DNA of 64,000 nucleotides from the IMG/VR virus record IMGVR_UViG_2778261667_000017; one strand, given 5' to 3'. Both the position numbers and the translations under genes were made by a program. The notes under the pieces are model-generated. The model searched no databases and was not told the origin of the DNA. It saw only the letters and a program-made list of their open reading frames with translations. Below, piece after piece: positions 1-64,000 of the stretch. Source of the DNA: a virus. Its lineage: Duplodnaviria; Heunggongvirae; Uroviricota; Caudoviricetes. Numbering within the stretch: the first letter of the stretch is position 1; every line of letters begins with the position of its first letter.

Positions 1-338
1 CGAATCTGGCACCGCGCTATGCCATTGATGCTCCTGCTGATGCACACGATGGCTCAAGTCGCCCGACACTGTCACTGAGTGCACTGCTGAAACAGTATGG
101 TATCTGCCTGACGGCTAATCAGGCATATCACCAGATGGCGAAGCTGGGGATCGTCGAGCAGCGCGAACGATACAGCCGTACCGCGATTAACAACATCAAA
201 AAATTCTGGTCGCTGACAGCGAAAGGCTGCATGTTCGGCAAGAACATCACCAGTCCTGCAAATCCACGCGAGACGCAGCCGCATTTCTTCGAATCCCGAT
301 TCCCTGAGCTGTTAAAGCTGCTCGATACCGTTCATTGA
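1..338 (+). CDS. hypothetical phage protein, 3' partial (open frame runs from window start to stop at 336..338)
   Basis: Frame 3 is open with no stop from position 3 to 338 on my reading; function not recognised. Confidence 0.4.
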   Translation, partial: NLAPRYAIDAPADAHDGSSRPTLSLSALLKQYGICLTANQAYHQMAKLGIVEQRERYSRTAINNIKKFWSLTAKGCMFGKNITSPANPRETQPHFFESRFPELLKLLDTVH

Positions 339-339
339 G

Positions 340-1335
340 GTGACCGTGAGAGCACTACTGACCCCTGAAATTGCCCCGCGTATGGGGATCGTATTGTTCA
401 GACCAGGTACAGAGCTGATGCCCCTGTTTATGCAGGGGCGTGTCCTGCTGGAGCCTGAGCCAGAACGTTATTCATCTTTCGCCAGTGGTGCCGTTCCGGC
501 GGCATCACAACCGCTGGCGGATGATCCTGCCGTTCGGGCCGTGTTCCGCTATGAGGCAGTGATCCGTCGTGCTGGTGGCGTGGAATGTCTTGAAAGCTGG
601 TTACTTCGTGAAAAGGGCTGTCAGTGGCCTCATTCCGACTGGCACAGCGAGAACATGACCACAATGCGGCACGCTCCGGGAGCAATCCGTCTGTGCTGGC
701 ACTGCGATAACCAGCTGCGCGATCAGTTCACGGAACGGCTGGAAACAATGGCAACGGATAACTGTGCCCGCTGGGTGTTGTCTGTTGTGCGTCGGGATCT
801 CGGTTTTGATGACAGTCACGTTGTGACAATGCCGGAACTGTGCTGGTGGCTGATTCGTAATGATCTGGCGGATGCCTTACCGGAAAGTGCAGCCCGTAAG
901 GCACTGAGATTACCGAAGCCTGTTGTGCCGTCTGTCACCCGGGAAAGTGACCTTGTGCCTTCGGTTCCTGCCACCAGCATCATCCTGGATAAGGCGAAAA
1001 AGGTGCTGGCGCTGAAAGTGGATCCGGAGTCGCCGGAGTCTTTTATGTTACGCCCCAAACGTCGCCGCTGGGTTAATGAAAAGTACACGCGCTGGGTTAA
1101 GACACAGCCGTGTGCATGTTGTGGAAGGCCCGCTGATGATCCCCATCACCTGATAGGTTACGGTCAGGGTGGAATGGGAACAAAAGCGCATGACCTTTTT
1201 GTGTTGCCTTTGTGCAGAAAGCATCACGACGAGCTGCATGCGGATACCGTGGCATTTGAAGAGAAGTATGGCTCCCAGCTGGAGCTGATATTTCGTTTTA
1301 TCGATCGTGCGCTGGCAATTGGCGTGCTGGCCTGA
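340..1335 (+). CDS. DUF968-like lambdoid prophage protein with Cys/His-rich C-terminus
   Basis: 331 aa ORF; C-terminal CACCG...HH...CRKHH motif; resembles the YdfU-type proteins found upstream of Q in lambdoid prophages (from memory). Confidence 0.55.
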   Translation: MTVRALLTPEIAPRMGIVLFRPGTELMPLFMQGRVLLEPEPERYSSFASGAVPAASQPLADDPAVRAVFRYEAVIRRAGGVECLESWLLREKGCQWPHSDWHSENMTTMRHAPGAIRLCWHCDNQLRDQFTERLETMATDNCARWVLSVVRRDLGFDDSHVVTMPELCWWLIRNDLADALPESAARKALRLPKPVVPSVTRESDLVPSVPATSIILDKAKKVLALKVDPESPESFMLRPKRRRWVNEKYTRWVKTQPCACCGRPADDPHHLIGYGQGGMGTKAHDLFVLPLCRKHHDELHADTVAFEEKYGSQLELIFRFIDRALAIGVLA

Positions 1336-1352
1336 TTTTGTGGAGAAAGTTG

Positions 1353-1709
1353 ATGCGTGATATGTATGAAGTATTGGACCGCTGGGGAGCATGGGCTGCA
1401 GCAGAAAATAGTGGTGTGGACTGGCAGCCGATAGCGGCTGGTTTCAAGGGACTTTTACCACACGGTAAAAAGTCACGTCTCCAGTGTGATGATGATGAAG
1501 GCATCATGATAGACGGTTGTGTGGCTCGGTTGCGAAAGTATAAACCAGAGGAATATGAGCTGCTCATAGCTCACTTTGTTATTGGTATCTCATTACGCAC
1601 TATTGCCAAGAAGAGAAGATGTTCAGATGGCACAATTAGGAAGGAATTGCAGACTGCCATGGGGTTTGTTGACGGCTGTTTAGCAATGTTAGCTTATAGT
1701 ATGGCATAA
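1353..1709 (+). CDS. late-gene antiterminator Q (QuuD-like)
   Basis: Starts MRDMYEVLDRWGAWAA; paralogous to the ORF at 41671..42048; GGAG ribosome-binding site upstream of ATG 1353; ORF track start 1338 is a TTG extension. Confidence 0.8.
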   Translation: MRDMYEVLDRWGAWAAAENSGVDWQPIAAGFKGLLPHGKKSRLQCDDDEGIMIDGCVARLRKYKPEEYELLIAHFVIGISLRTIAKKRRCSDGTIRKELQTAMGFVDGCLAMLAYSMA

Positions 1710-2903
1710 AAAATAAAATAGATTTACTGCCGATTTTTCAAAAAAGACTGGGAACTGTTTATATCCAACGTAAATAAGGCCTCCATAAAACATGGCTGAT
1801 GCGAGATATTTAACAGTTCTCATCCTTTTTTTAGCTTTATCAATCAAACCTGTAATGCTACTCTTAATACTATCTGCATTATCTTTGATTTCTTTATTTT
1901 CTTCAAACTTTAAATACTTATCGAAAGCGGACTCCACTCGAGAACGTAAGTTGTCGAATGTTTCATTGAATATCTCAATAGAAATGTAATTGACTTTTTT
2001 TATCATCCAAAGTCCTGCGATAATCAATATTGCTTCGGTTGTTTCATTAGCCTTCACTAAGCCACCAGCTGCTATTAATGCACCGGGAATAGTCAATGCT
2101 TTTGTCTGATTAGATGATATGAATTCGTTAATTTTACTCGTGAACTCAAGATTTTTCTCATCGAGTTCGTTAAGAATTTTATTTACAGAAAACCTCTTTG
2201 TGTAAATCTCATATAGTTCATCATATTTTTTTCTGACGAGTTCAGTAGAGTTAAGCAAGTCAAAGAAATTGAATGTACCATTTGCTTTAAATACTTCGTT
2301 TATGGCTGAACGTATAACGAGCTTGCGCTCGCTTTTGTGTAAATCATTGATTTTTATTGTGTCGAGAAGCTCCTTTATAATTTCATATTTAAGAGACGAG
2401 TTCGATAAGCGATTAATCTCGCTATATTGTAAAAAATGCGTGAGTTCGACTGTATAACTTTTGTCTTCATTGGTGAAAAATAAGACAGAGCAGTCACTGT
2501 TATGATGATCAGCAATTAATGAAAGGATATCTTTCCACATAAAGAAAATATGGATTTTTTCGATGCTTTCATTCTTAGAAGTAGGGAGTATTAACGGCGT
2601 TCCGATGATATAATTTTTCGGAAGAGCGTTTTGGGTGTTTACTCTAGACCAAAAAGACTCAACATTCTCATAAATTATAGCGTCATCCCAAGATGAAGCT
2701 TGGCGATCTAGCCAAATTTCATTATTTTCGATGCAGTTTGTTGCCTTTTTATAACCTATAGATTGTAACAGTCTAATTATTTCAGAACTATTTACAATAA
2801 CAATGCTTTCTTCAAGACTTATGACAGTGTAGTAGCCCTCAACTCTGCTTGAGGCTCCGTTAATAATCTGCGCTAATCTTGATAAGTCATCAGCAATTGT
2901 CAT
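1689..2903 (-). CDS. hypothetical protein with hydrophobic helical segments in the C-terminal third, second gene of the cassette
   Basis: 404 aa ORF; hydrophobic stretches ALTIPGALIAAGGLV, AILIIAGLWMI and YLASAMFYGGLIYVGY; 3' end converges on and overlaps Q by about 21 nt. Confidence 0.7.
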   Translation of the reverse strand: MTIADDLSRLAQIINGASSRVEGYYTVISLEESIVIVNSSEIIRLLQSIGYKKATNCIENNEIWLDRQASSWDDAIIYENVESFWSRVNTQNALPKNYIIGTPLILPTSKNESIEKIHIFFMWKDILSLIADHHNSDCSVLFFTNEDKSYTVELTHFLQYSEINRLSNSSLKYEIIKELLDTIKINDLHKSERKLVIRSAINEVFKANGTFNFFDLLNSTELVRKKYDELYEIYTKRFSVNKILNELDEKNLEFTSKINEFISSNQTKALTIPGALIAAGGLVKANETTEAILIIAGLWMIKKVNYISIEIFNETFDNLRSRVESAFDKYLKFEENKEIKDNADSIKSSITGLIDKAKKRMRTVKYLASAMFYGGLIYVGYKQFPVFFEKSAVNLFYFLCHTIS

Positions 2904-2905
2904 TA

Positions 2906-4081
2906 TTAGCTGTCTCTATATCTTTTGAGTTCATCATAATTTGCCTGACTCAATTTTATCACAATTTCGCATTTGTTGTCAGTGAGAATTACAGGCTTAT
3001 TTGACTTTTCGTCTCCAATAGCTCCACGCATTATTTTCAACTTAAAATTATTGTCGTTATCTGCCACTTCAATTGTAAGCGCGCTTTCAGCTGCTTTAGG
3101 AGTTGGTTCAAATTGAGGATCAATCTGGAAACCATTAAGATTAACAAAATCGACAAACGTTCCCTTACATTTGTGTGAATCAGTCAGGCATGAGTCAATT
3201 ATTTTTGAAATATCCTCTATCTTAACGGACTTATTTCCGTATTTATCTTTTGATTTTTTTTCCAGTAAGGATTTAACTTCATTGTCAATAGTATCACGCA
3301 GTACACGACCGAGTGAGTTTTTACTAGCAAAAATATCTATAGCACTGAATAATTGCTGAATGCTTCTTTTATTGTCCGAATCATGTCGGCAACCTAATGA
3401 GTCTTTGAAAAAATCGCTTTTAGATTTACCTTGCAAGAAATGTACATATGAGTCACCCTTGTTTTCTGGATAACTGGCTTCGAATAAAGTTAAATCGAAC
3501 ATCGCAGCCTGCCGTAAGGCATCGGTATTAATTGGATTTAATCTTGTTGGGGTCAACTTATCCGAATCAAAGTCATAGGCGCTTTGTTTATCAACCATTA
3601 CGATTAGAAGTTTTCCCAAATCCTCTGGTTCGGTAGACTTATAGTGGATGAAAACAACGCTCCCCCCCTGAAGTTGGGCAACTCTCGATTCGTTATTAGC
3701 ATTATGTTTAAGCTTCTCTATTATAGCTCTAGATAAATCAATGAATTCATTATTTTTATTAATGTATTTTTTTAGGATCGTAGGAATGGATGAAGGGTTG
3801 TGATCTGAGTCTAGGAAGTTATGAAATTTGTTTTTTCGGCTAAATTTTTTCTCAATTCTGGTTATGAATTCAGATGTGACTTCATTTTTTAGATCCCAAA
3901 CTTCACCTAATCGATAATCAAATGCTCTTGAATCATTTTTTTCAAGATTTGCTGTTACAGCACCAATAGGAAAGTACGATTGTTTGCCCAGCACTACAAC
4001 ATGAGGCGTGGCGCCGCATTTATCGCAAGCTACAGTTGGGTCGTCAAGAACATTGCCACATTCTAAACAAGTTATATCCAT
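2906..4081 (-). CDS. hypothetical protein with N-terminal C4 zinc ribbon (C5-x2-C8-x10-C19-x2-C22), first gene of an uncharacterised two-gene cassette
   Basis: 391 aa ORF, AT-rich, opposite strand to flanking late genes; stop codon 2 nt before the start of the downstream gene; no family recognised. Confidence 0.7.
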   Translation of the reverse strand: MDITCLECGNVLDDPTVACDKCGATPHVVVLGKQSYFPIGAVTANLEKNDSRAFDYRLGEVWDLKNEVTSEFITRIEKKFSRKNKFHNFLDSDHNPSSIPTILKKYINKNNEFIDLSRAIIEKLKHNANNESRVAQLQGGSVVFIHYKSTEPEDLGKLLIVMVDKQSAYDFDSDKLTPTRLNPINTDALRQAAMFDLTLFEASYPENKGDSYVHFLQGKSKSDFFKDSLGCRHDSDNKRSIQQLFSAIDIFASKNSLGRVLRDTIDNEVKSLLEKKSKDKYGNKSVKIEDISKIIDSCLTDSHKCKGTFVDFVNLNGFQIDPQFEPTPKAAESALTIEVADNDNNFKLKIMRGAIGDEKSNKPVILTDNKCEIVIKLSQANYDELKRYRDS

Positions 4082-4198
4082 TATATATCCCGAATTATAA
4101 GAATGAATTTTTATGTGGCTGAAAATTCTATCAAAACACTAACGCGTACGCAAAAAATATCGTAATCTGTTAAGTGTGCTCACTTCGCCACACAGCTT

Positions 4199-4228
4199 AA
4201 ACCCGCCATCGAGCGGGTTTTGTCGTTT
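4199..4228 (+). terminator. candidate intrinsic terminator (possible tR'-like) upstream of the holin
   Basis: Hairpin acccgc-catcga-gcgggt followed by a T-rich run. Confidence 0.4.
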
Positions 4229-4372
4229 CTGGGTCTGGGGATTCCTTGGTCCTAGCCTATCCCGCAGTTATCCATTGACTCGGCTTCTTTGACGTTTCCG
4301 CATCTGATTTGCGGTACATGATGTTTCCTCAATTTGCACCTGCTGTATCAGCGAGGTGAGAGATAACTACAA

Positions 4373-4699
4373 ATGCCTCATAACCCAAATACCTGGCTGG
4401 AGTTGGTCCAGAGCTGGTGGCGTGGAGACACACCGCTGGGCGCAGTGATTATGTCGATCGTTATGGCTGGCTTGCGCATTGCCTATTTTGGCGGTGGTGG
4501 TGGCTGGAAACGAAAAACGCTCGAGATTTTGCTCTGTGGTGCTCTGACGCTGACTTTTGCATCCGCTCTTGAGTATGTCGGATGGCCTAAATCTCTTTCT
4601 GTTGCCATTGGTGGCGGCGTTGGGCTGATCGGGGTCGATGCTATTCGTGGGGCTGCAATGAGAGTAATCGGTAATAAGTTTGGTGGCTCTAAGGAGTAA
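4373..4699 (+). CDS. holin (lambda S-like)
   Basis: 108 aa; hydrophobic helices and charged C-terminus; immediately precedes the endolysin. Confidence 0.75.
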   Translation: MPHNPNTWLELVQSWWRGDTPLGAVIMSIVMAGLRIAYFGGGGGWKRKTLEILLCGALTLTFASALEYVGWPKSLSVAIGGGVGLIGVDAIRGAAMRVIGNKFGGSKE

Positions 4700-4702
4700 T
4701 TT

Positions 4703-5179
4703 ATGCAGGTACTAAATTCCCAGCGTAAAGCTTTCCTCGATATGGTGGCATGGTCAGAAGGAACGGATAACGGGCGACAACCGACACGTAACCACGGTTA
4801 TGATGTTATTGTCGGTGGAGAACTCTTCACTGATTACTCCGATCACCCTCGCAAGCTTGTCACGCTAAACCCGAAACTCAAATCAACAGCTGCAGGCCGT
4901 TATCAACTTCTTTCGCGCTGGTGGGATGCTTACCGCAAGCAGTTAGGGCTGACAGACTTCTCTCCTAAAAGCCAGGATGCTGTTGCATTACAGCAGATTA
5001 AAGAGCGTGGCGCTTTACCGATGATTGATCGCGGCGATATTCGTCAGGCTATCGATCGTTGCAGCAATATCTGGGCGTCGTTACCTGGTGCAGGTTACGG
5101 TCAGTATGAACATAAAATCGGTGACCTGATTTTCCGGTTTAAAGAGGCTGGTGGGGTGGTAAATGAAGTTGAGCTATAA
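4703..5179 (+). CDS. endolysin, lytic transglycosylase (lambda R-like)
   Basis: 158 aa; QRKAFLDMVAWSEGTDNGRQPTRNHGYDVIVGG matches lambda R from memory. Confidence 0.9.
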   Translation: MQVLNSQRKAFLDMVAWSEGTDNGRQPTRNHGYDVIVGGELFTDYSDHPRKLVTLNPKLKSTAAGRYQLLSRWWDAYRKQLGLTDFSPKSQDAVALQQIKERGALPMIDRGDIRQAIDRCSNIWASLPGAGYGQYEHKIGDLIFRFKEAGGVVNEVEL

Positions 5180-5489
5180 GCTGGCTATCTCTGCATTCAT
5201 CTTTACTGTCATCGGTTCTTTCATCTGGTCTGCCAACCACTACTACAGCAAATATCAGCACGAAAAGAAACGTGCTGATGAGGCTGTACAAAATGCTGAA
5301 TCTGCAACAGCCATTACCCGTAACGTCCTGCAATCACTGCAAATCGTCAATACAGTTATAGAGGTTAACCAGCATGCAAAACAGCAGATCGCACTGGAGT
5401 CACAGAGAACCCAGAAAGATATCAAAGTGGCTGTTGCGGATGATGATTGTGCTGCACGCCTTGTGCCTTGTGCCTGCTGCCGCTGCTGA
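5163..5489 (+). CDS. i-spanin (Rz-like)
   Basis: N-terminal transmembrane anchor, coiled-coil-like body, overlaps the endolysin stop. Confidence 0.7.
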   Translation: MKLSYKLAISAFIFTVIGSFIWSANHYYSKYQHEKKRADEAVQNAESATAITRNVLQSLQIVNTVIEVNQHAKQQIALESQRTQKDIKVAVADDDCAARLVPCACCRC

Positions 5490-5704
5490 GCGGTTGCGGA
5501 AGTACGCGGACAGTTTACGTGAGCACTCCGGCTACAACATTACCGACTAGTCTGACTTCTGAAACACCTGTACCGTTCATACCAAATCCTCTGACGTATG
5601 GTGCCAGCCTGGAGCTGAATGTGAGTCTGTTGTCTGCACTGGCTAACTGCAATCGGGATAAAGCTGATATTCGTAAAATAGATGCAGAGAGAACTAACCA
5701 TTAA
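5447..5704 (+). CDS. o-spanin lipoprotein (Rz1-like), overlapping the 3' end of Rz
   Basis: Lipobox LSGC, proline/threonine-rich mature region, different frame from Rz. Confidence 0.6.
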   Translation: MCCTPCALCLLPLLSGCGSTRTVYVSTPATTLPTSLTSETPVPFIPNPLTYGASLELNVSLLSALANCNRDKADIRKIDAERTNH

Positions 5705-5725
5705 GCAATAAAATTGTCAAATTGA

Positions 5726-6352
5726 TCAGTTGTCAAATGAATATACGTTAAAGGTATATGTCGACATAATTTCACCAAGTACCTCAATACATATACTTTT
5801 TTTATGAAAATTACTGGGAAATGAACTTAGCTCTTCAAGGTATTGCACATAAGTGCTGATATCACTTGCATCACGTTCAAGGAATTTCACTTGGCCAAAA
5901 GAAGGAGTATTAATCCTGGTTCTTTGCTGGATTATATGGATAAAATGTGTAGTTGGTGAAACTATTACTCTTGAAATATCGGAAATGATGTCTTCTTGAA
6001 CTTGCCGATAAAGTAAATCCTTTGGGTAATGGTGTTTTATCTCGATGGTTGCAACATTGCCATTATGTTCAGACGTTAATATCGACTGGTTATAAAGTGA
6101 TATGTCAACAGCGCCGATACCGAGTTTTGGATGCTCACTTAAAGCAGTTAGTGTGCTGATTTGATTGAGTATAACAACTAACTCATCACGTATTTGTGTT
6201 TCATGTTTGCGATTGTAGAAGTAGCCATTCAGTTCATTTAACTTTTTATGCATCCTATCGTGACTAATTGCTTCGATCAGTAAATCCTGAATCATACTTT
6301 TCTCTAGGTAATCCGAACGGTTGTAAGTGACAGTATTGTGCTGGCATGTCAT
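5726..6352 (-). CDS. hypothetical protein (second gene of the pair)
   Basis: 208 aa ORF 43 nt downstream of 6396..6749 on the same strand; no family recognised. Confidence 0.55.
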   Translation of the reverse strand: MTCQHNTVTYNRSDYLEKSMIQDLLIEAISHDRMHKKLNELNGYFYNRKHETQIRDELVVILNQISTLTALSEHPKLGIGAVDISLYNQSILTSEHNGNVATIEIKHHYPKDLLYRQVQEDIISDISRVIVSPTTHFIHIIQQRTRINTPSFGQVKFLERDASDISTYVQYLEELSSFPSNFHKKSICIEVLGEIMSTYTFNVYSFDN

Positions 6353-6395
6353 TAATATGTAAAGGTATTGTGAATACCAGAAAGATAACGAAGTA

Positions 6396-6749
6396 TCATC
6401 GATAGAAAAACTTTACAGCCCACTCGTAAACAGCTTTGTAAATCGGTTCATGGTAAATACTATCGATACTATTCAGATGTGCGATCATCGCCTCCACAGT
6501 TGTAGTGGTTGTTTCTAATATTTCGATTATTGCAGGGCGGTCATCATCTTCATCGAAGTATTCGAACAGCAGTACAGGTTTACCATGCCATTCAGCATCT
6601 GAGACTCTAAGGTTACAACTACCGCTCAACTCAAAGTGAATTTTGTAATTACCTTCTACAGAATGGCCTACGGGGAAAAAGTATAGGGTGTCATCTTTGT
6701 TCAAAAGCCATTCCCATTCATAACTATTCATTTGTGAACTCCTGTTCAT
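6396..6749 (-). CDS. hypothetical protein (first gene of a reverse-oriented AT-rich pair)
   Basis: 117 aa ORF; acidic; no family recognised. Confidence 0.55.
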   Translation of the reverse strand: MNRSSQMNSYEWEWLLNKDDTLYFFPVGHSVEGNYKIHFELSGSCNLRVSDAEWHGKPVLLFEYFDEDDDRPAIIEILETTTTTVEAMIAHLNSIDSIYHEPIYKAVYEWAVKFFYR

Positions 6750-6881
6750 TGAGTTTCAACAACTATCAACTACATCCAGCGAAGCATAAAAGATCGTTTA
6801 TGGCAAAACCGGAATGGAGTGCGATTCGATTCTGAGAAGGATGCCACGTATCGTACGCGAACCATCCAAGAGGATTATGCA

Positions 6882-7232
6882 ATGCCCCTACGAACCCCAA
6901 AAGCCTGCCGTGTTCGCGGCTGCCGCCATACCACTACTGACCCGTCAGGCTACTGCGAAAGCCACAAAAGCGAAGGCTGGAAGCAATACAAGCCAGGCCA
7001 GTCCCGACACCAGCGCGGTTATGGTTCGAAATGGGATGTTATCCGTGAACGTGTGCTCAAGCGTGACAAAGGCCTGTGCCAGTTGTGCCTGCGTGCTGGT
7101 GTGGTGCGCGAGGCGAAAACCGTTGACCACATCATCCCTAAAGCGCATGGCGGCACTGATGCCGACTGTAATCTGCAGAGTCTGTGCTGGCCGTGTCATA
7201 AGGCGAAGACGGCCCGTGAACGGTTGAAGTGA
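6882..7232 (+). CDS. HNH endonuclease (terminase-associated)
   Basis: Cys-rich N-terminus, DHIIPKAHGG...CWPCH HNH motif; lies directly upstream of the terminase small subunit; start chosen at internal Met MPLRTPKAC. Confidence 0.8.
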   Translation: MPLRTPKACRVRGCRHTTTDPSGYCESHKSEGWKQYKPGQSRHQRGYGSKWDVIRERVLKRDKGLCQLCLRAGVVREAKTVDHIIPKAHGGTDADCNLQSLCWPCHKAKTARERLK

Positions 7233-7357
7233 TAATAATTCTCAACTGCCTGAGGGGAGGGGCGGGTCAAATCCCTGCGGCCTGACGTCTTCCGGACTGC
7301 CCGCCCCATCGTTTTTTTATACCCGCGAAAAATGAAATTTAACCAGGAGTGCCGCAT

Positions 7358-7852
7358 ATGGCTGGAACGGCGGGGCGTTCCGGGCGTCGCCCCAAGCCAA
7401 CGGCGCGCAAGGCGCTGGCCGGAAACCCCGGCAAGCGAGCCCTGAATAAAGATGAACCTGTTTTTACGCCCATCAAAGGTGTTGAGCCACCGGAGTGGTT
7501 CGCTGAAGAAGATCTCCCTCTCGCTACGATCATGTGGCAACTGACAACTAAAGAACTCTGCGGTCAGGGCCTGCTGTGCGTGACTGACCTCGCGGTGCTT
7601 GAGCGGTGGTGCGTGGCCTACGAGTTCTGGCGACGTGCCGTGAAAAATATTGCCAGACAGGGCAACACCATCACCGGTGCAATGGGCGGTATGGTCAAAA
7701 ATCCGGAGCTGACCGCCAAAAAAGAACAGGAGTCCGAGATGAGCAGTACGGGGGCAATGCTCGGACTCGACCCCAGCAGCCGCCAGCGTCTGATTGGCCT
7801 GGCGGGGCAGAAGAAAGCCACTAACCCGTTTCTGAAAATCATCGAATCATGA
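7358..7852 (+). CDS. terminase small subunit (P27 family-like)
   Basis: AGGAG ribosome-binding site 8 nt before ATG 7358; overlaps the start of the large subunit. Confidence 0.75.
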
Positions 7853-9582
7853 GCCGGAAATCTTACCCCAACGTAAATGCTGCCAATCAGTATGCCCGTG
7901 ATGTCGTGCGCGGAAATATTGTGGCCTGCCAGTTTGTGATTCAGGCCTGCCAGCGCCATCTTGATGACCTGATGGCGGAAAAAAGTAAGTCGTTTCGTTA
8001 CCGCTTCGACAAGGACCTGGCTGAACGGGCCGCCAAATTTATTCAGCTGTTGCCACACACCAAGGGGGAGTGGGCATTCAAGAGGATGCCCATCACGCTG
8101 GAGCCGTGGCAGCTCTTTGTGATCTGCTGTGCGTTTGGCTGGGTCAATAAAGGTACCCGGCTGCGCCGCTTCCGGGAGGTGTATACCGAAATCCCCCGTA
8201 AGAACGGCAAATCGGCAATCTCTGCCGGTGTCGCCCTGTATTGTTTTGCCTGTGATAACGAGTTTGGCGCGGAAGTGTATTCCGGTGCCACGACAGAGAA
8301 ACAGGCGTGGGAAGTCTTTCGCCCGGCGCGACTGATGTGTAAACGCACACCCATGCTGACGGAAGCGTTCGGGATTGAGGTTAACGCCTCAAACATGAAC
8401 CGTCCGGAGGATGGCGCGCGGTTTGAACCGCTGATCGGTAACCCCGGTGATGGTTCATCACCCCACTGTGCGGTGGTGGATGAATATCACGAGCACGCCA
8501 CCGATGCGCTTTACACCACGATGCTTACCGGGATGGGGGCGCGACGTCAGCCACTGATGTGGGCCATTACTACTGCAGGGTACAACATTGAGGGGCCGTG
8601 CTACGACAAGCGACGGGAAGTTATCGAGATGCTCAACGGGTCGGTACCCAACGATGAACTGTTCGGGATCATCTATACCGTTGACGAAGGCGATGACTGG
8701 ACCGACCCGCAGGTGCTGGAAAAAGCCAACCCGAATATTGGCGTGTCGGTTTATCGCGAATTTTTGTTAAGTCAGCAGCAGCGTGCGAAAAATAACGCCC
8801 GTCTGGCAAACGTCTTTAAAACAAAACACCTCAATATCTGGGTGTCGGCGCGTTCGGCGTATTTCAACCTGGTGAGCTGGCAGAGCTGCGAGGATAAATC
8901 ACTGACCCTTGAGCAGTTCGAGGGGCAGCCGTGCATTCTGGCCTTTGACCTGGCGCGTAAGCTGGATATGAACAGTATGGCGCGACTTTATACCCGCGAG
9001 ATTGACGGTAAAACGCATTACTACAGTGTGGCTCCGCGCTTCTGGGTACCGTATGACACGGTGTACAGCGTCGAGAAAAATGAAGATCGCCGGACAGCCG
9101 AACGCTTTCAGAAATGGGTGGAAATGGGCGTTCTGACCGTTACCGCTGGTGCGGAGGTGGATTATCGCTACATCCTCGAGGAGGCCAAAGCGGCGAACAA
9201 AATCAGCCCGGTCAGCGAGTCACCCATCGACCCCTTCGGGGCGACCGGGCTCTCACATGACCTTGCTGATGAAGACCTGAACCCCATCACTATCATTCAG
9301 AACTACACCAACATGTCCGACCCGATGAAAGAGCTGGAAGCGGCAATTGAATCGGGGCGCTTTCATCATGATGGCAATCCCATCATGACCTGGTGTATCG
9401 GCAACGTGGTCGGCAAAACCATTCCGGGTAACGATGATGTGGTGAAGCCCGTCAAAGAGCAGGCGGAAAACAAAATCGATGGTGCAGTTGCGCTGATTAT
9501 GGCGGTTGGCAGAGCCATGCTGTACGAGAAAGAAGACACGTTGTCTGACCACATTGAGTCCTATGGGATCCGCTCGCTTTAA
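7849..9582 (+). CDS. terminase large subunit
   Basis: 577 aa; ATPase and nuclease-type layout; position between small subunit and portal. Confidence 0.9.
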
Positions 9583-9593
9583 CTGAGGTAATT

Positions 9594-9776
9594 ATGATCA
9601 TGCTGATTCTCGCGCCTCTGGTGGGCGTGCTGGGGGCGCTTTTGCTGGCGTATGGTGCCTGGCTGATTTATCCCCCGGCGGGGTTTGTTGTTGCCGGGGC
9701 GTTGTGCCTGTTCTGGTCGTGGCTGGTGGCGCGATATCTTGACCGTACACAGTCGTCTGTCGGCGGAGGTAAATAG
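9594..9776 (+). CDS. small hydrophobic protein
   Basis: 60 aa, two hydrophobic segments. Confidence 0.35.
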
Positions 9777-11017
9777 TGTTCTTTTCGGGATTATTTCAAC
9801 GAAAAAGTGACGCACCGGTGACCACGCCAGCAGAGCTGGCGGATGCTATCGGGTTGTCCTACGACACCTATACCGGAAAGCAGATCAGCAGCCAGCGGGC
9901 CATGCGACTGACGGCGGTTTTTTCCTGTGTCAGGGTGCTGGCGGAGTCGGTCGGGATGTTGCCCTGCAACCTGTATCACCTGAACGGCAGCCTGAAGCAG
10001 AGAGCCACTGGCGAACGTCTGCATAAGCTGATCTCCACGCATCCCAATGGCTATATGACGCCGCAGGAGTTCTGGGAGCTGGTGGTCACCTGTCTGTGCC
10101 TGCGGGGAAACTTTTACGCCTACAAAGTGAAAGCATTTGGCGAAGTGGCTGAACTGCTGCCCGTCGATCCCGGCTGTGTGGTACCGAAGCTTAACAGTAG
10201 CTGGGAGCCGATCTATCAGGTCACATTCCCGGATGGCTCCACGGATGTACTGAGCCAGGAGGATATCTGGCATGTGCGCACGCTGACGCTGGACGGACTG
10301 GTGGGGCTGAATCCCATCGCCTATGCCCGCGAGGCAATATCGCTGGCAGCTGCGACCGAAGAGCACGGGGCCAGACTGTTCAGCAATGGCGCGGTGACGT
10401 CGGGTGTGTTGCGTACAGAGCAGACGCTGTCAGATCAGGCTTATGAGCGCCTGAAGAAAGATTTTGAGGAGCGTCACACCGGGCTTGGCAATGCTCACCG
10501 CCCGATGATCCTTGAGATGGGGCTGGACTGGAAGTCGATGGCGCTGAACGCCGAGGACAGCCAGTTCCTGGAAACCCGCAAGTTTCAGCTTGAAGAAATC
10601 TGTCGTCTGTTCCGGGTGCCGTTGCACATGGTGCAGAACACCGATCGCGCCACCTTCAACAATATCGAAGAGCTGGGGCTGGGATTTATCAACTATTCAC
10701 TGGTGCCGTATCTGACCCGCATCGAACAGCGGATCAACACCGGACTGGTACGAAAAAGTAAGCAGGGCGTTTATTACGCCAAATTTAACGCCGGGGCGTT
10801 ACTGCGCGGGGATATGAAGTCCCGTTTTGAAGCCTACGCCACCGGGATCAACTGGGGAATTTACTCTCCCAATGACTGCCGCGACCTGGAAGATATGAAT
10901 CCGCGTCCCGGTGGTGATGTCTATCTCACACCGATGAACATGACCACGAAACCCTCCGATGGCAGTAAGGCCGGTAAGCAGAAGGATAACGCCAATGCAG
11001 ACGAAACAACGTCTTGA
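9776..11017 (+). CDS. portal protein (HK97 family)
   Basis: 413 aa; follows terminase, precedes prohead protease. Confidence 0.85.
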   Translation: MFFSGLFQRKSDAPVTTPAELADAIGLSYDTYTGKQISSQRAMRLTAVFSCVRVLAESVGMLPCNLYHLNGSLKQRATGERLHKLISTHPNGYMTPQEFWELVVTCLCLRGNFYAYKVKAFGEVAELLPVDPGCVVPKLNSSWEPIYQVTFPDGSTDVLSQEDIWHVRTLTLDGLVGLNPIAYAREAISLAAATEEHGARLFSNGAVTSGVLRTEQTLSDQAYERLKKDFEERHTGLGNAHRPMILEMGLDWKSMALNAEDSQFLETRKFQLEEICRLFRVPLHMVQNTDRATFNNIEELGLGFINYSLVPYLTRIEQRINTGLVRKSKQGVYYAKFNAGALLRGDMKSRFEAYATGINWGIYSPNDCRDLEDMNPRPGGDVYLTPMNMTTKPSDGSKAGKQKDNANADETTS

Positions 11018-11645
11018 TGTACCGCTGAGTCTGAAATCTGTCAGTGACTCCGGTGAGTTTGAAGGGTATGGCTCCGTCTTTGGTGTAAAGGACAGCCACG
11101 ATGATGTGGTGATGTCCGGGGCATTTGCTGCTTCCCTGCGGGCGTGGAGTGACAGAAAAGCGTTACCTGCGCTGCTCTGGCAGCACCGCATGGATGAACC
11201 CATCGGTGTTTACACCGAAATGAAGGAAGACGATGTCGGGCTTTACGTCAGGGGACGGTTGCTTATTGATGATGATCCCCTCGCAAAACGCGCACATGCA
11301 CACATGAAGGCCGGTTCGTTAACCGGCCTTTCTATTGGGTACGTCCTGAAAGACTGGGAATACGACCGGAGCAAAGAAGCCTTTCTGCTGAAAGAAATCG
11401 ACCTCTGGGAAGTCAGCCTAGTGACGTTCCCGTCTAACGACGAGGCGCGGATCAGCGACGTCAAGAACGCACTGGCCCGCGGGGAAATCCCCGAACAGAA
11501 AAAAATCGAAAGAGTCCTGCGTGATGTCGGACTCTCCCGTACCCAGGCCAAAGCATTCATGGCCGGGGGCTATGGCGCACTGTCCCTGCGCGACGCTGAG
11601 GATGTGGGCTCTGCACTGAATGCACTGAAAAATCTGAACTTCTAA
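10995..11645 (+). CDS. prohead protease (HK97 family)
   Basis: Start at internal ATG MQTKQRL overlapping the portal 3' end; position between portal and capsid. Confidence 0.75.
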   Translation: MQTKQRLDVPLSLKSVSDSGEFEGYGSVFGVKDSHDDVVMSGAFAASLRAWSDRKALPALLWQHRMDEPIGVYTEMKEDDVGLYVRGRLLIDDDPLAKRAHAHMKAGSLTGLSIGYVLKDWEYDRSKEAFLLKEIDLWEVSLVTFPSNDEARISDVKNALARGEIPEQKKIERVLRDVGLSRTQAKAFMAGGYGALSLRDAEDVGSALNALKNLNF

Positions 11646-11659
11646 TCAGGAGAAATACG

Positions 11660-12865
11660 ATGGCGGTTGATATTAAAGATGTCGAACAGGTCGCGCAGGA
11701 GCTGCAGCAGAAGTTTGACGACTTCAAAGCAAAGAACGACAAGCGCGTGGATGCGATTGAGCAGGAAAAAGGCAAGCTTGCCGGGCAGGTGGAAACCCTG
11801 AACGGGAAACTCAGCGAGCTGGAAAATCTCAAAAGCGACCTTGAAAAAGAGCTGCTTGAGCTGAAACGTCCGGCAGGTGGAGCGCAAAATAAACTGGCCA
11901 CCGAGCATAAAGAGGCGTTTGTGGGCTTCCTGCGTAAAGGCCGTGAAGACGGTCTGCGCGATCTGGAGCGTAAGGCATTGCAGGTGGGTACCGATGAAGA
12001 CGGTGGCTACGCCGTGCCGGAAGAACTGGATCGCAACATTCTTAACCTGCTGAAAGATGAAGTTGTGATGCGTCAGGAAGCCACGGTGATCACCGTTGGC
12101 GGTTCCGACTACAAAAAACTGGTGAATCTGGGCGGTACGGCTTCCGGATGGGTGGGGGAAACGGATACGCGATCCCAGACTGCCACCTCCAGACTGGAGC
12201 TGATTGAACCTCTCATGGGGGAAATCTACGGCAACCCGCAGGCTACCCAGAAAATGCTGGACGATGCCTTCTTCAACGTGGAGGCCTGGATCAACAGCGA
12301 GCTGGCAACCGAATTTGCCGAACAGGAAGAAATTGCCTTTACCTCAGGCGATGGCACCAAGAAGCCGAAAGGGTTCCTGGCGTATGAATCCACCGATGAA
12401 ACCGACAAGGTCCGGGCGTTCGGCAAACTTCAGCATATTGTATCCGGCGAAGCGACCGCGGTGACCGCAGACGCCATTATCAAACTGATTTACACGCTGC
12501 GTAAGGCACACCGCACTGGCGCGAAGTTCATGATGAACAACAACAGCCTGTTTGCCATCCGTCTGCTTAAAGACAGCGAGGGTAACTATCTGTGGCGTCC
12601 GGGGCTGGAACTGGGACAGCCGTCCTCTCTGGCGGGTTACGGTATCGCTGAAAACGAACAGATGCCGGATATCGCCGCTGATGCGAAAGCCATTGCATTT
12701 GGTAACTTCAAACGGGGTTACACCATCGTTGACCGTATCGGCACCCGCATTCTGCGTGATCCGTACACCAATAAACCGTTTGTCGGTTTTTATACCACCA
12801 AGCGCACCGGCGGGATGCTGGTCGATTCGCAGGCCATCAAACTGCTGAAGATTGCAGCGGCGTAA
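11660..12865 (+). CDS. major capsid protein (HK97 fold, with N-terminal coiled-coil delta domain)
   Basis: 401 aa; N-terminal 100 aa K/E-rich coiled coil. Confidence 0.85.
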   Translation: MAVDIKDVEQVAQELQQKFDDFKAKNDKRVDAIEQEKGKLAGQVETLNGKLSELENLKSDLEKELLELKRPAGGAQNKLATEHKEAFVGFLRKGREDGLRDLERKALQVGTDEDGGYAVPEELDRNILNLLKDEVVMRQEATVITVGGSDYKKLVNLGGTASGWVGETDTRSQTATSRLELIEPLMGEIYGNPQATQKMLDDAFFNVEAWINSELATEFAEQEEIAFTSGDGTKKPKGFLAYESTDETDKVRAFGKLQHIVSGEATAVTADAIIKLIYTLRKAHRTGAKFMMNNNSLFAIRLLKDSEGNYLWRPGLELGQPSSLAGYGIAENEQMPDIAADAKAIAFGNFKRGYTIVDRIGTRILRDPYTNKPFVGFYTTKRTGGMLVDSQAIKLLKIAAA

Positions 12866-12914
12866 TCATTCAGGGGCGCGGAACCGCGCCCCCTGTCCTG
12901 ACGGGTGAAGAATC

Positions 12915-13115
12915 ATGATCCTGAAACAAGATCTGAAATGGTCACCGGACGGTATGCGTGTTGAGGTCATTCGGGCCGGTGAGTATGACGACGGGGCGCT
13001 TCCTGCCCGGGTGCAGGAGATTGCACTTCAGGCCGGGTTAGCTGAGCGCGGAACCAGTGCAAAAAGCAGTAAAGCGGCAAAAGAGAAAAAAGCCACGACC
13101 AGTAAAGAGAGCTGA
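12915..13115 (+). CDS. hypothetical small protein
   Basis: 66 aa ORF in the head module. Confidence 0.35.
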   Translation: MILKQDLKWSPDGMRVEVIRAGEYDDGALPARVQEIALQAGLAERGTSAKSSKAAKEKKATTSKES

Positions 13116-13117
13116 GT

Positions 13118-13441
13118 ATGCTTCTGACAATGGAAGAGATTAAAGCCCAACTCCGGCTGGATGAGGATTTCGATGCTGATGACCGCCATCTGCAACTGCT
13201 GGCCTGTGCGGCGCAAAAGCGGACGGAAACGTATCTGAACCGGAAGCTCTATGCACCGGATGAATCCATTCCGGACAGCGATCCGGACGGACTGCACCTG
13301 CCGGATGATATTCGTCTGGGGATGCTGATGCTTATCAGCCATTTTTACGAAAACCGCTCGTCGGTTACGGAAGTGGAGAAACTCGACATGCCGCAGAGTT
13401 TTGGCTGGCTTGTCGGCCCGTACAGGTACTTTCCGCAATGA
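13118..13441 (+). CDS. head-tail connector protein (gp6-like)
   Basis: 107 aa, position after capsid. Confidence 0.55.
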   Translation: MLLTMEEIKAQLRLDEDFDADDRHLQLLACAAQKRTETYLNRKLYAPDESIPDSDPDGLHLPDDIRLGMLMLISHFYENRSSVTEVEKLDMPQSFGWLVGPYRYFPQ

Positions 13442-13848
13442 AAATTCGTCAGGCGCAGACCAGCGCAACCTACATTCTGCCGGACCCCGGTGAACTGAAT
13501 AAACGCGTCCTGATCCGCCTGCGGGTGGATATGCCCGCGGATAACTTTGGCGTGGAGCCTCAATACCCGGTTACGTTCCGGACATGGGCGAAGGTTATCC
13601 AGACCAGTGCCACCACCTGGCAGGAAACCGCGCAGACAGGGGACGCCATCACCCATTACATCACCATTCGTTATCGCCGGGGGATCACCGCTGATTATGA
13701 GGTGGTCTGCGGTGACAGTGTGTACCGGGTGAAACGTCAGCGCGATCTGAACGGGGCGCGGCGCTTTCTGCTGCTGGAGTGTACGGAGCTGGGCGAATTT
13801 ACGCAGAGTCACGGAGGCAGCAATGGCGACTCCCTTTTTTCACGTTGA
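13438..13848 (+). CDS. head closure / head-tail adaptor protein
   Basis: Overlapping stop-start with the previous gene. Confidence 0.5.
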   Translation: MKIRQAQTSATYILPDPGELNKRVLIRLRVDMPADNFGVEPQYPVTFRTWAKVIQTSATTWQETAQTGDAITHYITIRYRRGITADYEVVCGDSVYRVKRQRDLNGARRFLLLECTELGEFTQSHGGSNGDSLFSR

Positions 13849-14320
13849 TGTTCAGCAGCCCGCGGAGATGCGCTTTAACCGCGCCCGTGTCCGGCGGGCG
13901 TTTGTCACGATTGGGCAGCGTCATATGCGTGATGCCCGTCGGCTGGTGATGCGCCGTGCGCGGTCGGCACCAGGTGAAAACCCCGGTTATCAGACCGGAC
14001 GCCTGGCTCGTTCGATTGGTTACATGGTGCCGGGAGCCAGTAAAAAGCGAGCCGGTTTTATGACACGCATTGCCCCTAACCAGCGCAACGGGAGGGGGAA
14101 CCGGATGATCTCTGGTGACTTCTATCCGGCGTTTCTGTTTTTTGGTGTCCGGGGAGGAGCAAAACGTCGTCGCAGTCATCATCGTGGTGCATCCGGTGGC
14201 AGCGGCTGGCGACTGGCTCCACGTAATAACTTCATGGTGGAAACGCTTGAAAAGAACCGCAGCTGGACACGCTATTTTCTGGCGCGGGAATTGCGTAAAT
14301 CACTGAAGCCGGAGCGATGA
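13823..14320 (+). CDS. neck / tail completion protein
   Basis: 165 aa ORF in the neck region. Confidence 0.4.
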   Translation: MATPFFHVDVQQPAEMRFNRARVRRAFVTIGQRHMRDARRLVMRRARSAPGENPGYQTGRLARSIGYMVPGASKKRAGFMTRIAPNQRNGRGNRMISGDFYPAFLFFGVRGGAKRRRSHHRGASGGSGWRLAPRNNFMVETLEKNRSWTRYFLARELRKSLKPER

Positions 14321-14886
14321 CGCAGATGAAACTGACGCCTGTTATTGCTGCGCTGCGTGCCCGCTGCCCGTATTTTGAAAACCGGGTGGCAGGTGCGGCA
14401 CAGTTCAAAAATCTGCCGGAGGTCGGAAAGCTGAAACTCCCGGCGGCGTATGTGGTACCGGGTGATGACTCTCCTGGAGAAAACAAAAGCCAGACCGACT
14501 ACTGGCAGGAGCTGAAAGAGGGCTTCTCCGTGGTTGTCATACTGAGTAACGGGCGTGATGAGCGCGGTCAGTTTGCCTCGTATGATGTGGTGGACGATGT
14601 CCGGCAGATGCTCTTTAAGGCCCTGCTGGGCTGGAACCCGGAAGCGTGCGGTAACCCGATTACCTATGACGGCGGCACGCTGCTGGATCTGAATCGTCAT
14701 GAGCTGATTTATCAGTTCGATTTTTCGGTCATCAGCGAGCTGACCGAAGACGATACCCGCCAGCAGGATGATCTGAACAGTCTGGATGAACTGCAAACGC
14801 TGGCGATTGATGTTGATTATCTCGAGCCCGGTAACGGGCCTGACGGCGATATCGAACATCACACCGAAATACCCCTTCCTTCCTGA
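14317..14886 (+). CDS. virion structural protein (tail completion-like)
   Basis: 189 aa, overlapping start. Confidence 0.4.
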   Translation: MTQMKLTPVIAALRARCPYFENRVAGAAQFKNLPEVGKLKLPAAYVVPGDDSPGENKSQTDYWQELKEGFSVVVILSNGRDERGQFASYDVVDDVRQMLFKALLGWNPEACGNPITYDGGTLLDLNRHELIYQFDFSVISELTEDDTRQQDDLNSLDELQTLAIDVDYLEPGNGPDGDIEHHTEIPLPS

Positions 14887-14894
14887 GGATCATC

Positions 14895-15065
14895 ATGTTT
14901 GTCAAACCTGTTAAAGGGCGGTCAGTGCCTGACCCTGCCCGCGGTGACTTTTTGCCCGCCGAAGGGCGAAATGTTGACGAGAACAACTACTGGCTGCGCC
15001 GTGAAGCAGCGGGTGATATCCGGCGCGTGAATAAAAAGGTGAACACCGATGACGATAAGCTTTAA
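14895..15065 (+). CDS. small protein preceding the tail sheath (Mu-like module)
   Basis: 56 aa ORF MFVKPVKGRSV, not in the ORF track (below its size cut-off); overlaps the sheath start. Confidence 0.35.
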   Translation: MFVKPVKGRSVPDPARGDFLPAEGRNVDENNYWLRREAAGDIRRVNKKVNTDDDKL

Positions 15066-16545
15066 CACCATTCCGTCGAATACGCTGGTTCCGCTGTTTT
15101 ATGCGGAAATGGATAACCAGGCGGCGAATACTGCACAGGACAGCGGAGCATCGCTGCTGATTGGTCATGCCAATAACGGTGCAGAGATTGTTGCCAACAG
15201 TCTGGTGCTGATGCCGTCGGCAGACTATGCACGCCAGATTTGTGGTGCGGGAAGTCAGCTGGCGCGTATGGTCGAGGCTTATCGCCAGACCGACCTGTTT
15301 GGCGAGCTGTATGTGATTGCCGTTCCGGAAGCCACAGGCGCGGCGGCAACGGTTACGCTGACGGTGACCGGGGAAGCAACCGAAAGCGGCACGGTGAATG
15401 TCTATGTGGGACGTACCCGCGTGCAGGCTCCGGTGACCAACGGCGATAACGTCACGACGATTGCCAGCAGTATCCAGGATGCCATCAATGCCGTTCCGAC
15501 TCTGCCGTTTACAGCTTCATCTTCAGCTGGTGTTGTCACGCTGACCGCGCGTCATAAGGGGCTTTGCGGGAATGAAATTCCTGTCAGCCTCAATTACTAC
15601 GGCTTCGGTGGGGGCGAAGTGCTGCCAGCGGGCGTACAGATTGCCGTGGCGACGGGGACCGCCGGAACGGGCGCTCCGGTTCTCACCGGCGCGGTGGCTG
15701 CAATGGCGGATGAGCCGTTTGATTATATCGGCCTGCCGTTCAACGACACGGCCTCCGTTAACACGCTGGTGACTGAGATGAACGATACCAGCGGTCGCTG
15801 GAGCTATGCGCGTCAGCTGTATGGTCATGTGTATACGGCAAAGACCGGTACGCTGTCAGAACTGGTGACCGCAGGTGACCAGTTTAACCAGCAGCACATT
15901 ACCCTGGCGGGGTACGAAAAAGAGACCCAGACGCCTGCCGACGAACTGGCGGCAAGCCGTACCGCCCGCGCAGCGGTGTTTATTCGCAACGATCCGGCAC
16001 GTCCCACGCAGACCGGTGAGCTGGTGGGTATGCTGCCTGCGCCGAAGGGGAAACGGTTCACGATGACCGAACAACAGACCCTGCTGTCTCATGGCGTGGC
16101 AACGGCGTATGTCGAAAGCGGGGTACTGCGCATTCAGCGTGATGTCACCACGTACAGGAAAAACGCTTACGGGGTTGCGGATAACAGCTACCTAGACAGT
16201 GAGACTCTGCATACCAGCGCGTATGTACTGCGCAAACTGAAATCCGTCATTACCAGTAAGTACGGGCGTCACAAGCTTGCCAGTGACGGTACCCGCTTTG
16301 GTCCCGGTCAGGCAATTGTCACCCCGGCGGTGATCAAAGGGGAACTGCTGGCAACCTACCGTCAGCTTGAGCGTGCGGGGATCGTGGAAAACTACGAACT
16401 GTTTAAGCAGTACCTGGTTGTGGAGCGTGATGCCAGCGATCCGAACCGCCTGAACACGCTGTTCCCGCCTGACTATGTTAACCAGTTGCGTGTCTTTGCC
16501 GTGGTTAACCAGTTCCGTCTTCAGTATTCAGAGGAGTCTGCATAA
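15049..16545 (+). CDS. contractile tail sheath protein (Mu gpL-like)
   Basis: 498 aa; followed by tube, chaperone and tape measure. Confidence 0.8.
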   Translation: MTISFNTIPSNTLVPLFYAEMDNQAANTAQDSGASLLIGHANNGAEIVANSLVLMPSADYARQICGAGSQLARMVEAYRQTDLFGELYVIAVPEATGAAATVTLTVTGEATESGTVNVYVGRTRVQAPVTNGDNVTTIASSIQDAINAVPTLPFTASSSAGVVTLTARHKGLCGNEIPVSLNYYGFGGGEVLPAGVQIAVATGTAGTGAPVLTGAVAAMADEPFDYIGLPFNDTASVNTLVTEMNDTSGRWSYARQLYGHVYTAKTGTLSELVTAGDQFNQQHITLAGYEKETQTPADELAASRTARAAVFIRNDPARPTQTGELVGMLPAPKGKRFTMTEQQTLLSHGVATAYVESGVLRIQRDVTTYRKNAYGVADNSYLDSETLHTSAYVLRKLKSVITSKYGRHKLASDGTRFGPGQAIVTPAVIKGELLATYRQLERAGIVENYELFKQYLVVERDASDPNRLNTLFPPDYVNQLRVFAVVNQFRLQYSEESA

Positions 16546-16901
16546 TGGCCCGTATCGGGGGAACCTGTTATTTCAAAATTGACGGTCAGCAGCTATCGCT
16601 GGCCGGCGGCATTGAGGTGCCCATGAACAGGACGGTCAATGATGACATCATCGGCCTGGACGGTTCAGTGGACCGCAAGGAAACTCACCGTGCGCCTTAT
16701 GTCAAAGGGACCTTCAAGGTGCCGAAGAATTTTCCGGTGAGCAAAATCACCTCGTCTGATGAGATGACCATCACTGCCGAGCTGGCGAACGGTCAGGTCT
16801 ATGTACTGTCGTCTGCCTGGCTGCATGGCGAAGCGAACCATAATGCCGAAGAAGGCACGGTTGATCTTGAGTTCCACGGTGAAGAAGGGGATTACCAGTA
16901 A
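16545..16901 (+). CDS. tail tube protein
   Basis: 118 aa directly after the sheath. Confidence 0.7.
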   Translation: MARIGGTCYFKIDGQQLSLAGGIEVPMNRTVNDDIIGLDGSVDRKETHRAPYVKGTFKVPKNFPVSKITSSDEMTITAELANGQVYVLSSAWLHGEANHNAEEGTVDLEFHGEEGDYQ

Positions 16902-17170
16902 TGAAAGAGCTTGAGTTAAAGAAACCGATCACTGCTCATGGCGAGACACTCTCCGTACTGGAGTTTGATGAGCCCACCGGGAAAGATGTCCGCGAGCTGG
17001 GGTATCCCTACCAGATGAATCAGGATGAGTCCGTCAGACTTCTGGCGCATGTGGTGTCGAAATACATTGTGCGGCTGGCGAAAGTGCCGCAAAGCTCTGT
17101 CGACCAGATGTCTCCGGCAGACATGAATGCAGCGGCGTGGCTTGTGGCTGGTTTTTTCCTCCAGGCCTGA
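16901..17170 (+). CDS. tail assembly chaperone
   Basis: 89 aa before the tape measure; overlapped by a -1 frame ORF. Confidence 0.6.
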   Translation: MKELELKKPITAHGETLSVLEFDEPTGKDVRELGYPYQMNQDESVRLLAHVVSKYIVRLAKVPQSSVDQMSPADMNAAAWLVAGFFLQA

Positions 17171-17319
17171 CGGCTGAATACCTCACTGATCGCTTCTTTG
17201 ACTGCGCCAGCTACTGGCACATTAATCCCTTCGAATTGCTGAATATGCCGATCAGTGAAATTCCCTTACTGGTCAGTCAGGCAAACAGGATAGAGCAGGA
17301 GAAACGCACACATGGCTGA
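17137..17319 (+). CDS. tail assembly chaperone frameshift extension (-1 frame)
   Basis: ORF in the -1 frame overlapping the chaperone 3' end; slippery heptamer T_TTT_TTC at 17152..17158. Confidence 0.45.
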   Translation: MACGWFFPPGLTAEYLTDRFFDCASYWHINPFELLNMPISEIPLLVSQANRIEQEKRTHG

Positions 17320-19144
17320 ATTTGAGCTTAAGGCGTTGATCACCGGTGTCGACAGGCTTTCTCCCGCGCTGTCGAAAATGCAAAAGAAAATCCGGGGATT
17401 TAAACGCCAGGCGGAAGAAGCGTCACAGGGTGGGCTGGCGCTTGGTGGCGGACTGGCTGCGGGTCTGACGCTTTCCCTGAAATCTTATGCCGATCAGGAA
17501 AACGCCGCCACCGGGCTGAAAGTTGCCATGATGGATGCGAACGGTGAGGTCGGAAAGAGCTTTCAGGACATCAATAAACTGGCTATTGGTCTGGGTAACC
17601 AGCTACCCGGTACAACGGCTGATTTCCAGAACATGATGCAGATGCTGGTGCGTCAGGGGATCCCGGCAGAAAACATTCTGGGCGGTGTGGGTAAAGCGAC
17701 AGCTTATCTTGCGGTACAACTGAAAAAAACACCGGAAGCGGCTGCCGAGTTTGCCGCAAAGATGCAGGATGCTACCGGAACGGCGTCAGAAGACATGATG
17801 GGGCTGTTCGACACTATCCAGAAGGCGTTTTATCTGGGCGTTGACGATACCAACATGTTGTCCTTCTTCACTAAAACCAGCTCTGTTCTGAAGATGGTGA
17901 ACAAGGACGGTCTTCAGGCTGCACAGAGCCTTGCCCCCATCAGCGTCATGATGGATCAGATGGGGATGAACGGGGAATCGGCAGGTAACGCCCTGCGAAA
18001 AGTTATCCAGTCCGGATTAAGCGTTAAGAAAATCAGGGACGTCAATAAAATCATGGCCCGCCAGAAACTCGGGGTACAGCTCGATTTTACTGACGGCAAA
18101 GGGAGTTTTGGCGGTCTTGATAACATGTTCAGGCAACTGGCAAAGCTGCGAAAACTGACCGACGTTAAGCGAACAGGTGTACTTAAGGCAATATTTGGTG
18201 ATGATGCCGAAACCCTTCAGGTGGTCAATGCACTAATCGATAAAGGAAAGGATGGCTACGATCAGATCCAGCAGAAGATGAATAAACAGGCCAGCCTGAA
18301 TAAACGTGTGCAGGCACAGCTTGGTACGCTGTCCAACCTGTGGGAGGCAATGACAGGGACCGCAACTAACGGCCTTGCGGCTATTGGCGGCGCATTTTCT
18401 GGTGACGCTAAAAATATCACGCAATGGCTGGGGGAGTTGGGGGAGAAATTCACGAAGTTTGCGGATGAAAATCCCCGGGTTATTCGCGGCGTCGTCGGGC
18501 TTGCTGCCGGTCTTGCGATTCTGAAACTGGGATTGATGGGCGTTGGCGGTGCCATCAGTATTGTCAGCAGGATCATGTCGATGACGCCGATTGGCATGAT
18601 TGCGACGGCGATAGCCCTGGCTGCGGGATTAATTATCACTAACTGGGATGTTGTCGGACCTTATTTTAAGAAACTCTGGGAAACCATTGGTCCTTATTTT
18701 GAGGCTGGCTGGGAACTCCTTAAGAAAGTTTTTGCCTGGTCGCCGCTGGGGATGGTGATCAATAACTGGGGGCCGGTTGTTAAGTGGTTTCAGGATATGT
18801 GGGACAAGCTGAAGCCAATTATTGAGTGGTTTACCGACAGTTCCGGTGACACGGACGATGCCATTAACTCTGCGCAGTGGGGCGCGGGTGCTTATGATGC
18901 TTATGGGACGGGAATACCGGCGCGGGGATACACACCTTATCAGGCGGTAGATCCGGCTCAGTCAAACAACGCCTCCGATGCCACAGGCCCGAATCCCTTC
19001 ATGATCAACAAAGCTTCTGCGCCAAAAGTTGATGGTGAGATCAAGGTCTCTTTTGTGAATTCGCCTCCGGGTATGCGGGTTACGGAAACACGTTCCAGTG
19101 GCATTGATATTAATCACGATGTTGGGTACACCAGATTTAGGTAA
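17312..19144 (+). CDS. tail tape measure protein
   Basis: 610 aa; Gly/Ala-rich hydrophobic central region. Confidence 0.8.
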   Translation: MAEFELKALITGVDRLSPALSKMQKKIRGFKRQAEEASQGGLALGGGLAAGLTLSLKSYADQENAATGLKVAMMDANGEVGKSFQDINKLAIGLGNQLPGTTADFQNMMQMLVRQGIPAENILGGVGKATAYLAVQLKKTPEAAAEFAAKMQDATGTASEDMMGLFDTIQKAFYLGVDDTNMLSFFTKTSSVLKMVNKDGLQAAQSLAPISVMMDQMGMNGESAGNALRKVIQSGLSVKKIRDVNKIMARQKLGVQLDFTDGKGSFGGLDNMFRQLAKLRKLTDVKRTGVLKAIFGDDAETLQVVNALIDKGKDGYDQIQQKMNKQASLNKRVQAQLGTLSNLWEAMTGTATNGLAAIGGAFSGDAKNITQWLGELGEKFTKFADENPRVIRGVVGLAAGLAILKLGLMGVGGAISIVSRIMSMTPIGMIATAIALAAGLIITNWDVVGPYFKKLWETIGPYFEAGWELLKKVFAWSPLGMVINNWGPVVKWFQDMWDKLKPIIEWFTDSSGDTDDAINSAQWGAGAYDAYGTGIPARGYTPYQAVDPAQSNNASDATGPNPFMINKASAPKVDGEIKVSFVNSPPGMRVTETRSSGIDINHDVGYTRFR

Positions 19145-19176
19145 AGACGAACAGGGAGGGCCGCCCCTCCCTGAAC

Positions 19177-19623
19177 TTACTGTGCGAACACGCAATTTCG
19201 GCCTGATGGGGAGCCGACAATTCTGGACATTTTTTCGCAAATAATAGTTACCTGTTCTCCTTTTTTAAGAGCAGCAGCTGTTGATTTTTCAGAGTCTTGC
19301 ATCTCCATTCTTGCTGGCATGAATTCATTTTCAGTTCTGAATTTAATAATTATAGAGTCAGTAAAGTCCTTATCAATGGATTGTACGATACCTCTAACGG
19401 CGATTAATTTACCTTTTAACTGTTCATCGGTAGCGACTTCATTTTCTTCATACTCTTTAAACAGCTGTCGAGCAGTAGTGTTGTAGATTTCTTTTTGCGG
19501 TGCCGCAGCTTCCGTATCGGATGAGTATGAAGAATTAGAGCCTTTATCGTTATTGCCTGCAAAATATCCAATAATCACCAACCCGATGAAAATATATAAA
19601 ATCCATTTTAATAATTTCTTCAT
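19177..19623 (-). CDS. exported or membrane-anchored OB-fold-like protein (resembles the tRNA_anti-like family, from memory)
   Basis: 148 aa; N-terminal hydrophobic anchor LLKWILYIFIGLVIIGYFAG; AT-rich; sole reverse-strand gene inside the tail module. Confidence 0.55.
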   Translation of the reverse strand: MKKLLKWILYIFIGLVIIGYFAGNNDKGSNSSYSSDTEAAAPQKEIYNTTARQLFKEYEENEVATDEQLKGKLIAVRGIVQSIDKDFTDSIIIKFRTENEFMPARMEMQDSEKSTAAALKKGEQVTIICEKMSRIVGSPSGRNCVFAQ

Positions 19624-19733
19624 GTTATCACCTTAATGCTAATAATTTATATGGTTACAAATGGTAATGGCTACCACTACAAATTATGGCATTACCAGTA
19701 AATATTACTACTGATAATAAATATGGGAGTTAT

Positions 19734-21062
19734 ATGACGTGGAAAGACAGACTTCAGGACGCGTCATTTCGCGGTGTGTCGTTTAAGGTTGAAGAAGAAA
19801 GTGCGGGAACCGGCCGTCGTGTGGAAACACACGAATACCCGAACCGCGACAAACCCTATACCGAAGACCTGGGGAAAATCACTTTCCGCCCGTCCATCAC
19901 GGCTTATGTGGTGGGAGATGACTGCTTTGACCAGCGCGATCGCCTGATTGACGCGCTGAATAAACCCGGTCCCGGCACGCTTGTCCATCCGACATACGGT
20001 GAACTGAAAGTCTGTGTTGACGGGGAAGTTCGGGTCAGCACATCGAAAAGTGAAGGACGTATTGTCCGCTTTGACCTGAAGTTTGTCGAAGCAGGAGAGC
20101 TCTCTTACCCCACATCAGGTGCGGCGACGGCGCAGACGCTGATGTCATCCTGTTCTGCACTGGATGACTGCATCAGTGACAGCTTCAGCGGTTTCAGTAT
20201 CGATGGCGTGGCGGATTTTGTGCAGAACGACGTCGTTGGTAATGTCAGCACAATGCTTGGGTATGTTTCTGATGCGATGAAAGTGGTGGATTCTGCCGTA
20301 TCGGATGCGGCCAGGCTGTTGCAGGGGGATATCTCGGTACTTCTGCCGCCACCATCGTCAGGCAAAAATTTCGTTGAGCAGGTGCAGAAAATGTGGCGTA
20401 CCGGGAAACGCCTTTATGGTAACGCCAGCGACCTGGTCACCATGATCAAAACGCTTTCCGGTGTCAGCCTCGGCAGCGATCTGCAACCGCGCGGCGTCTG
20501 GAAAACGGACAGTAAAACCACCGCCACGGCTACGCAGCAGCGTAACGTGGTTGCCAGCACCCTTCGTACGACCGCAATCAGCGAAGCGGCGTATGCCGTC
20601 ACCCGATTGCCTGCGCCAACAACTTCCTCGGTGATGCAGAATGCCGCAGTGGGGCAGGCAACAACACCTGCGCAGAGCACTGGCTGGCCTTCCGTCACGC
20701 ATCCGGCACTGAACAATGCACCGGCGGTGAAAAACACAGTTGACCTGCCGACGTGGGAAGAACTGACTGACATTCGCGACACACTGAATACGGCAATTGA
20801 TAAGGAGTTGTCCCGTACAACCAGTGATGCGCTGTTTCTGGCGCTGCGCCGGGTGAAAGCAGATCTGAATGCGGATATCAACACGCGCCTTGAACAGTCT
20901 GCACGGATCATTCAGCGCACGCCGGATGAGGTTTTACCCGCGTTGGTGCTGGCGGCGACCTGGTTTGATAACGCGGCGCGTGACGCGGACATTATCCGGC
21001 GTAATGCCATTACGCATCCCGGCTTTGTGCCGGTGATCCCTCTGAAGGTGCCAGTGCAATGA
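19734..21062 (+). CDS. DNA circularisation protein (Mu gpN-like)
   Basis: Follows the tape measure; start chosen at MTWKDRLQ after a GGGAG ribosome-binding site. Confidence 0.7.
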   Translation: MTWKDRLQDASFRGVSFKVEEESAGTGRRVETHEYPNRDKPYTEDLGKITFRPSITAYVVGDDCFDQRDRLIDALNKPGPGTLVHPTYGELKVCVDGEVRVSTSKSEGRIVRFDLKFVEAGELSYPTSGAATAQTLMSSCSALDDCISDSFSGFSIDGVADFVQNDVVGNVSTMLGYVSDAMKVVDSAVSDAARLLQGDISVLLPPPSSGKNFVEQVQKMWRTGKRLYGNASDLVTMIKTLSGVSLGSDLQPRGVWKTDSKTTATATQQRNVVASTLRTTAISEAAYAVTRLPAPTTSSVMQNAAVGQATTPAQSTGWPSVTHPALNNAPAVKNTVDLPTWEELTDIRDTLNTAIDKELSRTTSDALFLALRRVKADLNADINTRLEQSARIIQRTPDEVLPALVLAATWFDNAARDADIIRRNAITHPGFVPVIPLKVPVQ

Positions 21063-22138
21063 ACGATAACGTCACGCTACGGGTAAATGGCCGGGAGTGG
21101 AATGGCTGGACATCGGTGCGCATCGGTGCCGGTGTTGAACGACTGGCGCGGGATTTCAGTGTGGAGATCACCCGCCAGTGGCCGGGAGATGAGGGGATCA
21201 CCACGCTTCAGCCGCGCATTAAAAACGGTTCAAAAGTGGAAGTGCTGATTGGTGATGAGCTGGTGATCACCGGCTGGGTGGAGGCGACGCCCGTTCGTTA
21301 CGATGCCCGTTCGGTCAGCACCGGTATTGCCGGACGCAGTCTGACCGCTGATCTGATTGACTGTGCAGCCGAACCGACACAGTTTAACGGACGATCGCTG
21401 GTACAGATTGCGCAGGCGCTTGCTGCGCCCTTCGGCATTGAGGTGGTGAACAACGGTGCGCCGTCGGGTGTTATTCCTGACGTCCAGCCTGATCACGGTG
21501 AAACGGTGATTGAGGTAATCAACAAAATACTCGGTCAGCAGCAGGCACTGGCTTACGACGACCCGCACGGCAGGCTGGTGATTGGCGGTATTGGCTCAAC
21601 GCGGGCACATACTGCACTGGTACTTGGGGAAAACATCCTTTCCTGCGATACGGAGAAGAGTATCCGGGAGCGGTTTTCTGTTTACCAGGTGGCGGGGCAG
21701 CGTGCCGGAAACGACGATGATTTCGGTGAGGCCACCACCACCGCGCTGCGGGCCCGCACAGAGGACGCATTTATTGCCCGTTACCGTCCGATGTATATCA
21801 GGCAGACAGGGCAGGCCACGGGGGCAGGCTGTATTGCGCGTGCTGACTTTGAAGCCCGGCAACGGGCGGCGCGGACGGATGAAACCACCTATGTGGTGCA
21901 GGGCTGGCGACAGGGTAACGGTACGCTGTGGCAGCCCAACCAGCGGGTGATTGTCTTCGATCCGGTCTGTGGTTTTGACAATACCGAACTGCTTGTCTCG
22001 GAAGTCACGTTTACTCAGGACCAGAATGGCACCCTGACGGAAATCCGTGTCGGCCCGCCTGATGCTTATCTGCCTGAACCCGAAGACCCCGGCGCGCGGA
22101 AAAAGAAAAAAGCCAGAGTACAGGAGGACCCGTTCTGA
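21059..22138 (+). CDS. baseplate hub protein (Mu gpP-like)
   Basis: 359 aa, overlapping start. Confidence 0.7.
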   Translation: MNDNVTLRVNGREWNGWTSVRIGAGVERLARDFSVEITRQWPGDEGITTLQPRIKNGSKVEVLIGDELVITGWVEATPVRYDARSVSTGIAGRSLTADLIDCAAEPTQFNGRSLVQIAQALAAPFGIEVVNNGAPSGVIPDVQPDHGETVIEVINKILGQQQALAYDDPHGRLVIGGIGSTRAHTALVLGENILSCDTEKSIRERFSVYQVAGQRAGNDDDFGEATTTALRARTEDAFIARYRPMYIRQTGQATGAGCIARADFEARQRAARTDETTYVVQGWRQGNGTLWQPNQRVIVFDPVCGFDNTELLVSEVTFTQDQNGTLTEIRVGPPDAYLPEPEDPGARKKKKARVQEDPF

Positions 22139-22686
22139 TGAGGACGATTGAAGCCATGCAGCGACAACTCCTCGGCCTGATTGGGCGGGCCGTGGTGAAA
22201 AGCATCAGTGCCGCCACGAAATGTCAGACCGTGGATGTGTCCCTGATTGCCGGTGAACCCAAAGCCGGGATTGAACATCTTGAACCCTACGGTTTTACCG
22301 CAAGGGCAAACAGCGGTGCGGAAGCGGTGGTGTTGTTTCCGGATGGCGACCGTTCTCATGCGGTGGTTGTTACGGTGTCGGACCGGCGCTACCGCCTGAA
22401 AGGGCTGCAGACGGGTGAGGTGGCTGTCTATGACGATCAGGGGCAGTCCGTGACGCTGACCCGGGAGGGGATCGTGGTGGACGGTGCAGGTAAAACGATC
22501 ACGTTTCGCAATGCACCTGAAGCACGTTTTGAAATGGACCTGGAAGTGACAGGACAGGTGAAAGACCTGTGCGACTCCGGCGGCACCACCATGTCAGCGA
22601 TGCGGCTTGCCTATAACGGCCATCGTCACAGAGAGAACGGTCAGGGCAGTAACACCGATAAACCTGATAAAGCGATGGAGGCATGA
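22138..22686 (+). CDS. baseplate assembly / spike protein (Mu gp45-like)
   Basis: 182 aa. Confidence 0.65.
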   Translation: MRTIEAMQRQLLGLIGRAVVKSISAATKCQTVDVSLIAGEPKAGIEHLEPYGFTARANSGAEAVVLFPDGDRSHAVVVTVSDRRYRLKGLQTGEVAVYDDQGQSVTLTREGIVVDGAGKTITFRNAPEARFEMDLEVTGQVKDLCDSGGTTMSAMRLAYNGHRHRENGQGSNTDKPDKAMEA

Positions 22687-23111
22687 TGGAACTGTGGCTG
22701 ACGGTGAACGGTAAACGCACCTGCGCCAGCGCACCGCTGGATCCGCTGACCCGCGCCGTGGTGATTTCCCTGTTCACCTGGCGGCGGGCGGAGCCTGATG
22801 ACAACGCCGACGTCCCGATGGGATGGTGGGGGGATTCCTGGCCTGCGGTACAGAATGACCGTTACGGTTCTCGACTGTGGCTGCTTCAGCGCAGCAAACT
22901 GACCAATCAGCTGGTACAGACGGTAAGGGGATATATCCGCGAATGCCTGCAATGGATGATTGATGATGGCGTGGTGTCCCGTATTGATCTGGATATCCGT
23001 CGCACCGGGATTAATGAGCTGGGTAACAGTATCACCCTCTGGCGTCGTGACGGACCGGTAATGATTTCTTTTGATGATCTGTGGAGTGCGATAACGCATG
23101 GCGGACAGTGA
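22683..23111 (+). CDS. baseplate protein (Mu gp46-like)
   Basis: 142 aa. Confidence 0.6.
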   Translation: MMELWLTVNGKRTCASAPLDPLTRAVVISLFTWRRAEPDDNADVPMGWWGDSWPAVQNDRYGSRLWLLQRSKLTNQLVQTVRGYIRECLQWMIDDGVVSRIDLDIRRTGINELGNSITLWRRDGPVMISFDDLWSAITHGGQ

Positions 23112-24156
23112 ATTTCAGCGCCCGACGCTGGCAGAAAATATCAGTATGCTCCGTAACGATTTATTCGCCAGGCTGGACGTCAGCGACACGCTCCGGCGCA
23201 TGGATGAAGACGTGCGGGCAAAGGTGTATGCGGCGGCGCTGCATACGGTTTACGGGTACATCGATTATCTGGCAATGAACATGCTGCCTGACCTGTGCGA
23301 TGAGTTCTGGCTGGCGCGACATGCTGCGATGAAACGGTGTCCGCGCAAGGGTGCCACAGCTGCCAGCGGGTATATGCGCTGGGAAGGCGTCAGCGATGGC
23401 CTGAAGGTGACCGCCGGGAGTGTTATTCAGCGCGATGACCTGGTTCAGTACACGGCAACTGCCGATGCAACCAGCTCCGGTGGTGTCCTGCGCCTGCCGA
23501 TCGCCTGTTCAACTGCAGGCGCGGTCGGTAACGCTGACGACGGTACGGCATTAATCCTGGTCACGCCGGTGAATGGTCTGCCGTCTTCCGGTGTGGCTGA
23601 CACCCTGACAGGCGGATTTGATACTGAAGAGCTGGAAACGTGGCGCGCCCGCGTCATTGAGCGGTATTACTGGACGCCGCAGGGCGGGGCTGACGGGGAC
23701 TATGTTGTCTGGGCTAAAGAAGTGCCCGGCATTACCCGCGCATGGACATACCGTCACTGGATGGGAACGGGAACTGTCGGTGTGATGATTGCCAGCAGTG
23801 ACCTGATTAATCCCATTCCGGAAGAATCAACGGAAACGGCAGCAAGACAACATATCGGGCCACTGGCCCCGGTGGCAGGCTCTGATTTGTATGTATTCAG
23901 GCCGGTGGCGCATAAAGTGGATTTTCATATCCGCGTGACGCCGGACACACCAGAAATACGGGCTGCCATTACCGCGGAGTTGCGTTCGTTCCTGCTGCGT
24001 GATGGTTATCCGCAGGGAGAGCTGAAGGTGTCGCGTATCAGTGAAGCGATTTCCGGTGCGAACGGGGAATACAGCCATCAGTTGCTTGCACCGGCAGACA
24101 ATATCTCCATTGCGAAAAACGAACTGGCGGTTCTGGGGACGATTTCATGGACGTGA
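23098..24156 (+). CDS. baseplate J-like protein (Mu gp47-like)
   Basis: 352 aa. Confidence 0.75.
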
Positions 24157-24731
24157 CAAACGATGATTACATCCGTCTGTTGTCAGCACTGTTGCCGCCC
24201 GGTCCGGCGTGGTCAGCCAGCGATCCGGCGATTGCCGGTGCAGCACCGTCATTAACCCGTGTTCATCAGCGTGCGGATGCCCTGATGCGGGAGCTGGATC
24301 CGCGCACCACCACCGAACTGATAAACCGCTGGGAGCGTCTGTGCGGCCTGCCGGATGAATGTATTCCCGCAGGGACACAGACCCTTCGCCAGCGTCAGCA
24401 ACGGCTGGATGCGAAGGTTAACCTGGCGGGCGGCATCAACGAGGATTTTTATCTTGCACAGCTTGCTGCCCTGGGCAGACCAGATGCCACCATCACGCGA
24501 TACGACAAAAGCACCTTCACCTGCTCATCGGCCTGTACTGACGCGGTGAATGCGCCGGAATGGCGGTATTACTGGCAGGTCAACATGCCAGCTGCCACCA
24601 ACACCACCTGGATGACATGTGGTGATCCCTGTGATTCCGCACTGCGTATCTGGGGCGACACCGTTGTCGAGTGTGTGCTTAACAAACTCTGCCCTTCGCA
24701 TACCTACGTAATTTTTAAATATCCGGAGTAA
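24147..24731 (+). CDS. tail protein (Mu gp48-like)
   Basis: 194 aa. Confidence 0.6.
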
Positions 24732-24734
24732 TCC

Positions 24735-25397
24735 ATGCATCGTATAGACACGAAAACCGCGCAGAAGGATAAGTTCGGCGCGGGTAAGAGCGGTTTTACC
24801 CGTGGTAACCCCCAGACCGGCACACCTGCCACCGATCTGGATGATGACTACTTTGACATGTTGCAGGAAGAACTCTGCAGCGTGGTGGAGGCATCCGGTG
24901 TCAGCCTGGAGAAGGGGCGGCATGACCAGCTGCTTACCGCGCTTCGTGCGCTGCTGTTAAGCCGCAAGAATCCGTTTGGCGATATCAAATCGGATGGCAC
25001 GGTGAAAACGGCTCTCGAAAACCTTGGTTTGGGAGAAGCGGCAAAACGGGATGTGGGGACAGGGGAAAATCAGATACCGGACATGGCCTCTTTTGCCAGT
25101 GGTGATGGATGGATGAAATTACCCAACGGGAAAATCCTGCAATATGGTCGTGGTGCGGTTACGCCGACATTATCGACGCAAACAATGAGAATTACATTCA
25201 GCATCCCTTTCCCCAAAAAAGCGGACTGCGCCATGCTTACTCATTCTGGTGATGGCGGTGCGCCTTTAGGCGCTGGGCGAGGGTTCGTGATGACTGCAGA
25301 AGGCCCAACGTTAACCGGCTTTAATTCTGCTTACAGAACGTCATCAACCAGCGACACGGTATCGATGAATTACAGTTGGTGGGCTGTTGGTGAGTAA
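24735..25397 (+). CDS. tail fibre protein, constant N-terminus fused to the currently expressed variable C-terminus
   Basis: 220 aa; crosses the left inversion site at the GLGE codons. Confidence 0.75.
25014..25038. repeat. left inversion site (gix/pix-like)
   Basis: ctcgaaaaccttggtttgggagaag; the 13 bp ggtttgggagaag recurs inverted at 26903..26915. Confidence 0.65.
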
Positions 25398-25408
25398 TTT
25401 TATTCAGG

Positions 25409-25861
25409 GTGATTTATATGAACGAATATGTTTATAGCGCAAGGCATAATGCTTTTTTCCCTGTGGATATGATTGATAAATATAAATCAGAGGGATGGGA
25501 TTTATCAGACGCTAAGGAAGTAAATCAAAATATTATCAGTGAGTTTATGGCTGAACCGCCACAAGGAAAAATCCGTATTGCCGGAGATGATGGGCTGCCT
25601 GCGTGGGCAGATATTCCTCCACCCACGCATGAAGAGCTTATTGAAATTACTGAATCAGAAAGACAGCTACTAATTAACCAGGCCAACGAATACATGAACA
25701 GTAAGCAATGGCCCGGTAAAGCCGCTATTGGTCGTCTGAAAGGTGAGGAACTGGCGCAATATAATTTGTGGCTGGATTATCTGGATGCACTGGAGCTGGT
25801 TGATACCTCCAGTGCGCCAGATATTGAATGGCCTACGCCTCCGGCAGTTCAGGCCAGATAA
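25409..25861 (+). CDS. tail fibre assembly protein (expressed orientation)
   Basis: Ends ...SSAPDIEWPTPPAV, the conserved tail-fibre-assembly C-terminus. Confidence 0.7.
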   Translation: MIYMNEYVYSARHNAFFPVDMIDKYKSEGWDLSDAKEVNQNIISEFMAEPPQGKIRIAGDDGLPAWADIPPPTHEELIEITESERQLLINQANEYMNSKQWPGKAAIGRLKGEELAQYNLWLDYLDALELVDTSSAPDIEWPTPPAVQAR

Positions 25862-26435
25862 CATCCGGCGCGGTGCTGGTATCTGTTGCCGTCACCGCGT
25901 CAATGTAATCCAGCACAGCGTTAAGTCTGGTTGTTTCTGCCTGCGTCAGTTTACGTCCGGCCTGCAATTTCAGTTGAATCAGACTGATGGAAGCCATTGC
26001 TGCATCAATCAGTGACTGGCGCTGTGCTTCTGCCGCTTCTACTGCGGCACCGTGTTGTGCCTCAGTATCTGTCACCCATTTTTCACCATCCCATTTATCG
26101 TATGGCGTTAACGGGGCGATAGTGGTTGTATTTTCGGGATAGTCGCCTAGTGCTGTGATTCCTTTGGCATCTCCCGTTTCGGTGTTATAGACGATTTCAC
26201 CGCGATGGTCTGACACATATTCCCATGATTTTAAATCCACAGAACGGCAAATTGTATAACCAGCCTTAGATGTACCAGGAGCGTCTAAACAGGAATATGC
26301 TGGAATACCGACACCCACTGCAAGATATTCAGTTGATGCAGAAATATATTCCCGCGTCTCACCATCATAGTTATAGACGGTAATATTCCCCGCCTTCGTG
26401 GTAATAAGCTCGCTATTTAATACGGCGTTATCCAT
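25833..26435 (-). CDS. tail fibre assembly protein (alternative, silent orientation)
   Basis: Ends ...TSTAPDVIWPELPEA; convergent with the other assembly gene. Confidence 0.7.
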   Translation of the reverse strand: MDNAVLNSELITTKAGNITVYNYDGETREYISASTEYLAVGVGIPAYSCLDAPGTSKAGYTICRSVDLKSWEYVSDHRGEIVYNTETGDAKGITALGDYPENTTTIAPLTPYDKWDGEKWVTDTEAQHGAAVEAAEAQRQSLIDAAMASISLIQLKLQAGRKLTQAETTRLNAVLDYIDAVTATDTSTAPDVIWPELPEA

Positions 26436-26915
26436 TATGCAGCCCTCACGATATAGTTAAATGCAATATTTCGTGGACGGGTTTCACTCCCGCCAGTATT
26501 ACCGATACTCCCTCGTGAATGAAGTGTCGGTGATGGGATCAGAGTTCCGCCTGCACTGGTAGCATCCAGCCCCTTGCCCTGTGTATATGTATTTCGGAAG
26601 ATTGTTGCCAGCTCCCATTCCTCTTTTGAATCATGCCCATCGTTAGCTACAACAAAATGACGGTGCTTTTCCAGCATTCCGGCCTGAATACTCAATAAAA
26701 CACGTCCTGCATCAATACCGCGCCCGTCATCCCAGCCACGAATAAACTCACCGCGTAAATCAGGTAATTTATTTGTTGGATAAGCCTTTGCCAGTTCCGG
26801 GTATTCTTCAGCAGAAAATGCCGCACCGTTGCATTTCAGCCAGCCTGTTGGCGGTGTGACTGAAGACCATGGAACAGGCACACCAACAGGTAATGCAGAG
26901 CCTTCTCCCAAACCA
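26435..26915 (-). CDS. alternative tail-fibre C-terminal cassette (promoterless; fused to the constant region after inversion)
   Basis: Reading frame continues through the right inversion site with GLGEG matching GLGEA of the expressed fibre. Confidence 0.6.
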
Positions 26916-26927
26916 ACGTTTATGAAA
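26903..26927. repeat. right inversion site (gix/pix-like)
   Basis: cttctcccaaacc is the reverse complement of the left-site core; lies just upstream of the invertase gene. Confidence 0.65.
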
Positions 26928-26982
26928 ATGCAGAAATAACGAGCAAATGGCATCATTCCTGCTTTTGTCAGGGGGATCTACC

Positions 26983-27537
26983 ATGCTTATTGGCTATGTA
27001 CGCGTATCAACAAATGACCAGAACACAGATCTACAACGTAATGCGCTGAACTGTGCAGGATGCGAGCTGATTTTTGAAGACAAGATAAGCGGTACAAAGT
27101 CCGAAAGGCCGGGACTGAAAAAACTGCTCAGGACATTATCGGCAGGTGACACGCTGGTGGTCTGGAAACTGGACCGGCTGGGGCGCAGTATGCGGCATCT
27201 TGTCGTGCTGGTGGAGGAGTTGCGCGAACGAGGCATCAACTTTCGTAGTCTGACGGATTCAATTGATACCAGTACCCCAATGGGGCGCTTTTTCTTTCAT
27301 GTGATGGGTGCCCTGGCTGAAATGGAGCGTGAACTGATTGTTGAAAGAACAAAAGCTGGACTGGAAGCTGCTCGCGCACAGGGACGAATTGGTGGACGTC
27401 GTCCCAAACTTACACCAGAACAATGGGAACAGGCCGGACGATTAATTGCATCAGGAGTTCCTCGCCAGAAGGTGGCGATTATCTATGATGTTGGTGTGTC
27501 AACTTTGTATAAGAGGTTTCCTGCAGGGGATAAATAA
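26983..27537 (+). CDS. pin: DNA invertase, serine recombinase (Pin/Gin/Hin family)
   Basis: MLIGYVRVSTNDQNTDLQRNAL...; start at the internal Met after the inversion site. Confidence 0.9.
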   Translation: MLIGYVRVSTNDQNTDLQRNALNCAGCELIFEDKISGTKSERPGLKKLLRTLSAGDTLVVWKLDRLGRSMRHLVVLVEELRERGINFRSLTDSIDTSTPMGRFFFHVMGALAEMERELIVERTKAGLEAARAQGRIGGRRPKLTPEQWEQAGRLIASGVPRQKVAIIYDVGVSTLYKRFPAGDK

Positions 27538-27643
27538 AGTTAAAGACACTTTGTGTACAAAAGAAAGTAAAACAACAGCAACTTGTTGCAATTTTATCAA
27601 TAAAAGTAGTATTGTCGTGAAAAATTGATTAAAGATTAATATT

Positions 27644-28477
27644 ATGCATGTTTTTGATAATAATGGAATTGAACTGAAAGCTGAGTGTTCGATAGGTGAA
27701 GAGGATGGTGTTTATGGTCTAATCCTTGAGTCGTGGGGGCCGGGTGACAGAAACAAAGATTACAATATCGCTCTTGATTATATCATTGAACGGTTGGTTG
27801 ATTCTGGTGTATCCCAAGTCGTAGTATATCTGGCGTCATCATCAGTCAGAAAACATATGCATTCTTTGGATGAAAGAAAAATCCATCCTGGTGAATATTT
27901 TACTTTGATTGGTAATAGCCCCCGCGAGATACGCTTGAAGATGTGTGGTTATCAGGCTTATTTTAGTCGTACGGGGAGAAAGGAAATTCCTTCCGGCAAT
28001 AGAACGAAACGAATATTGATAAATGTTCCAGGTATTTATAGTGACAGTTTTTGGGCGTCTATAATACGTGGAGAACTATCAGAGCTTTCACAGCCTACAG
28101 ATGATGAATCGCTTCTGAATATGAGGGTTAGTAAATTAATTAAGAAAACGTTGGGTCAACCCGAGGGCTCCAGGAAACCAGTTGAGGTAGAAAGACTACA
28201 AAAAGTTTATGTCCGAGACCCGATGGTAAAAGCTTGGATTTTACAGCAAAGTAAAGGTATATGTGAAAACTGTGGTAAAAATGCTCCGTTTTATTTAAAT
28301 GATGGAAACCCATATTTGGAAGTGCATCATGTAATTCCCCTGTCTTCAGGTGGTGCTGATACAACAGATAACTGTGTTGCCCTTTGTCCGAATTGTCATA
28401 GAGAATTGCACTATAGTAAAAATGCAAAAGAACTAATCGAGATGCTTTACGTTAATATAAACCGATTACAGAAATAA
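27644..28477 (+). CDS. mcrA: McrA-like HNH nuclease (type IV modification-dependent restriction)
   Basis: 277 aa; C-terminal HNH motif CENCG...HHVIPLSSGG...CPNCH; same position after pin as mcrA in K-12 e14 (from memory). Confidence 0.75.
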   Translation: MHVFDNNGIELKAECSIGEEDGVYGLILESWGPGDRNKDYNIALDYIIERLVDSGVSQVVVYLASSSVRKHMHSLDERKIHPGEYFTLIGNSPREIRLKMCGYQAYFSRTGRKEIPSGNRTKRILINVPGIYSDSFWASIIRGELSELSQPTDDESLLNMRVSKLIKKTLGQPEGSRKPVEVERLQKVYVRDPMVKAWILQQSKGICENCGKNAPFYLNDGNPYLEVHHVIPLSSGGADTTDNCVALCPNCHRELHYSKNAKELIEMLYVNINRLQK

Positions 28478-28710
28478 AATTGTTTATTAAAGTCACATTT
28501 AAGACGTAATACCCTACAGGGTAAAAATTTTCTCTGATCTTAACTTCTGCAAATGTTAACTGCTATTTTTATGCTAAAAATGGTTATCAAAACTCAAAAA
28601 CACATGTTTATAATCAATGAGTTATAGAAATGCTAAGGGCTAATGAGTTATATGCAAATTAGTAAAATTATGTTGCTATCTCAAATAGTTACGATTTAGT
28701 CATCTAACTA

Positions 28711-28875
28711 ATGCTGCGCCATATGGGTTGGACTGAAGCGGCTGACCTGATTGTTAAAGGTATGGAAGGCGCAATCAATGCCAAGACCGTAACCTATGAC
28801 TTCGAACGTCTGATGGAAGGCGCTAAACTGCTGAAATGTTCAGAGTTTGGTGACGCGATCATCAAGAATATGTAA
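28711..28875 (+). pseudogene. icd: icd 3' fragment (isocitrate dehydrogenase C-terminal about 54 codons, no upstream coding body)
   Basis: Translates [54 protein letters not shown], matching the Icd C-terminus from memory with about two substitutions. Confidence 0.8.
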
Positions 28876-28898
28876 TCACTACATGTGTTAAATATTGA

Positions 28899-28927
28899 AA
28901 CGGGCGTATAACACGCCCGTTGTTTTA
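28899..28927 (+). terminator. intrinsic terminator after the icd fragment
   Basis: aacgggcgt-ataac-acgcccgtt hairpin followed by gttttat. Confidence 0.5.
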
Positions 28928-28941
28928 TGATGATTTAAAAT

Positions 28942-28978
28942 CTTCCCCAAAACTTTCCCCAAAACCCTTCCCCAAAAC
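28942..28978. repeat. three tandem copies of a 12 bp unit (cttccccaaaac-like), candidate integrase arm-type binding sites
   Basis: ttccccaaaac at 28943, 28955 and 28968, just upstream of the integrase 3' end. Confidence 0.4.
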
Positions 28979-28988
28979 TGGCTATTTT

Positions 28989-30131
28989 CTATGCTGTTTT
29001 GATATCTACGATAATCCAGTCTTTACCACGATCATCATTGTATCGGTCGGTCATTTTTCTGGATTTATGACCTAACAACTTTTGCGTATCCAGACCCTGT
29101 TCCCGATATAACCGTTCTGACAGAGATCGCTGCTCATGAAATGTGGGCGCAGTTCCTTGCTCCCATTTTATGCCACATTTTTCCCTGGCCTTTTTAAAAG
29201 CCGTTGTAAGAGTATTTGCAGACACCTGGTCTCCTCTGTTTGCTTGAGAGGTAGTGTGACGGTAATGGACCAGATATTTACTAACAACAGCATCCCTGCA
29301 CTGAGATATAACTTCACGAAGGGTAATATTCAGAGCATCGCATTTCAGGTTAAGCGGAATAGCAAGTTTTGAACCGGTTTTTTCCTGAGTAATGTGCAAC
29401 ATGTCGTCCCAGATATCAGAGAATTTCAAATTGCAGATATCGCCTAAACGTTGTCCAGTGACAAGAGCAAGTAGCATCCCGCATTTTAAATAGGGCTGCC
29501 GTCTGCTTACGCTGTCAAATATTGCCTGCCATTCGGGCAGTGATAATCTTTGGCGGTTTACTCGATTTCGCGGTTGTTTTGTTGCCTGCGCTGGGTTAAA
29601 TCCTGGCGGAACATGTCCGGCGTGTTGTGCTTCTTTGAAGACGTCGATCAACACCATTCTCACGACTTGCGCCATCCTGTTATGACCTTCAGCCTTTACA
29701 GCATCAATTATTTCGGCAATATCAAGTGCGGTAATATCCTTGAGGTGTTGCATTCCACAATGCTCACGGAAAAGACGAATGGGTTTGCCTTTTTGCCGAT
29801 AGGAGTTGGGTCTTAGTTCATTATGTTGCAGCCTGTCCTCCTGGATAGAAATATATTTATCAAGCCATTCTGTCACCGTAATGTCTGAGCGCCTGCCTTT
29901 CATTCTTTCCAGACGCTCATTGACGCTTAATATTTGTCGGGTACGTTGTTCAGCAATAATGGTATTTGCTTCAGTAGCAACTTGTTTTGCTTCATTCTCA
30001 TCAGTTCCTAAGCTATGAAAACGACCGGATAGTGGATGTTTGTATTGCCAATATACCTTTCCGGTTCGCTTATCTAATTTGCAATATAAATTGGGTATAG
30101 AGATTTTGTGAGATCGGGGGCTAGCAGCCAT
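28989..30131 (-). CDS. int: tyrosine integrase
   Basis: 380 aa; C-terminal catalytic region with ...HEQRSLSERLYREQG...LLGHKSRKMTDRY. Confidence 0.9.
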   Translation of the reverse strand: MAASPRSHKISIPNLYCKLDKRTGKVYWQYKHPLSGRFHSLGTDENEAKQVATEANTIIAEQRTRQILSVNERLERMKGRRSDITVTEWLDKYISIQEDRLQHNELRPNSYRQKGKPIRLFREHCGMQHLKDITALDIAEIIDAVKAEGHNRMAQVVRMVLIDVFKEAQHAGHVPPGFNPAQATKQPRNRVNRQRLSLPEWQAIFDSVSRRQPYLKCGMLLALVTGQRLGDICNLKFSDIWDDMLHITQEKTGSKLAIPLNLKCDALNITLREVISQCRDAVVSKYLVHYRHTTSQANRGDQVSANTLTTAFKKAREKCGIKWEQGTAPTFHEQRSLSERLYREQGLDTQKLLGHKSRKMTDRYNDDRGKDWIIVDIKTA

Positions 30132-30357
30132 CAGCGATTATCCGTTGGAGTTTTGGGTTTGCGTTTATTGGGAGTTGCGGTTCTGCAAGCGTTCCTACAA
30201 AACGGGAATTTCGGTCAATCATCCAGTAGCGACCAACTTTTATAGCGGGTGGGGCCATCATTTTCCCTTGCGCGTATTTTTTCAGAACTCGCTCACTTGG
30301 TGCTAAGTCCCCAAATTCTTCTTTAGCCCAGTCCTGTAAAGTGATTAGTCGAGACAT
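30121..30357 (-). CDS. xis: excisionase
   Basis: 78 aa, overlaps the int start. Confidence 0.7.
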   Translation of the reverse strand: MSRLITLQDWAKEEFGDLAPSERVLKKYAQGKMMAPPAIKVGRYWMIDRNSRFVGTLAEPQLPINANPKLQRIIADGC

Positions 30358-30496
30358 TTGTCCTCCTCTTAGCTGCTGAGGGAGTTTGTGACCGATATAT
30401 CTGACATGATATTAAGCTCATGGCAGGTACATCTCTTGACTGGTCATAGAGATAAATTTAATGCTGAGAAATGCAGTATTGAATTTATCAATTTTT

Positions 30497-30736
30497 CTAT
30501 TTCCTGCGTATGGCACGTAACTTCTTAATGTGTTCTGCTGTATCGATCTCTTCGGCTATCCGCTCTGATTCCACTTTACTCACAGGTTCAAAGTCATGAT
30601 TAAAGCGGAACATGCTGGCGATACATGTTCTGCCTTTTCGGATGTAGTGAACTTTGTTGTGGGTAGAACGCAGGATTTTGCAGGGAGTGCCGTGGTGGTC
30701 GACGTACCAGGTGTTAGGAAAAATGATTCTGAACAT
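30497..30736 (-). CDS. hypothetical protein
   Basis: 79 aa ORF. Confidence 0.45.
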   Translation of the reverse strand: MFRIIFPNTWYVDHHGTPCKILRSTHNKVHYIRKGRTCIASMFRFNHDFEPVSKVESERIAEEIDTAEHIKKLRAIRRK

Positions 30737-30783
30737 TTTTACACCTCAGTTGGACGATGTTGAAATTTGCTGCTTTGAGGCCA

Positions 30784-31002
30784 TTACAATCCCCATTGTT
30801 TGTTCTTAAGTTCGATCTCCTCCTGGCAACTTGCACAAGTCCGACAACCCTGAACGGCCAGGCGTCTTCGCTCATCTATCGGATCGCCACACTCACAACA
30901 ATGAGTGGCAGATATAGCCTGGTGGTTCAGGCGGCGCATTTTTATTGCTGTGTTGCGCTGTAATTCTTCAATTTCTGATGCTGAATCAATGATGTCTGCC
31001 AT
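30784..31002 (-). CDS. TraR/DksA-family C4 zinc-finger protein
   Basis: 72 aa with CCECG...CRTCASC. Confidence 0.6.
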   Translation of the reverse strand: MADIIDSASEIEELQRNTAIKMRRLNHQAISATHCCECGDPIDERRRLAVQGCRTCASCQEEIELKNKQWGL

Positions 31003-31100
31003 CTTTCATTAATCCCTGAATTGTTGGTTAATACGCTTGAGGGTAAATGCGAATAATAAAAAAGGAGCCTGTAGCTCCCTGATGATTTTGCTTTTCATGT

Positions 31101-31382
31101 TCACCGTTCCTTAAAGACGCCGTTCAACATGCCGATCGCCAGGCTTAAATGAGTCGGTGTGAATCCCATCAGCGTTACCGTTTCGCGGTGCTTCTTTAGT
31201 ACGCTACGGCAAATGTCATCGACGTTTTTATCCGGAAACTGCTGTCTGGCTTTTTTGATTTCAGAATTAGCCTGACGGGCAATGCTGCGAAGGGCGTTTT
31301 CTTGCTGAGGTGTCACTGAACAAGCCCCATGTCGGCAAGCATAAGCACACAGAATATGAAGCCCGCTGCCAGAAAAATGCAT
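31101..31382 (-). CDS. hypothetical protein
   Basis: 93 aa ORF. Confidence 0.4.
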   Translation of the reverse strand: MHFSGSGLHILCAYACRHGACSVTPQQENALRSIARQANSEIKKARQQFPDKNVDDICRSVLKKHRETVTLMGFTPTHLSLAIGMLNGVFKER

Positions 31383-31392
31383 TCAGTGGTTG

Positions 31393-31584
31393 TCATACCT
31401 GGTCTCTCTCATCTGCTTCTGCTTTCGCCACCATCATTTCCAGCTTTTGTGAAAGGGATGTGGCTAACGTATGAAATTCTTCGTCTGTTTCTGCTGGTAT
31501 TGGCACAAACCTGACTCCAATTTGAGCAAGGCTATGTGCCATCTCAATACTCGTTCTTAACTCAACAGGAGATGCTTTGTGCAT
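31393..31584 (-). CDS. hypothetical protein (lambda orf63-like position)
   Basis: 63 aa. Confidence 0.4.
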   Translation of the reverse strand: MHKASPVELRTSIEMAHSLAQIGVRFVPIPAETDEEFHTLATSLSQKLEMMVAKAEADERDQV

Positions 31585-31745
31585 ACCGCCTCCCGTTTAT
31601 TATTTATCTTCTCAGCCAGCCGCTGTGCTTTCAGTGGATTTCTGATAACAGAAAGGCCGGGAAATACCCAGCCTCGCTTTGTAACGGAGTAGACGAAAGT
31701 GATCGCGCCTACCCGGATATTATCGTGAGGATGCGTCATCGCCAT
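31557..31745 (-). CDS. hypothetical protein (lambda orf60a-like position)
   Basis: 62 aa, overlaps the exo start. Confidence 0.4.
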
Positions 31746-32416
31746 TGCTCCCCAAATACAAAACTAATTTCAGCCAGTGCCTCGTCCATTTTTTCGATGA
31801 ACTCCGGCACCATCTCGTCAAAACTCGCCATGTACTTTTCATTCCGCTCAATCACGACATAATGCAGGCCTTCACGCTTCATGCGCGGGTCATAGTTGGC
31901 AAAGTACCAGGCATCTTTTCGCGTCACCCACATGCTGTACTGCACCTGGGCCATGTAAGCCGATTTTATTGCCTCGAAACCACCGAGCCGGAATTTCATG
32001 AAATCCCGGGAGGTAAACGGGCATTTCAGTTCAAGGCCGTTCCCGTCACTGCATAAACCATCGGGAGAGCAGGCGGTGCGCATACTTTCGTCGCGATAGA
32101 TGATCGGGGATTCAGTAATATTCACGCCGGAAGTGAATTCAAACAGGGTTCTGGCGTCGTTCTCGTACTGTTTTCCCCAGGCCAGCGCCTTAGCATTAAC
32201 TTCCGGAGCCACACCGGTGCAAACCTCAGCCAGCAGGGTGTGGAAGTAGGACATTTTCATGTCAGGCCACTTCTTTCCTGAGCGGGGTTTTGCTATCACG
32301 TTGTGAACTTCTGAAGCGGTGATGACGCCGAGCCGTAATTTGTGCCATGCATCATCCCCCTGTTCGACAGCTCTCACGTCGATCCCGGTACGCTGCAGGA
32401 TAATGTCCGGTGTCAT
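31736..32416 (-). CDS. exo: lambda exonuclease (Red-alpha)
   Basis: 226 aa [40 protein letters not shown], near-identical to lambda Exo from memory. Confidence 0.95.
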
Positions 32417-33198
32417 GCTGCCACCTTCTGCTCAGTGGCTTTCTGTTTCAGGAATCCAAGAGCTTTCACTGCTTCGGCCTGTGTCAGTTCTGACGATGCG
32501 CGAATGTCGCGGCGAAATATCTGGGAACAGAGCGGCAATAAGTCGTCATCCCATGTTTTGTCCAGGGCAATCAGCAGAGTGTTAATCTCCTGCATGGTTT
32601 CATCGTTAACCGGAGTGATGTCGCGTTCCGGCTGACGTTCTGCAGTGTATGCGGTATTTTCGACAATGCGCTCGGCTTCATCCTTGTCATAGATACCCGC
32701 AAATCCGAAGGCCAGACGGGCACACTGAATCATGGCTTTATGCCGTAACATCCGTTTGGGATGCGACTGCCACGGCCCCGTAATTTCTCTGCCTTCGCGG
32801 GTTTTGAATGGTTCGCGACGGCATTCATCCATCCACTCGGTAACGCAGATCGGATGATTACGGTCCTTGCGGTAAATCCGGCATGTACAGGATTCATTGT
32901 CCTGCTCAAAGTCCATGCCATCAAACTGCTGGTTTTCATTGATGATGCGGGACCAGCCATCAACGCCCACCACCGGAACGATGCCATTCTGCTTATCAGG
33001 AAAGGCGTAAATTTCTTTCGTCCACGGATTAAGGCCGTACTGGTTGGCAACGATCAGTAATGCGATGAACTGCGCATCGCTGGCATCACCTTTAAATGCC
33101 GTCTGGCGAAGAGTGGTGATCAGTTCCTGTGGGTCGACAGAATCCATGCCGACACGTTCAGCCAGCTTCCCTGCCAGCGTTGCGAGTGCTGTACTCAT
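32413..33198 (-). CDS. bet: Bet single-strand annealing protein (Red-beta)
   Basis: 261 aa [21 protein letters not shown], lambda Bet from memory. Confidence 0.95.
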
Positions 33199-33203
33199 TC
33201 GTT

Positions 33204-33500
33204 TTATACCTCTGAATCAATATCAACCTGGTGGTGAGCAATGGTTTCAACCATGTACCGGATGTGTTCTGCCATGCGCTCCTGAAACTCAACATCGTCA
33301 TCAAACGCACGGGTAATGGCTTTTTTGCTGGCCCCGTGGCGTTGCAAATGATCGATGCATAGCGATTCAAACAGGTGCTGGGGCAGGCCTTTTTCCATGT
33401 CGTCTGCCAGTTCTGCCTCTTTCTCTTCATGGGCGATCTGCTGGTAGTGACGCGCCCAGCTCTGAGCCTCAAGACGATCCTGAATGTAATAAGCGTTCAT
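33204..33500 (-). CDS. gam: Gam (RecBCD inhibitor), short GamS-length ORF
   Basis: 98 aa [21 protein letters not shown]; the upstream ATG at 33621 that would give the long form is out of frame here. Confidence 0.85.
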
Positions 33501-33575
33501 GGCTGAACTCCTGAAAATGGCTGTGAAAATATCGCCCGCGAAATGCCAGGCTGATTAGGAAAACAGGAAAGGGGG

Positions 33576-33719
33576 TTAGTGAATGCTTTTGCTTGATCTC
33601 AGTTTCAGTATTAATATCCATTTTTTATAAGCGTCGACGGCCTCACGAAACATCTTTTCATCGCCAATAAAAGTGGCGATAGTGAATTTAGTCTGGATAG
33701 CCATAAGTGTTTGATCCAT
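33576..33719 (-). CDS. kil: Kil (host cell-division inhibitor)
   Basis: 47 aa [47 protein letters not shown]; the ORF-track 89 aa extension is rejected. Confidence 0.8.
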
Positions 33720-33852
33720 TTTTTGGGACTCCTGGCTGATTAAGTATGTCGATAAGGCGTTTCCATCCGTCACGTAATTTACGGGTAATTCGTTCAAGTA
33801 AAGATTCGGAAGGGCAGCCAGCAACAGGCCACCCTGCAATGGCATATTGCAT
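33688..33852 (-). CDS. cIII: CIII (FtsH inhibitor)
   Basis: 54 aa [54 protein letters not shown] read from the reverse strand; below ORF-track size cut-off. Confidence 0.8.
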   Translation of the reverse strand: MQYAIAGWPVAGCPSESLLERITRKLRDGWKRLIDILNQPGVPKNGSNTYGYPD

Positions 33853-33924
33853 GGTGTGCTCCTTATTTATACATAACGAAAAACGCCTCGAGTGAAGCGT
33901 TATTGGTATGCGGTAACGCCGCGT

Positions 33925-34293
33925 TCAGGCGGCTTTGATAGTCATATCATCTGAATCAAATATTCCTGATGTATCGATATCGGTAATTCTTATTCCTTCG
34001 CTACCATCCATTGGAGGCCATCCTTCCTGACCATTTCCATCATTCCAGTCGAACTCACACACAACACCATATGCATTTAAGTCTTTCGAAATTGCTATAA
34101 GCAGAGCATGTTGCGCCAGCATGATTAATACAGCATTTAATAAAGAACCGTGTTTATTTAGTCGGTATTCAGAGTCTGACCAGAAATTATTAATCTGGTG
34201 AAGTTTTTCCTCTGTCATTACGTCATGGTCGATTTCAATTTCTATTGATGCTTTCCAGTCGTAATCAATGATGTATTTTTTGATGTTTGACAT
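33925..34293 (-). CDS. ea10: Ea10-like protein
   Basis: 122 aa MSNIKKYIIDYDWKASIEIEIDHDVMTEEKLHQ, lambda Ea10 from memory. Confidence 0.85.
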   Translation of the reverse strand: MSNIKKYIIDYDWKASIEIEIDHDVMTEEKLHQINNFWSDSEYRLNKHGSLLNAVLIMLAQHALLIAISKDLNAYGVVCEFDWNDGNGQEGWPPMDGSEGIRITDIDTSGIFDSDDMTIKAA

Positions 34294-34492
34294 CTGTTCA
34301 TATCCTCACAGATAAAAAATCGCCCTCACATTAGAGGGCAAAGAAGATTTCCAATAATCAGAACAAGTCGGCTCCTGTTTAGTTACGAGCGACATTGCTC
34401 CGTGTATTCACTCGTTGGAATGAATACACAGTGCTGTGTTTATTCTGTTGTTTATGCCAAAAATAAAGGCCGACTATGCGGCCTGAAATTAC

Positions 34493-34726
34493 TTAACCAA
34501 TGATGCTGCATATTCGATAAGGTAAAGCTTTGGGGCCAGCCAAATTTTTAACCAAGTCATATTGGTTACTACACCAATAATAAAAATCCCCCACAGAGTC
34601 AAAACTCCAACCAATGGCTGATAAGAAGGTTAATATCTCCTTTGCTATCCCAAACCATTGTCGGCCTGTATTTGGGATTTCCCCTCTCCCATGAGTATCC
34701 TTCATCACCGATTTTACCTGTCTCAA
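34493..34726 (-). CDS. hypothetical ORF overlapping 34599..34937 in another frame (possible frameshifted continuation)
   Basis: 77 aa, hydrophobic. Confidence 0.25.
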   Translation of the reverse strand: MRQVKSVMKDTHGRGEIPNTGRQWFGIAKEILTFLSAIGWSFDSVGDFYYWCSNQYDLVKNLAGPKALPYRICSIIG

Positions 34727-34937
34727 CTCTTTGGCACTGCTTCTTCATAAACCAGAAAACCAGTGGGATTGTTAGAATGGCTATTAATGTTTTAATCAGA
34801 CTGTCAACCATATTCCATAGCAGCAACTGATGAACAACATCAGGAATCTGCGCTTGGCTGAATGAAACAGCCGCGTCTATTCCATTGCTGGCTTTTTGCA
34901 GTAGTTCTACGAGAATCTTGTTTGCTTGTTCTTCCAT
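34599..34937 (-). CDS. hypothetical small membrane protein (inserted between ea10 and ral)
   Basis: 112 aa with hydrophobic segment LIKTLIAILTIPLVFWFM; AT-rich; no lambda counterpart that I recall. Confidence 0.4.
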   Translation of the reverse strand: MEEQANKILVELLQKASNGIDAAVSFSQAQIPDVVHQLLLWNMVDSLIKTLIAILTIPLVFWFMKKQCQRVETGKIGDEGYSWERGNPKYRPTMVWDSKGDINLLISHWLEF

Positions 34938-34996
34938 ATATCCCCTTGATTGTAATAAGCATGAAATTATTTACGGCCAAAAAATAAAGGCCACCA

Positions 34997-35197
34997 TCAG
35001 GCAGCCTTGTTATTCTGTTTACCAAGTTCTCTGGCAATCATTGCCGTCGTTCGTATTGCCCATTTATCGACATATTTCCCATCTTCCATTACAGGAAACA
35101 TTTCTTCAGGCTTAACCATGCATTCCGATTGCAGCTTGCATCCATTGCATCGTTTGAATTGTCCACACCATTGATTTGTATCAATAGTCGTAGTCAT
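34997..35197 (-). CDS. ral: Ral (restriction alleviation)
   Basis: 66 aa MTTTIDTNQWCGQFKRCNGCKLQSECMVKPEEMF, lambda Ral from memory. Confidence 0.9.
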   Translation of the reverse strand: MTTTIDTNQWCGQFKRCNGCKLQSECMVKPEEMFPVMEDGKYVDKWAIRTTAMIARELGKQNNKAA

Positions 35198-35410
35198 ACG
35201 GATAGTCCTGGTATTGTTCCATCACATCCTGAGGATGCTCTTCGAACTCTTCAAATTCTTCTTCCATATATCACCTTAAATAGTGGATTGCGGTAGTAAA
35301 GATTGTGCCTGTCTTTTAACCACATCAGGCTCGGTGGTTCTCATGTACCACTACAGCGAGAAATCGGATAAACTCTATTCACCCCTACAGAGAGCAAAAG
35401 AGAAACGCCG

Positions 35411-35992
35411 ATGAACAACTCATGGTGGCAGGAACTAATGCATTTTTTCCTGCAAGGAATGACACTTAAACAGTTGATTCATATGCTAATCATCCTGATC
35501 ATATTGATTATTGTTATGCCGGTAAGCGTAAAAGAATGGATAAACCTGCATAATCCAGAAATCCTTCCTCATTACTGGATGTATTACATCCTGTTGTTTT
35601 GCGTTAGCTATGTGCTTAACGGCGTTGTTAATTCCGCTTATCACGCTGTGACTGAAAGAATTGAGGTATCCGCTGCTCAGAAGCGCAAATCTAAAGAAGA
35701 AAAATATGTGCAAGATTTGTTTGATTCATTAACTCTTGGAGAAAGAGCGTATTTGGCATTTGCTGTAGCCGCTAATAACCAGCTACAAACGGAAAAGGGA
35801 GCTCATGAATCAATTTCATTGCTCAAAAAAGGACTCCTCGCTCGAAGGCCTCCTGCTGTTGGATATCCTGATACCGACCGTTTCGTTATCCCTGAAAGCT
35901 ATAGACATGAGTGCTACATTAGGTTTGCCGGGAAGGCAGACAGCCTTATGGATGAACTTATCGCTCAGGATAAGCATGGCAAAAACAAGTAA
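35411..35992 (+). CDS. sieB: SieB-like superinfection exclusion protein (membrane)
   Basis: 193 aa starting MNNSWWQELM with an N-terminal hydrophobic region; plus-strand gene between ral and N as in lambda. Confidence 0.65.
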   Translation: MNNSWWQELMHFFLQGMTLKQLIHMLIILIILIIVMPVSVKEWINLHNPEILPHYWMYYILLFCVSYVLNGVVNSAYHAVTERIEVSAAQKRKSKEEKYVQDLFDSLTLGERAYLAFAVAANNQLQTEKGAHESISLLKKGLLARRPPAVGYPDTDRFVIPESYRHECYIRFAGKADSLMDELIAQDKHGKNK

Positions 35993-36008
35993 TTAGCAAA
36001 TGAATTTA

Positions 36009-36281
36009 TCATCTCGCCGTCAGTTGTTTTGATTTCCGGTAGCCTGCCGCGTAAATGGCTACGTTTGGCAGGCAAATACTTCCACTGCATTCATCTGCCT
36101 TCTTGCAGCGAAGGCTTCCGAGTGATGCTGCTTTGTCTGCTCTGACGCAACCAGAGAGCTTTAGCGCAATTTTTCGCGCCAGTCGCTGTTCTTGCATTGC
36201 CTGCTCACGTTGAGCCTGTCTGCGTGCTCTGCGGCGATTTCTGGCGTTATCGTCAGCCAGATATGTAATGACTACTGCCAT
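36009..36281 (-). CDS. N-like early antiterminator (P22 gp24 type)
   Basis: 90 aa; arginine-rich motif NARNRRRARRQAQREQ; C-terminus ...AIYAAGYRKSKQLTAR resembles P22 gp24. Confidence 0.7.
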   Translation of the reverse strand: MAVVITYLADDNARNRRRARRQAQREQAMQEQRLARKIALKLSGCVRADKAASLGSLRCKKADECSGSICLPNVAIYAAGYRKSKQLTAR

Positions 36282-36481
36282 GTTGACCTCCGATGATTGA
36301 CTTTGGCGGTGACGCGCCGGGTGCTTATCTTCCGGTTGCCGTCGTGCAGCTGCACTTCACGTCACCCCACCCCAAAGCCAACTACTCTTTGGTTCCCGCA
36401 TTTCGGCGGGACAATCCCATCAATGTTAAAGAGCCTGCCAATCTGTTCCGTTTGGCTACCAGCGTCCTGCTGATGACTTAA

Positions 36482-36499
36482 ATTTAAGATTTCTTTAAT
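36482..36499. promoter_or_regulatory. operator-like site in the oL/pL region
   Basis: atttaagatttctttaat, P22-type operator-like palindrome between N and the repressor. Confidence 0.4.
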
Positions 36500-36598
36500 T
36501 GCTGGTCAAGGGTGTTTTTGAAGAAAACTTAAATTTTATTGCGAAGTTTAAGTTTTGCTTTGATTTTTAAAGGAAAGAAAAAAAGGGGCGAATGCCCC

Positions 36599-37249
36599 TT
36601 ATGGAAGGTTTGCTATTTTTGCATCGACAACTACACCGATGATTTTGCAGTTCCCGTTGATCTCAATCATCGGATATTGTGGGTTAAGTGGTTTTAGAAA
36701 CCTTCTGCCAGCATCAATAACTAACTTCTTGAAAGTTGCCTCGTTTTCTCCTTCGAGCTTTGCCACTACCAGCTTCCCATTACGAGGTTCTACTTCAGGA
36801 TCGACTAGTATTATCATCCCTTCCGGGATGCTAAGACCGGCTGGAGCCGTCATCGAATCACCCTTTACGTCCAGCCAAAACGAATCTTCTGAACAATCTA
36901 CGGTTGTATCGTACCAGTTATCTATTGCACGCTTATGATATGGCTCTACAGCTTCCATCCAACATCCTGCGCTTACCCAACTAATTAGAGGATACGAACC
37001 TCTTGGATCATGCCTGCTGTGATAGGCAATGTTTGAAAGACTATCTTCTCCTTTCAACAAGTAATCAGGGGAGCACTGTAAAGCCTTGGCTAAAGCCAAT
37101 AGGTTTTCGCCATTGGGCTCAGTTTCAGAACGCTCCCATTGGGAAATAGCAACATTAGACACGCCAACCATCTTGCCAAGGGCAGCCTGCCTAATCTTAA
37201 GTTCTTTTCTGCGAGCGCGAATACGCTCACCCATCAGTTGTGTATTCAT
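36599..37249 (-). CDS. CI-type repressor (P22 C2-like; helix-turn-helix plus S24 peptidase domain)
   Basis: 216 aa MNTQLMGERIRARRKELKIRQAALGKMVGVSNVAISQWERSE; C-terminal autocleavage domain. Confidence 0.9.
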   Translation of the reverse strand: MNTQLMGERIRARRKELKIRQAALGKMVGVSNVAISQWERSETEPNGENLLALAKALQCSPDYLLKGEDSLSNIAYHSRHDPRGSYPLISWVSAGCWMEAVEPYHKRAIDNWYDTTVDCSEDSFWLDVKGDSMTAPAGLSIPEGMIILVDPEVEPRNGKLVVAKLEGENEATFKKLVIDAGRRFLKPLNPQYPMIEINGNCKIIGVVVDAKIANLP

Positions 37250-37320
37250 AGTTAAGACATCTTAAATAAACTTGACTTAAGATTCCTTTGATAGATAATT
37301 TAAGTATTCTTTAATTTCGG
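37250..37320. promoter_or_regulatory. oR/pR/pRM region with operator-like palindromes
   Basis: agttaagacatcttaaat (37250..37267) and atttaagtattctttaat (37298..37315) in the divergent repressor-cro intergenic region. Confidence 0.5.
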
Positions 37321-37329
37321 AGCGAGTCT

Positions 37330-37515
37330 ATGTACAAGAAAGATGTTATCGACCACTTCGGAACCCAGCGTGCGGTAGCTAAAGCGTTAGGCATTAGCGA
37401 TGCAGCAGTCTCTCAGTGGAAGGAAGTCATCCCAGAGAAAGACGCCTATCGACTGGAAGTCGTTACAGCTGGCGCCCTGAAGTATCAAGAAAGTGCTTAT
37501 CGCAAAGCGGCATAA
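37330..37515 (+). CDS. cro: Cro
   Basis: 61 aa MYKKDVIDHFGTQRAVAKALGISDAAVSQWKE, P22 Cro-like. Confidence 0.85.
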   Translation: MYKKDVIDHFGTQRAVAKALGISDAAVSQWKEVIPEKDAYRLEVVTAGALKYQESAYRKAA

Positions 37516-37623
37516 GCAAATTGCTCTTTAACAGTCATGGTCCTTATTCCCGCCGAAATGCGGGAATACAACGCGCATCAGTTGGTGCGTATAACTTCTT
37601 ATTTGTTAAGGAAATACTTACAT

Positions 37624-37902
37624 ATGCAACTTACAAGTACTCGCAAGAAAGCGAATGCAATCACAAGCAACATCCTGAATCGAATTGCTGTACGTGGTCA
37701 GCGAAAGGTTGCTGATGCATTAGGGATTAATGAATCGCAAATTTCGCGATGGAAAGACAGCTTTATCCCAAAGATGGCCATGCTTCTGGCTGTGCTGGAG
37801 TGGGGTGTTGAAGACGAGGAATTAGCAAAGCTAGCAAAGAAAGTAGCCATGGTGCTGACAAAAGAAAAGCCTCAAGACTGCTGCAACAGTTTTGAGGCCT
37901 GA
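37624..37902 (+). CDS. CII-like transcriptional activator
   Basis: ESQISRWKDSFIPKMAMLLAVLEWGV resembles lambda CII; start at the Met after an AAGGA ribosome-binding site. Confidence 0.75.
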   Translation: MQLTSTRKKANAITSNILNRIAVRGQRKVADALGINESQISRWKDSFIPKMAMLLAVLEWGVEDEELAKLAKKVAMVLTKEKPQDCCNSFEA

Positions 37903-37936
37903 TGTAGAAAGACTGGATCAATCCACAGGAGTCATT

Positions 37937-38836
37937 ATGACAAATACAGCAAAAATACTCAACTTCGGCAGAGGTAACTTTGCCGGACAGGAGCGTAATG
38001 TGGCAGATCTCGATGATGGTTACGCCAGACTATCAAATATGCTGCTTGAGGCTTATTCAGGCGCAGATCTGACCAAGCGACAGTTTAAAGTGCTGCTTGC
38101 CATTCTGCGTAAAACCTATGGGTGGAATAAACCAATGGACAGAATCACCGATTCTCAACTTAGCGAGATTACAAAGTTACCTGTCAAACGGTGCAATGAA
38201 GCCAAGTTAGAACTCGTCAGAATGAATATTATCAAGCAGCAAGGCGGCATGTTTGGACCAAATAAAAACATCTCAGAATGGTGTATCCCTCAAAACGAGG
38301 GAAAATCCCCTAAAACGAGGGATAAAACATCCCTCAAATTGGGGGATTGCTATCCCTCAAAACAGGGGGACACAAAAGACACTATTACAAAAGAAAAAAG
38401 AAAAGATTATTCGTCCGAGAATTCTGGCGAATCCTCTGACCAGCCAGAAAACGATCTTTCTGTGGTTAAACCGGATGCTGCAATTCAGAGCGGCAGCAAG
38501 TGGGGGACAGCAGAAGACCTGACCGCCGCAGAGTGGATGTTTGACATGGTGAAGACTATCGCACCATCAGCCAGAAAACCGAATTTTGCTGGGTGGGCTA
38601 ACGATATCCGCCTGATGCGTGAACGTGACGGACGTAACCATCGCGACATGTGTGTACTGTTCCGCTGGGCATGCCAGGACAACTTCTGGTCCGGTAACGT
38701 GCTTAGCCCGGCCAAACTCCGCGACAAGTGGACCCAGCTCGAAATCAACCGTAACAAGCAACAGGCAGTCGTGACAGCCAGCAAACCAAAACTCGACCTG
38801 ACAAACACAGACTGGATTTACGGGGTGGATCTATGA
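37937..38836 (+). CDS. O: replication initiator O
   Basis: MTNTAKILNFGRGNFAGQERNVADLDDGYARL, lambda O from memory; contains the origin iterons. Confidence 0.9.
   Translation: MTNTAKILNFGRGNFAGQERNVADLDDGYARLSNMLLEAYSGADLTKRQFKVLLAILRKTYGWNKPMDRITDSQLSEITKLPVKRCNEAKLELVRMNIIKQQGGMFGPNKNISEWCIPQNEGKSPKTRDKTSLKLGDCYPSKQGDTKDTITKEKRKDYSSENSGESSDQPENDLSVVKPDAAIQSGSKWGTAEDLTAAEWMFDMVKTIAPSARKPNFAGWANDIRLMRERDGRNHRDMCVLFRWACQDNFWSGNVLSPAKLRDKWTQLEINRNKQQAVVTASKPKLDLTNTDWIYGVDL
38285..38371. repeat. ori-lambda-type iterons (four copies of about 18-20 bp) within O
   Basis: atccctcaaaacgaggga, atcccctaaaacgaggga, atccctcaaattggggga, atccctcaaaacaggggga, followed by an A-rich tract to about 38410. Confidence 0.8.
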
Positions 38837-39534
38837 AAAACATCGCCGCACAGATGGTTAACTTTGACCGTGAGCAGATGCGTCGGATCGCCAACAACAT
38901 GCCGGAACAGTACGACGAAAAGCCGCAGGTACAGCAGGTAGCGCAGATCATCAACGGTGTGTTCAGCCAGTTACTGGCAACTTTCCCGGCGAGTCTGGCT
39001 AACCGTGACCAGAACGAACTGAACGAAATCCGCCGCCAGTGGGTTCTGGCTTTCCGGGAAAACGGGATCACCACAATGGAACAGGTTAACGCAGGAATGC
39101 GCGTAGCCCGTCGGCAGAATCGACCATTTCTGCCATCACCCGGGCAGTTTGTTGCATGGTGCCGGGAAGAAGCATCCGTTATCGCCGGACTGCCAAACGT
39201 CAGCGAGCTGGTTGATATGGTTTACGAGTATTGCCGGAAGCGAGGCCTGTATCCGGATGCGGAGTCTTATCCGTGGAAATCAAACGCGCACTACTGGCTG
39301 GTTACCAACCTGTATCAGAACATGCGGGCCAATGCGCTTACTGATGCGGAATTACGCCGTAAGGCCGCAGATGAGCTTGTCCATATGACTGCGAGAATTA
39401 ACCGTGGTGAGGCGATCCCTGAACCAGTAAAACAACTTCCTGTCATGGGCGGTAGACCTCTAAATCGTGCACAGGCTCTGGCGAAGATCGCAGAAATCAA
39501 AGCTAAGTTCGGACTGAAAGGAGCAAGTGTATGA
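38833..39534 (+). CDS. P: replication protein P (DnaB loader)
   Basis: 233 aa MKNIAAQMVNFDREQMRRIANNMPEQYDEKPQ, lambda P from memory. Confidence 0.9.
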   Translation: MKNIAAQMVNFDREQMRRIANNMPEQYDEKPQVQQVAQIINGVFSQLLATFPASLANRDQNELNEIRRQWVLAFRENGITTMEQVNAGMRVARRQNRPFLPSPGQFVAWCREEASVIAGLPNVSELVDMVYEYCRKRGLYPDAESYPWKSNAHYWLVTNLYQNMRANALTDAELRRKAADELVHMTARINRGEAIPEPVKQLPVMGGRPLNRAQALAKIAEIKAKFGLKGASV

Positions 39535-39821
39535 CGGGCAAAGAGGCAATTATTCATTACCTGGGGACGCATAATAGCTTCTGTGCGCCGGACGTTGCCG
39601 CGCTAACAGGCGCAACAGTAACCAGCATAAATCAGGCCGCGGCTAAAATGGCACGGGCAGGTCTTCTGGTTATCGAAGGTAAGGTCTGGCGAACGGTGTA
39701 TTACCGGTTTGCTACCAGGGAAGAACGGGAAGGAAAGATGAGCACGAACCTGGTTTTTAAGGAGTGTCGCCAGAGTGCCGCGATGAAACGGGTATTGGCG
39801 GTATATGGAGTTAAAAGATGA
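39531..39821 (+). CDS. ren: Ren
   Basis: 96 aa MTGKEAIIHYLGTHNSFCAPDVAALTGATV, lambda Ren from memory. Confidence 0.8.
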   Translation: MTGKEAIIHYLGTHNSFCAPDVAALTGATVTSINQAAAKMARAGLLVIEGKVWRTVYYRFATREEREGKMSTNLVFKECRQSAAMKRVLAVYGVKR

Positions 39822-39894
39822 CCATCTACATTACTGAGCTAATAACAGGCCTGCTGGTAATCGCAGGCCTTTTTATTTGGGGGAGAGGGAAGTC

Positions 39895-40335
39895 ATGAAA
39901 AAACTAACCTTTGAAATTCGATCTCCAGCACATCAGCAAAACGCTATTCACGCAGTACAGCAAATCCTTCCAGACCCAACCAAACCAATCGTAGTAACCA
40001 TTCAGGAACGCAACCGCAGCTTAGACCAAAACAGGAAGCTATGGGCCTGCTTAGGTGACGTCTCTCGTCAGGTTGAATGGCATGGTCGCTGGCTGGATGC
40101 AGAAAGCTGGAAGTGTGTGTTTACCGCAGCATTAAAGCAGCAGGATGTTGTTCCTAACCTTGCCGGGAATGGCTTTGTGGTAATAGGCCAGTCAACCAGC
40201 AGGATGCGTGTAGGCGAATTTGCGGAGCTATTAGAGCTTATACAGGCATTCGGTACAGAGCGTGGCGTTAAGTGGTCAGACGAAGCGCGACTGGCTCTCG
40301 AATGGAAAGCGCGATGGGGAGACAGGGCGGCATGA
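39895..40335 (+). CDS. ninB: NinB recombination protein
   Basis: [28 protein letters not shown], lambda NinB from memory. Confidence 0.85.
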
Positions 40336-40508
40336 GACGACAGCGACGAAGTATCACCGACATCATCTGCGAAAACTGCAAATACCTTCCAACGAAGCGC
40401 TCCAGAAATAAACGCAAGCCAATCCCAAAAGAATCTGACGTAAAAACCTTCAATTACACAGCTCACCTGTGGGATATCCGGTGGCTAAGATATTGTGCGA
40501 GGAAATGA
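40332..40508 (+). CDS. NinD-like small protein
   Basis: [24 protein letters not shown]; small basic protein in the nin region. Confidence 0.5.
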
Positions 40509-40510
40509 CA

Positions 40511-40852
40511 ATGGATTATTCACAGTTAAGTGATTTTGAAATTAACAGAATGGTAGGAGACATAATTTTTAAAGGCCTTTGGGCAAGTAAACCGGAAACA
40601 TCAGGGAATAACACCAACAAATGGTATTACGGAAATGCTGATACAACTTTTGAGCCATTAAATCATTTGCCTGACTACTGCAATGATCCGAGCGCTTCAT
40701 GGCCGATTATTGAGAAATACAGGATTTCTATCTTAGACCAGTTAACTGAATGGTGTGTGGATGCAAAAGGCGTAAGCCCAATATTTGATACCAGACCTCT
40801 CCGCGCCGCCATGATTGTCTTTCTCCTGATGCAGGAGGCCAATAATGCTTAG
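40511..40852 (+). CDS. hypothetical nin-region protein
   Basis: 113 aa [18 protein letters not shown]. Confidence 0.45.
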
Positions 40853-41066
40853 CCCATCTCAATCCCTTCAATCCCTTCAATCCCTTCAATCCCTTCAATA
40901 CCTGAAAGGAAGCATAGAGCGGGCTTCAATGTGCACAGAGTGGATTCTATCTAGGTTTAGCGCATACAGAAGATTGCCGGTAAAGGGCATGCCAAGCAAG
41001 TCGATGCTGCATATGCAAAAGAATGCGCGCTGGAAGGTATGGCGAGAACACAGGTTATCTGGCTGA
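40845..41066 (+). CDS. hypothetical small protein containing an in-frame SLQ x4 repeat
   Basis: 73 aa; 9 bp tandem repeat at 40861..40896. Confidence 0.35.
40861..40896. repeat. 9 bp tandem repeat (aatcccttc x4)
   Basis: Four perfect tandem copies read directly from the sequence. Confidence 0.9.
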
Positions 41067-41085
41067 AAGAGGGGGTTATTAAGGC

Positions 41086-41448
41086 GTGAATACCTACAGC
41101 ATCACATTACCCTGGCCTCCGAGCAATAATCGCTATTACCGCCATAATCGCGGGCGCACGCACGTCAGCGCAGAGGGGCAGGCATACCGCGATAACGTCG
41201 CCCGAATCATTAAAAACGCAATGCTGGATATCGGCCTGGCTATGCCTGTGAAAATCCGCATTGAGTGCCACATGCCGGATCGCCGTCGCCGTGACCTGGA
41301 TAATCTGCAAAAAGCCGCTTTTGACGCACTCACTAAAGCAGGTTTCTGGCTGGATGATGCTCAGGTCGTTGATTACCGCGTTGTGAAGATGCCTGTTACC
41401 AAAGGTGGGAGGCTGGAACTGACCATCACCGAAATGGGGAATGAATGA
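41086..41448 (+). CDS. rusA: RusA Holliday-junction resolvase
   Basis: 120 aa [26 protein letters not shown], matches K-12 DLP12 RusA from memory. Confidence 0.9.
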
Positions 41449-41585
41449 TGTTTGAGTTTAATATGGCAGAACTTCTTCGCCACCGCTGGGGGCGTCTGCG
41501 CTTATATCGTTTCCCCGGTTCTGTTTTGACCGATTACCGAATACTGAAGAATTACGCCAAAACACTGACAGGAGCAGGAGTATGA
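41445..41585 (+). CDS. ylcG: YlcG-like small protein
   Basis: [27 protein letters not shown]; below the ORF-track cut-off; end coordinate approximate. Confidence 0.45.
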
Positions 41586-41670
41586 AGTCAGAGATAACAA
41601 TCAACTAATACTGTTTTGTTGATTTTTGCTTGTAATTGGCGTTCTGGTCTGAGTTTTGTGGAGTAAGTTG

Positions 41671-42048
41671 ATGCGTGATATTCAGATGGTTCTTGAGCGT
41701 TGGGGAGCGTGGGCGGCTAATAATCATGAAGATGTGACCTGGTCGTCCATTGCCGCCGGTTTTAAGGGATTAATTCCTTCAAAAGTAAAATCTCGCCCAC
41801 AATGTTGTGACGATGACGCGATGATCATTTGCGGGTGCATGGCCCGTCTGAAAAAGAACAACAGCGATTTGCATGATTTATTGGTGGACTATTATGTCGG
41901 CGGCATGACTTTTATGGCGCTTGCACGTAAGCATGGGCGATCTGATTGTTGGGTTGGCAGGATGCTCCAGAAAGCTGAGGGCGTAGTGGAGGGTATGCTG
42001 ATGGTGTTGGATCTCCGATTGGAGATGGATGCTGATTGTTCGAAATAA
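41671..42048 (+). CDS. late-gene antiterminator Q (QuuD-like)
   Basis: [36 protein letters not shown]; paralog of the prophage A Q. Confidence 0.85.
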
Positions 42049-42146
42049 TTAAAGGAAAAGTTGCTGTCTGATTGTCATTAGTCTAACATTTTAAATGTTG
42101 GAATCGCAACGTAGTTATTATCATATAACAGCTTGTTTCCTGATTT

Positions 42147-42176
42147 AGCCAGCCTCCCCAAAGGCTGGTTTTTTTC
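42147..42176 (+). terminator. intrinsic terminator downstream of Q (tR'-like)
   Basis: ccagcct-ccccaa-aggctgg hairpin followed by a run of seven T. Confidence 0.55.
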
Positions 42177-42203
42177 TAATAAGTATTATTTCGAGTAGGG
42201 ATT

Positions 42204-42728
42204 TTATTGTTTAACCCATAATAATTCATTGACATTGAATCCCAACTTTTGAGCGGTTCGCACATAGTCTGCTTTTACTTTATCTGGAATAGTTGGGGTC
42301 CTTGCCAGAATCCATAGGTATTCTCTGTTCGGACCACTGACAAGAGCATACTTATACTCATCATCCAGTTTGATTACATTATAGCCACCATAGAAGGGGC
42401 CAAAAAACGAAACCTTCAACGCTGCAGTTTTAGTATCTCCAGTAAAGTATGCTTTACCTTCGCTCTCGCTCCATTTATTTTTCGTTGGATCGTATCCACG
42501 GTTAAGTACACGAATCCCTCCGTCGTTCCGTTTTCCATAAGTAGCGCTGACCTGTTCCAGACCACGTTCGAACCGGTTCTCGAGGCGAGCTATTTCATAC
42601 CACTTTCCGAGGTAGCGGTTGGCGTCAAAATTTGTAATCGGCTGCACACCTTTAGGTGGTGTCGGGGCCTTACATGCTATAAGAGTGAAAGAGAGTGCAA
42701 TGCCAGTCAACACAGGCCATAACATCAT
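42204..42728 (-). CDS. outer-membrane lipocalin lipoprotein (Blc-like)
   Basis: 174 aa; lipobox LIAC; NFDANRYLGKWYEIARLENRFERG and SFFGPFYGGYNVI resemble E. coli Blc from memory. Confidence 0.75.
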   Translation of the reverse strand: MMLWPVLTGIALSFTLIACKAPTPPKGVQPITNFDANRYLGKWYEIARLENRFERGLEQVSATYGKRNDGGIRVLNRGYDPTKNKWSESEGKAYFTGDTKTAALKVSFFGPFYGGYNVIKLDDEYKYALVSGPNREYLWILARTPTIPDKVKADYVRTAQKLGFNVNELLWVKQ

Positions 42729-42920
42729 AATAAATCCTGTACTTTTGATAGTTGAGAGTAAGTATGAAAGATAGATGATTACGACCGATCACTTAAAGAA
42801 CTTTCATACTATATTAGGAATAGTCCATAACAGAAAAATTGTCAGTGATGACGCCATAAAGGCAATTTAGTCCGTGCACTACACAGTTTATGTGTTAATG
42901 AATTAGTCAAGGGGGAGGAT

Positions 42921-43880
42921 ATGATAAAAAAACCTGTGATTGGAATCAGCGGTTGTTTGGCCGGTTCTGCTGTTCGTTTTGATGGTGGTCACAAAAGAGC
43001 TGACTTTTTAATGGACAAATTAGTGGAATGGGTAACATTCAGACCAGTATGTCCGGAAATGGCTATAGGGCTGCCAGTTCCGCGTCCTGCTCTACGTCTT
43101 GTGCGCTCGACGCAAGGAAATATACGGATGTGTTTCAGCCACGACCAGAATGAGGATGTGACAGAGAGAATGACAGAGTTTAGTCGTTCTTATATGGACA
43201 AATTAAAGGATGTATCGGGGTTTGTGGTTTGTGCTAAATCTCCCAGCTGTGGCATGGAGCGCGTGCGTGTCTATGATGAAAATGGTAATCGAGGTCGTAA
43301 AGATGGAGTGGGACTATTTACGAGCACTTTGATGGAAAAGTTTTCCTGGCTACCGGTTGAAGAGGATGGGCGATTACATGATCCAGTGCTTCGTGAGAAT
43401 TTTGTTGAAAGAGTTTTTGCTTTGCATGAGCTCAATCACCTTTACAAGGAGAAATTATCAAGAAGAGAGTTATTAGCTTTTCATAGTCGTTATAAGCTTC
43501 AGTTGTTGGCGCATAGTCAGGCAGGCTATAAAGATATGGGACCATTTGTGGCTGCAATACACGAGTGGGCGGACCTTGAATCATACTTTGAGGTGTATCG
43601 TGATAAGCTGATGGCGATTCTCAGAAAACCTGCATCACGTAAAAATCACACGAATGTGCTGATGCATATACAGGGGTATTTTAGTAACTACTTAAGTACA
43701 CGCCAGCGTAAAGAGTTGAGCGAGGTTATACTTAACTATCGTTCTGGCACATTACCTCTTCTTGCGCCGTTGACTCTGCTGAAGCATTATCTGGGTGAGT
43801 ATCCTAATGATTACTTGCTTACACAGAATTACTTCGATCCCTATCCGGACGAACTGGCTCTAAGACTGATGGTAAATTAA
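42921..43880 (+). CDS. DUF523/DUF1722 two-domain protein (YbgA/TudS-like)
   Basis: 319 aa; N-terminus PVIGISGCLAGSAVRFDGGHKR typical of DUF523 as I recall it. Confidence 0.6.
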   Translation: MIKKPVIGISGCLAGSAVRFDGGHKRADFLMDKLVEWVTFRPVCPEMAIGLPVPRPALRLVRSTQGNIRMCFSHDQNEDVTERMTEFSRSYMDKLKDVSGFVVCAKSPSCGMERVRVYDENGNRGRKDGVGLFTSTLMEKFSWLPVEEDGRLHDPVLRENFVERVFALHELNHLYKEKLSRRELLAFHSRYKLQLLAHSQAGYKDMGPFVAAIHEWADLESYFEVYRDKLMAILRKPASRKNHTNVLMHIQGYFSNYLSTRQRKELSEVILNYRSGTLPLLAPLTLLKHYLGEYPNDYLLTQNYFDPYPDELALRLMVN

Positions 43881-44221
43881 TTGTATGCGATATCATCCAA
43901 AAGGATGAGTTCCTGCATGCAGGATATTTACAATCGTAAAAACCACACTATGATACCCAGAGTGTCAGTTTGTATAAAAACTCTGTTTACGCTGAAGAAA
44001 CAATTGAGATGCAACTTAAAGTTGGTAAACATGCCAGTCAAAATATATAATATTATGATTCCACGCAGCTATATATAATATAACAGATTGGTTTAATAAT
44101 TTGTCTTTGTGAGTTAAATACATAATTTTATACTTGTGATGCAATGAAATTTTCCTTATTGTTGAACTGGCGAATATTGATTTTCCACCTATACTTACCT
44201 GTGTAACCCCAATGATATCAG

Positions 44222-44962
44222 GTGGATAATATGCCATACATATGTTCTATCATTTTGGTGTTGAACTCGTTTGATGTCCGAATTGGTAAAGAAGATATTT
44301 TGTTTAAAAAAGGAAGTGCTGTTCTCATTGATTACAATTTAAAAGATTTTTTTTCATCAAATATAGATCATGTAATGATCGTAGATGTTGAAGAGAAAAC
44401 AGTTAATGATTTCTTTAAAAGCAACACACTCTCACCTTTTTCTGTAAGAAGGTTTTATCCGGCATACTTGATGGTGGAATGTGAAGATTTTTCATTGTTA
44501 AAGAACTTGATTGCATGCTTGAATTGTGATGGCAGAACTGTGGATTTTGTTAGAAATCAAATATCACTTGCATGTCTTGCTATCTTATCTTCAGAGAAAA
44601 TAGTGCAAAGTTTTTTATTTGGATGTCTTAATAGTTTAGGAAGTAAAGTTAAGGCTATTATTCACACGGATATATCTGCAGCATGGAGACTTTGTGATAT
44701 ATCTTCAAGACTGTATCTGAGTGAAAGTCTGTTAAAAAGAAAATTAAAGCACGAAGGCTTATCATTTAGTAAGTTAATTCTTGAAGAGCGAATGGTGATG
44801 GCGGAAAGGTTATTAAGCTACAATTTATATTCTGTTGGAAAAGTTGCTGAGATATGCGGTTATGAAAACACGTCATATTTTGTAAGTGTTTTCAGAAGGT
44901 ATTTTGGTGTTCCTCCCCATCAATATTCATCAAGATTTTTTTTAGAAAAAGACATGATGTAA
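44222..44962 (+). CDS. AraC-family transcriptional regulator (AppY/GadX-like)
   Basis: 246 aa, AT-rich; C-terminal helix-turn-helix VAEICGYENTSYFVSVFRRYFGVPPHQY. Confidence 0.75.
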   Translation: MDNMPYICSIILVLNSFDVRIGKEDILFKKGSAVLIDYNLKDFFSSNIDHVMIVDVEEKTVNDFFKSNTLSPFSVRRFYPAYLMVECEDFSLLKNLIACLNCDGRTVDFVRNQISLACLAILSSEKIVQSFLFGCLNSLGSKVKAIIHTDISAAWRLCDISSRLYLSESLLKRKLKHEGLSFSKLILEERMVMAERLLSYNLYSVGKVAEICGYENTSYFVSVFRRYFGVPPHQYSSRFFLEKDMM

Positions 44963-45149
44963 CGTGATGCGTTTTAATGATTTTGTAATTTTCGTATTTG
45001 ATAATTGTATGATGCTTTCAGCTACGCCAGAATAATCGCGGCGTTTTTCTTTTTGAATAGATGTTCAAGCCTTACGCTAATGTAACTTCTATACCTTTCC
45101 TCTTCGTTCCGAACCGTGTACACCATCCGTTATTTGCGGAGGTGAGGCT

Positions 45150-45365
45150 ATGAAATCCATGGATAAGTTAACAACGGGCATTGCCTACGGCACCTCCGCA
45201 GGCAGTGCTGGCTACTGGTTTTTACAGCTGCTCGATAAAGTCACGCCCTCACAGTGGGCAGCAATAGGTGTGCTGGGTAGCTTGGTATTTGGCCTGCTGA
45301 CGTACCTGACAAACCTTTATTTCAAGATTAAAGAAGATAAGCGCAAGGCTGCGAGAGGTGAATAA
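45150..45365 (+). CDS. pinholin (phage 21 S-like) with dual-start motif MKSM
   Basis: 71 aa [31 protein letters not shown], phage 21 S from memory. Confidence 0.85.
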
Positions 45366-45862
45366 TGCCTCCATCATTACGAAAAGCCGTTGCTGCTGCT
45401 ATTGGTGGCGGAGCAATTGCTATAGCATCAGTGTTAATCACTGGCCCAAGTGGTAACGATGGTCTGGAAGGTGTCAGCTACATACCATACAAAGATATTG
45501 TTGGTGTATGGACTGTATGTCACGGGCATACAGGAAAAGACATCATGCTCGGTAAAACGTATACCAAAGCAGAATGCAAAGCCCTCCTGAATAAAGACCT
45601 TGCCACGGTCGCCAGACAAATTAACCCGTACATAAAAGTTGATATACCGGAAACAACGCGCGGCGCTCTTTACTTGTTCGTTTACAACGTGGGCGCTGGC
45701 AATTTCAGAACATCGACGCTTCTTCGCAAAATAAACCAGGGCGATATCAAAGGCGCATGTGATCAGCTACGTCGCTGGACATATGCTGGCGGTAAGCAAT
45801 GGAAAGGTCTCATGACTCGTCGTGAGATTGAGCGTGAAATCTGTTTGTGGGGTCAGCAATGA
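45365..45862 (+). CDS. SAR endolysin (phage 21 R-like lysozyme)
   Basis: 165 aa; N-terminal signal-anchor-release segment [18 protein letters not shown]. Confidence 0.85.
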
Positions 45863-46320
45863 ACAGAGTAACCGCGATTATCTCCGCTCTGGTTATCTGC
45901 ATCATCGTTTGCCTGTCATGGGCTGTTAATCATTACCGTGATAACGCCATTACCTACAAAGCCCAGCGCGACAAAAATGCCAGAGAACTGAAGCTGGCGA
46001 ACGCGGCAATTACTGACATGCAGATGCGTCAGCGTGATGTTGCTGCGCTCGATGCAAAATACACGAAGGAGTTAGCTGATGCGAAAGCTGAAAATGATGC
46101 TCTGCGTGATGATGTTGCCGCTGGTCGTCGTCGGTTGCACATCAAAGCAGTCTGTCAGTCAGTGCGTGAAGCCACCACCGCCTCCGGCGTGGATAATGCA
46201 GCCTCCCCCCGACTGGCAGACACCGCTGAACGGGATTATTTCACCCTCAGAGAGAGGCTGATCACTATGCAAAAACAACTGGAAGGAACCCAGAAGTATA
46301 TTAATGAGCAGTGCAGATAG
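45847..46320 (+). CDS. i-spanin Rz
   Basis: 157 aa [36 protein letters not shown], lambda Rz from memory. Confidence 0.9.
46079..46261 (+). CDS. o-spanin Rz1 lipoprotein, embedded in Rz
   Basis: 60 aa; lipobox VVGC, proline-rich; +1 frame inside Rz. Confidence 0.8.
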
Positions 46321-46351
46321 AGCTGCCCATATCGATGGGCAACTCATGCAA

Positions 46352-46645
46352 TTATTGTGAGCAATACACACGCGCTTCCAGCGGAGTATAAATGCCTAAA
46401 GTAATAAAACCGAGAAATCCATTTACGAATGTTTGCTGGGTTTCTGTTTTAACAACATTTTCTGCGCCGCCACAAATTTTGGCTGCATCAACAGTTTTCT
46501 CCTGTCCAATTCCCGAAACGAAGAAATGATGGGTGATGGTTTCCTTTGGTGTTACTGCTGTCGGTTTGTTTCCAACAGTAAACGTCTGTTGAGCACATCC
46601 TGTAATAAGCATTGCCAGAGCGGCAGAAAACAACATTTTTTTCAT
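46352..46645 (-). CDS. bor: Bor lipoprotein (serum-resistance family)
   Basis: MKKMLFSAALAMLITGCAQQTF; start at the internal Met; lambda Bor-like. Confidence 0.8.
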   Translation of the reverse strand: MKKMLFSAALAMLITGCAQQTFTVGNKPTAVTPKETITHHFFVSGIGQEKTVDAAKICGGAENVVKTETQQTFVNGFLGFITLGIYTPLEARVYCSQ

Positions 46646-46812
46646 CTTATTATCCTGCATTGTTAAAAACGGCAGAATCCTATGTGACAACAATTAAACG
46701 ATAGTTAAATGGATTGATGAAAATTAAAACTATATAGGTGGATGCTCAGCCTATTGGAGGAGGGGGGGCACTCAGAATCCTGTGGAATGAAATAAACCGC
46801 TCTATCTGTCCA

Positions 46813-47037
46813 TTACCCTTTTAGCTGCGCTGTATCGTCGCCGTATTCCCGCATTAACCATGACCGTAGCCCGACGGGGAATTCCTTCTGCGTGAGTGTG
46901 CGGGAATAATCAAAAACGATGCTCACCGGGTTTTTACCGCGTTTATGGTTCGCGGGGGTGTCCCTCATGCTCGCCAGTCCTGTGCGGGGGTGGAAGAAAC
47001 AGGACGTGTATTCAGGTCTGTGTGACTGTGGTCGCAA
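46813..47037 (-). CDS. hypothetical ORF between bor and cos
   Basis: 74 aa ORF, GC-rich; may be non-coding. Confidence 0.25.
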   Translation of the reverse strand: MRPQSHRPEYTSCFFHPRTGLASMRDTPANHKRGKNPVSIVFDYSRTLTQKEFPVGLRSWLMREYGDDTAQLKG

Positions 47038-47122
47038 GACTTTTGTCGTTCAGCTATGAAATCCCATTACGAAGTAGACCAGAACGGCCAACGGGTCCTT
47101 TCCGGCGATCCGACAGGTTACG

Positions 47123-47134
47123 GGGCGGCGACCT
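47123..47134. other. cosN cohesive-end site (gggcggcgacct), with cosB immediately downstream to about 47300
   Basis: Exact lambda left-end 12-mer, preceded by cgacaggttacg (lambda right end) and followed by the lambda cosB region, all from memory. Confidence 0.85.
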
Positions 47135-47311
47135 CGCGGGTTTTCGCTATTTATGAAAATTTTCCGGTTTAAGGCGTTTCCGTTCTTCTTCGTCGTAACT
47201 TAATGTTTTTATTTAAAATACCCCCTGAAAAGAAAGGAAACGACAGGTGCTGAAAGCGAGCTTTTTGGCCTCTGTCGTTTCCTTTCTCTGTTTTTGTCCG
47301 TGGAATGAGCA

Positions 47312-47831
47312 ATGGAAGTCAACAAAAAGCAGCTGGCTGACATTTTCGGTGCGAGTATCCGTACCATTCAGAACTGGCAGGAACAGGGAATGCCCGTTCT
47401 GCGAGGCGGTGGCAAGGGTAATGAGGTGCTTTATGACTCTGCCGCCGTCATAAAATGGTATGCCGAAAGGGATGCTGAAATTGAGAACGAAAAGCTGCGC
47501 CGGGAGGTTGAAGAACTGCGGCAGGCCAGCGAGGCAGATCTCCAGCCAGGGACTATTGAGTACGAACGCCATCGACTTACGCGTGCGCAGGCCGACGCAC
47601 AGGAACTGAAGAATGCCAGAGACTCCGCTGAAGTGGTGGAAACCGCATTCTGTACTTTCGTGTTGTCGCGGATCGCAGGTGAAATTGCCAGTATTCTCGA
47701 CGGGATCCCCCTGTCGGTGCAGCGGCGTTTTCCGGAACTGGAAAACCGACATGTTGATTTCCTGAAACGGGATATCATCAAAGCCATGAACAAAGCAGCC
47801 GCGCTGGATGAACTGATACCGGGGTTGCTGA

Positions 47832-47857
<26 letters not shown>
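47312..47857 (+). CDS. nu1: terminase small subunit Nu1
   Basis: MEVNKKQLADIFGASIRTIQNWQEQGMPV, lambda Nu1 from memory. Confidence 0.95.
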
Positions 47858-51538
<3,681 letters not shown>

Positions 51539-51558
<20 letters not shown>

Positions 51559-52870
51559 TCTCCCGCATATTGCCAGCATGGCCTTTAATGAGCCGCTGAT
51601 GCTTGAACCCGCCTATGCGCGGGTTTTCTTTTGTGCGCTTGCAGGCCAGCTTGGGATCAGCCGCCTGACGGATGCGGTGTCCGGCGACAGCCTGACTGCC
51701 CAGGAGGCACTCGCGACGCTGGCATTATCCGGTGATGATGACGGACCACGACAGGCCCGCAGTTATCAGGTCATGAACGGCATCGCCGTGCTGCCGGTGT
51801 CCGGCACGCTGGTCAGCCGGACGCGGGCGCTGCAGCCGTACTCGGGGATGACCGGTTACAACGGCATTATCGCCCGTCTGCAACAGGCTGCCAGCGACCC
51901 GATGGTGGACGGCATTCTGCTCGATATGGACACGCCAGGCGGAATGGTGGCGGGGGCATTTGACTGCGCTGACATCATCGCCCGTGTGCGTGACATAAAA
52001 CCGGTATGGGCGCTGGCCAACGACATGAACTGTAGTGCAGGTCAGCTGCTTGCCAGTGCCGCCTCCCGGCGTCTGGTCACGCAGACCGCCCGGACAGGCT
52101 CCATCGGCGTCATGATGGCTCACAGTAATTACGGTGCTGCCCTGGAGAAACAGGGTGTGGAAATCACGCTGATTTACAGCGGCAGCCATAAGGTGGATGG
52201 CAATCCCTACAGCCATCTTCCGGATGACGTCCGGGAGACACTGCAGTCCCGGATGGACGCAACCCGCCAGATGTTTGCGCAGAAGGTGTCGGCATATACC
52301 GGCCTGTCTGTGCAGGCTGTGCTGGATACCGAGGCTGCAGTGTACAGCGGTCAGGAGGCCATTGATGCCGGACTGGCTGATGAACTTGTTAACAGCACCG
52401 ATGCGATCACCGTCATGCGTGATGCACTGGATGCGCGTAAATCCCGTCTCTCAGGAGGGCGAATGACCAAAGAGACTCAATCAACAACTGTTTCAGCCAC
52501 TGCTTCGCAGGCTGACGTTACTGACGTGGTGCCAGCGACGGAGGGCGAAAACGCCAGCGCGGCGCAGCCGGACGTGAACGCGCAGATCACCGCAGCGGTT
52601 GCGGCAGAAAACAGCCGCATTATGGGGATCCTCAACTGTGAGGAGGCTCACGGACGCGAAGAACAGGCGCGCGTTCTGGCAGAAACCCCCGGAATGACCG
52701 TGGAAACGGCCCGCCGCATTCTGGCTGCAGCACCACAGAGTGCACAGGCGCGCAGTGACACTGCGCTGGATCGTCTGATGCAGGGTGCACCGGCACCGCT
52801 GGCTGCAGGTAACCTGGCATCTGATACCAATAAAGAATTACTTAATACACCTGAAGCTTTACCGGTATAA
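51539..52870 (+). CDS. C: capsid assembly protease C (with in-frame internal scaffold Nu3)
   Basis: GTG start VTAELRNLPHIASMAFNEPLM overlapping the B 3' end; the longer ORF-track start at 51392 is rejected. Confidence 0.8.
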
Positions 52871-52879
52871 GAGGCAGTT

Positions 52880-53212
52880 ATGGCGACAAAAGAAGAGTTT
52901 AACCATTACCAGCCGCTGGGTAACAGTGATCCGGCTCATACAGCAATTGCGCCTGGCGGATTGAGTGCGAAAACGCCTGCAATGACCCCGCTGATGCTGG
53001 ATGGCACTACCCGTAAGCTGGTTGTGTGGGATGGCACCACCGACGGTGCAGCCGTTGGCATTCTGGCGGTTGCTGCTGACCAGACCAGCACCACACTGAC
53101 GTTCTACAAGTCCGGCTCGTTCCGTTATGAGGATGTGCTCTGGCCGGAGGCTGCCAGCGACGAGACGAAAAAACGGACCGCGTTTGCCGGAACGGCAATC
53201 AGCATCGTTTAA
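52880..53212 (+). CDS. D: head decoration protein D
   Basis: 110 aa. Confidence 0.9.
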
Positions 53213-53267
53213 TCTTCCCCTTCATCAACAAAGGCCGCCTGTGCGGCTTTTTTTATGGAAATAATTT

Positions 53268-54293
53268 ATGTCTGTATATACAACTGCAGAATTACTGGCA
53301 TCGACCCAGCATCACTTTAAGTTCGATCCGCTGTTTCTGCGCCTGTTTTTCCGTGAAACCTATCCTTTCACCACGGAAAAAGTCTATCTCTCACAAATTC
53401 CGGGACTGGTAAACATGGCGCTGTACGTTTCGCCGATTGTTTCCGGTGAGGTTATCCGATCCCGTGGCGGCTCCACCTCTGAATTTACGCCGGGTTATGT
53501 CAAACCCAAGCATGAGGTGAATCCGCAGATGACCCTGCGTCGCCTGCCGGATGAAGATCCGCAGAACCTGGCTGACCCGGCTTACCGTCGTCGCCGTATT
53601 ATTCGGCAGAATATGCTGGATGAAAATCTGGCGATTGCCCAGGTCGAAGAGATGCAGGCAGTTTCTGCCGTGCTTAAGGGCAAATACACCATGACCGGTG
53701 AAGCCTTCGATCCGGTTGAGGTGGATATGGGCCGCAGTGCGGCGAATAACATCACGCAGTCCGGCGGCACGGAGTGGAGCAAGCGTGACAAGTCCACGTA
53801 TGACCCGACCGACGATATCGAAGCCTACGCGCTGAACGCCAGCGGTGTGGTGAATATCATCGTGTTTGATCCGAAAGGCTGGGCGCTGTTCCGTTCCTTC
53901 AAGGCCGTCAGGGAGAAGCTGGATACCCGTCGCGGCTCTCATTCCGAGCTGGAGACAGCGGTAAAAGACCTGGGCAAAGCGGTGTCTTATAAGGGAATGT
54001 ATGGCGATGTGGCCATCGTCGTGTATTCCGGACAGTACGTGGAAAACGGCGTCAAAAAGAACTTCCTGCCGGACAACACGATGGTGCTGGGGAACACTCA
54101 GGCACGCGGTCTGCGCACCTATGGTTGCATTCAGGATGCGGACGCACAGCGCGAAGGCATTAACGCCTCTGCCCGTTACCCGAAAAACTGGGTGACCACC
54201 GGCGACCCGGCGCGTGAGTTCACCATGATTCAGTCAGCACCGCTGATGCTGCTGGCTGACCCTGATGAGTTCGTGTCTGTACAACTGGCGTAA
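53268..54293 (+). CDS. E: major capsid protein E
   Basis: 341 aa. Confidence 0.95.
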   Translation: MSVYTTAELLASTQHHFKFDPLFLRLFFRETYPFTTEKVYLSQIPGLVNMALYVSPIVSGEVIRSRGGSTSEFTPGYVKPKHEVNPQMTLRRLPDEDPQNLADPAYRRRRIIRQNMLDENLAIAQVEEMQAVSAVLKGKYTMTGEAFDPVEVDMGRSAANNITQSGGTEWSKRDKSTYDPTDDIEAYALNASGVVNIIVFDPKGWALFRSFKAVREKLDTRRGSHSELETAVKDLGKAVSYKGMYGDVAIVVYSGQYVENGVKKNFLPDNTMVLGNTQARGLRTYGCIQDADAQREGINASARYPKNWVTTGDPAREFTMIQSAPLMLLADPDEFVSVQLA

Positions 54294-54331
54294 TCATGGC
54301 CCTTCGGGGCCATTGTTTCTCTGTGGAGGAG

Positions 54332-54730
54332 TCCATGACGAAAGATGAACTGATTGCCCGTCTCCGCTCGCTGGGTGAACAACTGAACCGTGATATCAGC
54401 CTGACGGGGACGAAAGAAGAACTGGCGCTCCGTGTGGCAGAGCTGGAAGAAGAGCTTGATGACACGGGCGACACTGCCGGTCAGGATACCCCTCTCAGCC
54501 CGGAAAATGTGCTGACCGGACATGAAAATGAGGTTGTATCAGCGCAGCCGGATACCGTGACTGATACGGCTGATCTGGTCACGGTTGTGGCACTGGTGAC
54601 GCTGCATACTGATGCACTTCACGCCACGCGGGATGAGGCTGTGGCATTTGTGCTGCCGGGAACGGCGTTCCGTGTCTCTGCCGGTGTGGCAGCTGAAATG
54701 ACAGAGCGCGGCCTGGCCAGAATGCAATAA
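54332..54730 (+). CDS. FI: DNA packaging protein FI
   Basis: MTKDELIARLRSLGEQLNRD; start at the internal Met. Confidence 0.8.
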   Translation, partial: SMTKDELIARLRSLGEQLNRDISLTGTKEELALRVAELEEELDDTGDTAGQDTPLSPENVLTGHENEVVSAQPDTVTDTADLVTVVALVTLHTDALHATRDEAVAFVLPGTAFRVSAGVAAEMTERGLARMQ

Positions 54731-54741
54731 CGGGAGGCGCT

Positions 54742-55095
54742 GTGGCTGATTTCGATAACCTGTTCGATGCTGCCATTGCCTGCGCCGATGAAACGATACG
54801 CGGGTACATGGGAACGTCAGCCACCATGACATCCGGTGAGCAGTCCGGTGCTGTGATACGTGGTGTTTTTGATGACCCTGAAAATATCAGCTATGCCGGA
54901 CAGGGCGTGCGCGTTGAAGGCTCCAGCCCGTCCCTGTTTGTCCGGACTGATGAGGTGCGGCAGCTGCGGCGCGGCGACACGCTGACCATCGGTGAGGAAA
55001 ACTTCTGGATAGACCGGATTTCGCCGGATGATGGCGGAAGCTGTCATCTCTGGCTTGGGCGGGGCGTACCGCCTGCCGTTAACCGTCGCCGCTGA
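54742..55095 (+). CDS. FII: head-tail joining protein FII
   Basis: 117 aa. Confidence 0.9.
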   Translation: MADFDNLFDAAIACADETIRGYMGTSATMTSGEQSGAVIRGVFDDPENISYAGQGVRVEGSSPSLFVRTDEVRQLRRGDTLTIGEENFWIDRISPDDGGSCHLWLGRGVPPAVNRRR

Positions 55096-55106
55096 AAGGG
55101 GGATGT

Positions 55107-55685
55107 ATGGCCATAAAAGGTCTTGAGCAGGCCGTTGAAAACCTAAGCCGTATCAGCAGAACGGCGGTGCCCGGTGCCGCCGCAATGGCCATTAACCGCG
55201 TTGCTTCATCCGCGATATCGCAGTCGGTGGCACAGGTTGCCCGTGAGACAAAGGTACGCCGGAAACTGGTAAAGGAAAGGGCCAGGCTGAAAAGGGCCAC
55301 GGTCAAAAATCCGCAGGCCAGAATCAGGGTTAACCGGGGGGATTTGCCCGTAATCAAGCTGGGTAACGCGCGGGTTGTCCTTTCCCGCCGCAGACGTCGT
55401 AAAAAGGGGCAGCGTTCATCCCTGAAAGGTGGCGGCAGCGTGCTTGTGGTGGGAAACCGTCGTATTCCCGGCGCGTTTATTCAGCAACTGAAAAATGGCC
55501 GGTGGCATGTCATGCAGCGTGTGGCCGGGAAAAACCGTTACCCCATTGATGTGGTGAAAATCCCGATGGCGGTGCCGCTGACAACGGCGTTTAAACAGAA
55601 TATTGAACGGATACGGCGTGAACGTCTTCCGAAAGAGCTGGGCTATGCGCTGCAGCATCAACTGAGAATGGTAATAAAGCGATGA
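55107..55685 (+). CDS. Z: minor tail protein Z
   Basis: 192 aa. Confidence 0.85.
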   Translation: MAIKGLEQAVENLSRISRTAVPGAAAMAINRVASSAISQSVAQVARETKVRRKLVKERARLKRATVKNPQARIRVNRGDLPVIKLGNARVVLSRRRRRKKGQRSSLKGGGSVLVVGNRRIPGAFIQQLKNGRWHVMQRVAGKNRYPIDVVKIPMAVPLTTAFKQNIERIRRERLPKELGYALQHQLRMVIKR

Positions 55686-56077
55686 AACATACTGAACTCC
55701 GTGCAGCCGTACTGGATGCACTGGAGAAGCATGACACCGGGGCGACGCTTTTTGATGGTCGCCCCGCTGTTTTTGATGAGGCGGATTTTCCGGCAATTGC
55801 CGTTTATCTCACCGGCGCTGAATACACGGGCGAAGAGCTGGACAGTGATACCTGGCAGGCGGAGCTGCATATTGAAGTTTTCCTGCCTGCTCAGGTGCCG
55901 GATTCAGAGCTGGATTCGTGGATGGAGTCCCGGATTTATCCGGTGATGAGCGATGTCCCGGCACTGTCAGATTTGATCACCAGTATGGTGGCCAGTGGCT
56001 ATGACTACCGGCGCGACGATGATGCGGGCCTGTGGAGTTCAGCCGATCTGACTTATGTCATTACCTATGAAATGTGA
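55682..56077 (+). CDS. U: tail terminator U
   Basis: 131 aa. Confidence 0.85.
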
Positions 56078-56084
56078 GGACGCT

Positions 56085-56825
56085 ATGCCTGTACCAAATC
56101 CAACAATGCCGGTGAAAGGTGCCGGGACCACACTGTGGGTTTATAAGGGGAACGGTGACCCTTATGCGAACCCGCTTTCAGACGTTGACTGGTCGCGTCT
56201 GGCAAAAGTTAAAGACCTGACGCCCGGCGAACTGACCGCTGAGTCCTATGACGACAGCTATCTCGATGATGAGGATGCGGACTGGACTGCGACCGGGCAG
56301 GGGCAGAAATCTGCCGGAGATACCAGCTTCACGCTGGCGTGGATGCCCGGAGAGCAGGGGCAGCAGGCGCTGCTGGCGTGGTTTAATGAAGGTGATACCC
56401 GTGCCTATAAAATCCGCTTTCCGAACGGCACGGTCGATGTGTTCCGTGGCTGGGTCAGCAGTATCGGTAAGGCGGTGACGGCGAAGGAAGTGATCACCCG
56501 CACGGTGAAGGTCACCAATGTGGGACGCCCGTCGATGGCTGAAGATCGCAGTACGGTGACGGCGGCAACCGGCATGACGGTAACGCCAGCCAGTGCGTCC
56601 GTAGTGAAAGGGCAGAGCACCACGCTGACCGTGGCATTCCAGCCGGAAGGCGTAACCGACAAGAGCTTCCGTGCGGTGTCTTCGGATAAAACAAAAGCCA
56701 CCGTGTCGGTCAGTGGTATGACCATCACCGTGAACGGCGTTGCCGCAGGCAAGGTCAACATTCCGGTTGTATCCGGTAATGGTGAGTTTGCTGCGGTTGC
56801 AGAAATCACCGTCACCGCCAGCTAA
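56085..56825 (+). CDS. V: major tail protein V
   Basis: [22 protein letters not shown], 246 aa from the internal Met. Confidence 0.9.
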
Positions 56826-56840
56826 TCCGGAGAGTCAGCG

Positions 56841-57263
56841 ATGTTCCTGAAAACCGAATCATTTGAATATAACGGCGTGACCGTCACGCTTTCTGAACTG
56901 TCAGCCCTGCAGCGTATTGAGCATCTTGCCTGGTTGAAAGAGCAGGAAAAAAAGGCTGAATCCAGCGGCAACCTGCAGGTGTCTGTAGAGGATCTTATCA
57001 GAGGCGGGGCGTTTCTGGTGGCGATGTCTCTGTGGCATAACCATCCGCAGAAGACAAAGCTGCCGTCCATGAATGAAGCCATTACGCAGATTGAGCAGGA
57101 AGTGCTTACCACCTGGCCCACGGAGGCAATTGCTCAGGCTGAAAACGTGGTGTTACGTCTGTCCGGAATGTCTGAGTTTGTGGTGAATAATTCCCCTGAA
57201 CAGGCAGATGACGCCGGGCCTGCAGAGCCTGTTTCTGCGGGAAAGTGTTCGACGGTGAGCTGA
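56841..57263 (+). CDS. G: tail assembly chaperone G
   Basis: 140 aa; slippery GGGAAAG at 57239..57245 near the 3' end. Confidence 0.9.
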   Translation: MFLKTESFEYNGVTVTLSELSALQRIEHLAWLKEQEKKAESSGNLQVSVEDLIRGGAFLVAMSLWHNHPQKTKLPSMNEAITQIEQEVLTTWPTEAIAQAENVVLRLSGMSEFVVNNSPEQADDAGPAEPVSAGKCSTVS

Positions 57264-57679
57264 GTTTTGCCCTGAAACTGGCGCGTGAGATGGGGCGACC
57301 CGACTGGCGCGCCATGCTTGCCGGGATGTCATCCACGGAGTATGCCGACTGGCACCGTTTTTACAGTACCCATTATTTTCATGATGTTCTGCTGGATATG
57401 CACTTTTCCGGGCTGACGTACACCGTGCTCAGCCTGTTTTTCAGCGATCCGGAGATGCATCCGCTGGATTTCAGTCTGCTGAATCGGCGCGAGGCTGACG
57501 AAGAGCCTGAAGATGATGTGCTGATGCAGAAAGCGGCAGGGCTTGCCGGAGGCGTTCGTTTTGGCCCGGACGGGAATGAAGTTATCCCCGCTTCCCCGTA
57601 TGTGGCGGACATGACGGAGGATGACGTAATGCTGATGACAGTATCAGAAGGGATCGCAGGAGGAGTCCGGTATGGCTGA
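57245..57679 (+). CDS. T: tail assembly protein T (expressed as G-T fusion by -1 frameshift)
   Basis: -1 frame ORF overlapping the G 3' end. Confidence 0.8.
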   Translation: MFDGELSFALKLAREMGRPDWRAMLAGMSSTEYADWHRFYSTHYFHDVLLDMHFSGLTYTVLSLFFSDPEMHPLDFSLLNRREADEEPEDDVLMQKAAGLAGGVRFGPDGNEVIPASPYVADMTEDDVMLMTVSEGIAGGVRYG

Positions 57680-60251
57680 ACCGGTAGGCGATCTGGTCGT
57701 TGATTTAAGTCTGGATGCGGCCAGATTTGACGAGCAGATGGCCAGAGTCAGGCGTCATTTTTCCGGTACGGAAAGTGATGCGAAAAAAACAGCGGCAGTC
57801 GTTGAACAGTCAATGAACCGGCAGGCGCTGGCTGCACAGAAAGCGGGGATTTCCGTCGGGCAGTATAAAGCTGCCATGCGTATGCTGCCTGCGCAGTTCA
57901 CCGACGTGGCCACGCAGCTTGCAGGGGGGCAGAATCCGTGGCTCATCCTGCTGCAACAGGGTGGTCAGGTGAAGGACTCCTTCGGCGGGATGATCCCCAT
58001 GTTCAGGGGGCTTGCCGGTGCGATCACCCTGCCGATGGTTGGTATCACTTCGCTGGCGGTGGCGACCGGTGCGCTGGCGTATGCCTGGTATCAGGGTGAC
58101 TCAACCCTGTCCAATTTCAATAAAACGCTGGTCCTTTCCGGTAATCAGGCGGGACTGACGGCAGATCGTATGCTGGCCCTGTCCAGAGCCGGGCAGGCGG
58201 CAGGGCTGACGTTTAACCAGACCAGCGAGTCACTGACGGCGCTGGTGAATGCCGGTGTGCGTGGTGGTGAGCAGTTTGAGGCAATCAGCCAGAGTGTGGC
58301 GCGTTTCTCCTCTGCATCCGGCGTGGAGGTGGACAAGGTCGCTGAAGCCTTCGGGAAGCTGACCACTGACCCGACGTCTGGGTTGACGGCGATGGCGCGC
58401 CAGTTCCATAACGTGACGGCGGAACAGATTGCGTATGTTGCTCAGTTGCAGCGTTCCGGCGATGGGGCCGGGGCATTGCAGGCGGCGAACGAGGCCGCAA
58501 CGAAAGGGTTTGATGACCAGACCCGTAAACTGAAAGATAACATGGGTACGCTGGAGACCTGGGCAGACAAGACTGCACAGGCATTCAAATCCATGTGGGA
58601 TGCGGTGCTGGATATTGGTCGCCCGGACTCCTCTGCAGATATGCTCGCCAAAGCTGAAAAGGCTTTTGATGAAGCGGATAAAAAATGGCAGTGGTATCAG
58701 AGCCGAAGCCACCGGCGCGGTAAAACGTCAGCATTTCTTGCCAATCTCCGGGGGGCATGGGAGAAGAGAGAGAATGCGCGACTTGGGCTTTCAGCCGCCA
58801 CGTTGCAGGCCGATCTTGAAAAGGCCAGTGAGATGGCAGCAAAAGATCGGGCCGAGTCTGAGGCATCACGGCTGAAATATACCGAAGAGGCGCAGAAGGC
58901 TTACGAACGCCTGCAGACACCGCTGGAGAAATATACCGCCCGCCAGGAGGAACTGAATAAGGCACTGAAAGACGGAAAAATCCTGCAGGCAGATTACAAC
59001 ACGCTGATGGCGGCGGCGAAAAAGGACTATGAAGCGACGCTGAAAAAGCCGAAGCAGTCCGGCGTGAAAGTGTCTGCGGGCGATCGTCAGGAAGACAGTG
59101 CTCATGCTGCCCTGCTGACGCTTCAGGCAGAACTCCGGACACTGGAGAAGCATGCCGGAGCGAATGAGAAAATCAGCCAGCAGCGCCGGGATTTGTGGAA
59201 GGCGGAAAGTCAGTTCGCGGTACTGGAGGAGGCGGCGCAACGTCGCCAGCTGTCCGCACAGGAGAAATCCCTGCTGGCGCATAAAGATGAGACGCTGGAG
59301 TACAAACGCCAGCTGGCTGCACTTGGCGATAAGGTCACGTATCAGGAGCACCTGAACGCGCTGGCGCAGCAGGCGGATAAATTCGCACAGCAGCAACGGG
59401 CAAAACGGGCAGCCATTGAGGCGAAAAACCGGGGGCTGACTGACCGGCAGGCAGCGCGGGACGCCACGGAACAGCGCCTGAAGGAACAGTATGGCGATAA
59501 TCCGCTGGCGCTGAATAGCGTCATGTCAGAGCAGAAAAAGACCTGGGCGGCTGAAGACCAGCTTCGCGGGAGCTGGATGGCAGGCCTCAGGTCAGGCTGG
59601 AGTGAGTGGGAAGAGAGCGCCACGGACAGTATGTCGCAGGTTAAAAGTGCAGCCACGCAGACCTTTGATGGTATTGCACAGAATATGGCGGCGATGCTGA
59701 CCGGCAGTGAACAGAACTGGCGCAGCTTCACCCGTTCCGTGCTGTCCATGATGACAGAAATTCTGCTTAAGCAGGCAATGGTGGGGATTGTCGGGAGTAT
59801 CGGCAGCGCCATTGGCGGGGCTGTTGGTGGCGGCGCATCCGCGTCAGGCGGTACAGCCATTCAGGCCGCTGCGGCGAAATTCCATTTTGCAACCGGAGGA
59901 TTTACGGGAACCGGCGGCAAATATGAGCCAGCGGGGATTGTTCACCGTGGTGAGTTTGTCTTCACGAAGGAGGCAACCAGCCGGATTGGCGTGGGGAATC
60001 TTTACCGGCTGATGCGCGGCTATGCCACCGGCGGTTATGTCGGTACACCGGGCAGCATGGCAGACAGCCGGTCGCAGGCGTCCGGGACGTTTGAGCAGAA
60101 TAACCATGTGGTGATTAACAACGACGGCACGAACGGGCAGATAGGTCCGGCTGCTCTGAAGGCGGTGTATGACATGGCCCGCAAGGGTGCCCGTGATGAA
60201 ATTCAGACACAGATGCGTGATGGTGGCCTGTTCTCCGGAGGTGGACGATGA
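57672..60251 (+). CDS. H: tail tape measure protein H
   Basis: 859 aa. Confidence 0.9.
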   Translation: MAEPVGDLVVDLSLDAARFDEQMARVRRHFSGTESDAKKTAAVVEQSMNRQALAAQKAGISVGQYKAAMRMLPAQFTDVATQLAGGQNPWLILLQQGGQVKDSFGGMIPMFRGLAGAITLPMVGITSLAVATGALAYAWYQGDSTLSNFNKTLVLSGNQAGLTADRMLALSRAGQAAGLTFNQTSESLTALVNAGVRGGEQFEAISQSVARFSSASGVEVDKVAEAFGKLTTDPTSGLTAMARQFHNVTAEQIAYVAQLQRSGDGAGALQAANEAATKGFDDQTRKLKDNMGTLETWADKTAQAFKSMWDAVLDIGRPDSSADMLAKAEKAFDEADKKWQWYQSRSHRRGKTSAFLANLRGAWEKRENARLGLSAATLQADLEKASEMAAKDRAESEASRLKYTEEAQKAYERLQTPLEKYTARQEELNKALKDGKILQADYNTLMAAAKKDYEATLKKPKQSGVKVSAGDRQEDSAHAALLTLQAELRTLEKHAGANEKISQQRRDLWKAESQFAVLEEAAQRRQLSAQEKSLLAHKDETLEYKRQLAALGDKVTYQEHLNALAQQADKFAQQQRAKRAAIEAKNRGLTDRQAARDATEQRLKEQYGDNPLALNSVMSEQKKTWAAEDQLRGSWMAGLRSGWSEWEESATDSMSQVKSAATQTFDGIAQNMAAMLTGSEQNWRSFTRSVLSMMTEILLKQAMVGIVGSIGSAIGGAVGGGASASGGTAIQAAAAKFHFATGGFTGTGGKYEPAGIVHRGEFVFTKEATSRIGVGNLYRLMRGYATGGYVGTPGSMADSRSQASGTFEQNNHVVINNDGTNGQIGPAALKAVYDMARKGARDEIQTQMRDGGLFSGGGR

Positions 60252-60577
60252 AGACCTTCCGCTGGAAAGTGAAACCCGGTATGGATGTGGCTTCGGTCCC
60301 TTCTGTAAGAAAGGTGCGCTTTGGTGATGGCTATTCCCAGCGAGCGCCTGCCGGGCTGAATGCCAACCTGAAAACGTACAGCGTGATGCTTTCTGTCCCC
60401 CGTGAGGAGGCCACGGTACTGGAGTCGTTTCTGGAAGAGCACGGGGGCTGGAAATCCTTTCTGTGGACGCCGCCTTATGAGTGGCGGCAGATAAAGGTGA
60501 CCTGCGCAAAATGGTCGTCGCGGGTCAGTATGCTGCGTGTTGAGTTCAGCGCAGAGTTTGAACAGGTGGTGAACTGA
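60248..60577 (+). CDS. M: tail tip protein M
   Basis: 109 aa. Confidence 0.9.
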   Translation: MKTFRWKVKPGMDVASVPSVRKVRFGDGYSQRAPAGLNANLKTYSVMLSVPREEATVLESFLEEHGGWKSFLWTPPYEWRQIKVTCAKWSSRVSMLRVEFSAEFEQVVN

Positions 60578-61275
60578 TGCAGGATATCCGACAGGAAACA
60601 CTGAATGAATGCACCCGTGCGGAGCAGTCTGCCTGCGTGGTGCTCTGGGAAATCGATCTGACAGAGGTCGGTGGAGAACGTTATTTTTTCTGTAATGAGC
60701 AGAACGAAAAAGGTGAGCCGGTCACCTGGCAGGGGCGACAGTATCAGCCGTATCCCATTCAGGGGAGCGGTTTTGAACTGAATGGCAAAGGCACCAGTAC
60801 GCGCCCCACGCTGACGGTTTCTAACCTGTACGGTATGGTCACCGGGATGGCGGAAGATATGCAGAGTCTGGTCGGCGGAACGGTGGTCCGGCGTAAGGTT
60901 TACGCCCGTTTTCTGGATGCGGTGAACTTCGTCAACGGAAACAGTTACGCCGATCCGGAGCAGGAGGTGATCAGCCGCTGGCGCATTGAGCAGTGCAGCG
61001 AACTGAGCGCGGTGAGTGCCTCTTTTGTACTGTCCACGCCGACGGAAACGGATGGCGCTGTTTTTCCGGGACGTATCATGCTGGCCAACACCTGCACCTG
61101 GACCTATCGCGGTGACGAGTGCGGTTATAGCGGTCCGGCTGTCGCGGATGAATATGACCAGCCAACGTCCGATATCACGAAGGATAAATGCAGCAAATGC
61201 CTGAGCGGTTGTAAGTTCCGCAATAACGTCGGCAACTTTGGCGGCTTCCTTTCCATTAACAAACTTTCGCAGTAA
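60577..61275 (+). CDS. L: tail tip protein L
   Basis: 232 aa. Confidence 0.9.
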   Translation: MQDIRQETLNECTRAEQSACVVLWEIDLTEVGGERYFFCNEQNEKGEPVTWQGRQYQPYPIQGSGFELNGKGTSTRPTLTVSNLYGMVTGMAEDMQSLVGGTVVRRKVYARFLDAVNFVNGNSYADPEQEVISRWRIEQCSELSAVSASFVLSTPTETDGAVFPGRIMLANTCTWTYRGDECGYSGPAVADEYDQPTSDITKDKCSKCLSGCKFRNNVGNFGGFLSINKLSQ

Positions 61276-61280
61276 ATCCC

Positions 61281-62024
61281 ATGACAGAGACAGAATCAGC
61301 GATTCTGGCGCACGCCCGGCGATGTGCGCCAGCGGAGTCGTGCGGCTTCGTGGTGAGAACGCCGGAGGGGGAAAGATATTTTCCCTGCGTGAATATTTCC
61401 GGTGAGCCGGAGGCGTATTTCCGTATGTCGCCGGAAGACTGGCTGCAGGCAGAAATGCAGGGTGAGATTGTGGCGCTGGTCCACAGCCACCCCGGTGGTC
61501 TGCCCTGGCTGAGTGAGGCCGACCGGCGGCTGCAGGTGCAGAGTGATTTGCCGTGGTGGCTGGTCTGCCGGGGGACGATTCATAAGTTCCGCTGTGTGCC
61601 GCATCTCACCGGGCGGCGCTTTGAGCACGGTGTGACGGACTGTTACACACTGTTCCGGGATGCTTATCATCTGGCGGGGATTGAGATGCCGGACTTTCAT
61701 CGTGAGGATGACTGGTGGCGTAACGGCCAGAATCTCTATCTGGATAATCTGGAGGCGACGGGGCTGTATCAGGTGCCGTTGTCAGCGGCACAGCCGGGCG
61801 ATGTGCTGCTGTGCTGTTTTGGTTCATCGGTGCCGAATCACGCCGCAATTTACTGCGGCGACGGCGAGCTGCTGCACCATATTCCTGAACAACTGAGCAA
61901 ACGAGAGAGGTACACCGACAAATGGCAGCGACGCACACACTCCCTCTGGCGTCACCGGGCATGGCGCGCATCTGCCTTTACGGGGATTTACAACGATTTG
62001 GTCGCCGCATCGACCTTCGTGTGA
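61281..62024 (+). CDS. K: tail tip assembly protein K (peptidase-like)
   Basis: Full ORF 247 aa; the commonly quoted 199 aa form would start at internal Met 49. Confidence 0.8.
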   Translation: MTETESAILAHARRCAPAESCGFVVRTPEGERYFPCVNISGEPEAYFRMSPEDWLQAEMQGEIVALVHSHPGGLPWLSEADRRLQVQSDLPWWLVCRGTIHKFRCVPHLTGRRFEHGVTDCYTLFRDAYHLAGIEMPDFHREDDWWRNGQNLYLDNLEATGLYQVPLSAAQPGDVLLCCFGSSVPNHAAIYCGDGELLHHIPEQLSKRERYTDKWQRRTHSLWRHRAWRASAFTGIYNDLVAASTFV

Positions 62025-62593
62025 AAACGGGGGCTGAAGCCATCCGGGCACTGGCCACACAGCTCCCGGCGTTTCGTCAGAAACTGAGCGACGGCTGGTA
62101 TCAGGTACGGATTGCCGGGCGGGACGTCAGCACGTCCGGGTTAACGGCGCAGTTACATGAGACTCTGCCTGATGGCGCTGTGATTCATATTGTTCCCAGA
62201 GTCGCCGGGGCCAAGTCAGGTGGCGTATTCCAGATTGTCCTGGGGGCTGCCGCCATTGCCGGATCATTCTTTACCGCCGGAGCCACCCTTGCAGCATGGG
62301 GGGCAGCCATTGGGGCCGGTGGTATGACCGGCATCCTGTTTTCTCTCGGTGCCAGTATGGTGCTCGGTGGTGTGGCGCAGATGCTGGCACCGAAAGCCAG
62401 AACTCCCCGTACACAGACAACGGATAACGGTAAGCAGAACACCTATTTCTCCTCACTGGATAACATGGTTGCCCAGGGCAATGTTCTGCCTGTTCTGTAC
62501 GGGGAAATGCGCGTGGGGTCACGCGTGGTTTCTCAGGAGATCAGCACGGCAGACGAAGGGGACGGTGGTCAGGTTGTGGTGATTGGTCGCTGA
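61922..62593 (+). CDS. I: tail tip assembly protein I
   Basis: 223 aa, overlaps the K 3' end. Confidence 0.8.
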   Translation: MAATHTLPLASPGMARICLYGDLQRFGRRIDLRVKTGAEAIRALATQLPAFRQKLSDGWYQVRIAGRDVSTSGLTAQLHETLPDGAVIHIVPRVAGAKSGGVFQIVLGAAAIAGSFFTAGATLAAWGAAIGAGGMTGILFSLGASMVLGGVAQMLAPKARTPRTQTTDNGKQNTYFSSLDNMVAQGNVLPVLYGEMRVGSRVVSQEISTADEGDGGQVVVIGR

Positions 62594-62653
62594 TGCAAAA
62601 TGTTTTATGTGAAACCGCCTGCGGGCGGTTTTGTCATTTATGGAGCGTGAGGA

Positions 62654-64000
62654 ATGGGTAAAGGAAGCAGTAAGGGGCATACCCCGCGCGAAGCGAAGGA
62701 CAACCTGAAGTCCACGCAGTTGCTGAGTGTGATCGATGCCATCAGCGAAGGGCCGGTTGAAGGTCCGGTGGATGGATTAAAAAGCGTGCTGCTGAACAGT
62801 ACGCCGGTGCTGGACACTGAGGGGAATACCAACATCTCCGGTGTCACGGTGGTGTTCCGTGCCGGTGAGCAGGAGCAGACACCGCCGGAGGGGTTTGAAT
62901 CCTCCGGCTCCGAGACGGTGCTGGGTACGGAAGTGAAATATGACACGCCGATCACCCGCACCATTACGTCTGCAAACATCGACCGTCTGCGCTTTACCTT
63001 CGGTGTACAGGCACTGGTGGAAACCACCTCAAAGGGTGACAGGAATCCGTCGGAAGTCCGTCTGCTGGTTCAGATACAACGTAACGGTGGCTGGGTGACG
63101 GAAAAAGACATCACCATTAAGGGCAAAACCACCTCGCAGTATCTGGCCTCGGTGGTGGTGGGTAGCCTGCCGCCGCGCCCGTTTAATATCCGGATGCGCA
63201 GGATGACGCCGGACAGCACCACAGACCAGCTGCAGAACAAAACGCTCTGGTCGTCATACACCGAAATCATCGATGTGAAACAGTGCTACCCGAACACGGC
63301 ACTGGTCGGCGTGCAGGTGGACTCGGAGCAGTTCGGCAGCCAGCAGGTGAGCCGTAATTATCATCTTCGCGGGCGCATTCTGCAGGTGCCGTCGAACTAT
63401 AACCCGCAGACGCGGCAATACAGCGGTATCTGGGACGGAACGTTTAAGCCTGCATACAGCAACAACCCGGCCTGGTGTCTGTGGGATATGCTGACCCACC
63501 CGCGCTACGGCATGGGGAAACGTCTTGGTGCGGCGGATGTGGATAAATGGGCGCTGTATGTCATCGGCCAGTACTGCGACCAGTCAGTGCCGGACGGTTT
63601 TGGCGGCACGGAGCCGCGCATCACCTGTAATGCCTGGCTGACCACGCAGCGTAAGGCGTGGGATGTGCTCAGTGATTTCTGCTCGGCGATGCGCTGTATG
63701 CCGGTATGGAACGGGCAGACGCTGACGTTCGTGCAGGACCGACCATCAGATAAGGTGTGGACCTATAACCGCAGTAATGTGGTGATGCCGGATGATGGCG
63801 CGCCGTTCCGCTACAGCTTCAGCGCCCTGAAGGACCGCCATAATGCCGTTGAGGTGAACTGGATTGACCCGAACAACGGCTGGGAGACGGCGACAGAGCT
63901 TGTTGAAGATACGCAGGCCATTGCCCGTTACGGTCGTAATGTCACGAAGATGGATGCCTTTGGCTGTACCAGCCGGGGGCAGGCACACCGCGCCGGGCTG
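62654..64000 (+). CDS. J: central tail fibre / host specificity protein J, 5' partial (runs off the window end)
   Basis: Open frame from ATG 62654 to the window end, 449 codons with no stop; MGKGSSKGHTPREAKDNLKSTQLL is the lambda J N-terminus from memory; absent from the ORF track because no stop is reached. Confidence 0.85.
   Translation, partial: MGKGSSKGHTPREAKDNLKSTQLLSVIDAISEGPVEGPVDGLKSVLLNSTPVLDTEGNTNISGVTVVFRAGEQEQTPPEGFESSGSETVLGTEVKYDTPITRTITSANIDRLRFTFGVQALVETTSKGDRNPSEVRLLVQIQRNGGWVTEKDITIKGKTTSQYLASVVVGSLPPRPFNIRMRRMTPDSTTDQLQNKTLWSSYTEIIDVKQCYPNTALVGVQVDSEQFGSQQVSRNYHLRGRILQVPSNYNPQTRQYSGIWDGTFKPAYSNNPAWCLWDMLTHPRYGMGKRLGAADVDKWALYVIGQYCDQSVPDGFGGTEPRITCNAWLTTQRKAWDVLSDFCSAMRCMPVWNGQTLTFVQDRPSDKVWTYNRSNVVMPDDGAPFRYSFSALKDRHNAVEVNWIDPNNGWETATELVEDTQAIARYGRNVTKMDAFGCTSRGQAHRAGL

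Follow-up and report, generated by a model that had tools for sequence, protein, structure and literature searches.

The early-left (pL) operon of phage lambda (NC_001416) carries ea10 and ral as close neighbours: ea10 starts at 33904, ral ends at 34087, and 182 bp lie between them. This spacer encodes LPR1/PreS, an Hfq-dependent sRNA of ∼88 nt that is processed to ∼68 nt, has tL2a as its 3′ end and, as a lytic-cycle transcript, raises the translation of DnaN (bioRxiv 10.1101/2024.10.31.621285). In phages Sf6 and HF4s and in E. coli prophages, a further gene is found at this locus, and the order is the same in each: ral or N, the gene, its terminator and then tL2A. In Sf6 this is gene 34, which is annotated already in the deposited record, and a cassette at this position is not unusual.

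Three further systems bear on how such a gene may be read. Morons, of which HK97 gene 15 and lambda bor are examples from lambdoid phages, are single accessory genes with a terminator of their own. T4 Imm and other small inner-membrane superinfection-exclusion proteins are small, early and non-essential, and have two predicted transmembrane (TM) helices. Accessory genes are commonly found in phages between the lysis genes and terminase.

Here we describe the ea10–ral interval in a 64,000-nucleotide stretch of viral DNA (the window). The interval is, with high probability, the lambda spacer with PreS and tL2a plus a 521-bp mosaic cassette that consists of one gene and its own terminator, the gene being pseudogenised in this copy. 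A cassette between ea10 and ral is common among lambda-like phages and has been catalogued before, and the finding is real but ordinary.

The interval is a lambda spacer plus 521 bp of additional DNA

In the ORF map of the window, the interval is bounded downstream by ea10 (DUF2528, 122 aa; 33925–34293, minus strand) and upstream in the pL operon by ral (66 aa; 34997–35197, minus strand); Pfam Ral was assigned to the identical ral gene in the contig L006. The gap between the two genes is 703 bp compared with 182 bp in lambda, which agrees with the initial annotation, where less than 200 bp in lambda and ∼700 bp here had been proposed. Alignment to lambda, the check suggested there, set the boundaries of the additional DNA at 34472–34992. 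These 521 bp are absent from lambda, and the other 178 bp (34294–34471) match the normal lambda ea10–ral spacer nearly base for base. Thus an insertion relative to lambda does exist, but it amounts to 521 bp and not to the ∼0.7 kb first claimed. The 521-bp unit is oriented on the minus strand and contains a ribosome-binding site, a gene of the family phrog_3054 and a second copy of a terminator 3′ half. Its position in the pL operon beside sieB and ral, and its coding for a small hydrophobic protein, were both correctly recognised at the outset. It had also been called AT-rich, and its GC content is indeed 0.403, but it is no more AT-rich than ea10 (0.374), ral (0.413) or sieB (0.409).

Partial matches to the 703-bp interval were found in 328 phage records and in 2250 of 5426 complete E. 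coli genomes; most of these are to the spacer that is common to these genomes and to conserved gene ends. Full-length matches were found in 4 phage records and 111 of the 5426 genomes, and none of the complete E. coli genomes in this collection contains the identical 703 bp.

The flanking repeats are halves of two intrinsic terminators

Similar motifs had been noted on either side of the insertion, and these proved to be an exact 13-nt direct repeat with copies at 34980–34992 and 34459–34471 and a spacing of 521 bp. Over the whole 64 kb of the window, the motif CCAAAAATAAAGGCC was found at just two places, 34457 and, with one mismatch, 34978, compared with 0.02 occurrences expected from shuffled sequences. 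Lambda has a single copy of GGCCTTTATTTTTGGCATAAA, directly after ral, whereas the window has two with 521 bp between them. A terminator scan showed that both copies are the 3′ stem and T-run of minus-strand intrinsic terminators. The left copy belongs to the ral terminator (34977–35008; hairpin 35008–34987 followed by a T-run), which overlaps the ral stop codon, and the right copy to the terminator 3′ of the inserted gene (34457–34484; hairpin 34484–34467 followed by a T-run). Further minus-strand terminators in the scan were tL2a (34341–34320) and one 3′ of ea10. The flanking motifs are therefore the 3′ halves of two intrinsic terminators and not the scars of a mobile-element insertion.

The direct repeat brackets a unit that lambda lacks, as it would if the 521 bp were a small mobile element and the 13 nt its target-site duplication. 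We consider this extremely improbable. The ORF map of the cassette region contains no transposase, integrase or homing-endonuclease ORF; the only inverted repeat found in 34200–35100 (34392–34439) lies inside the spacer shared with lambda, leaving no terminal ones around the unit; the repeat is a functional terminator 3′ half, of which one copy is native to lambda; and relatives of the gene occur elsewhere, for example after Rz, outside this repeat context.

The reading that we prefer, a mosaic cassette joined at a terminator, would place the junction with the backbone inside a 13–17-nt sequence, GGCCTTTATTTTT(T)GGC, that makes up a terminator 3′ stem and T-run. Because the joint is itself this part of a terminator, its sequence is present on both sides of the cassette. 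The simplest account of the presence and absence of the cassette would be recombination within the short repeated half-terminator. The cassette could have been gained by exchange with another lambdoid phage, or a deletion between the repeats could have removed it from the lineage of lambda. Either way, the duplicated half-terminator shows how single-gene cassettes can come or go at terminators.

The shared spacer contains a PreS homologue

The 178-bp spacer hardly varies between the window, lambda, HF4s and Sf6, although the gene downstream of it differs among these phages. The alignment with lambda places a PreS/LPR1 homologue of ∼88 nt on the minus strand at 34312–34401 (5′ end approximate), with the tL2a hairpin (34341–34320) at its 3′ end. 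The copy is identical to lambda PreS save for two bases in the terminator loop, and in Sf6 and HF4s, too, differences are confined to this loop; the region folds with −31.3 kcal/mol (z = −4.5). The interval thus holds a homologue of an sRNA whose Hfq-dependent role is known from lambda. Both here and in lambda its place is between ea10 and ral, with tL2a as its end; in lambda, however, PreS is directly downstream of ral, whereas in the window the 521-bp cassette and an extra terminator intervene. Rfam gave no match in the gap at the gathering threshold (two matches at E = 0.37 and 0.9 are noise), and PreS is evidently not in Rfam.

The Sf6 record annotates a “boundary sequence” (bsq4) here and marks tL2A at the homologous hairpin. 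That a mosaic boundary sequence coincides with PreS may provide a functional reason for its conservation. The inverted repeat at 34392–34439, with 22-nt arms of 77% complementarity, lies just upstream of the PreS 5′ end and overlaps it. Lambda has this repeat too, and it may represent another element of the tL2 cluster or a processing structure.

The cassette gene is interrupted by a single-base deletion

The ORF map of the cassette shows three overlapping minus-strand ORFs, of 112 aa (34599–34937), 77 aa (34493–34726) and 41 aa (34489–34614, with a TTG start). The first two had been proposed to be one frameshifted gene. Alignment with intact relatives confirmed the frameshift but not the partner. 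A homologue of Sf6 gene 34 occupies 34489–34937 on the minus strand and would encode 149 aa when intact, but codon ATG-107 has lost its T (between 34618 and 34619), a single-base deletion that changes CTTATCATGCC into CTTATCAGCC on the minus strand. The closest prophages (e.g. NZ_AP022287; 99.9% DNA identity) have 704 bp here and an annotated 149-aa hypothetical protein, WP_000392424.1; the lost T is the sole difference between the window and these 99.9%-identical relatives. The C-terminal end of the intact protein (...LLIMPLVGVLTLWGIFIIGVVTNMTWLKIWLAPKLYLIEYAASLVK) is in the frame of the 41-aa ORF. The partner of the 112-aa ORF is thus the 41-aa ORF, and the 77-aa ORF is a shadow frame. HF4s gp37, annotated as “TM helix-containing protein,” is the same 149-aa form, as is WP_000392424.1 in E. 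coli prophages; the window DNA is 96–99.9% identical to these forms, but its copy is cut at residue 106.

The 112-aa product retains, in frame, the conserved N terminus, the first TM helix (TM1) and the loop of the family protein, but it is truncated after residue 106, and the second TM helix (TM2) and the conserved C-terminal tail, encoded out of frame at 34489–34617, are missing from it. Because TM2 and the invariant tail are missing, we infer that the truncated product has lost its function, and the window copy is most likely a pseudogene, without function, that occupies a dispensable slot for accessory genes. Inspection of the sequence for two other ways to the C-terminal part led to their rejection: the sequence ahead of the TGA has no slippery heptamer by which programmed frameshifting could return to the −1 frame, and no Shine-Dalgarno sequence for a translational restart precedes the TTG of the 41-aa ORF.

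The frameshift allele is genuine and circulates

The exact 112-aa product is present in the public protein collection, where 16 contigs encode it, drawn from isolate assemblies at NCBI (three), from several Logan assemblies of SRA runs and from ENA metagenomes. There are two sequence variants of the allele, one identical to the window and the other 99.7% identical, and the prophages that carry it have either Red-type (gam-bet-exo) or Erf-type recombination modules downstream. Moreover, 12.3 kb of the window (28599–40937) is 100% identical to contig PTSF01000006.1 of GCA_002965845.1.

One missing base separates the window from the closest complete genomes, and the identical 703 bp are in no complete E. 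coli genome of the collection, both of which would be expected if the frameshift were a sequencing or assembly error in a prophage that truly encodes the intact 149-aa protein. That the 112-aa product comes from 16 contigs of unrelated samples and pipelines, in two variants and in prophages with different recombination modules, makes such an error highly improbable, as does the site of the deletion, which is outside any homopolymer (ATCATGCC becomes ATCAGCC). The frameshift is a genuine circulating pseudogene allele and not a read error, because independent contigs, two variants, differing modules and a non-homopolymer site all attest to it.

Other public alleles have been truncated or frameshifted independently (P0033, P0040, P0059, P0083, P0095 and P0117); P0033 shifts at a GGGGG run into the frame of the 77-aa ORF of the window. 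The gene thus appears to decay recurrently in prophages, and it is dispensable: lambda is without it, and these independently disrupted alleles are on record.

The persistence of the frameshift allele in several prophage backbones could also mean that the truncated protein keeps some activity. The 112-aa single-TM protein, perhaps together with a separately translated C-terminal fragment, would then be a functional variant under selection. Consistent with selection, the allele has two sequence variants, is carried by prophage backbones of at least two kinds (Red-type and Erf-type) and retains the conserved N-terminal domain and TM1. We nevertheless regard this as unlikely: the truncation removes TM2 together with WLKIWLAPKLYLIEYAASLVK, which is the motif most conserved in the family, the TTG of the 41-aa ORF has no Shine-Dalgarno sequence, and the other independent gene disruptions are what neutral decay would give. 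We therefore continue to treat the window copy as a pseudogene.

The intact protein belongs to the phrog_3054 family

A homology search and TM prediction on the merged reading frame, as the initial annotation had advised, yielded a family match and two TM helices. The reconstructed 149-aa protein matched phrog_3054 (function unknown) with E = 2.8e-64 over profile positions 1–137 of 137; the protein as encoded in the window covers residues 1–106 only. All 55 of 55 diverse family members matched phrog_3054. The family is large: the 90% clusters contain 516 matches, and with a profile search at E ≤ 1e-3 the 50% clusters yielded 2541 representatives. Pfam, NCBIfam and PADLOC gave no match for the reconstructed protein and no consistent match for the 55 diverse relatives, so that phrog_3054 was the only family matched, and no Pfam holin family matched the query or these relatives. 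A PDB profile search returned TatC at E = 0.15, which is noise, and otherwise no PDB sequence match; comparison of the fold of the predicted structure gave no informative structural neighbour. We found no literature under the family accessions, the PHROG identifier or “Sf6 gp34,” and neither the Sf6 evolution paper nor the phage L genome paper discusses Sf6 gene 34.

In alignments, the intact 149-aa protein runs from a conserved N terminus through TM1, a hypervariable loop and TM2 to a conserved C-terminal tail. The N-terminal segment (∼42 aa, with the pattern GID.AV.FSQAQIPDV..QLL.W, then TM1) is conserved and acidic, and the tail is nearly invariant (WLKIWLAPKLYLIEYAASLVK; pattern W(L/I)KIW.APK.Y.(I/L)EYAA), with P136 and Y143 invariant in the 55 diverse members. 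The length of the loop between the TM helices ranges across members from 10 to 74 residues by a TM-window measure. An AF2 model built on a diverse alignment (pLDDT 87.4) has helices at residues 2–68, 106–125 and 128–148, and the intact protein combines a strongly conserved acidic N-terminal helix with an amphipathic C-terminal tail. In 213 members, K/R residues average 3.0 in the first ten loop residues versus 0.31 in the 15 residues ahead of TM1. These charge counts favour a predicted topology with the N terminus out, the loop in and the C terminus out in 177 of the 213 members, with an ambiguity introduced by the 2–3 lysines that the C-terminal tail also carries.

Three loop types occur at the ea10–ral locus: the window type, Sf6 gp34 and SPN9CC_0015. 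Sf6 gp34 (AAQ12224.1; 140 aa) shares its N-terminal 39 and C-terminal 20 residues with the family protein of the window, whereas its central part, from TM1 through the loop to TM2, is unrelated to the window type. SPN9CC_0015 (121 aa), the third type, has a loop of 9 residues.

Relatives are found in early operons, lysis cassettes and virulent phages

Scanning one genome per species gave 34 loci with relatives, in Enterobacterales, Pseudomonas, Achromobacter, Pusillimonas and Candidimonas, with a few in other MAGs. Two positions recur. One is the early-left operon, with the N peptide upstream and RecT or Kil downstream. The other, found at 5 of the 10 loci tested (L021, L033, L035, L040 and L045), is directly 3′ of an Rz-like spanin gene, where the start of the relative overlaps the Rz stop codon or lies within ∼10 nt of it, with holin and endolysin genes upstream and terminase downstream. 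These post-Rz genes, at ∼3400–4450 of each locus, are the last of the lysis cassette in prophages of Pantoea, Buttiauxella, Proteus, Yersinia and Providencia. E. coli phage PhiR46_1 has, between Rz and Nu1, a copy with 76% identity (150–3450 of locus L054).

A tblastn search found the family in 181 phage records, including 63 from Vibrio phages and several from Pseudomonas phages, all annotated as hypothetical. The 181 records include virulent phages, namely N4-like phages (Shigella phage B2 gp83; 3001–3447 of locus L051) and ∼147-kb Justusliebigvirus myoviruses; B2 gp83 and phage PHB05 gp213 (2983–3420 of locus L052) are small early-region genes, and the virulent-phage relatives adjoin either an RNA polymerase gene and a dUTPase gene or genes for an ATPase and an endonuclease. 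Overall, phrog_3054 ranges over phages of Enterobacterales, Vibrio, Pseudomonas and Betaproteobacteria, both temperate and virulent.

A crude consensus scan of 33800–35500, which weak or non-sigma-70 sites would escape, found no sigma-70-like promoter on the minus strand. Because terminators flank the gene and no promoter was found, the anatomy suggests that the gene would be expressed only under N-antiterminated transcription from pL, during early lytic growth.

We also weighed whether the cassette is a classical moron that is switched on in the repressed prophage and serves lysogenic conversion or exclusion, like its neighbour sieB. As with HK97 gene 15 and lambda bor, it comprises one accessory gene with its own terminator (hairpin 34484–34467 and T-run), placed, where it occurs, between two genes that are neighbours in lambda, and it adjoins sieB and ral. 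It differs from those morons in that no promoter was detected on its strand, its composition (GC 0.403) equals that of its neighbours and its relatives extend to strictly virulent phages and late lysis cassettes, where expression from a prophage would be meaningless; nor is there a PADLOC match. A classical moron is accordingly quite unlikely. Because relatives occur in virulent phages and late lysis cassettes, the distribution suggests instead a role in lytic growth, that is, a dispensable lytic-cycle membrane function and not lysogenic conversion.

Candidate functions of the family

As a tentative assignment, the family may possibly act at the inner membrane in a lytic-cycle function that is not essential: it would either exclude superinfecting phages by blocking the entry of their DNA or modulate lysis. 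For exclusion or anti-restriction, the position beside sieB and ral is the one link that we found; comparison with catalogued defence and exclusion proteins (SieB, PADLOC) gave 0 families in PADLOC, 0 in Pfam and 0 in NCBIfam. The likeness to T4 Imm is a functional analogy only, as no sequence or fold similarity to phrog_3054 was found.

A narrower alternative, that the family regulates lysis as an antiholin-like or spanin-associated protein and does not act in exclusion, strikes us as doubtful. It would explain why the gene abuts or overlaps the Rz-like stop codon at the five post-Rz loci, whose cassettes already contain an endolysin and Pfam holins, and why the PhiR46_1 copy sits between Rz and Nu1. 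However, the lambdoid, N4-like and large-myovirus copies are found among early genes, far from lysis genes, no holin or antiholin family matched, and the gap between lysis genes and terminase attracts accessory genes in general.

Keeping to the broader assignment, we could also envisage phrog_3054 as a widespread class of inner-membrane effectors whose conserved ends engage an envelope target and whose variable loop sets specificity, a proposal that we likewise hold only tentatively. If it were true, the class would be, for example, a new family of superinfection-exclusion or lysis-control proteins, and the window would show a naturally inactivated allele of it. For the window itself, little weight attaches to the locus, a routine lambdoid mosaic junction where the decayed accessory gene and a known sRNA are found. 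What interest is left belongs to a large uncharacterised family with conserved ends around a variable centre, of which an intact allele would be inexpensive to put through an assay for exclusion or lysis timing.

Other features of the window

The only Rfam match at the gathering threshold in the window is the lambda cIII thermoregulator (RF01804; 33807–33865, minus strand; 88.5 bits). The integrase gene of the lambdoid prophage is at 28989–30131 (minus strand). Directly beside this prophage, at 1–28600, the window contains a second, myovirus-type prophage with genes for TerL (7849–9582), tail sheath (15049–16545), portal, major capsid, tape measure and baseplate J. Beyond the integrase gene, the identical contig L006 has a weak fragment of the isocitrate dehydrogenase family (Iso_dh), which would agree with tandem prophages at the icd site or close to it.

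Follow-up and report, generated by a model that had tools for sequence, protein, structure and literature searches.

What are a lipocalin gene, a gene for a DUF523/DUF1722 protein and a gene for an AraC-type regulator doing between the antiterminator gene Q and the lysis genes of a prophage? The locus lies in a window of 64,000 nucleotides (the whole stretch of DNA that was analysed), and its host element is a lambda-like, apparently intact E. coli prophage. The three open reading frames are found where the initial annotation had placed them, all of them intact, between Q with its tR'-like terminator and a P21-type holin gene. The reading developed here, to which a probability of roughly 0.7 is assigned, is that they form a composite accessory ('moron') cassette in which two modules of different origin share the Q-to-holin slot. 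The locus comprises the following features.

41671..42048, plus strand: Q antiterminator gene, QuuD-like, distant kin of Q21 (Pfam Phage_antitermQ, 2.5e-51)
42061..42089, plus strand: candidate late promoter pR' (TTGCTG, 17 nt spacer, TAACAT), a putative site read by eye
42147..42177, plus strand: tR'-like intrinsic terminator (9-bp stem with 5 GC pairs, 6-nt loop, T7 run)
42204..42728, minus strand: blc-like gene for an outer-membrane lipocalin lipoprotein of 174 aa, on the strand opposite to the late operon
42729..42920, no strand: spacer of 34% GC between the divergent blc and rudS genes, a presumed promoter region (a weak promoter-like match on the plus strand, 42752-42779)
42921..43880, plus strand: rudS, a TudS(DUF523)-DUF1722 fusion of 319 aa with two Pfam domains
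43878..43925, plus strand: stable hairpin just past the rudS stop, with no good U-tract (-20.3 kcal/mol, z = -4.1)
43881..44230, no strand: AT-rich spacer upstream of araC, 32% GC, with promoter-like sites
44231..44962, plus strand: gene for a PatE-like AraC-type regulator of 243 aa (HTH_18, 1e-14; HTH_AraC, 2e-11), here araC
45024..45054, plus strand: weak hairpin and T-rich run after araC, likewise read by eye
45150..46320, plus strand: lysis cassette of essD holin, rrrD lysozyme and rzpD/rzoD spanins, the downstream boundary (Pfam Phage_holin_2_1, Phage_lysozyme, Phage_lysis)

The position of the cargo is defined by alignment with the K-12 prophage DLP12. Q matches DLP12 quuD at 92.5% nucleotide identity up to 42030, where homology ends; it picks up again at 45139, so the cassette occupies exactly the nmpC slot, and the flanking DNA is 92-96% identical. 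In near-identical genomes Q is a 378-nt RefSeq CDS, and its product matches the PDB entry for Q21 (6p18) with E = 2e-8. A Bor gene is also found downstream, after the holin, lysozyme and Rz genes. The tR'-like hairpin has a folding energy of -19.1 kcal/mol (z = -4.45; none of 200 shuffles as stable) and is conserved in phage 1H12. Hairpin and DLP12 alignment agree in placing the cargo 3' of a tR'-like terminator in the slot of nmpC, as had been proposed. Phage PhiR11_1 matches window positions 39001-64000 with 96.5% identity over 86% of its length and has an ompD porin gene in the slot. The locus shows two marks of a Q-to-holin moron, namely a position between Q/tR' and holin and absence from near-identical phages. 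In Shiga-toxin phages, the same slot holds stx. Base composition differs among the cargo genes, with 44% GC for blc, 43% for rudS and 31.8% for araC, compared to 53% for positions 39001-64000; the AT-richness first noted for araC is thus real.

The candidate pR' lies between the Q stop and the terminator, from where it would yield a leader transcript of only some 80 nt. A consensus promoter scan missed this site. The blc/rudS spacer is near-identical in 1H12. Promoter-like sites in the spacer upstream of araC fall at 43927-43954 and 44022-44051 (10/12 matches) and at 44107-44134 (9/12); across the cassette such matches number 13, versus 9.6 +/- 3.3 expected in shuffles, and are not enriched. 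The hairpin following rudS might weakly terminate transcription or stabilise the RNA, and that following araC, being no better than shuffles (-8.3 kcal/mol, z = +0.74), is at most a weak terminator. A 20-nt repeat around ATATAACAG, at 42119 and 44074, was considered as a second Q-dependent site and is treated as chance: the copy at 42119 is conserved in DLP12, that at 44074 is not conserved in the 1H12 allele, and two matches also occur in 4 of 100 shuffles. An Rfam search of 41400-45400 returned just two sub-threshold chance matches, hence no known RNA element there, and a tRNA scan of 39000-48000 returned zero tRNAs.

The central gene of the cassette can be named with some precision. Its product combines PF04463 (2-thiour_desulf/DUF523; residues 7-149, 3e-40) with PF08349 (DUF1722; residues 192-309, 2e-40) and is identical at 298 of 319 positions (93%) to RudS_vir, gp66 of phage 1H12, and at 318 of 319 to the copy in IdasGreatGrand. 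The resemblance of the DUF523 half to thiouracil desulfurases, noted initially, is real, and the full-length match sharpens it: by sequence, the protein is RudS, a tRNA 4-thiouridine (s4U) desulfidase. The trio of conserved cysteines by which RudS proteins bind the [4Fe-4S] cluster is present, as Cys12, Cys44 and Cys110, the numbering that is also tabulated for both RudS_vir and RudS_ST (Table 1 of PMC11417400). Glu46 in a C-P-E motif and Ser107 and Ser109 in an S-P-S-C motif have the same cysteine spacing as the catalytic residues Glu51, Ser111 and Ser113 of RudS_KT, an equivalence that spacing, rather than an alignment to RudS_KT, suggests. K-12 YbgA matches the C-terminal half at 49% identity; the 5 kb around each rudS locus examined contained no photolyase gene of the kind that is paired with ybgA in K-12 (ybgA-phr). 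Overexpression of RudS_vir in E. coli lowered tRNA s4U, and RudS genes lessened the growth delay caused by UVA, RudS_vir being the weaker enzyme in these tests (PMC11417400).

The lipocalin is likewise readily assigned, with matches to Lipocalin_2 (PF08212, 7e-44) and to the NCBIfam model Blc (NF007786; 314 bits, above the cutoff of 267). Its translated N-terminus, MMLWPVLTGIALSFTLIAC, contains a lipobox, L-I-A-C, at residues 16-19, with Cys19 followed by Lys at +2. It differs by one residue from WP_000780581.1, which was detected by proteomics during ordinary growth of the strain encoding it, rose 2-3 fold with meropenem and is labelled 'outer membrane' in the published table (PMC13459554). 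Among the three cargo genes, blc is the one whose expression is supported by published protein-level data.

The regulator begins at ATG 44231 in RefSeq (243 aa), with an alternative ORF start at 44222 (246 aa). Its closest characterised relative is PatE, for which the Sakai sequence (ECs_0287) served as reference: the two are 54% identical over 235 of 243 aa in a gapless alignment (E = 2e-88). Identity is unevenly distributed, at 73/101 (72%) in the DNA-binding half and 53/134 (40%) in the N-terminal half, so that signal input, and perhaps targets, may differ from those of PatE. Among K-12 proteins, GadW (34%), AppY (32%) and YdeO (32%) align over the full length and GadX (41%) over the C-terminal domain only; a conserved N-terminal M..vCSVI motif is common to the window protein, AppY, YdeO and GadW. 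The resemblance to an AppY/GadX group put forward in the initial annotation is therefore confirmed in full length for AppY and its kin and confined to the C-terminal domain for GadX. None of these identities is high enough for orthology, and the protein misses the NCBIfam equivalog cutoffs for YdeO (127 bits vs 348) and GadX (85.5 bits vs 500). PatE and PsrB activate gadE and hdeA (review PMC10877973), and because of this the idea that a prophage-borne regulator could rewire acid resistance is a reasonable one, by analogy. Each of the homology assignments first made from the sequence has been upheld by alignment. In PHROGs each of the three proteins belongs to a family of unknown function.

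Where did these genes come from? For blc and rudS, the answer lies in enterobacterial chromosomes. Enterobacter, Leclercia and Citrobacter carry the same divergent blc and rudS arrangement, with RudS proteins 66-77% identical to the phage protein, and in Citrobacter sedlakii blc and rudS adjoin each other with nothing in between, as in the phage pair. A blc paralogue lies upstream of rudS at 41 of 62 loci outside E. coli (mostly 76-81% identity, range 69-81%; about 80% in Enterobacter and Leclercia), and at most of the 41 an MlrA-like MerR gene stands in between, with or without a transthyretin gene. None of these loci has a Q gene, a holin gene or an araC relative. The blc-rudS pair is thus derived from an enterobacterial chromosomal locus, and the MlrA-like MerR regulator was left behind. 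The phage blc/rudS spacer is not alignable to Citrobacter chromosomal spacers, and the comparison gave no trace of an ancestral operator.

The third gene has a different history. Lambdoid prophages were the sole setting in which its family was found, in most cases immediately before a holin gene. Relatives in other prophages (P0013, P0015 and P0023) directly adjoin Q and/or a P21-type holin; P0015 lies between Q and holin, and in two cases the adjacent Q is from another Q family. At the DNA level, homology starts only at about 44212 and runs on through araC into the holin gene. The association of araC with the P21-type holin is thus the older one, already seen in other lambdoid prophages, and the cassette is composite. 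The initial description of all three genes as non-phage cargo accordingly stands for blc and rudS, with their chromosomal relatives, but not for araC. Salmonella ORF242, which lies beside ORF319, was considered as an araC relative and rejected: ORF319 is under a MerR-family regulator (PMC11417400), and araC kin are absent from chromosomal rudS loci.

A scheme for how the composite cassette might work can be assembled from these parts. The first module would be a divergent blc-rudS pair copied from a chromosome, the MlrA-like MerR regulator of rudS not having been carried along. The blc gene would have a promoter of its own, with transcription opposed to the late operon, and its lipocalin lipoprotein would be lodged in the lysogen's outer membrane. 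RudS, a predicted [4Fe-4S] desulfidase, would convert s4U8 in host tRNA to uridine. As rudS is co-oriented with the late genes and downstream of tR', strong transcription would be expected once Q renders RNA polymerase terminator-resistant; low-level expression in the lysogen is possible as well. The expected effect would be less near-UV cross-linking of tRNA and a shorter ensuing delay of growth and translation. The second module, the AT-rich araC gene with its older tie to the holin, would most likely supply an activator of acid resistance (gadE, hdeA) in the lysogen, by homology to PatE and PsrB. The analysis itself establishes what the genes are, where they lie, how widely they are distributed, where they came from and that they are under purifying selection. 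In this scheme the Q-dependence of rudS and araC, how far the two are expressed in a lysogen and which genes the AraC protein targets are what we infer. The activity of RudS and the detection of the lipocalin come from publications on a 93%-identical protein and on a protein one residue off, respectively, and would extend to the window genes by analogy.

The arrangement also lends itself to a reading in which the cassette serves the lytic cycle and not the lysogen. RudS made late would erase s4U, and thereby avoid s4U8-C13 cross-links and a stringent response that would stall late-protein synthesis under sunlight or UV induction, while the AraC protein would tune the late or lysis genes. The orientation of rudS and araC with the late operon downstream of tR', and the absence from the phage of the native MerR-type regulator of rudS, speak for such a role. 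The araC relatives are holin-linked across phages, with two beside Q genes of other families, the cassette is retained in phage records that include isolated phages, and RudS expression lessens UVA growth delay (PMC11417400). Against this, near-identical phages manage without the cassette, with a porin gene in the slot instead; blc runs antisense to the late transcript, and its product is seen in ordinary growth (PMC13459554). Expression from the late operon would also start late in infection, with little time left to alter the tRNA pool, and what the characterised regulators PatE, PsrA and PsrB control in lysogens are regulons of the host (PMC10877973). An exclusively lytic role is, on balance, unlikely.

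The composite cassette of use to the lysogen must also be set against the view that the genes have no function at all and are passengers, H-NS-silenced or decaying, kept as the tR'-holin slot tolerates insertions. The araC segment is AT-rich and, judging from its composition, probably bound by H-NS. In some genomes the cassette is broken by IS1, IS2, IS3 or IS5 insertions or by a frameshifted araC (the spacer 43881..44230 is the site of an IS2 insertion in strain J6), which makes it dispensable. The protein database also contains many shortened araC products, for instance P0011 (195 aa, 623 member sequences). Selection nevertheless points the other way. Between two allelic lineages at dS 0.2-0.36, dN/dS is 0.07 for blc (compared with the 1H12 allele), 0.11 for rudS and 0.26 for araC, and all three genes are under purifying selection. 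The whole cassette is found in 979 of 5426 complete E. coli genomes, about one in five; rudS taken alone is found, prophage-borne, in 1136 (~21%) and araC alone in 1033. Twelve phage records, 1H12 and IdasGreatGrand included, also carry it, isolated phages being among them. Intact copies occur in the window and some 1000 genomes, an orthologue of RudS is enzymatically active (PMC11417400) and a near-identical lipocalin has been detected as protein (PMC13459554). That these are silent pseudogenes, the outcome that would have overturned the initial annotation, is contradicted by their intactness, by purifying selection and by their presence in phage records that include isolated phages. Functionless passage is thus very improbable.

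Least credible of all is a part in anti-phage defence or counter-defence, in which altered tRNA would affect tRNA-targeting nucleases or superinfecting phages: prophage slots of this kind often hold defence genes, HD-domain and DUF4041 genes occur in the nin region of a related prophage, and tRNA, on which RudS acts, is often attacked in conflicts between phage and host. Against it, PADLOC models are matched by none of the three proteins, s4U8 is remote from the anticodon loop, where known defence nucleases cleave, and the cassette has no toxin-like partner gene.

For the composite cassette, the consequences are mainly physiological. Current reviews treat E. coli as a species without RudS; this holds for K-12 but not for the species, given prophage-borne rudS in 1136 of 5426 complete genomes. 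Because so many genomes carry the gene on a prophage, natural lysogens offer a same-strain system in which the erasure of tRNA s4U can be studied in vivo. A bolder and rather improbable proposal is that lambdoid phages carry a tRNA-modification eraser as a late-operon gene, such that Q-dependent RudS strips host s4U after induction by sunlight or UV, and low expression in the lysogen shifts near-UV tolerance. If true, the s4U physiology of E. coli would depend on prophage content. The published assays of RudS_vir (Jamontas et al. 2024) used a synthetic gene overexpressed from a plasmid; the word 'prophage' is absent from that paper, where 'phage' or 'viral' appears a few times, solely to say where the gene came from (PMC11417400). 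The araC gene, which roughly a fifth of E. coli genomes carry, many human isolates among them, represents a new branch of the PatE/PsrA/PsrB family, whose members in EHEC influence acid resistance and the expression of virulence genes. Novelty is nonetheless modest, as each cargo gene belongs to known kinds: a cassette this common and already partly studied is real, but it is no new kind of system.

Comparison with known systems places each part. The RudS protein is nearest to RudS_vir of Escherichia phage 1H12 (NC_049947, H3V29_gp66), with which it shares the TudS-DUF1722 architecture and Cys12/Cys44/Cys110. The neighbours match as well, with blc to the left, araC to the right and the same Q-to-holin position; the two RudS proteins are separated by 21 substitutions, and the partner araC alleles are only 83% identical. 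In Salmonella, ORF319 of SPI-2 (RudS_ST) is under the MerR-family regulator MlrB, a comparison taken from the published description rather than from an alignment (PMC11417400). Relative to the chromosomal blc/mlrA-like MerR/transthyretin/rudS loci, the phage copy is without the MerR regulator and the transthyretin gene and has unrelated intergenic DNA; unlike them, it sits behind a phage late terminator and the candidate late promoter.

The lipocalin shares its length, Lipocalin_2 domain and lipobox with K-12 Blc (b4149), to which it is 60% identical. It is a second copy, phage-borne, and is closer (~80%) to the rudS-linked enterobacterial paralogue. The AraC protein resembles PatE of EHEC O157:H7 (Z0321/ECs_0287) in being prophage-borne, in its length and in its membership of the wider group of GadW, YdeO and AppY; AppY is likewise prophage-borne, on DLP12. 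The patE gene is next to an IS element, in a degraded prophage of which it occupies the far end, whereas the window gene lies between Q and holin. The likeness to the EHEC O157:H7 prophage regulators PsrA and PsrB is one of description rather than of alignment. Where DLP12 has nmpC and PhiR11_1 has ompD, this prophage has three genes in two orientations: a chromosomal pair, minus its regulator, set between the late terminator and an older regulator-holin pair.

Late control and lysis of a lambda-like prophage are encoded at 41.6-46.7 kb of the window. Exactly three ORFs, all intact, separate its terminator from the holin, and they are the three that the initial annotation had listed between a tR'-like terminator and the lysis genes:

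Stop at 42048: Q antiterminator (Pfam Phage_antitermQ, 2.5e-51)
42147-42177: strong terminator-like hairpin (9-bp stem, T7 run, -19.1 kcal/mol)
42204-42728, minus strand: blc-like lipocalin (Lipocalin_2 domain, 7e-44)
42921-43880, plus strand: rudS, with a 2-thiouracil-desulfidase (DUF523/TudS) domain and a DUF1722 domain
44231-44962, plus strand: AraC-type regulator, 243 aa, 31.8% GC, start as in RefSeq (a GTG at 44222 could serve as well)
From 45150: lysis genes, comprising a P21-type holin, lysozyme, Rz/Rz1 and antisense bor

None of 200 shuffles was as stable as the hairpin. Between 39 and 64 kb, the window matches phage PhiR11_1 at ~96.5% identity across 86% of the length, with similar matches to mEp332 (85%) and IdasGreatGrand (84%). 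The PhiR11_1 match takes in the terminase, portal, tape-measure and J genes, and this part of the prophage therefore looks intact.

Three smaller features of the region can be recorded here. Five tandem copies of the 9-nt unit TCAATCCCT lie at 40859-40903, between a NinX-like gene and rusA, within small overlapping ORFs of both strands. The motif ATATAACAG occurs twice in the 64 kb, in the Q-to-terminator leader (42123-42131), a copy also kept in the K-12 prophage DLP12, and upstream of araC (44078-44086), a copy not conserved in the allele of Escherichia phage 1H12; two matches arose in 4 of 100 shuffles, and the double occurrence is probably due to chance. Finally, the bor-like ORF (46352-46693, minus strand) is open for 113 aa, while the annotations of DLP12 and 1H12 give 97 aa. 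An N-terminal extension ahead of the lipoprotein signal makes up the difference, and its start is probably not the genuine one.

Homology to DLP12 stops at 42030 and restarts at 45139, so the cassette stands in place of the nmpC segment, as had been proposed. PhiR11_1, elsewhere ~96% identical, carries an intact ompD-type porin in the same slot. The 3.8-kb Q-cassette-holin segment, counted when at least 80% of it was covered, is present in 979 of 5426 complete E. coli genomes; searched singly, rudS occurs in 1136 of them and araC in 1033. Twelve phage records also carry the cassette, including 1H12, the Lambda_ev series and, at 99% identity, IdasGreatGrand from swamp mud. The cassette is a common, phage-borne and routinely annotated accessory. 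A strain 2018-11-3CC prophage with the same cassette (L001) differs from the window between the replication genes and ybcN, where it has two large antisense genes (746-4155), with an HD domain and DUF4041 respectively, which could be defence cargo.

Alignments supported the gene assignments of the initial annotation and allow sharper names. The DUF523 half, described as thiouracil-desulfurase-like, belongs to RudS. The TudS-DUF1722 fusion defines this family of [4Fe-4S] desulfidases, described in 2024, which remove 4-thiouridine (s4U) from tRNA (PMC11417400). The window protein is identical to RudS_vir of 1H12 at 298 of 319 residues, shares Cys12, Cys44 and Cys110 with it, and also has the Glu and Ser-x-Ser catalytic residues; in sequence, rudS stands near a gene that has already been characterised. 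Overexpression of RudS_vir in E. coli lowers tRNA s4U, more weakly than some orthologues, and RudS expression reduces UVA-induced growth delay (PMC11417400). By analogy with this tested orthologue, window RudS is predicted to lower tRNA s4U and therefore near-UV cross-linking and growth delay. Two reviews describe E. coli as lacking RudS (PMC11417400; PMC13602947). This is true of K-12, where just the DUF1722 protein YbgA is present, but not of the species.

The lipocalin, likewise correctly recognised, is a Blc paralogue: it scores 314 bits against the NCBIfam Blc model (cutoff 267), shares 60% identity with K-12 Blc and carries an LIAC lipobox (Cys19). Proteomics of a clinical E. coli quantified WP_000780581.1, which departs from the window lipocalin by one signal-peptide residue, and showed a 2-3 fold increase following meropenem (PMC13459554). 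Lying on the strand opposite the late operon, blc must rely on a promoter of its own, consistent with detection of the lipocalin in ordinary growth.

The regulator is indeed AT-rich, and its proposed likeness to the AppY/GadX group holds: AppY aligns end to end (32%), as do GadW (34%) and YdeO (32%), whereas GadX aligns over the C-terminal domain only. On the NCBIfam YdeO and GadX models it scores far under the cutoffs, which makes it a relative rather than an orthologue. It is best called PatE-like, with 54% gapless identity to PatE of O157:H7 Sakai (ECs_0287 = Z0321), distributed as 73/101 residues in the DNA-binding half and 53/134 in the N-terminal half. A 2024 review describes PatE and PsrB as activators of gadE and hdeA that increase acid survival, and counts PatE, PsrA and PsrB among the negative regulators of the LEE type III secretion system (PMC10877973). 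From the 54% homology, activation of gadE/hdeA-type acid-resistance genes is predicted for this protein, which represents a branch, yet to be characterised, of a family already known.

Comparison of the window and 1H12 lineages (dS 0.20-0.36) gives dN/dS values of 0.07 (blc), 0.11 (rudS) and 0.26 (araC); the two parts of araC differ, with 0.32 in the N-terminal and 0.15 in the DNA-binding half. Wherever rudS is present in E. coli genomes, it is at least 90% identical to the window copy; araC identity is bimodal, at least 99% in 584 and 80-90% in 431. The regulator, its N-terminal half above all, has either evolved much more quickly than the adjacent genes or been exchanged. The cassette is dispensable, because a minority of genomes have it struck by IS1, IS2, IS3 or IS5 or have araC frameshifted. 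Insertion sequences landed in at least five ways (strains J6, L074; ECCTRSRTH03, L075; 4FM, L076; hits H46 and H127): IS5 in the Q-blc interval, IS2 in the blc-rudS or the rudS-araC interval, IS3 in the 3' end of blc in a copy whose araC is also frameshifted, and IS1 within rudS or within araC. Some of these probably also stop late transcription into the lysis genes.

In lambdoid phages, Q antitermination expresses stx and other cargo of the Q-to-holin slot. As rudS and araC lie behind tR' in the direction of the late genes, Q-modified polymerase should, by analogy, read the whole 3 kb and continue into the holin, and both genes would be strongly expressed in lytic growth. As to possible promoters active in the lysogen, promoter-like sites lie upstream of araC, at a frequency that shuffled sequence also reaches; the hairpin after rudS is stable and has no U-tract, and that after araC is weak.

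Judging from its relatives, the cassette is a composite of a blc-rudS module and an araC module. Relatives of araC were seen in E. coli-type sequences only. In other lambdoid prophages, three of them (64%, 56% and 49% identity; L078, L079, L080) adjoin Q, a P21-type holin or both: P0015 is flanked by the two, P0013 comes right after Q at a contig end and P0023 right before the holin. The neighbouring Q proteins of P0013 and P0015 come from other families (PF03589 and PF06323). DNA homology among these loci links the 3' half of araC, across the spacer, to the holin, and on the upstream side it begins just ~16-19 nt ahead of the start codon of araC; regulator and holin look like a conserved unit. 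The simplest history is that Q-tR'-araC-holin came first and blc-rudS was then inserted between tR' and araC. This two-step assembly, the prophage context of RudS and its frequency in E. coli were not found in the literature searched.

The blc-rudS pair itself is chromosomal in origin. A scan of one genome per species gave 64 rudS loci, two of which (L062 and L067) were set aside: these short contigs, labelled MAG Candidatus Nanosynbacter sp., carry Q, essD and rrrD as well as the cassette (94-100% protein identity), and are almost certainly mis-binned E. coli phage DNA. The 62 chromosomal loci (66-77% identity), from Citrobacter, Enterobacter, Leclercia, Kluyvera, Klebsiella, Pectobacterium and others, have a divergent lipocalin upstream of rudS in 41 cases, and since Q, holin, lysozyme and araC relatives are absent from these blc-rudS loci, they argue for a chromosomal source. 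Most of the 41 have an MlrA-like MerR regulator between the genes, usually with a transthyretin-like gene; this regulator was lost en route into the phage. The phage lipocalin is closer to the rudS-linked chromosomal lipocalins (mostly 76-81% identical, range 69-81%) than to E. coli Blc, and in Citrobacter sedlakii and one other Citrobacter, blc and rudS are directly adjacent, as they are in the phage.
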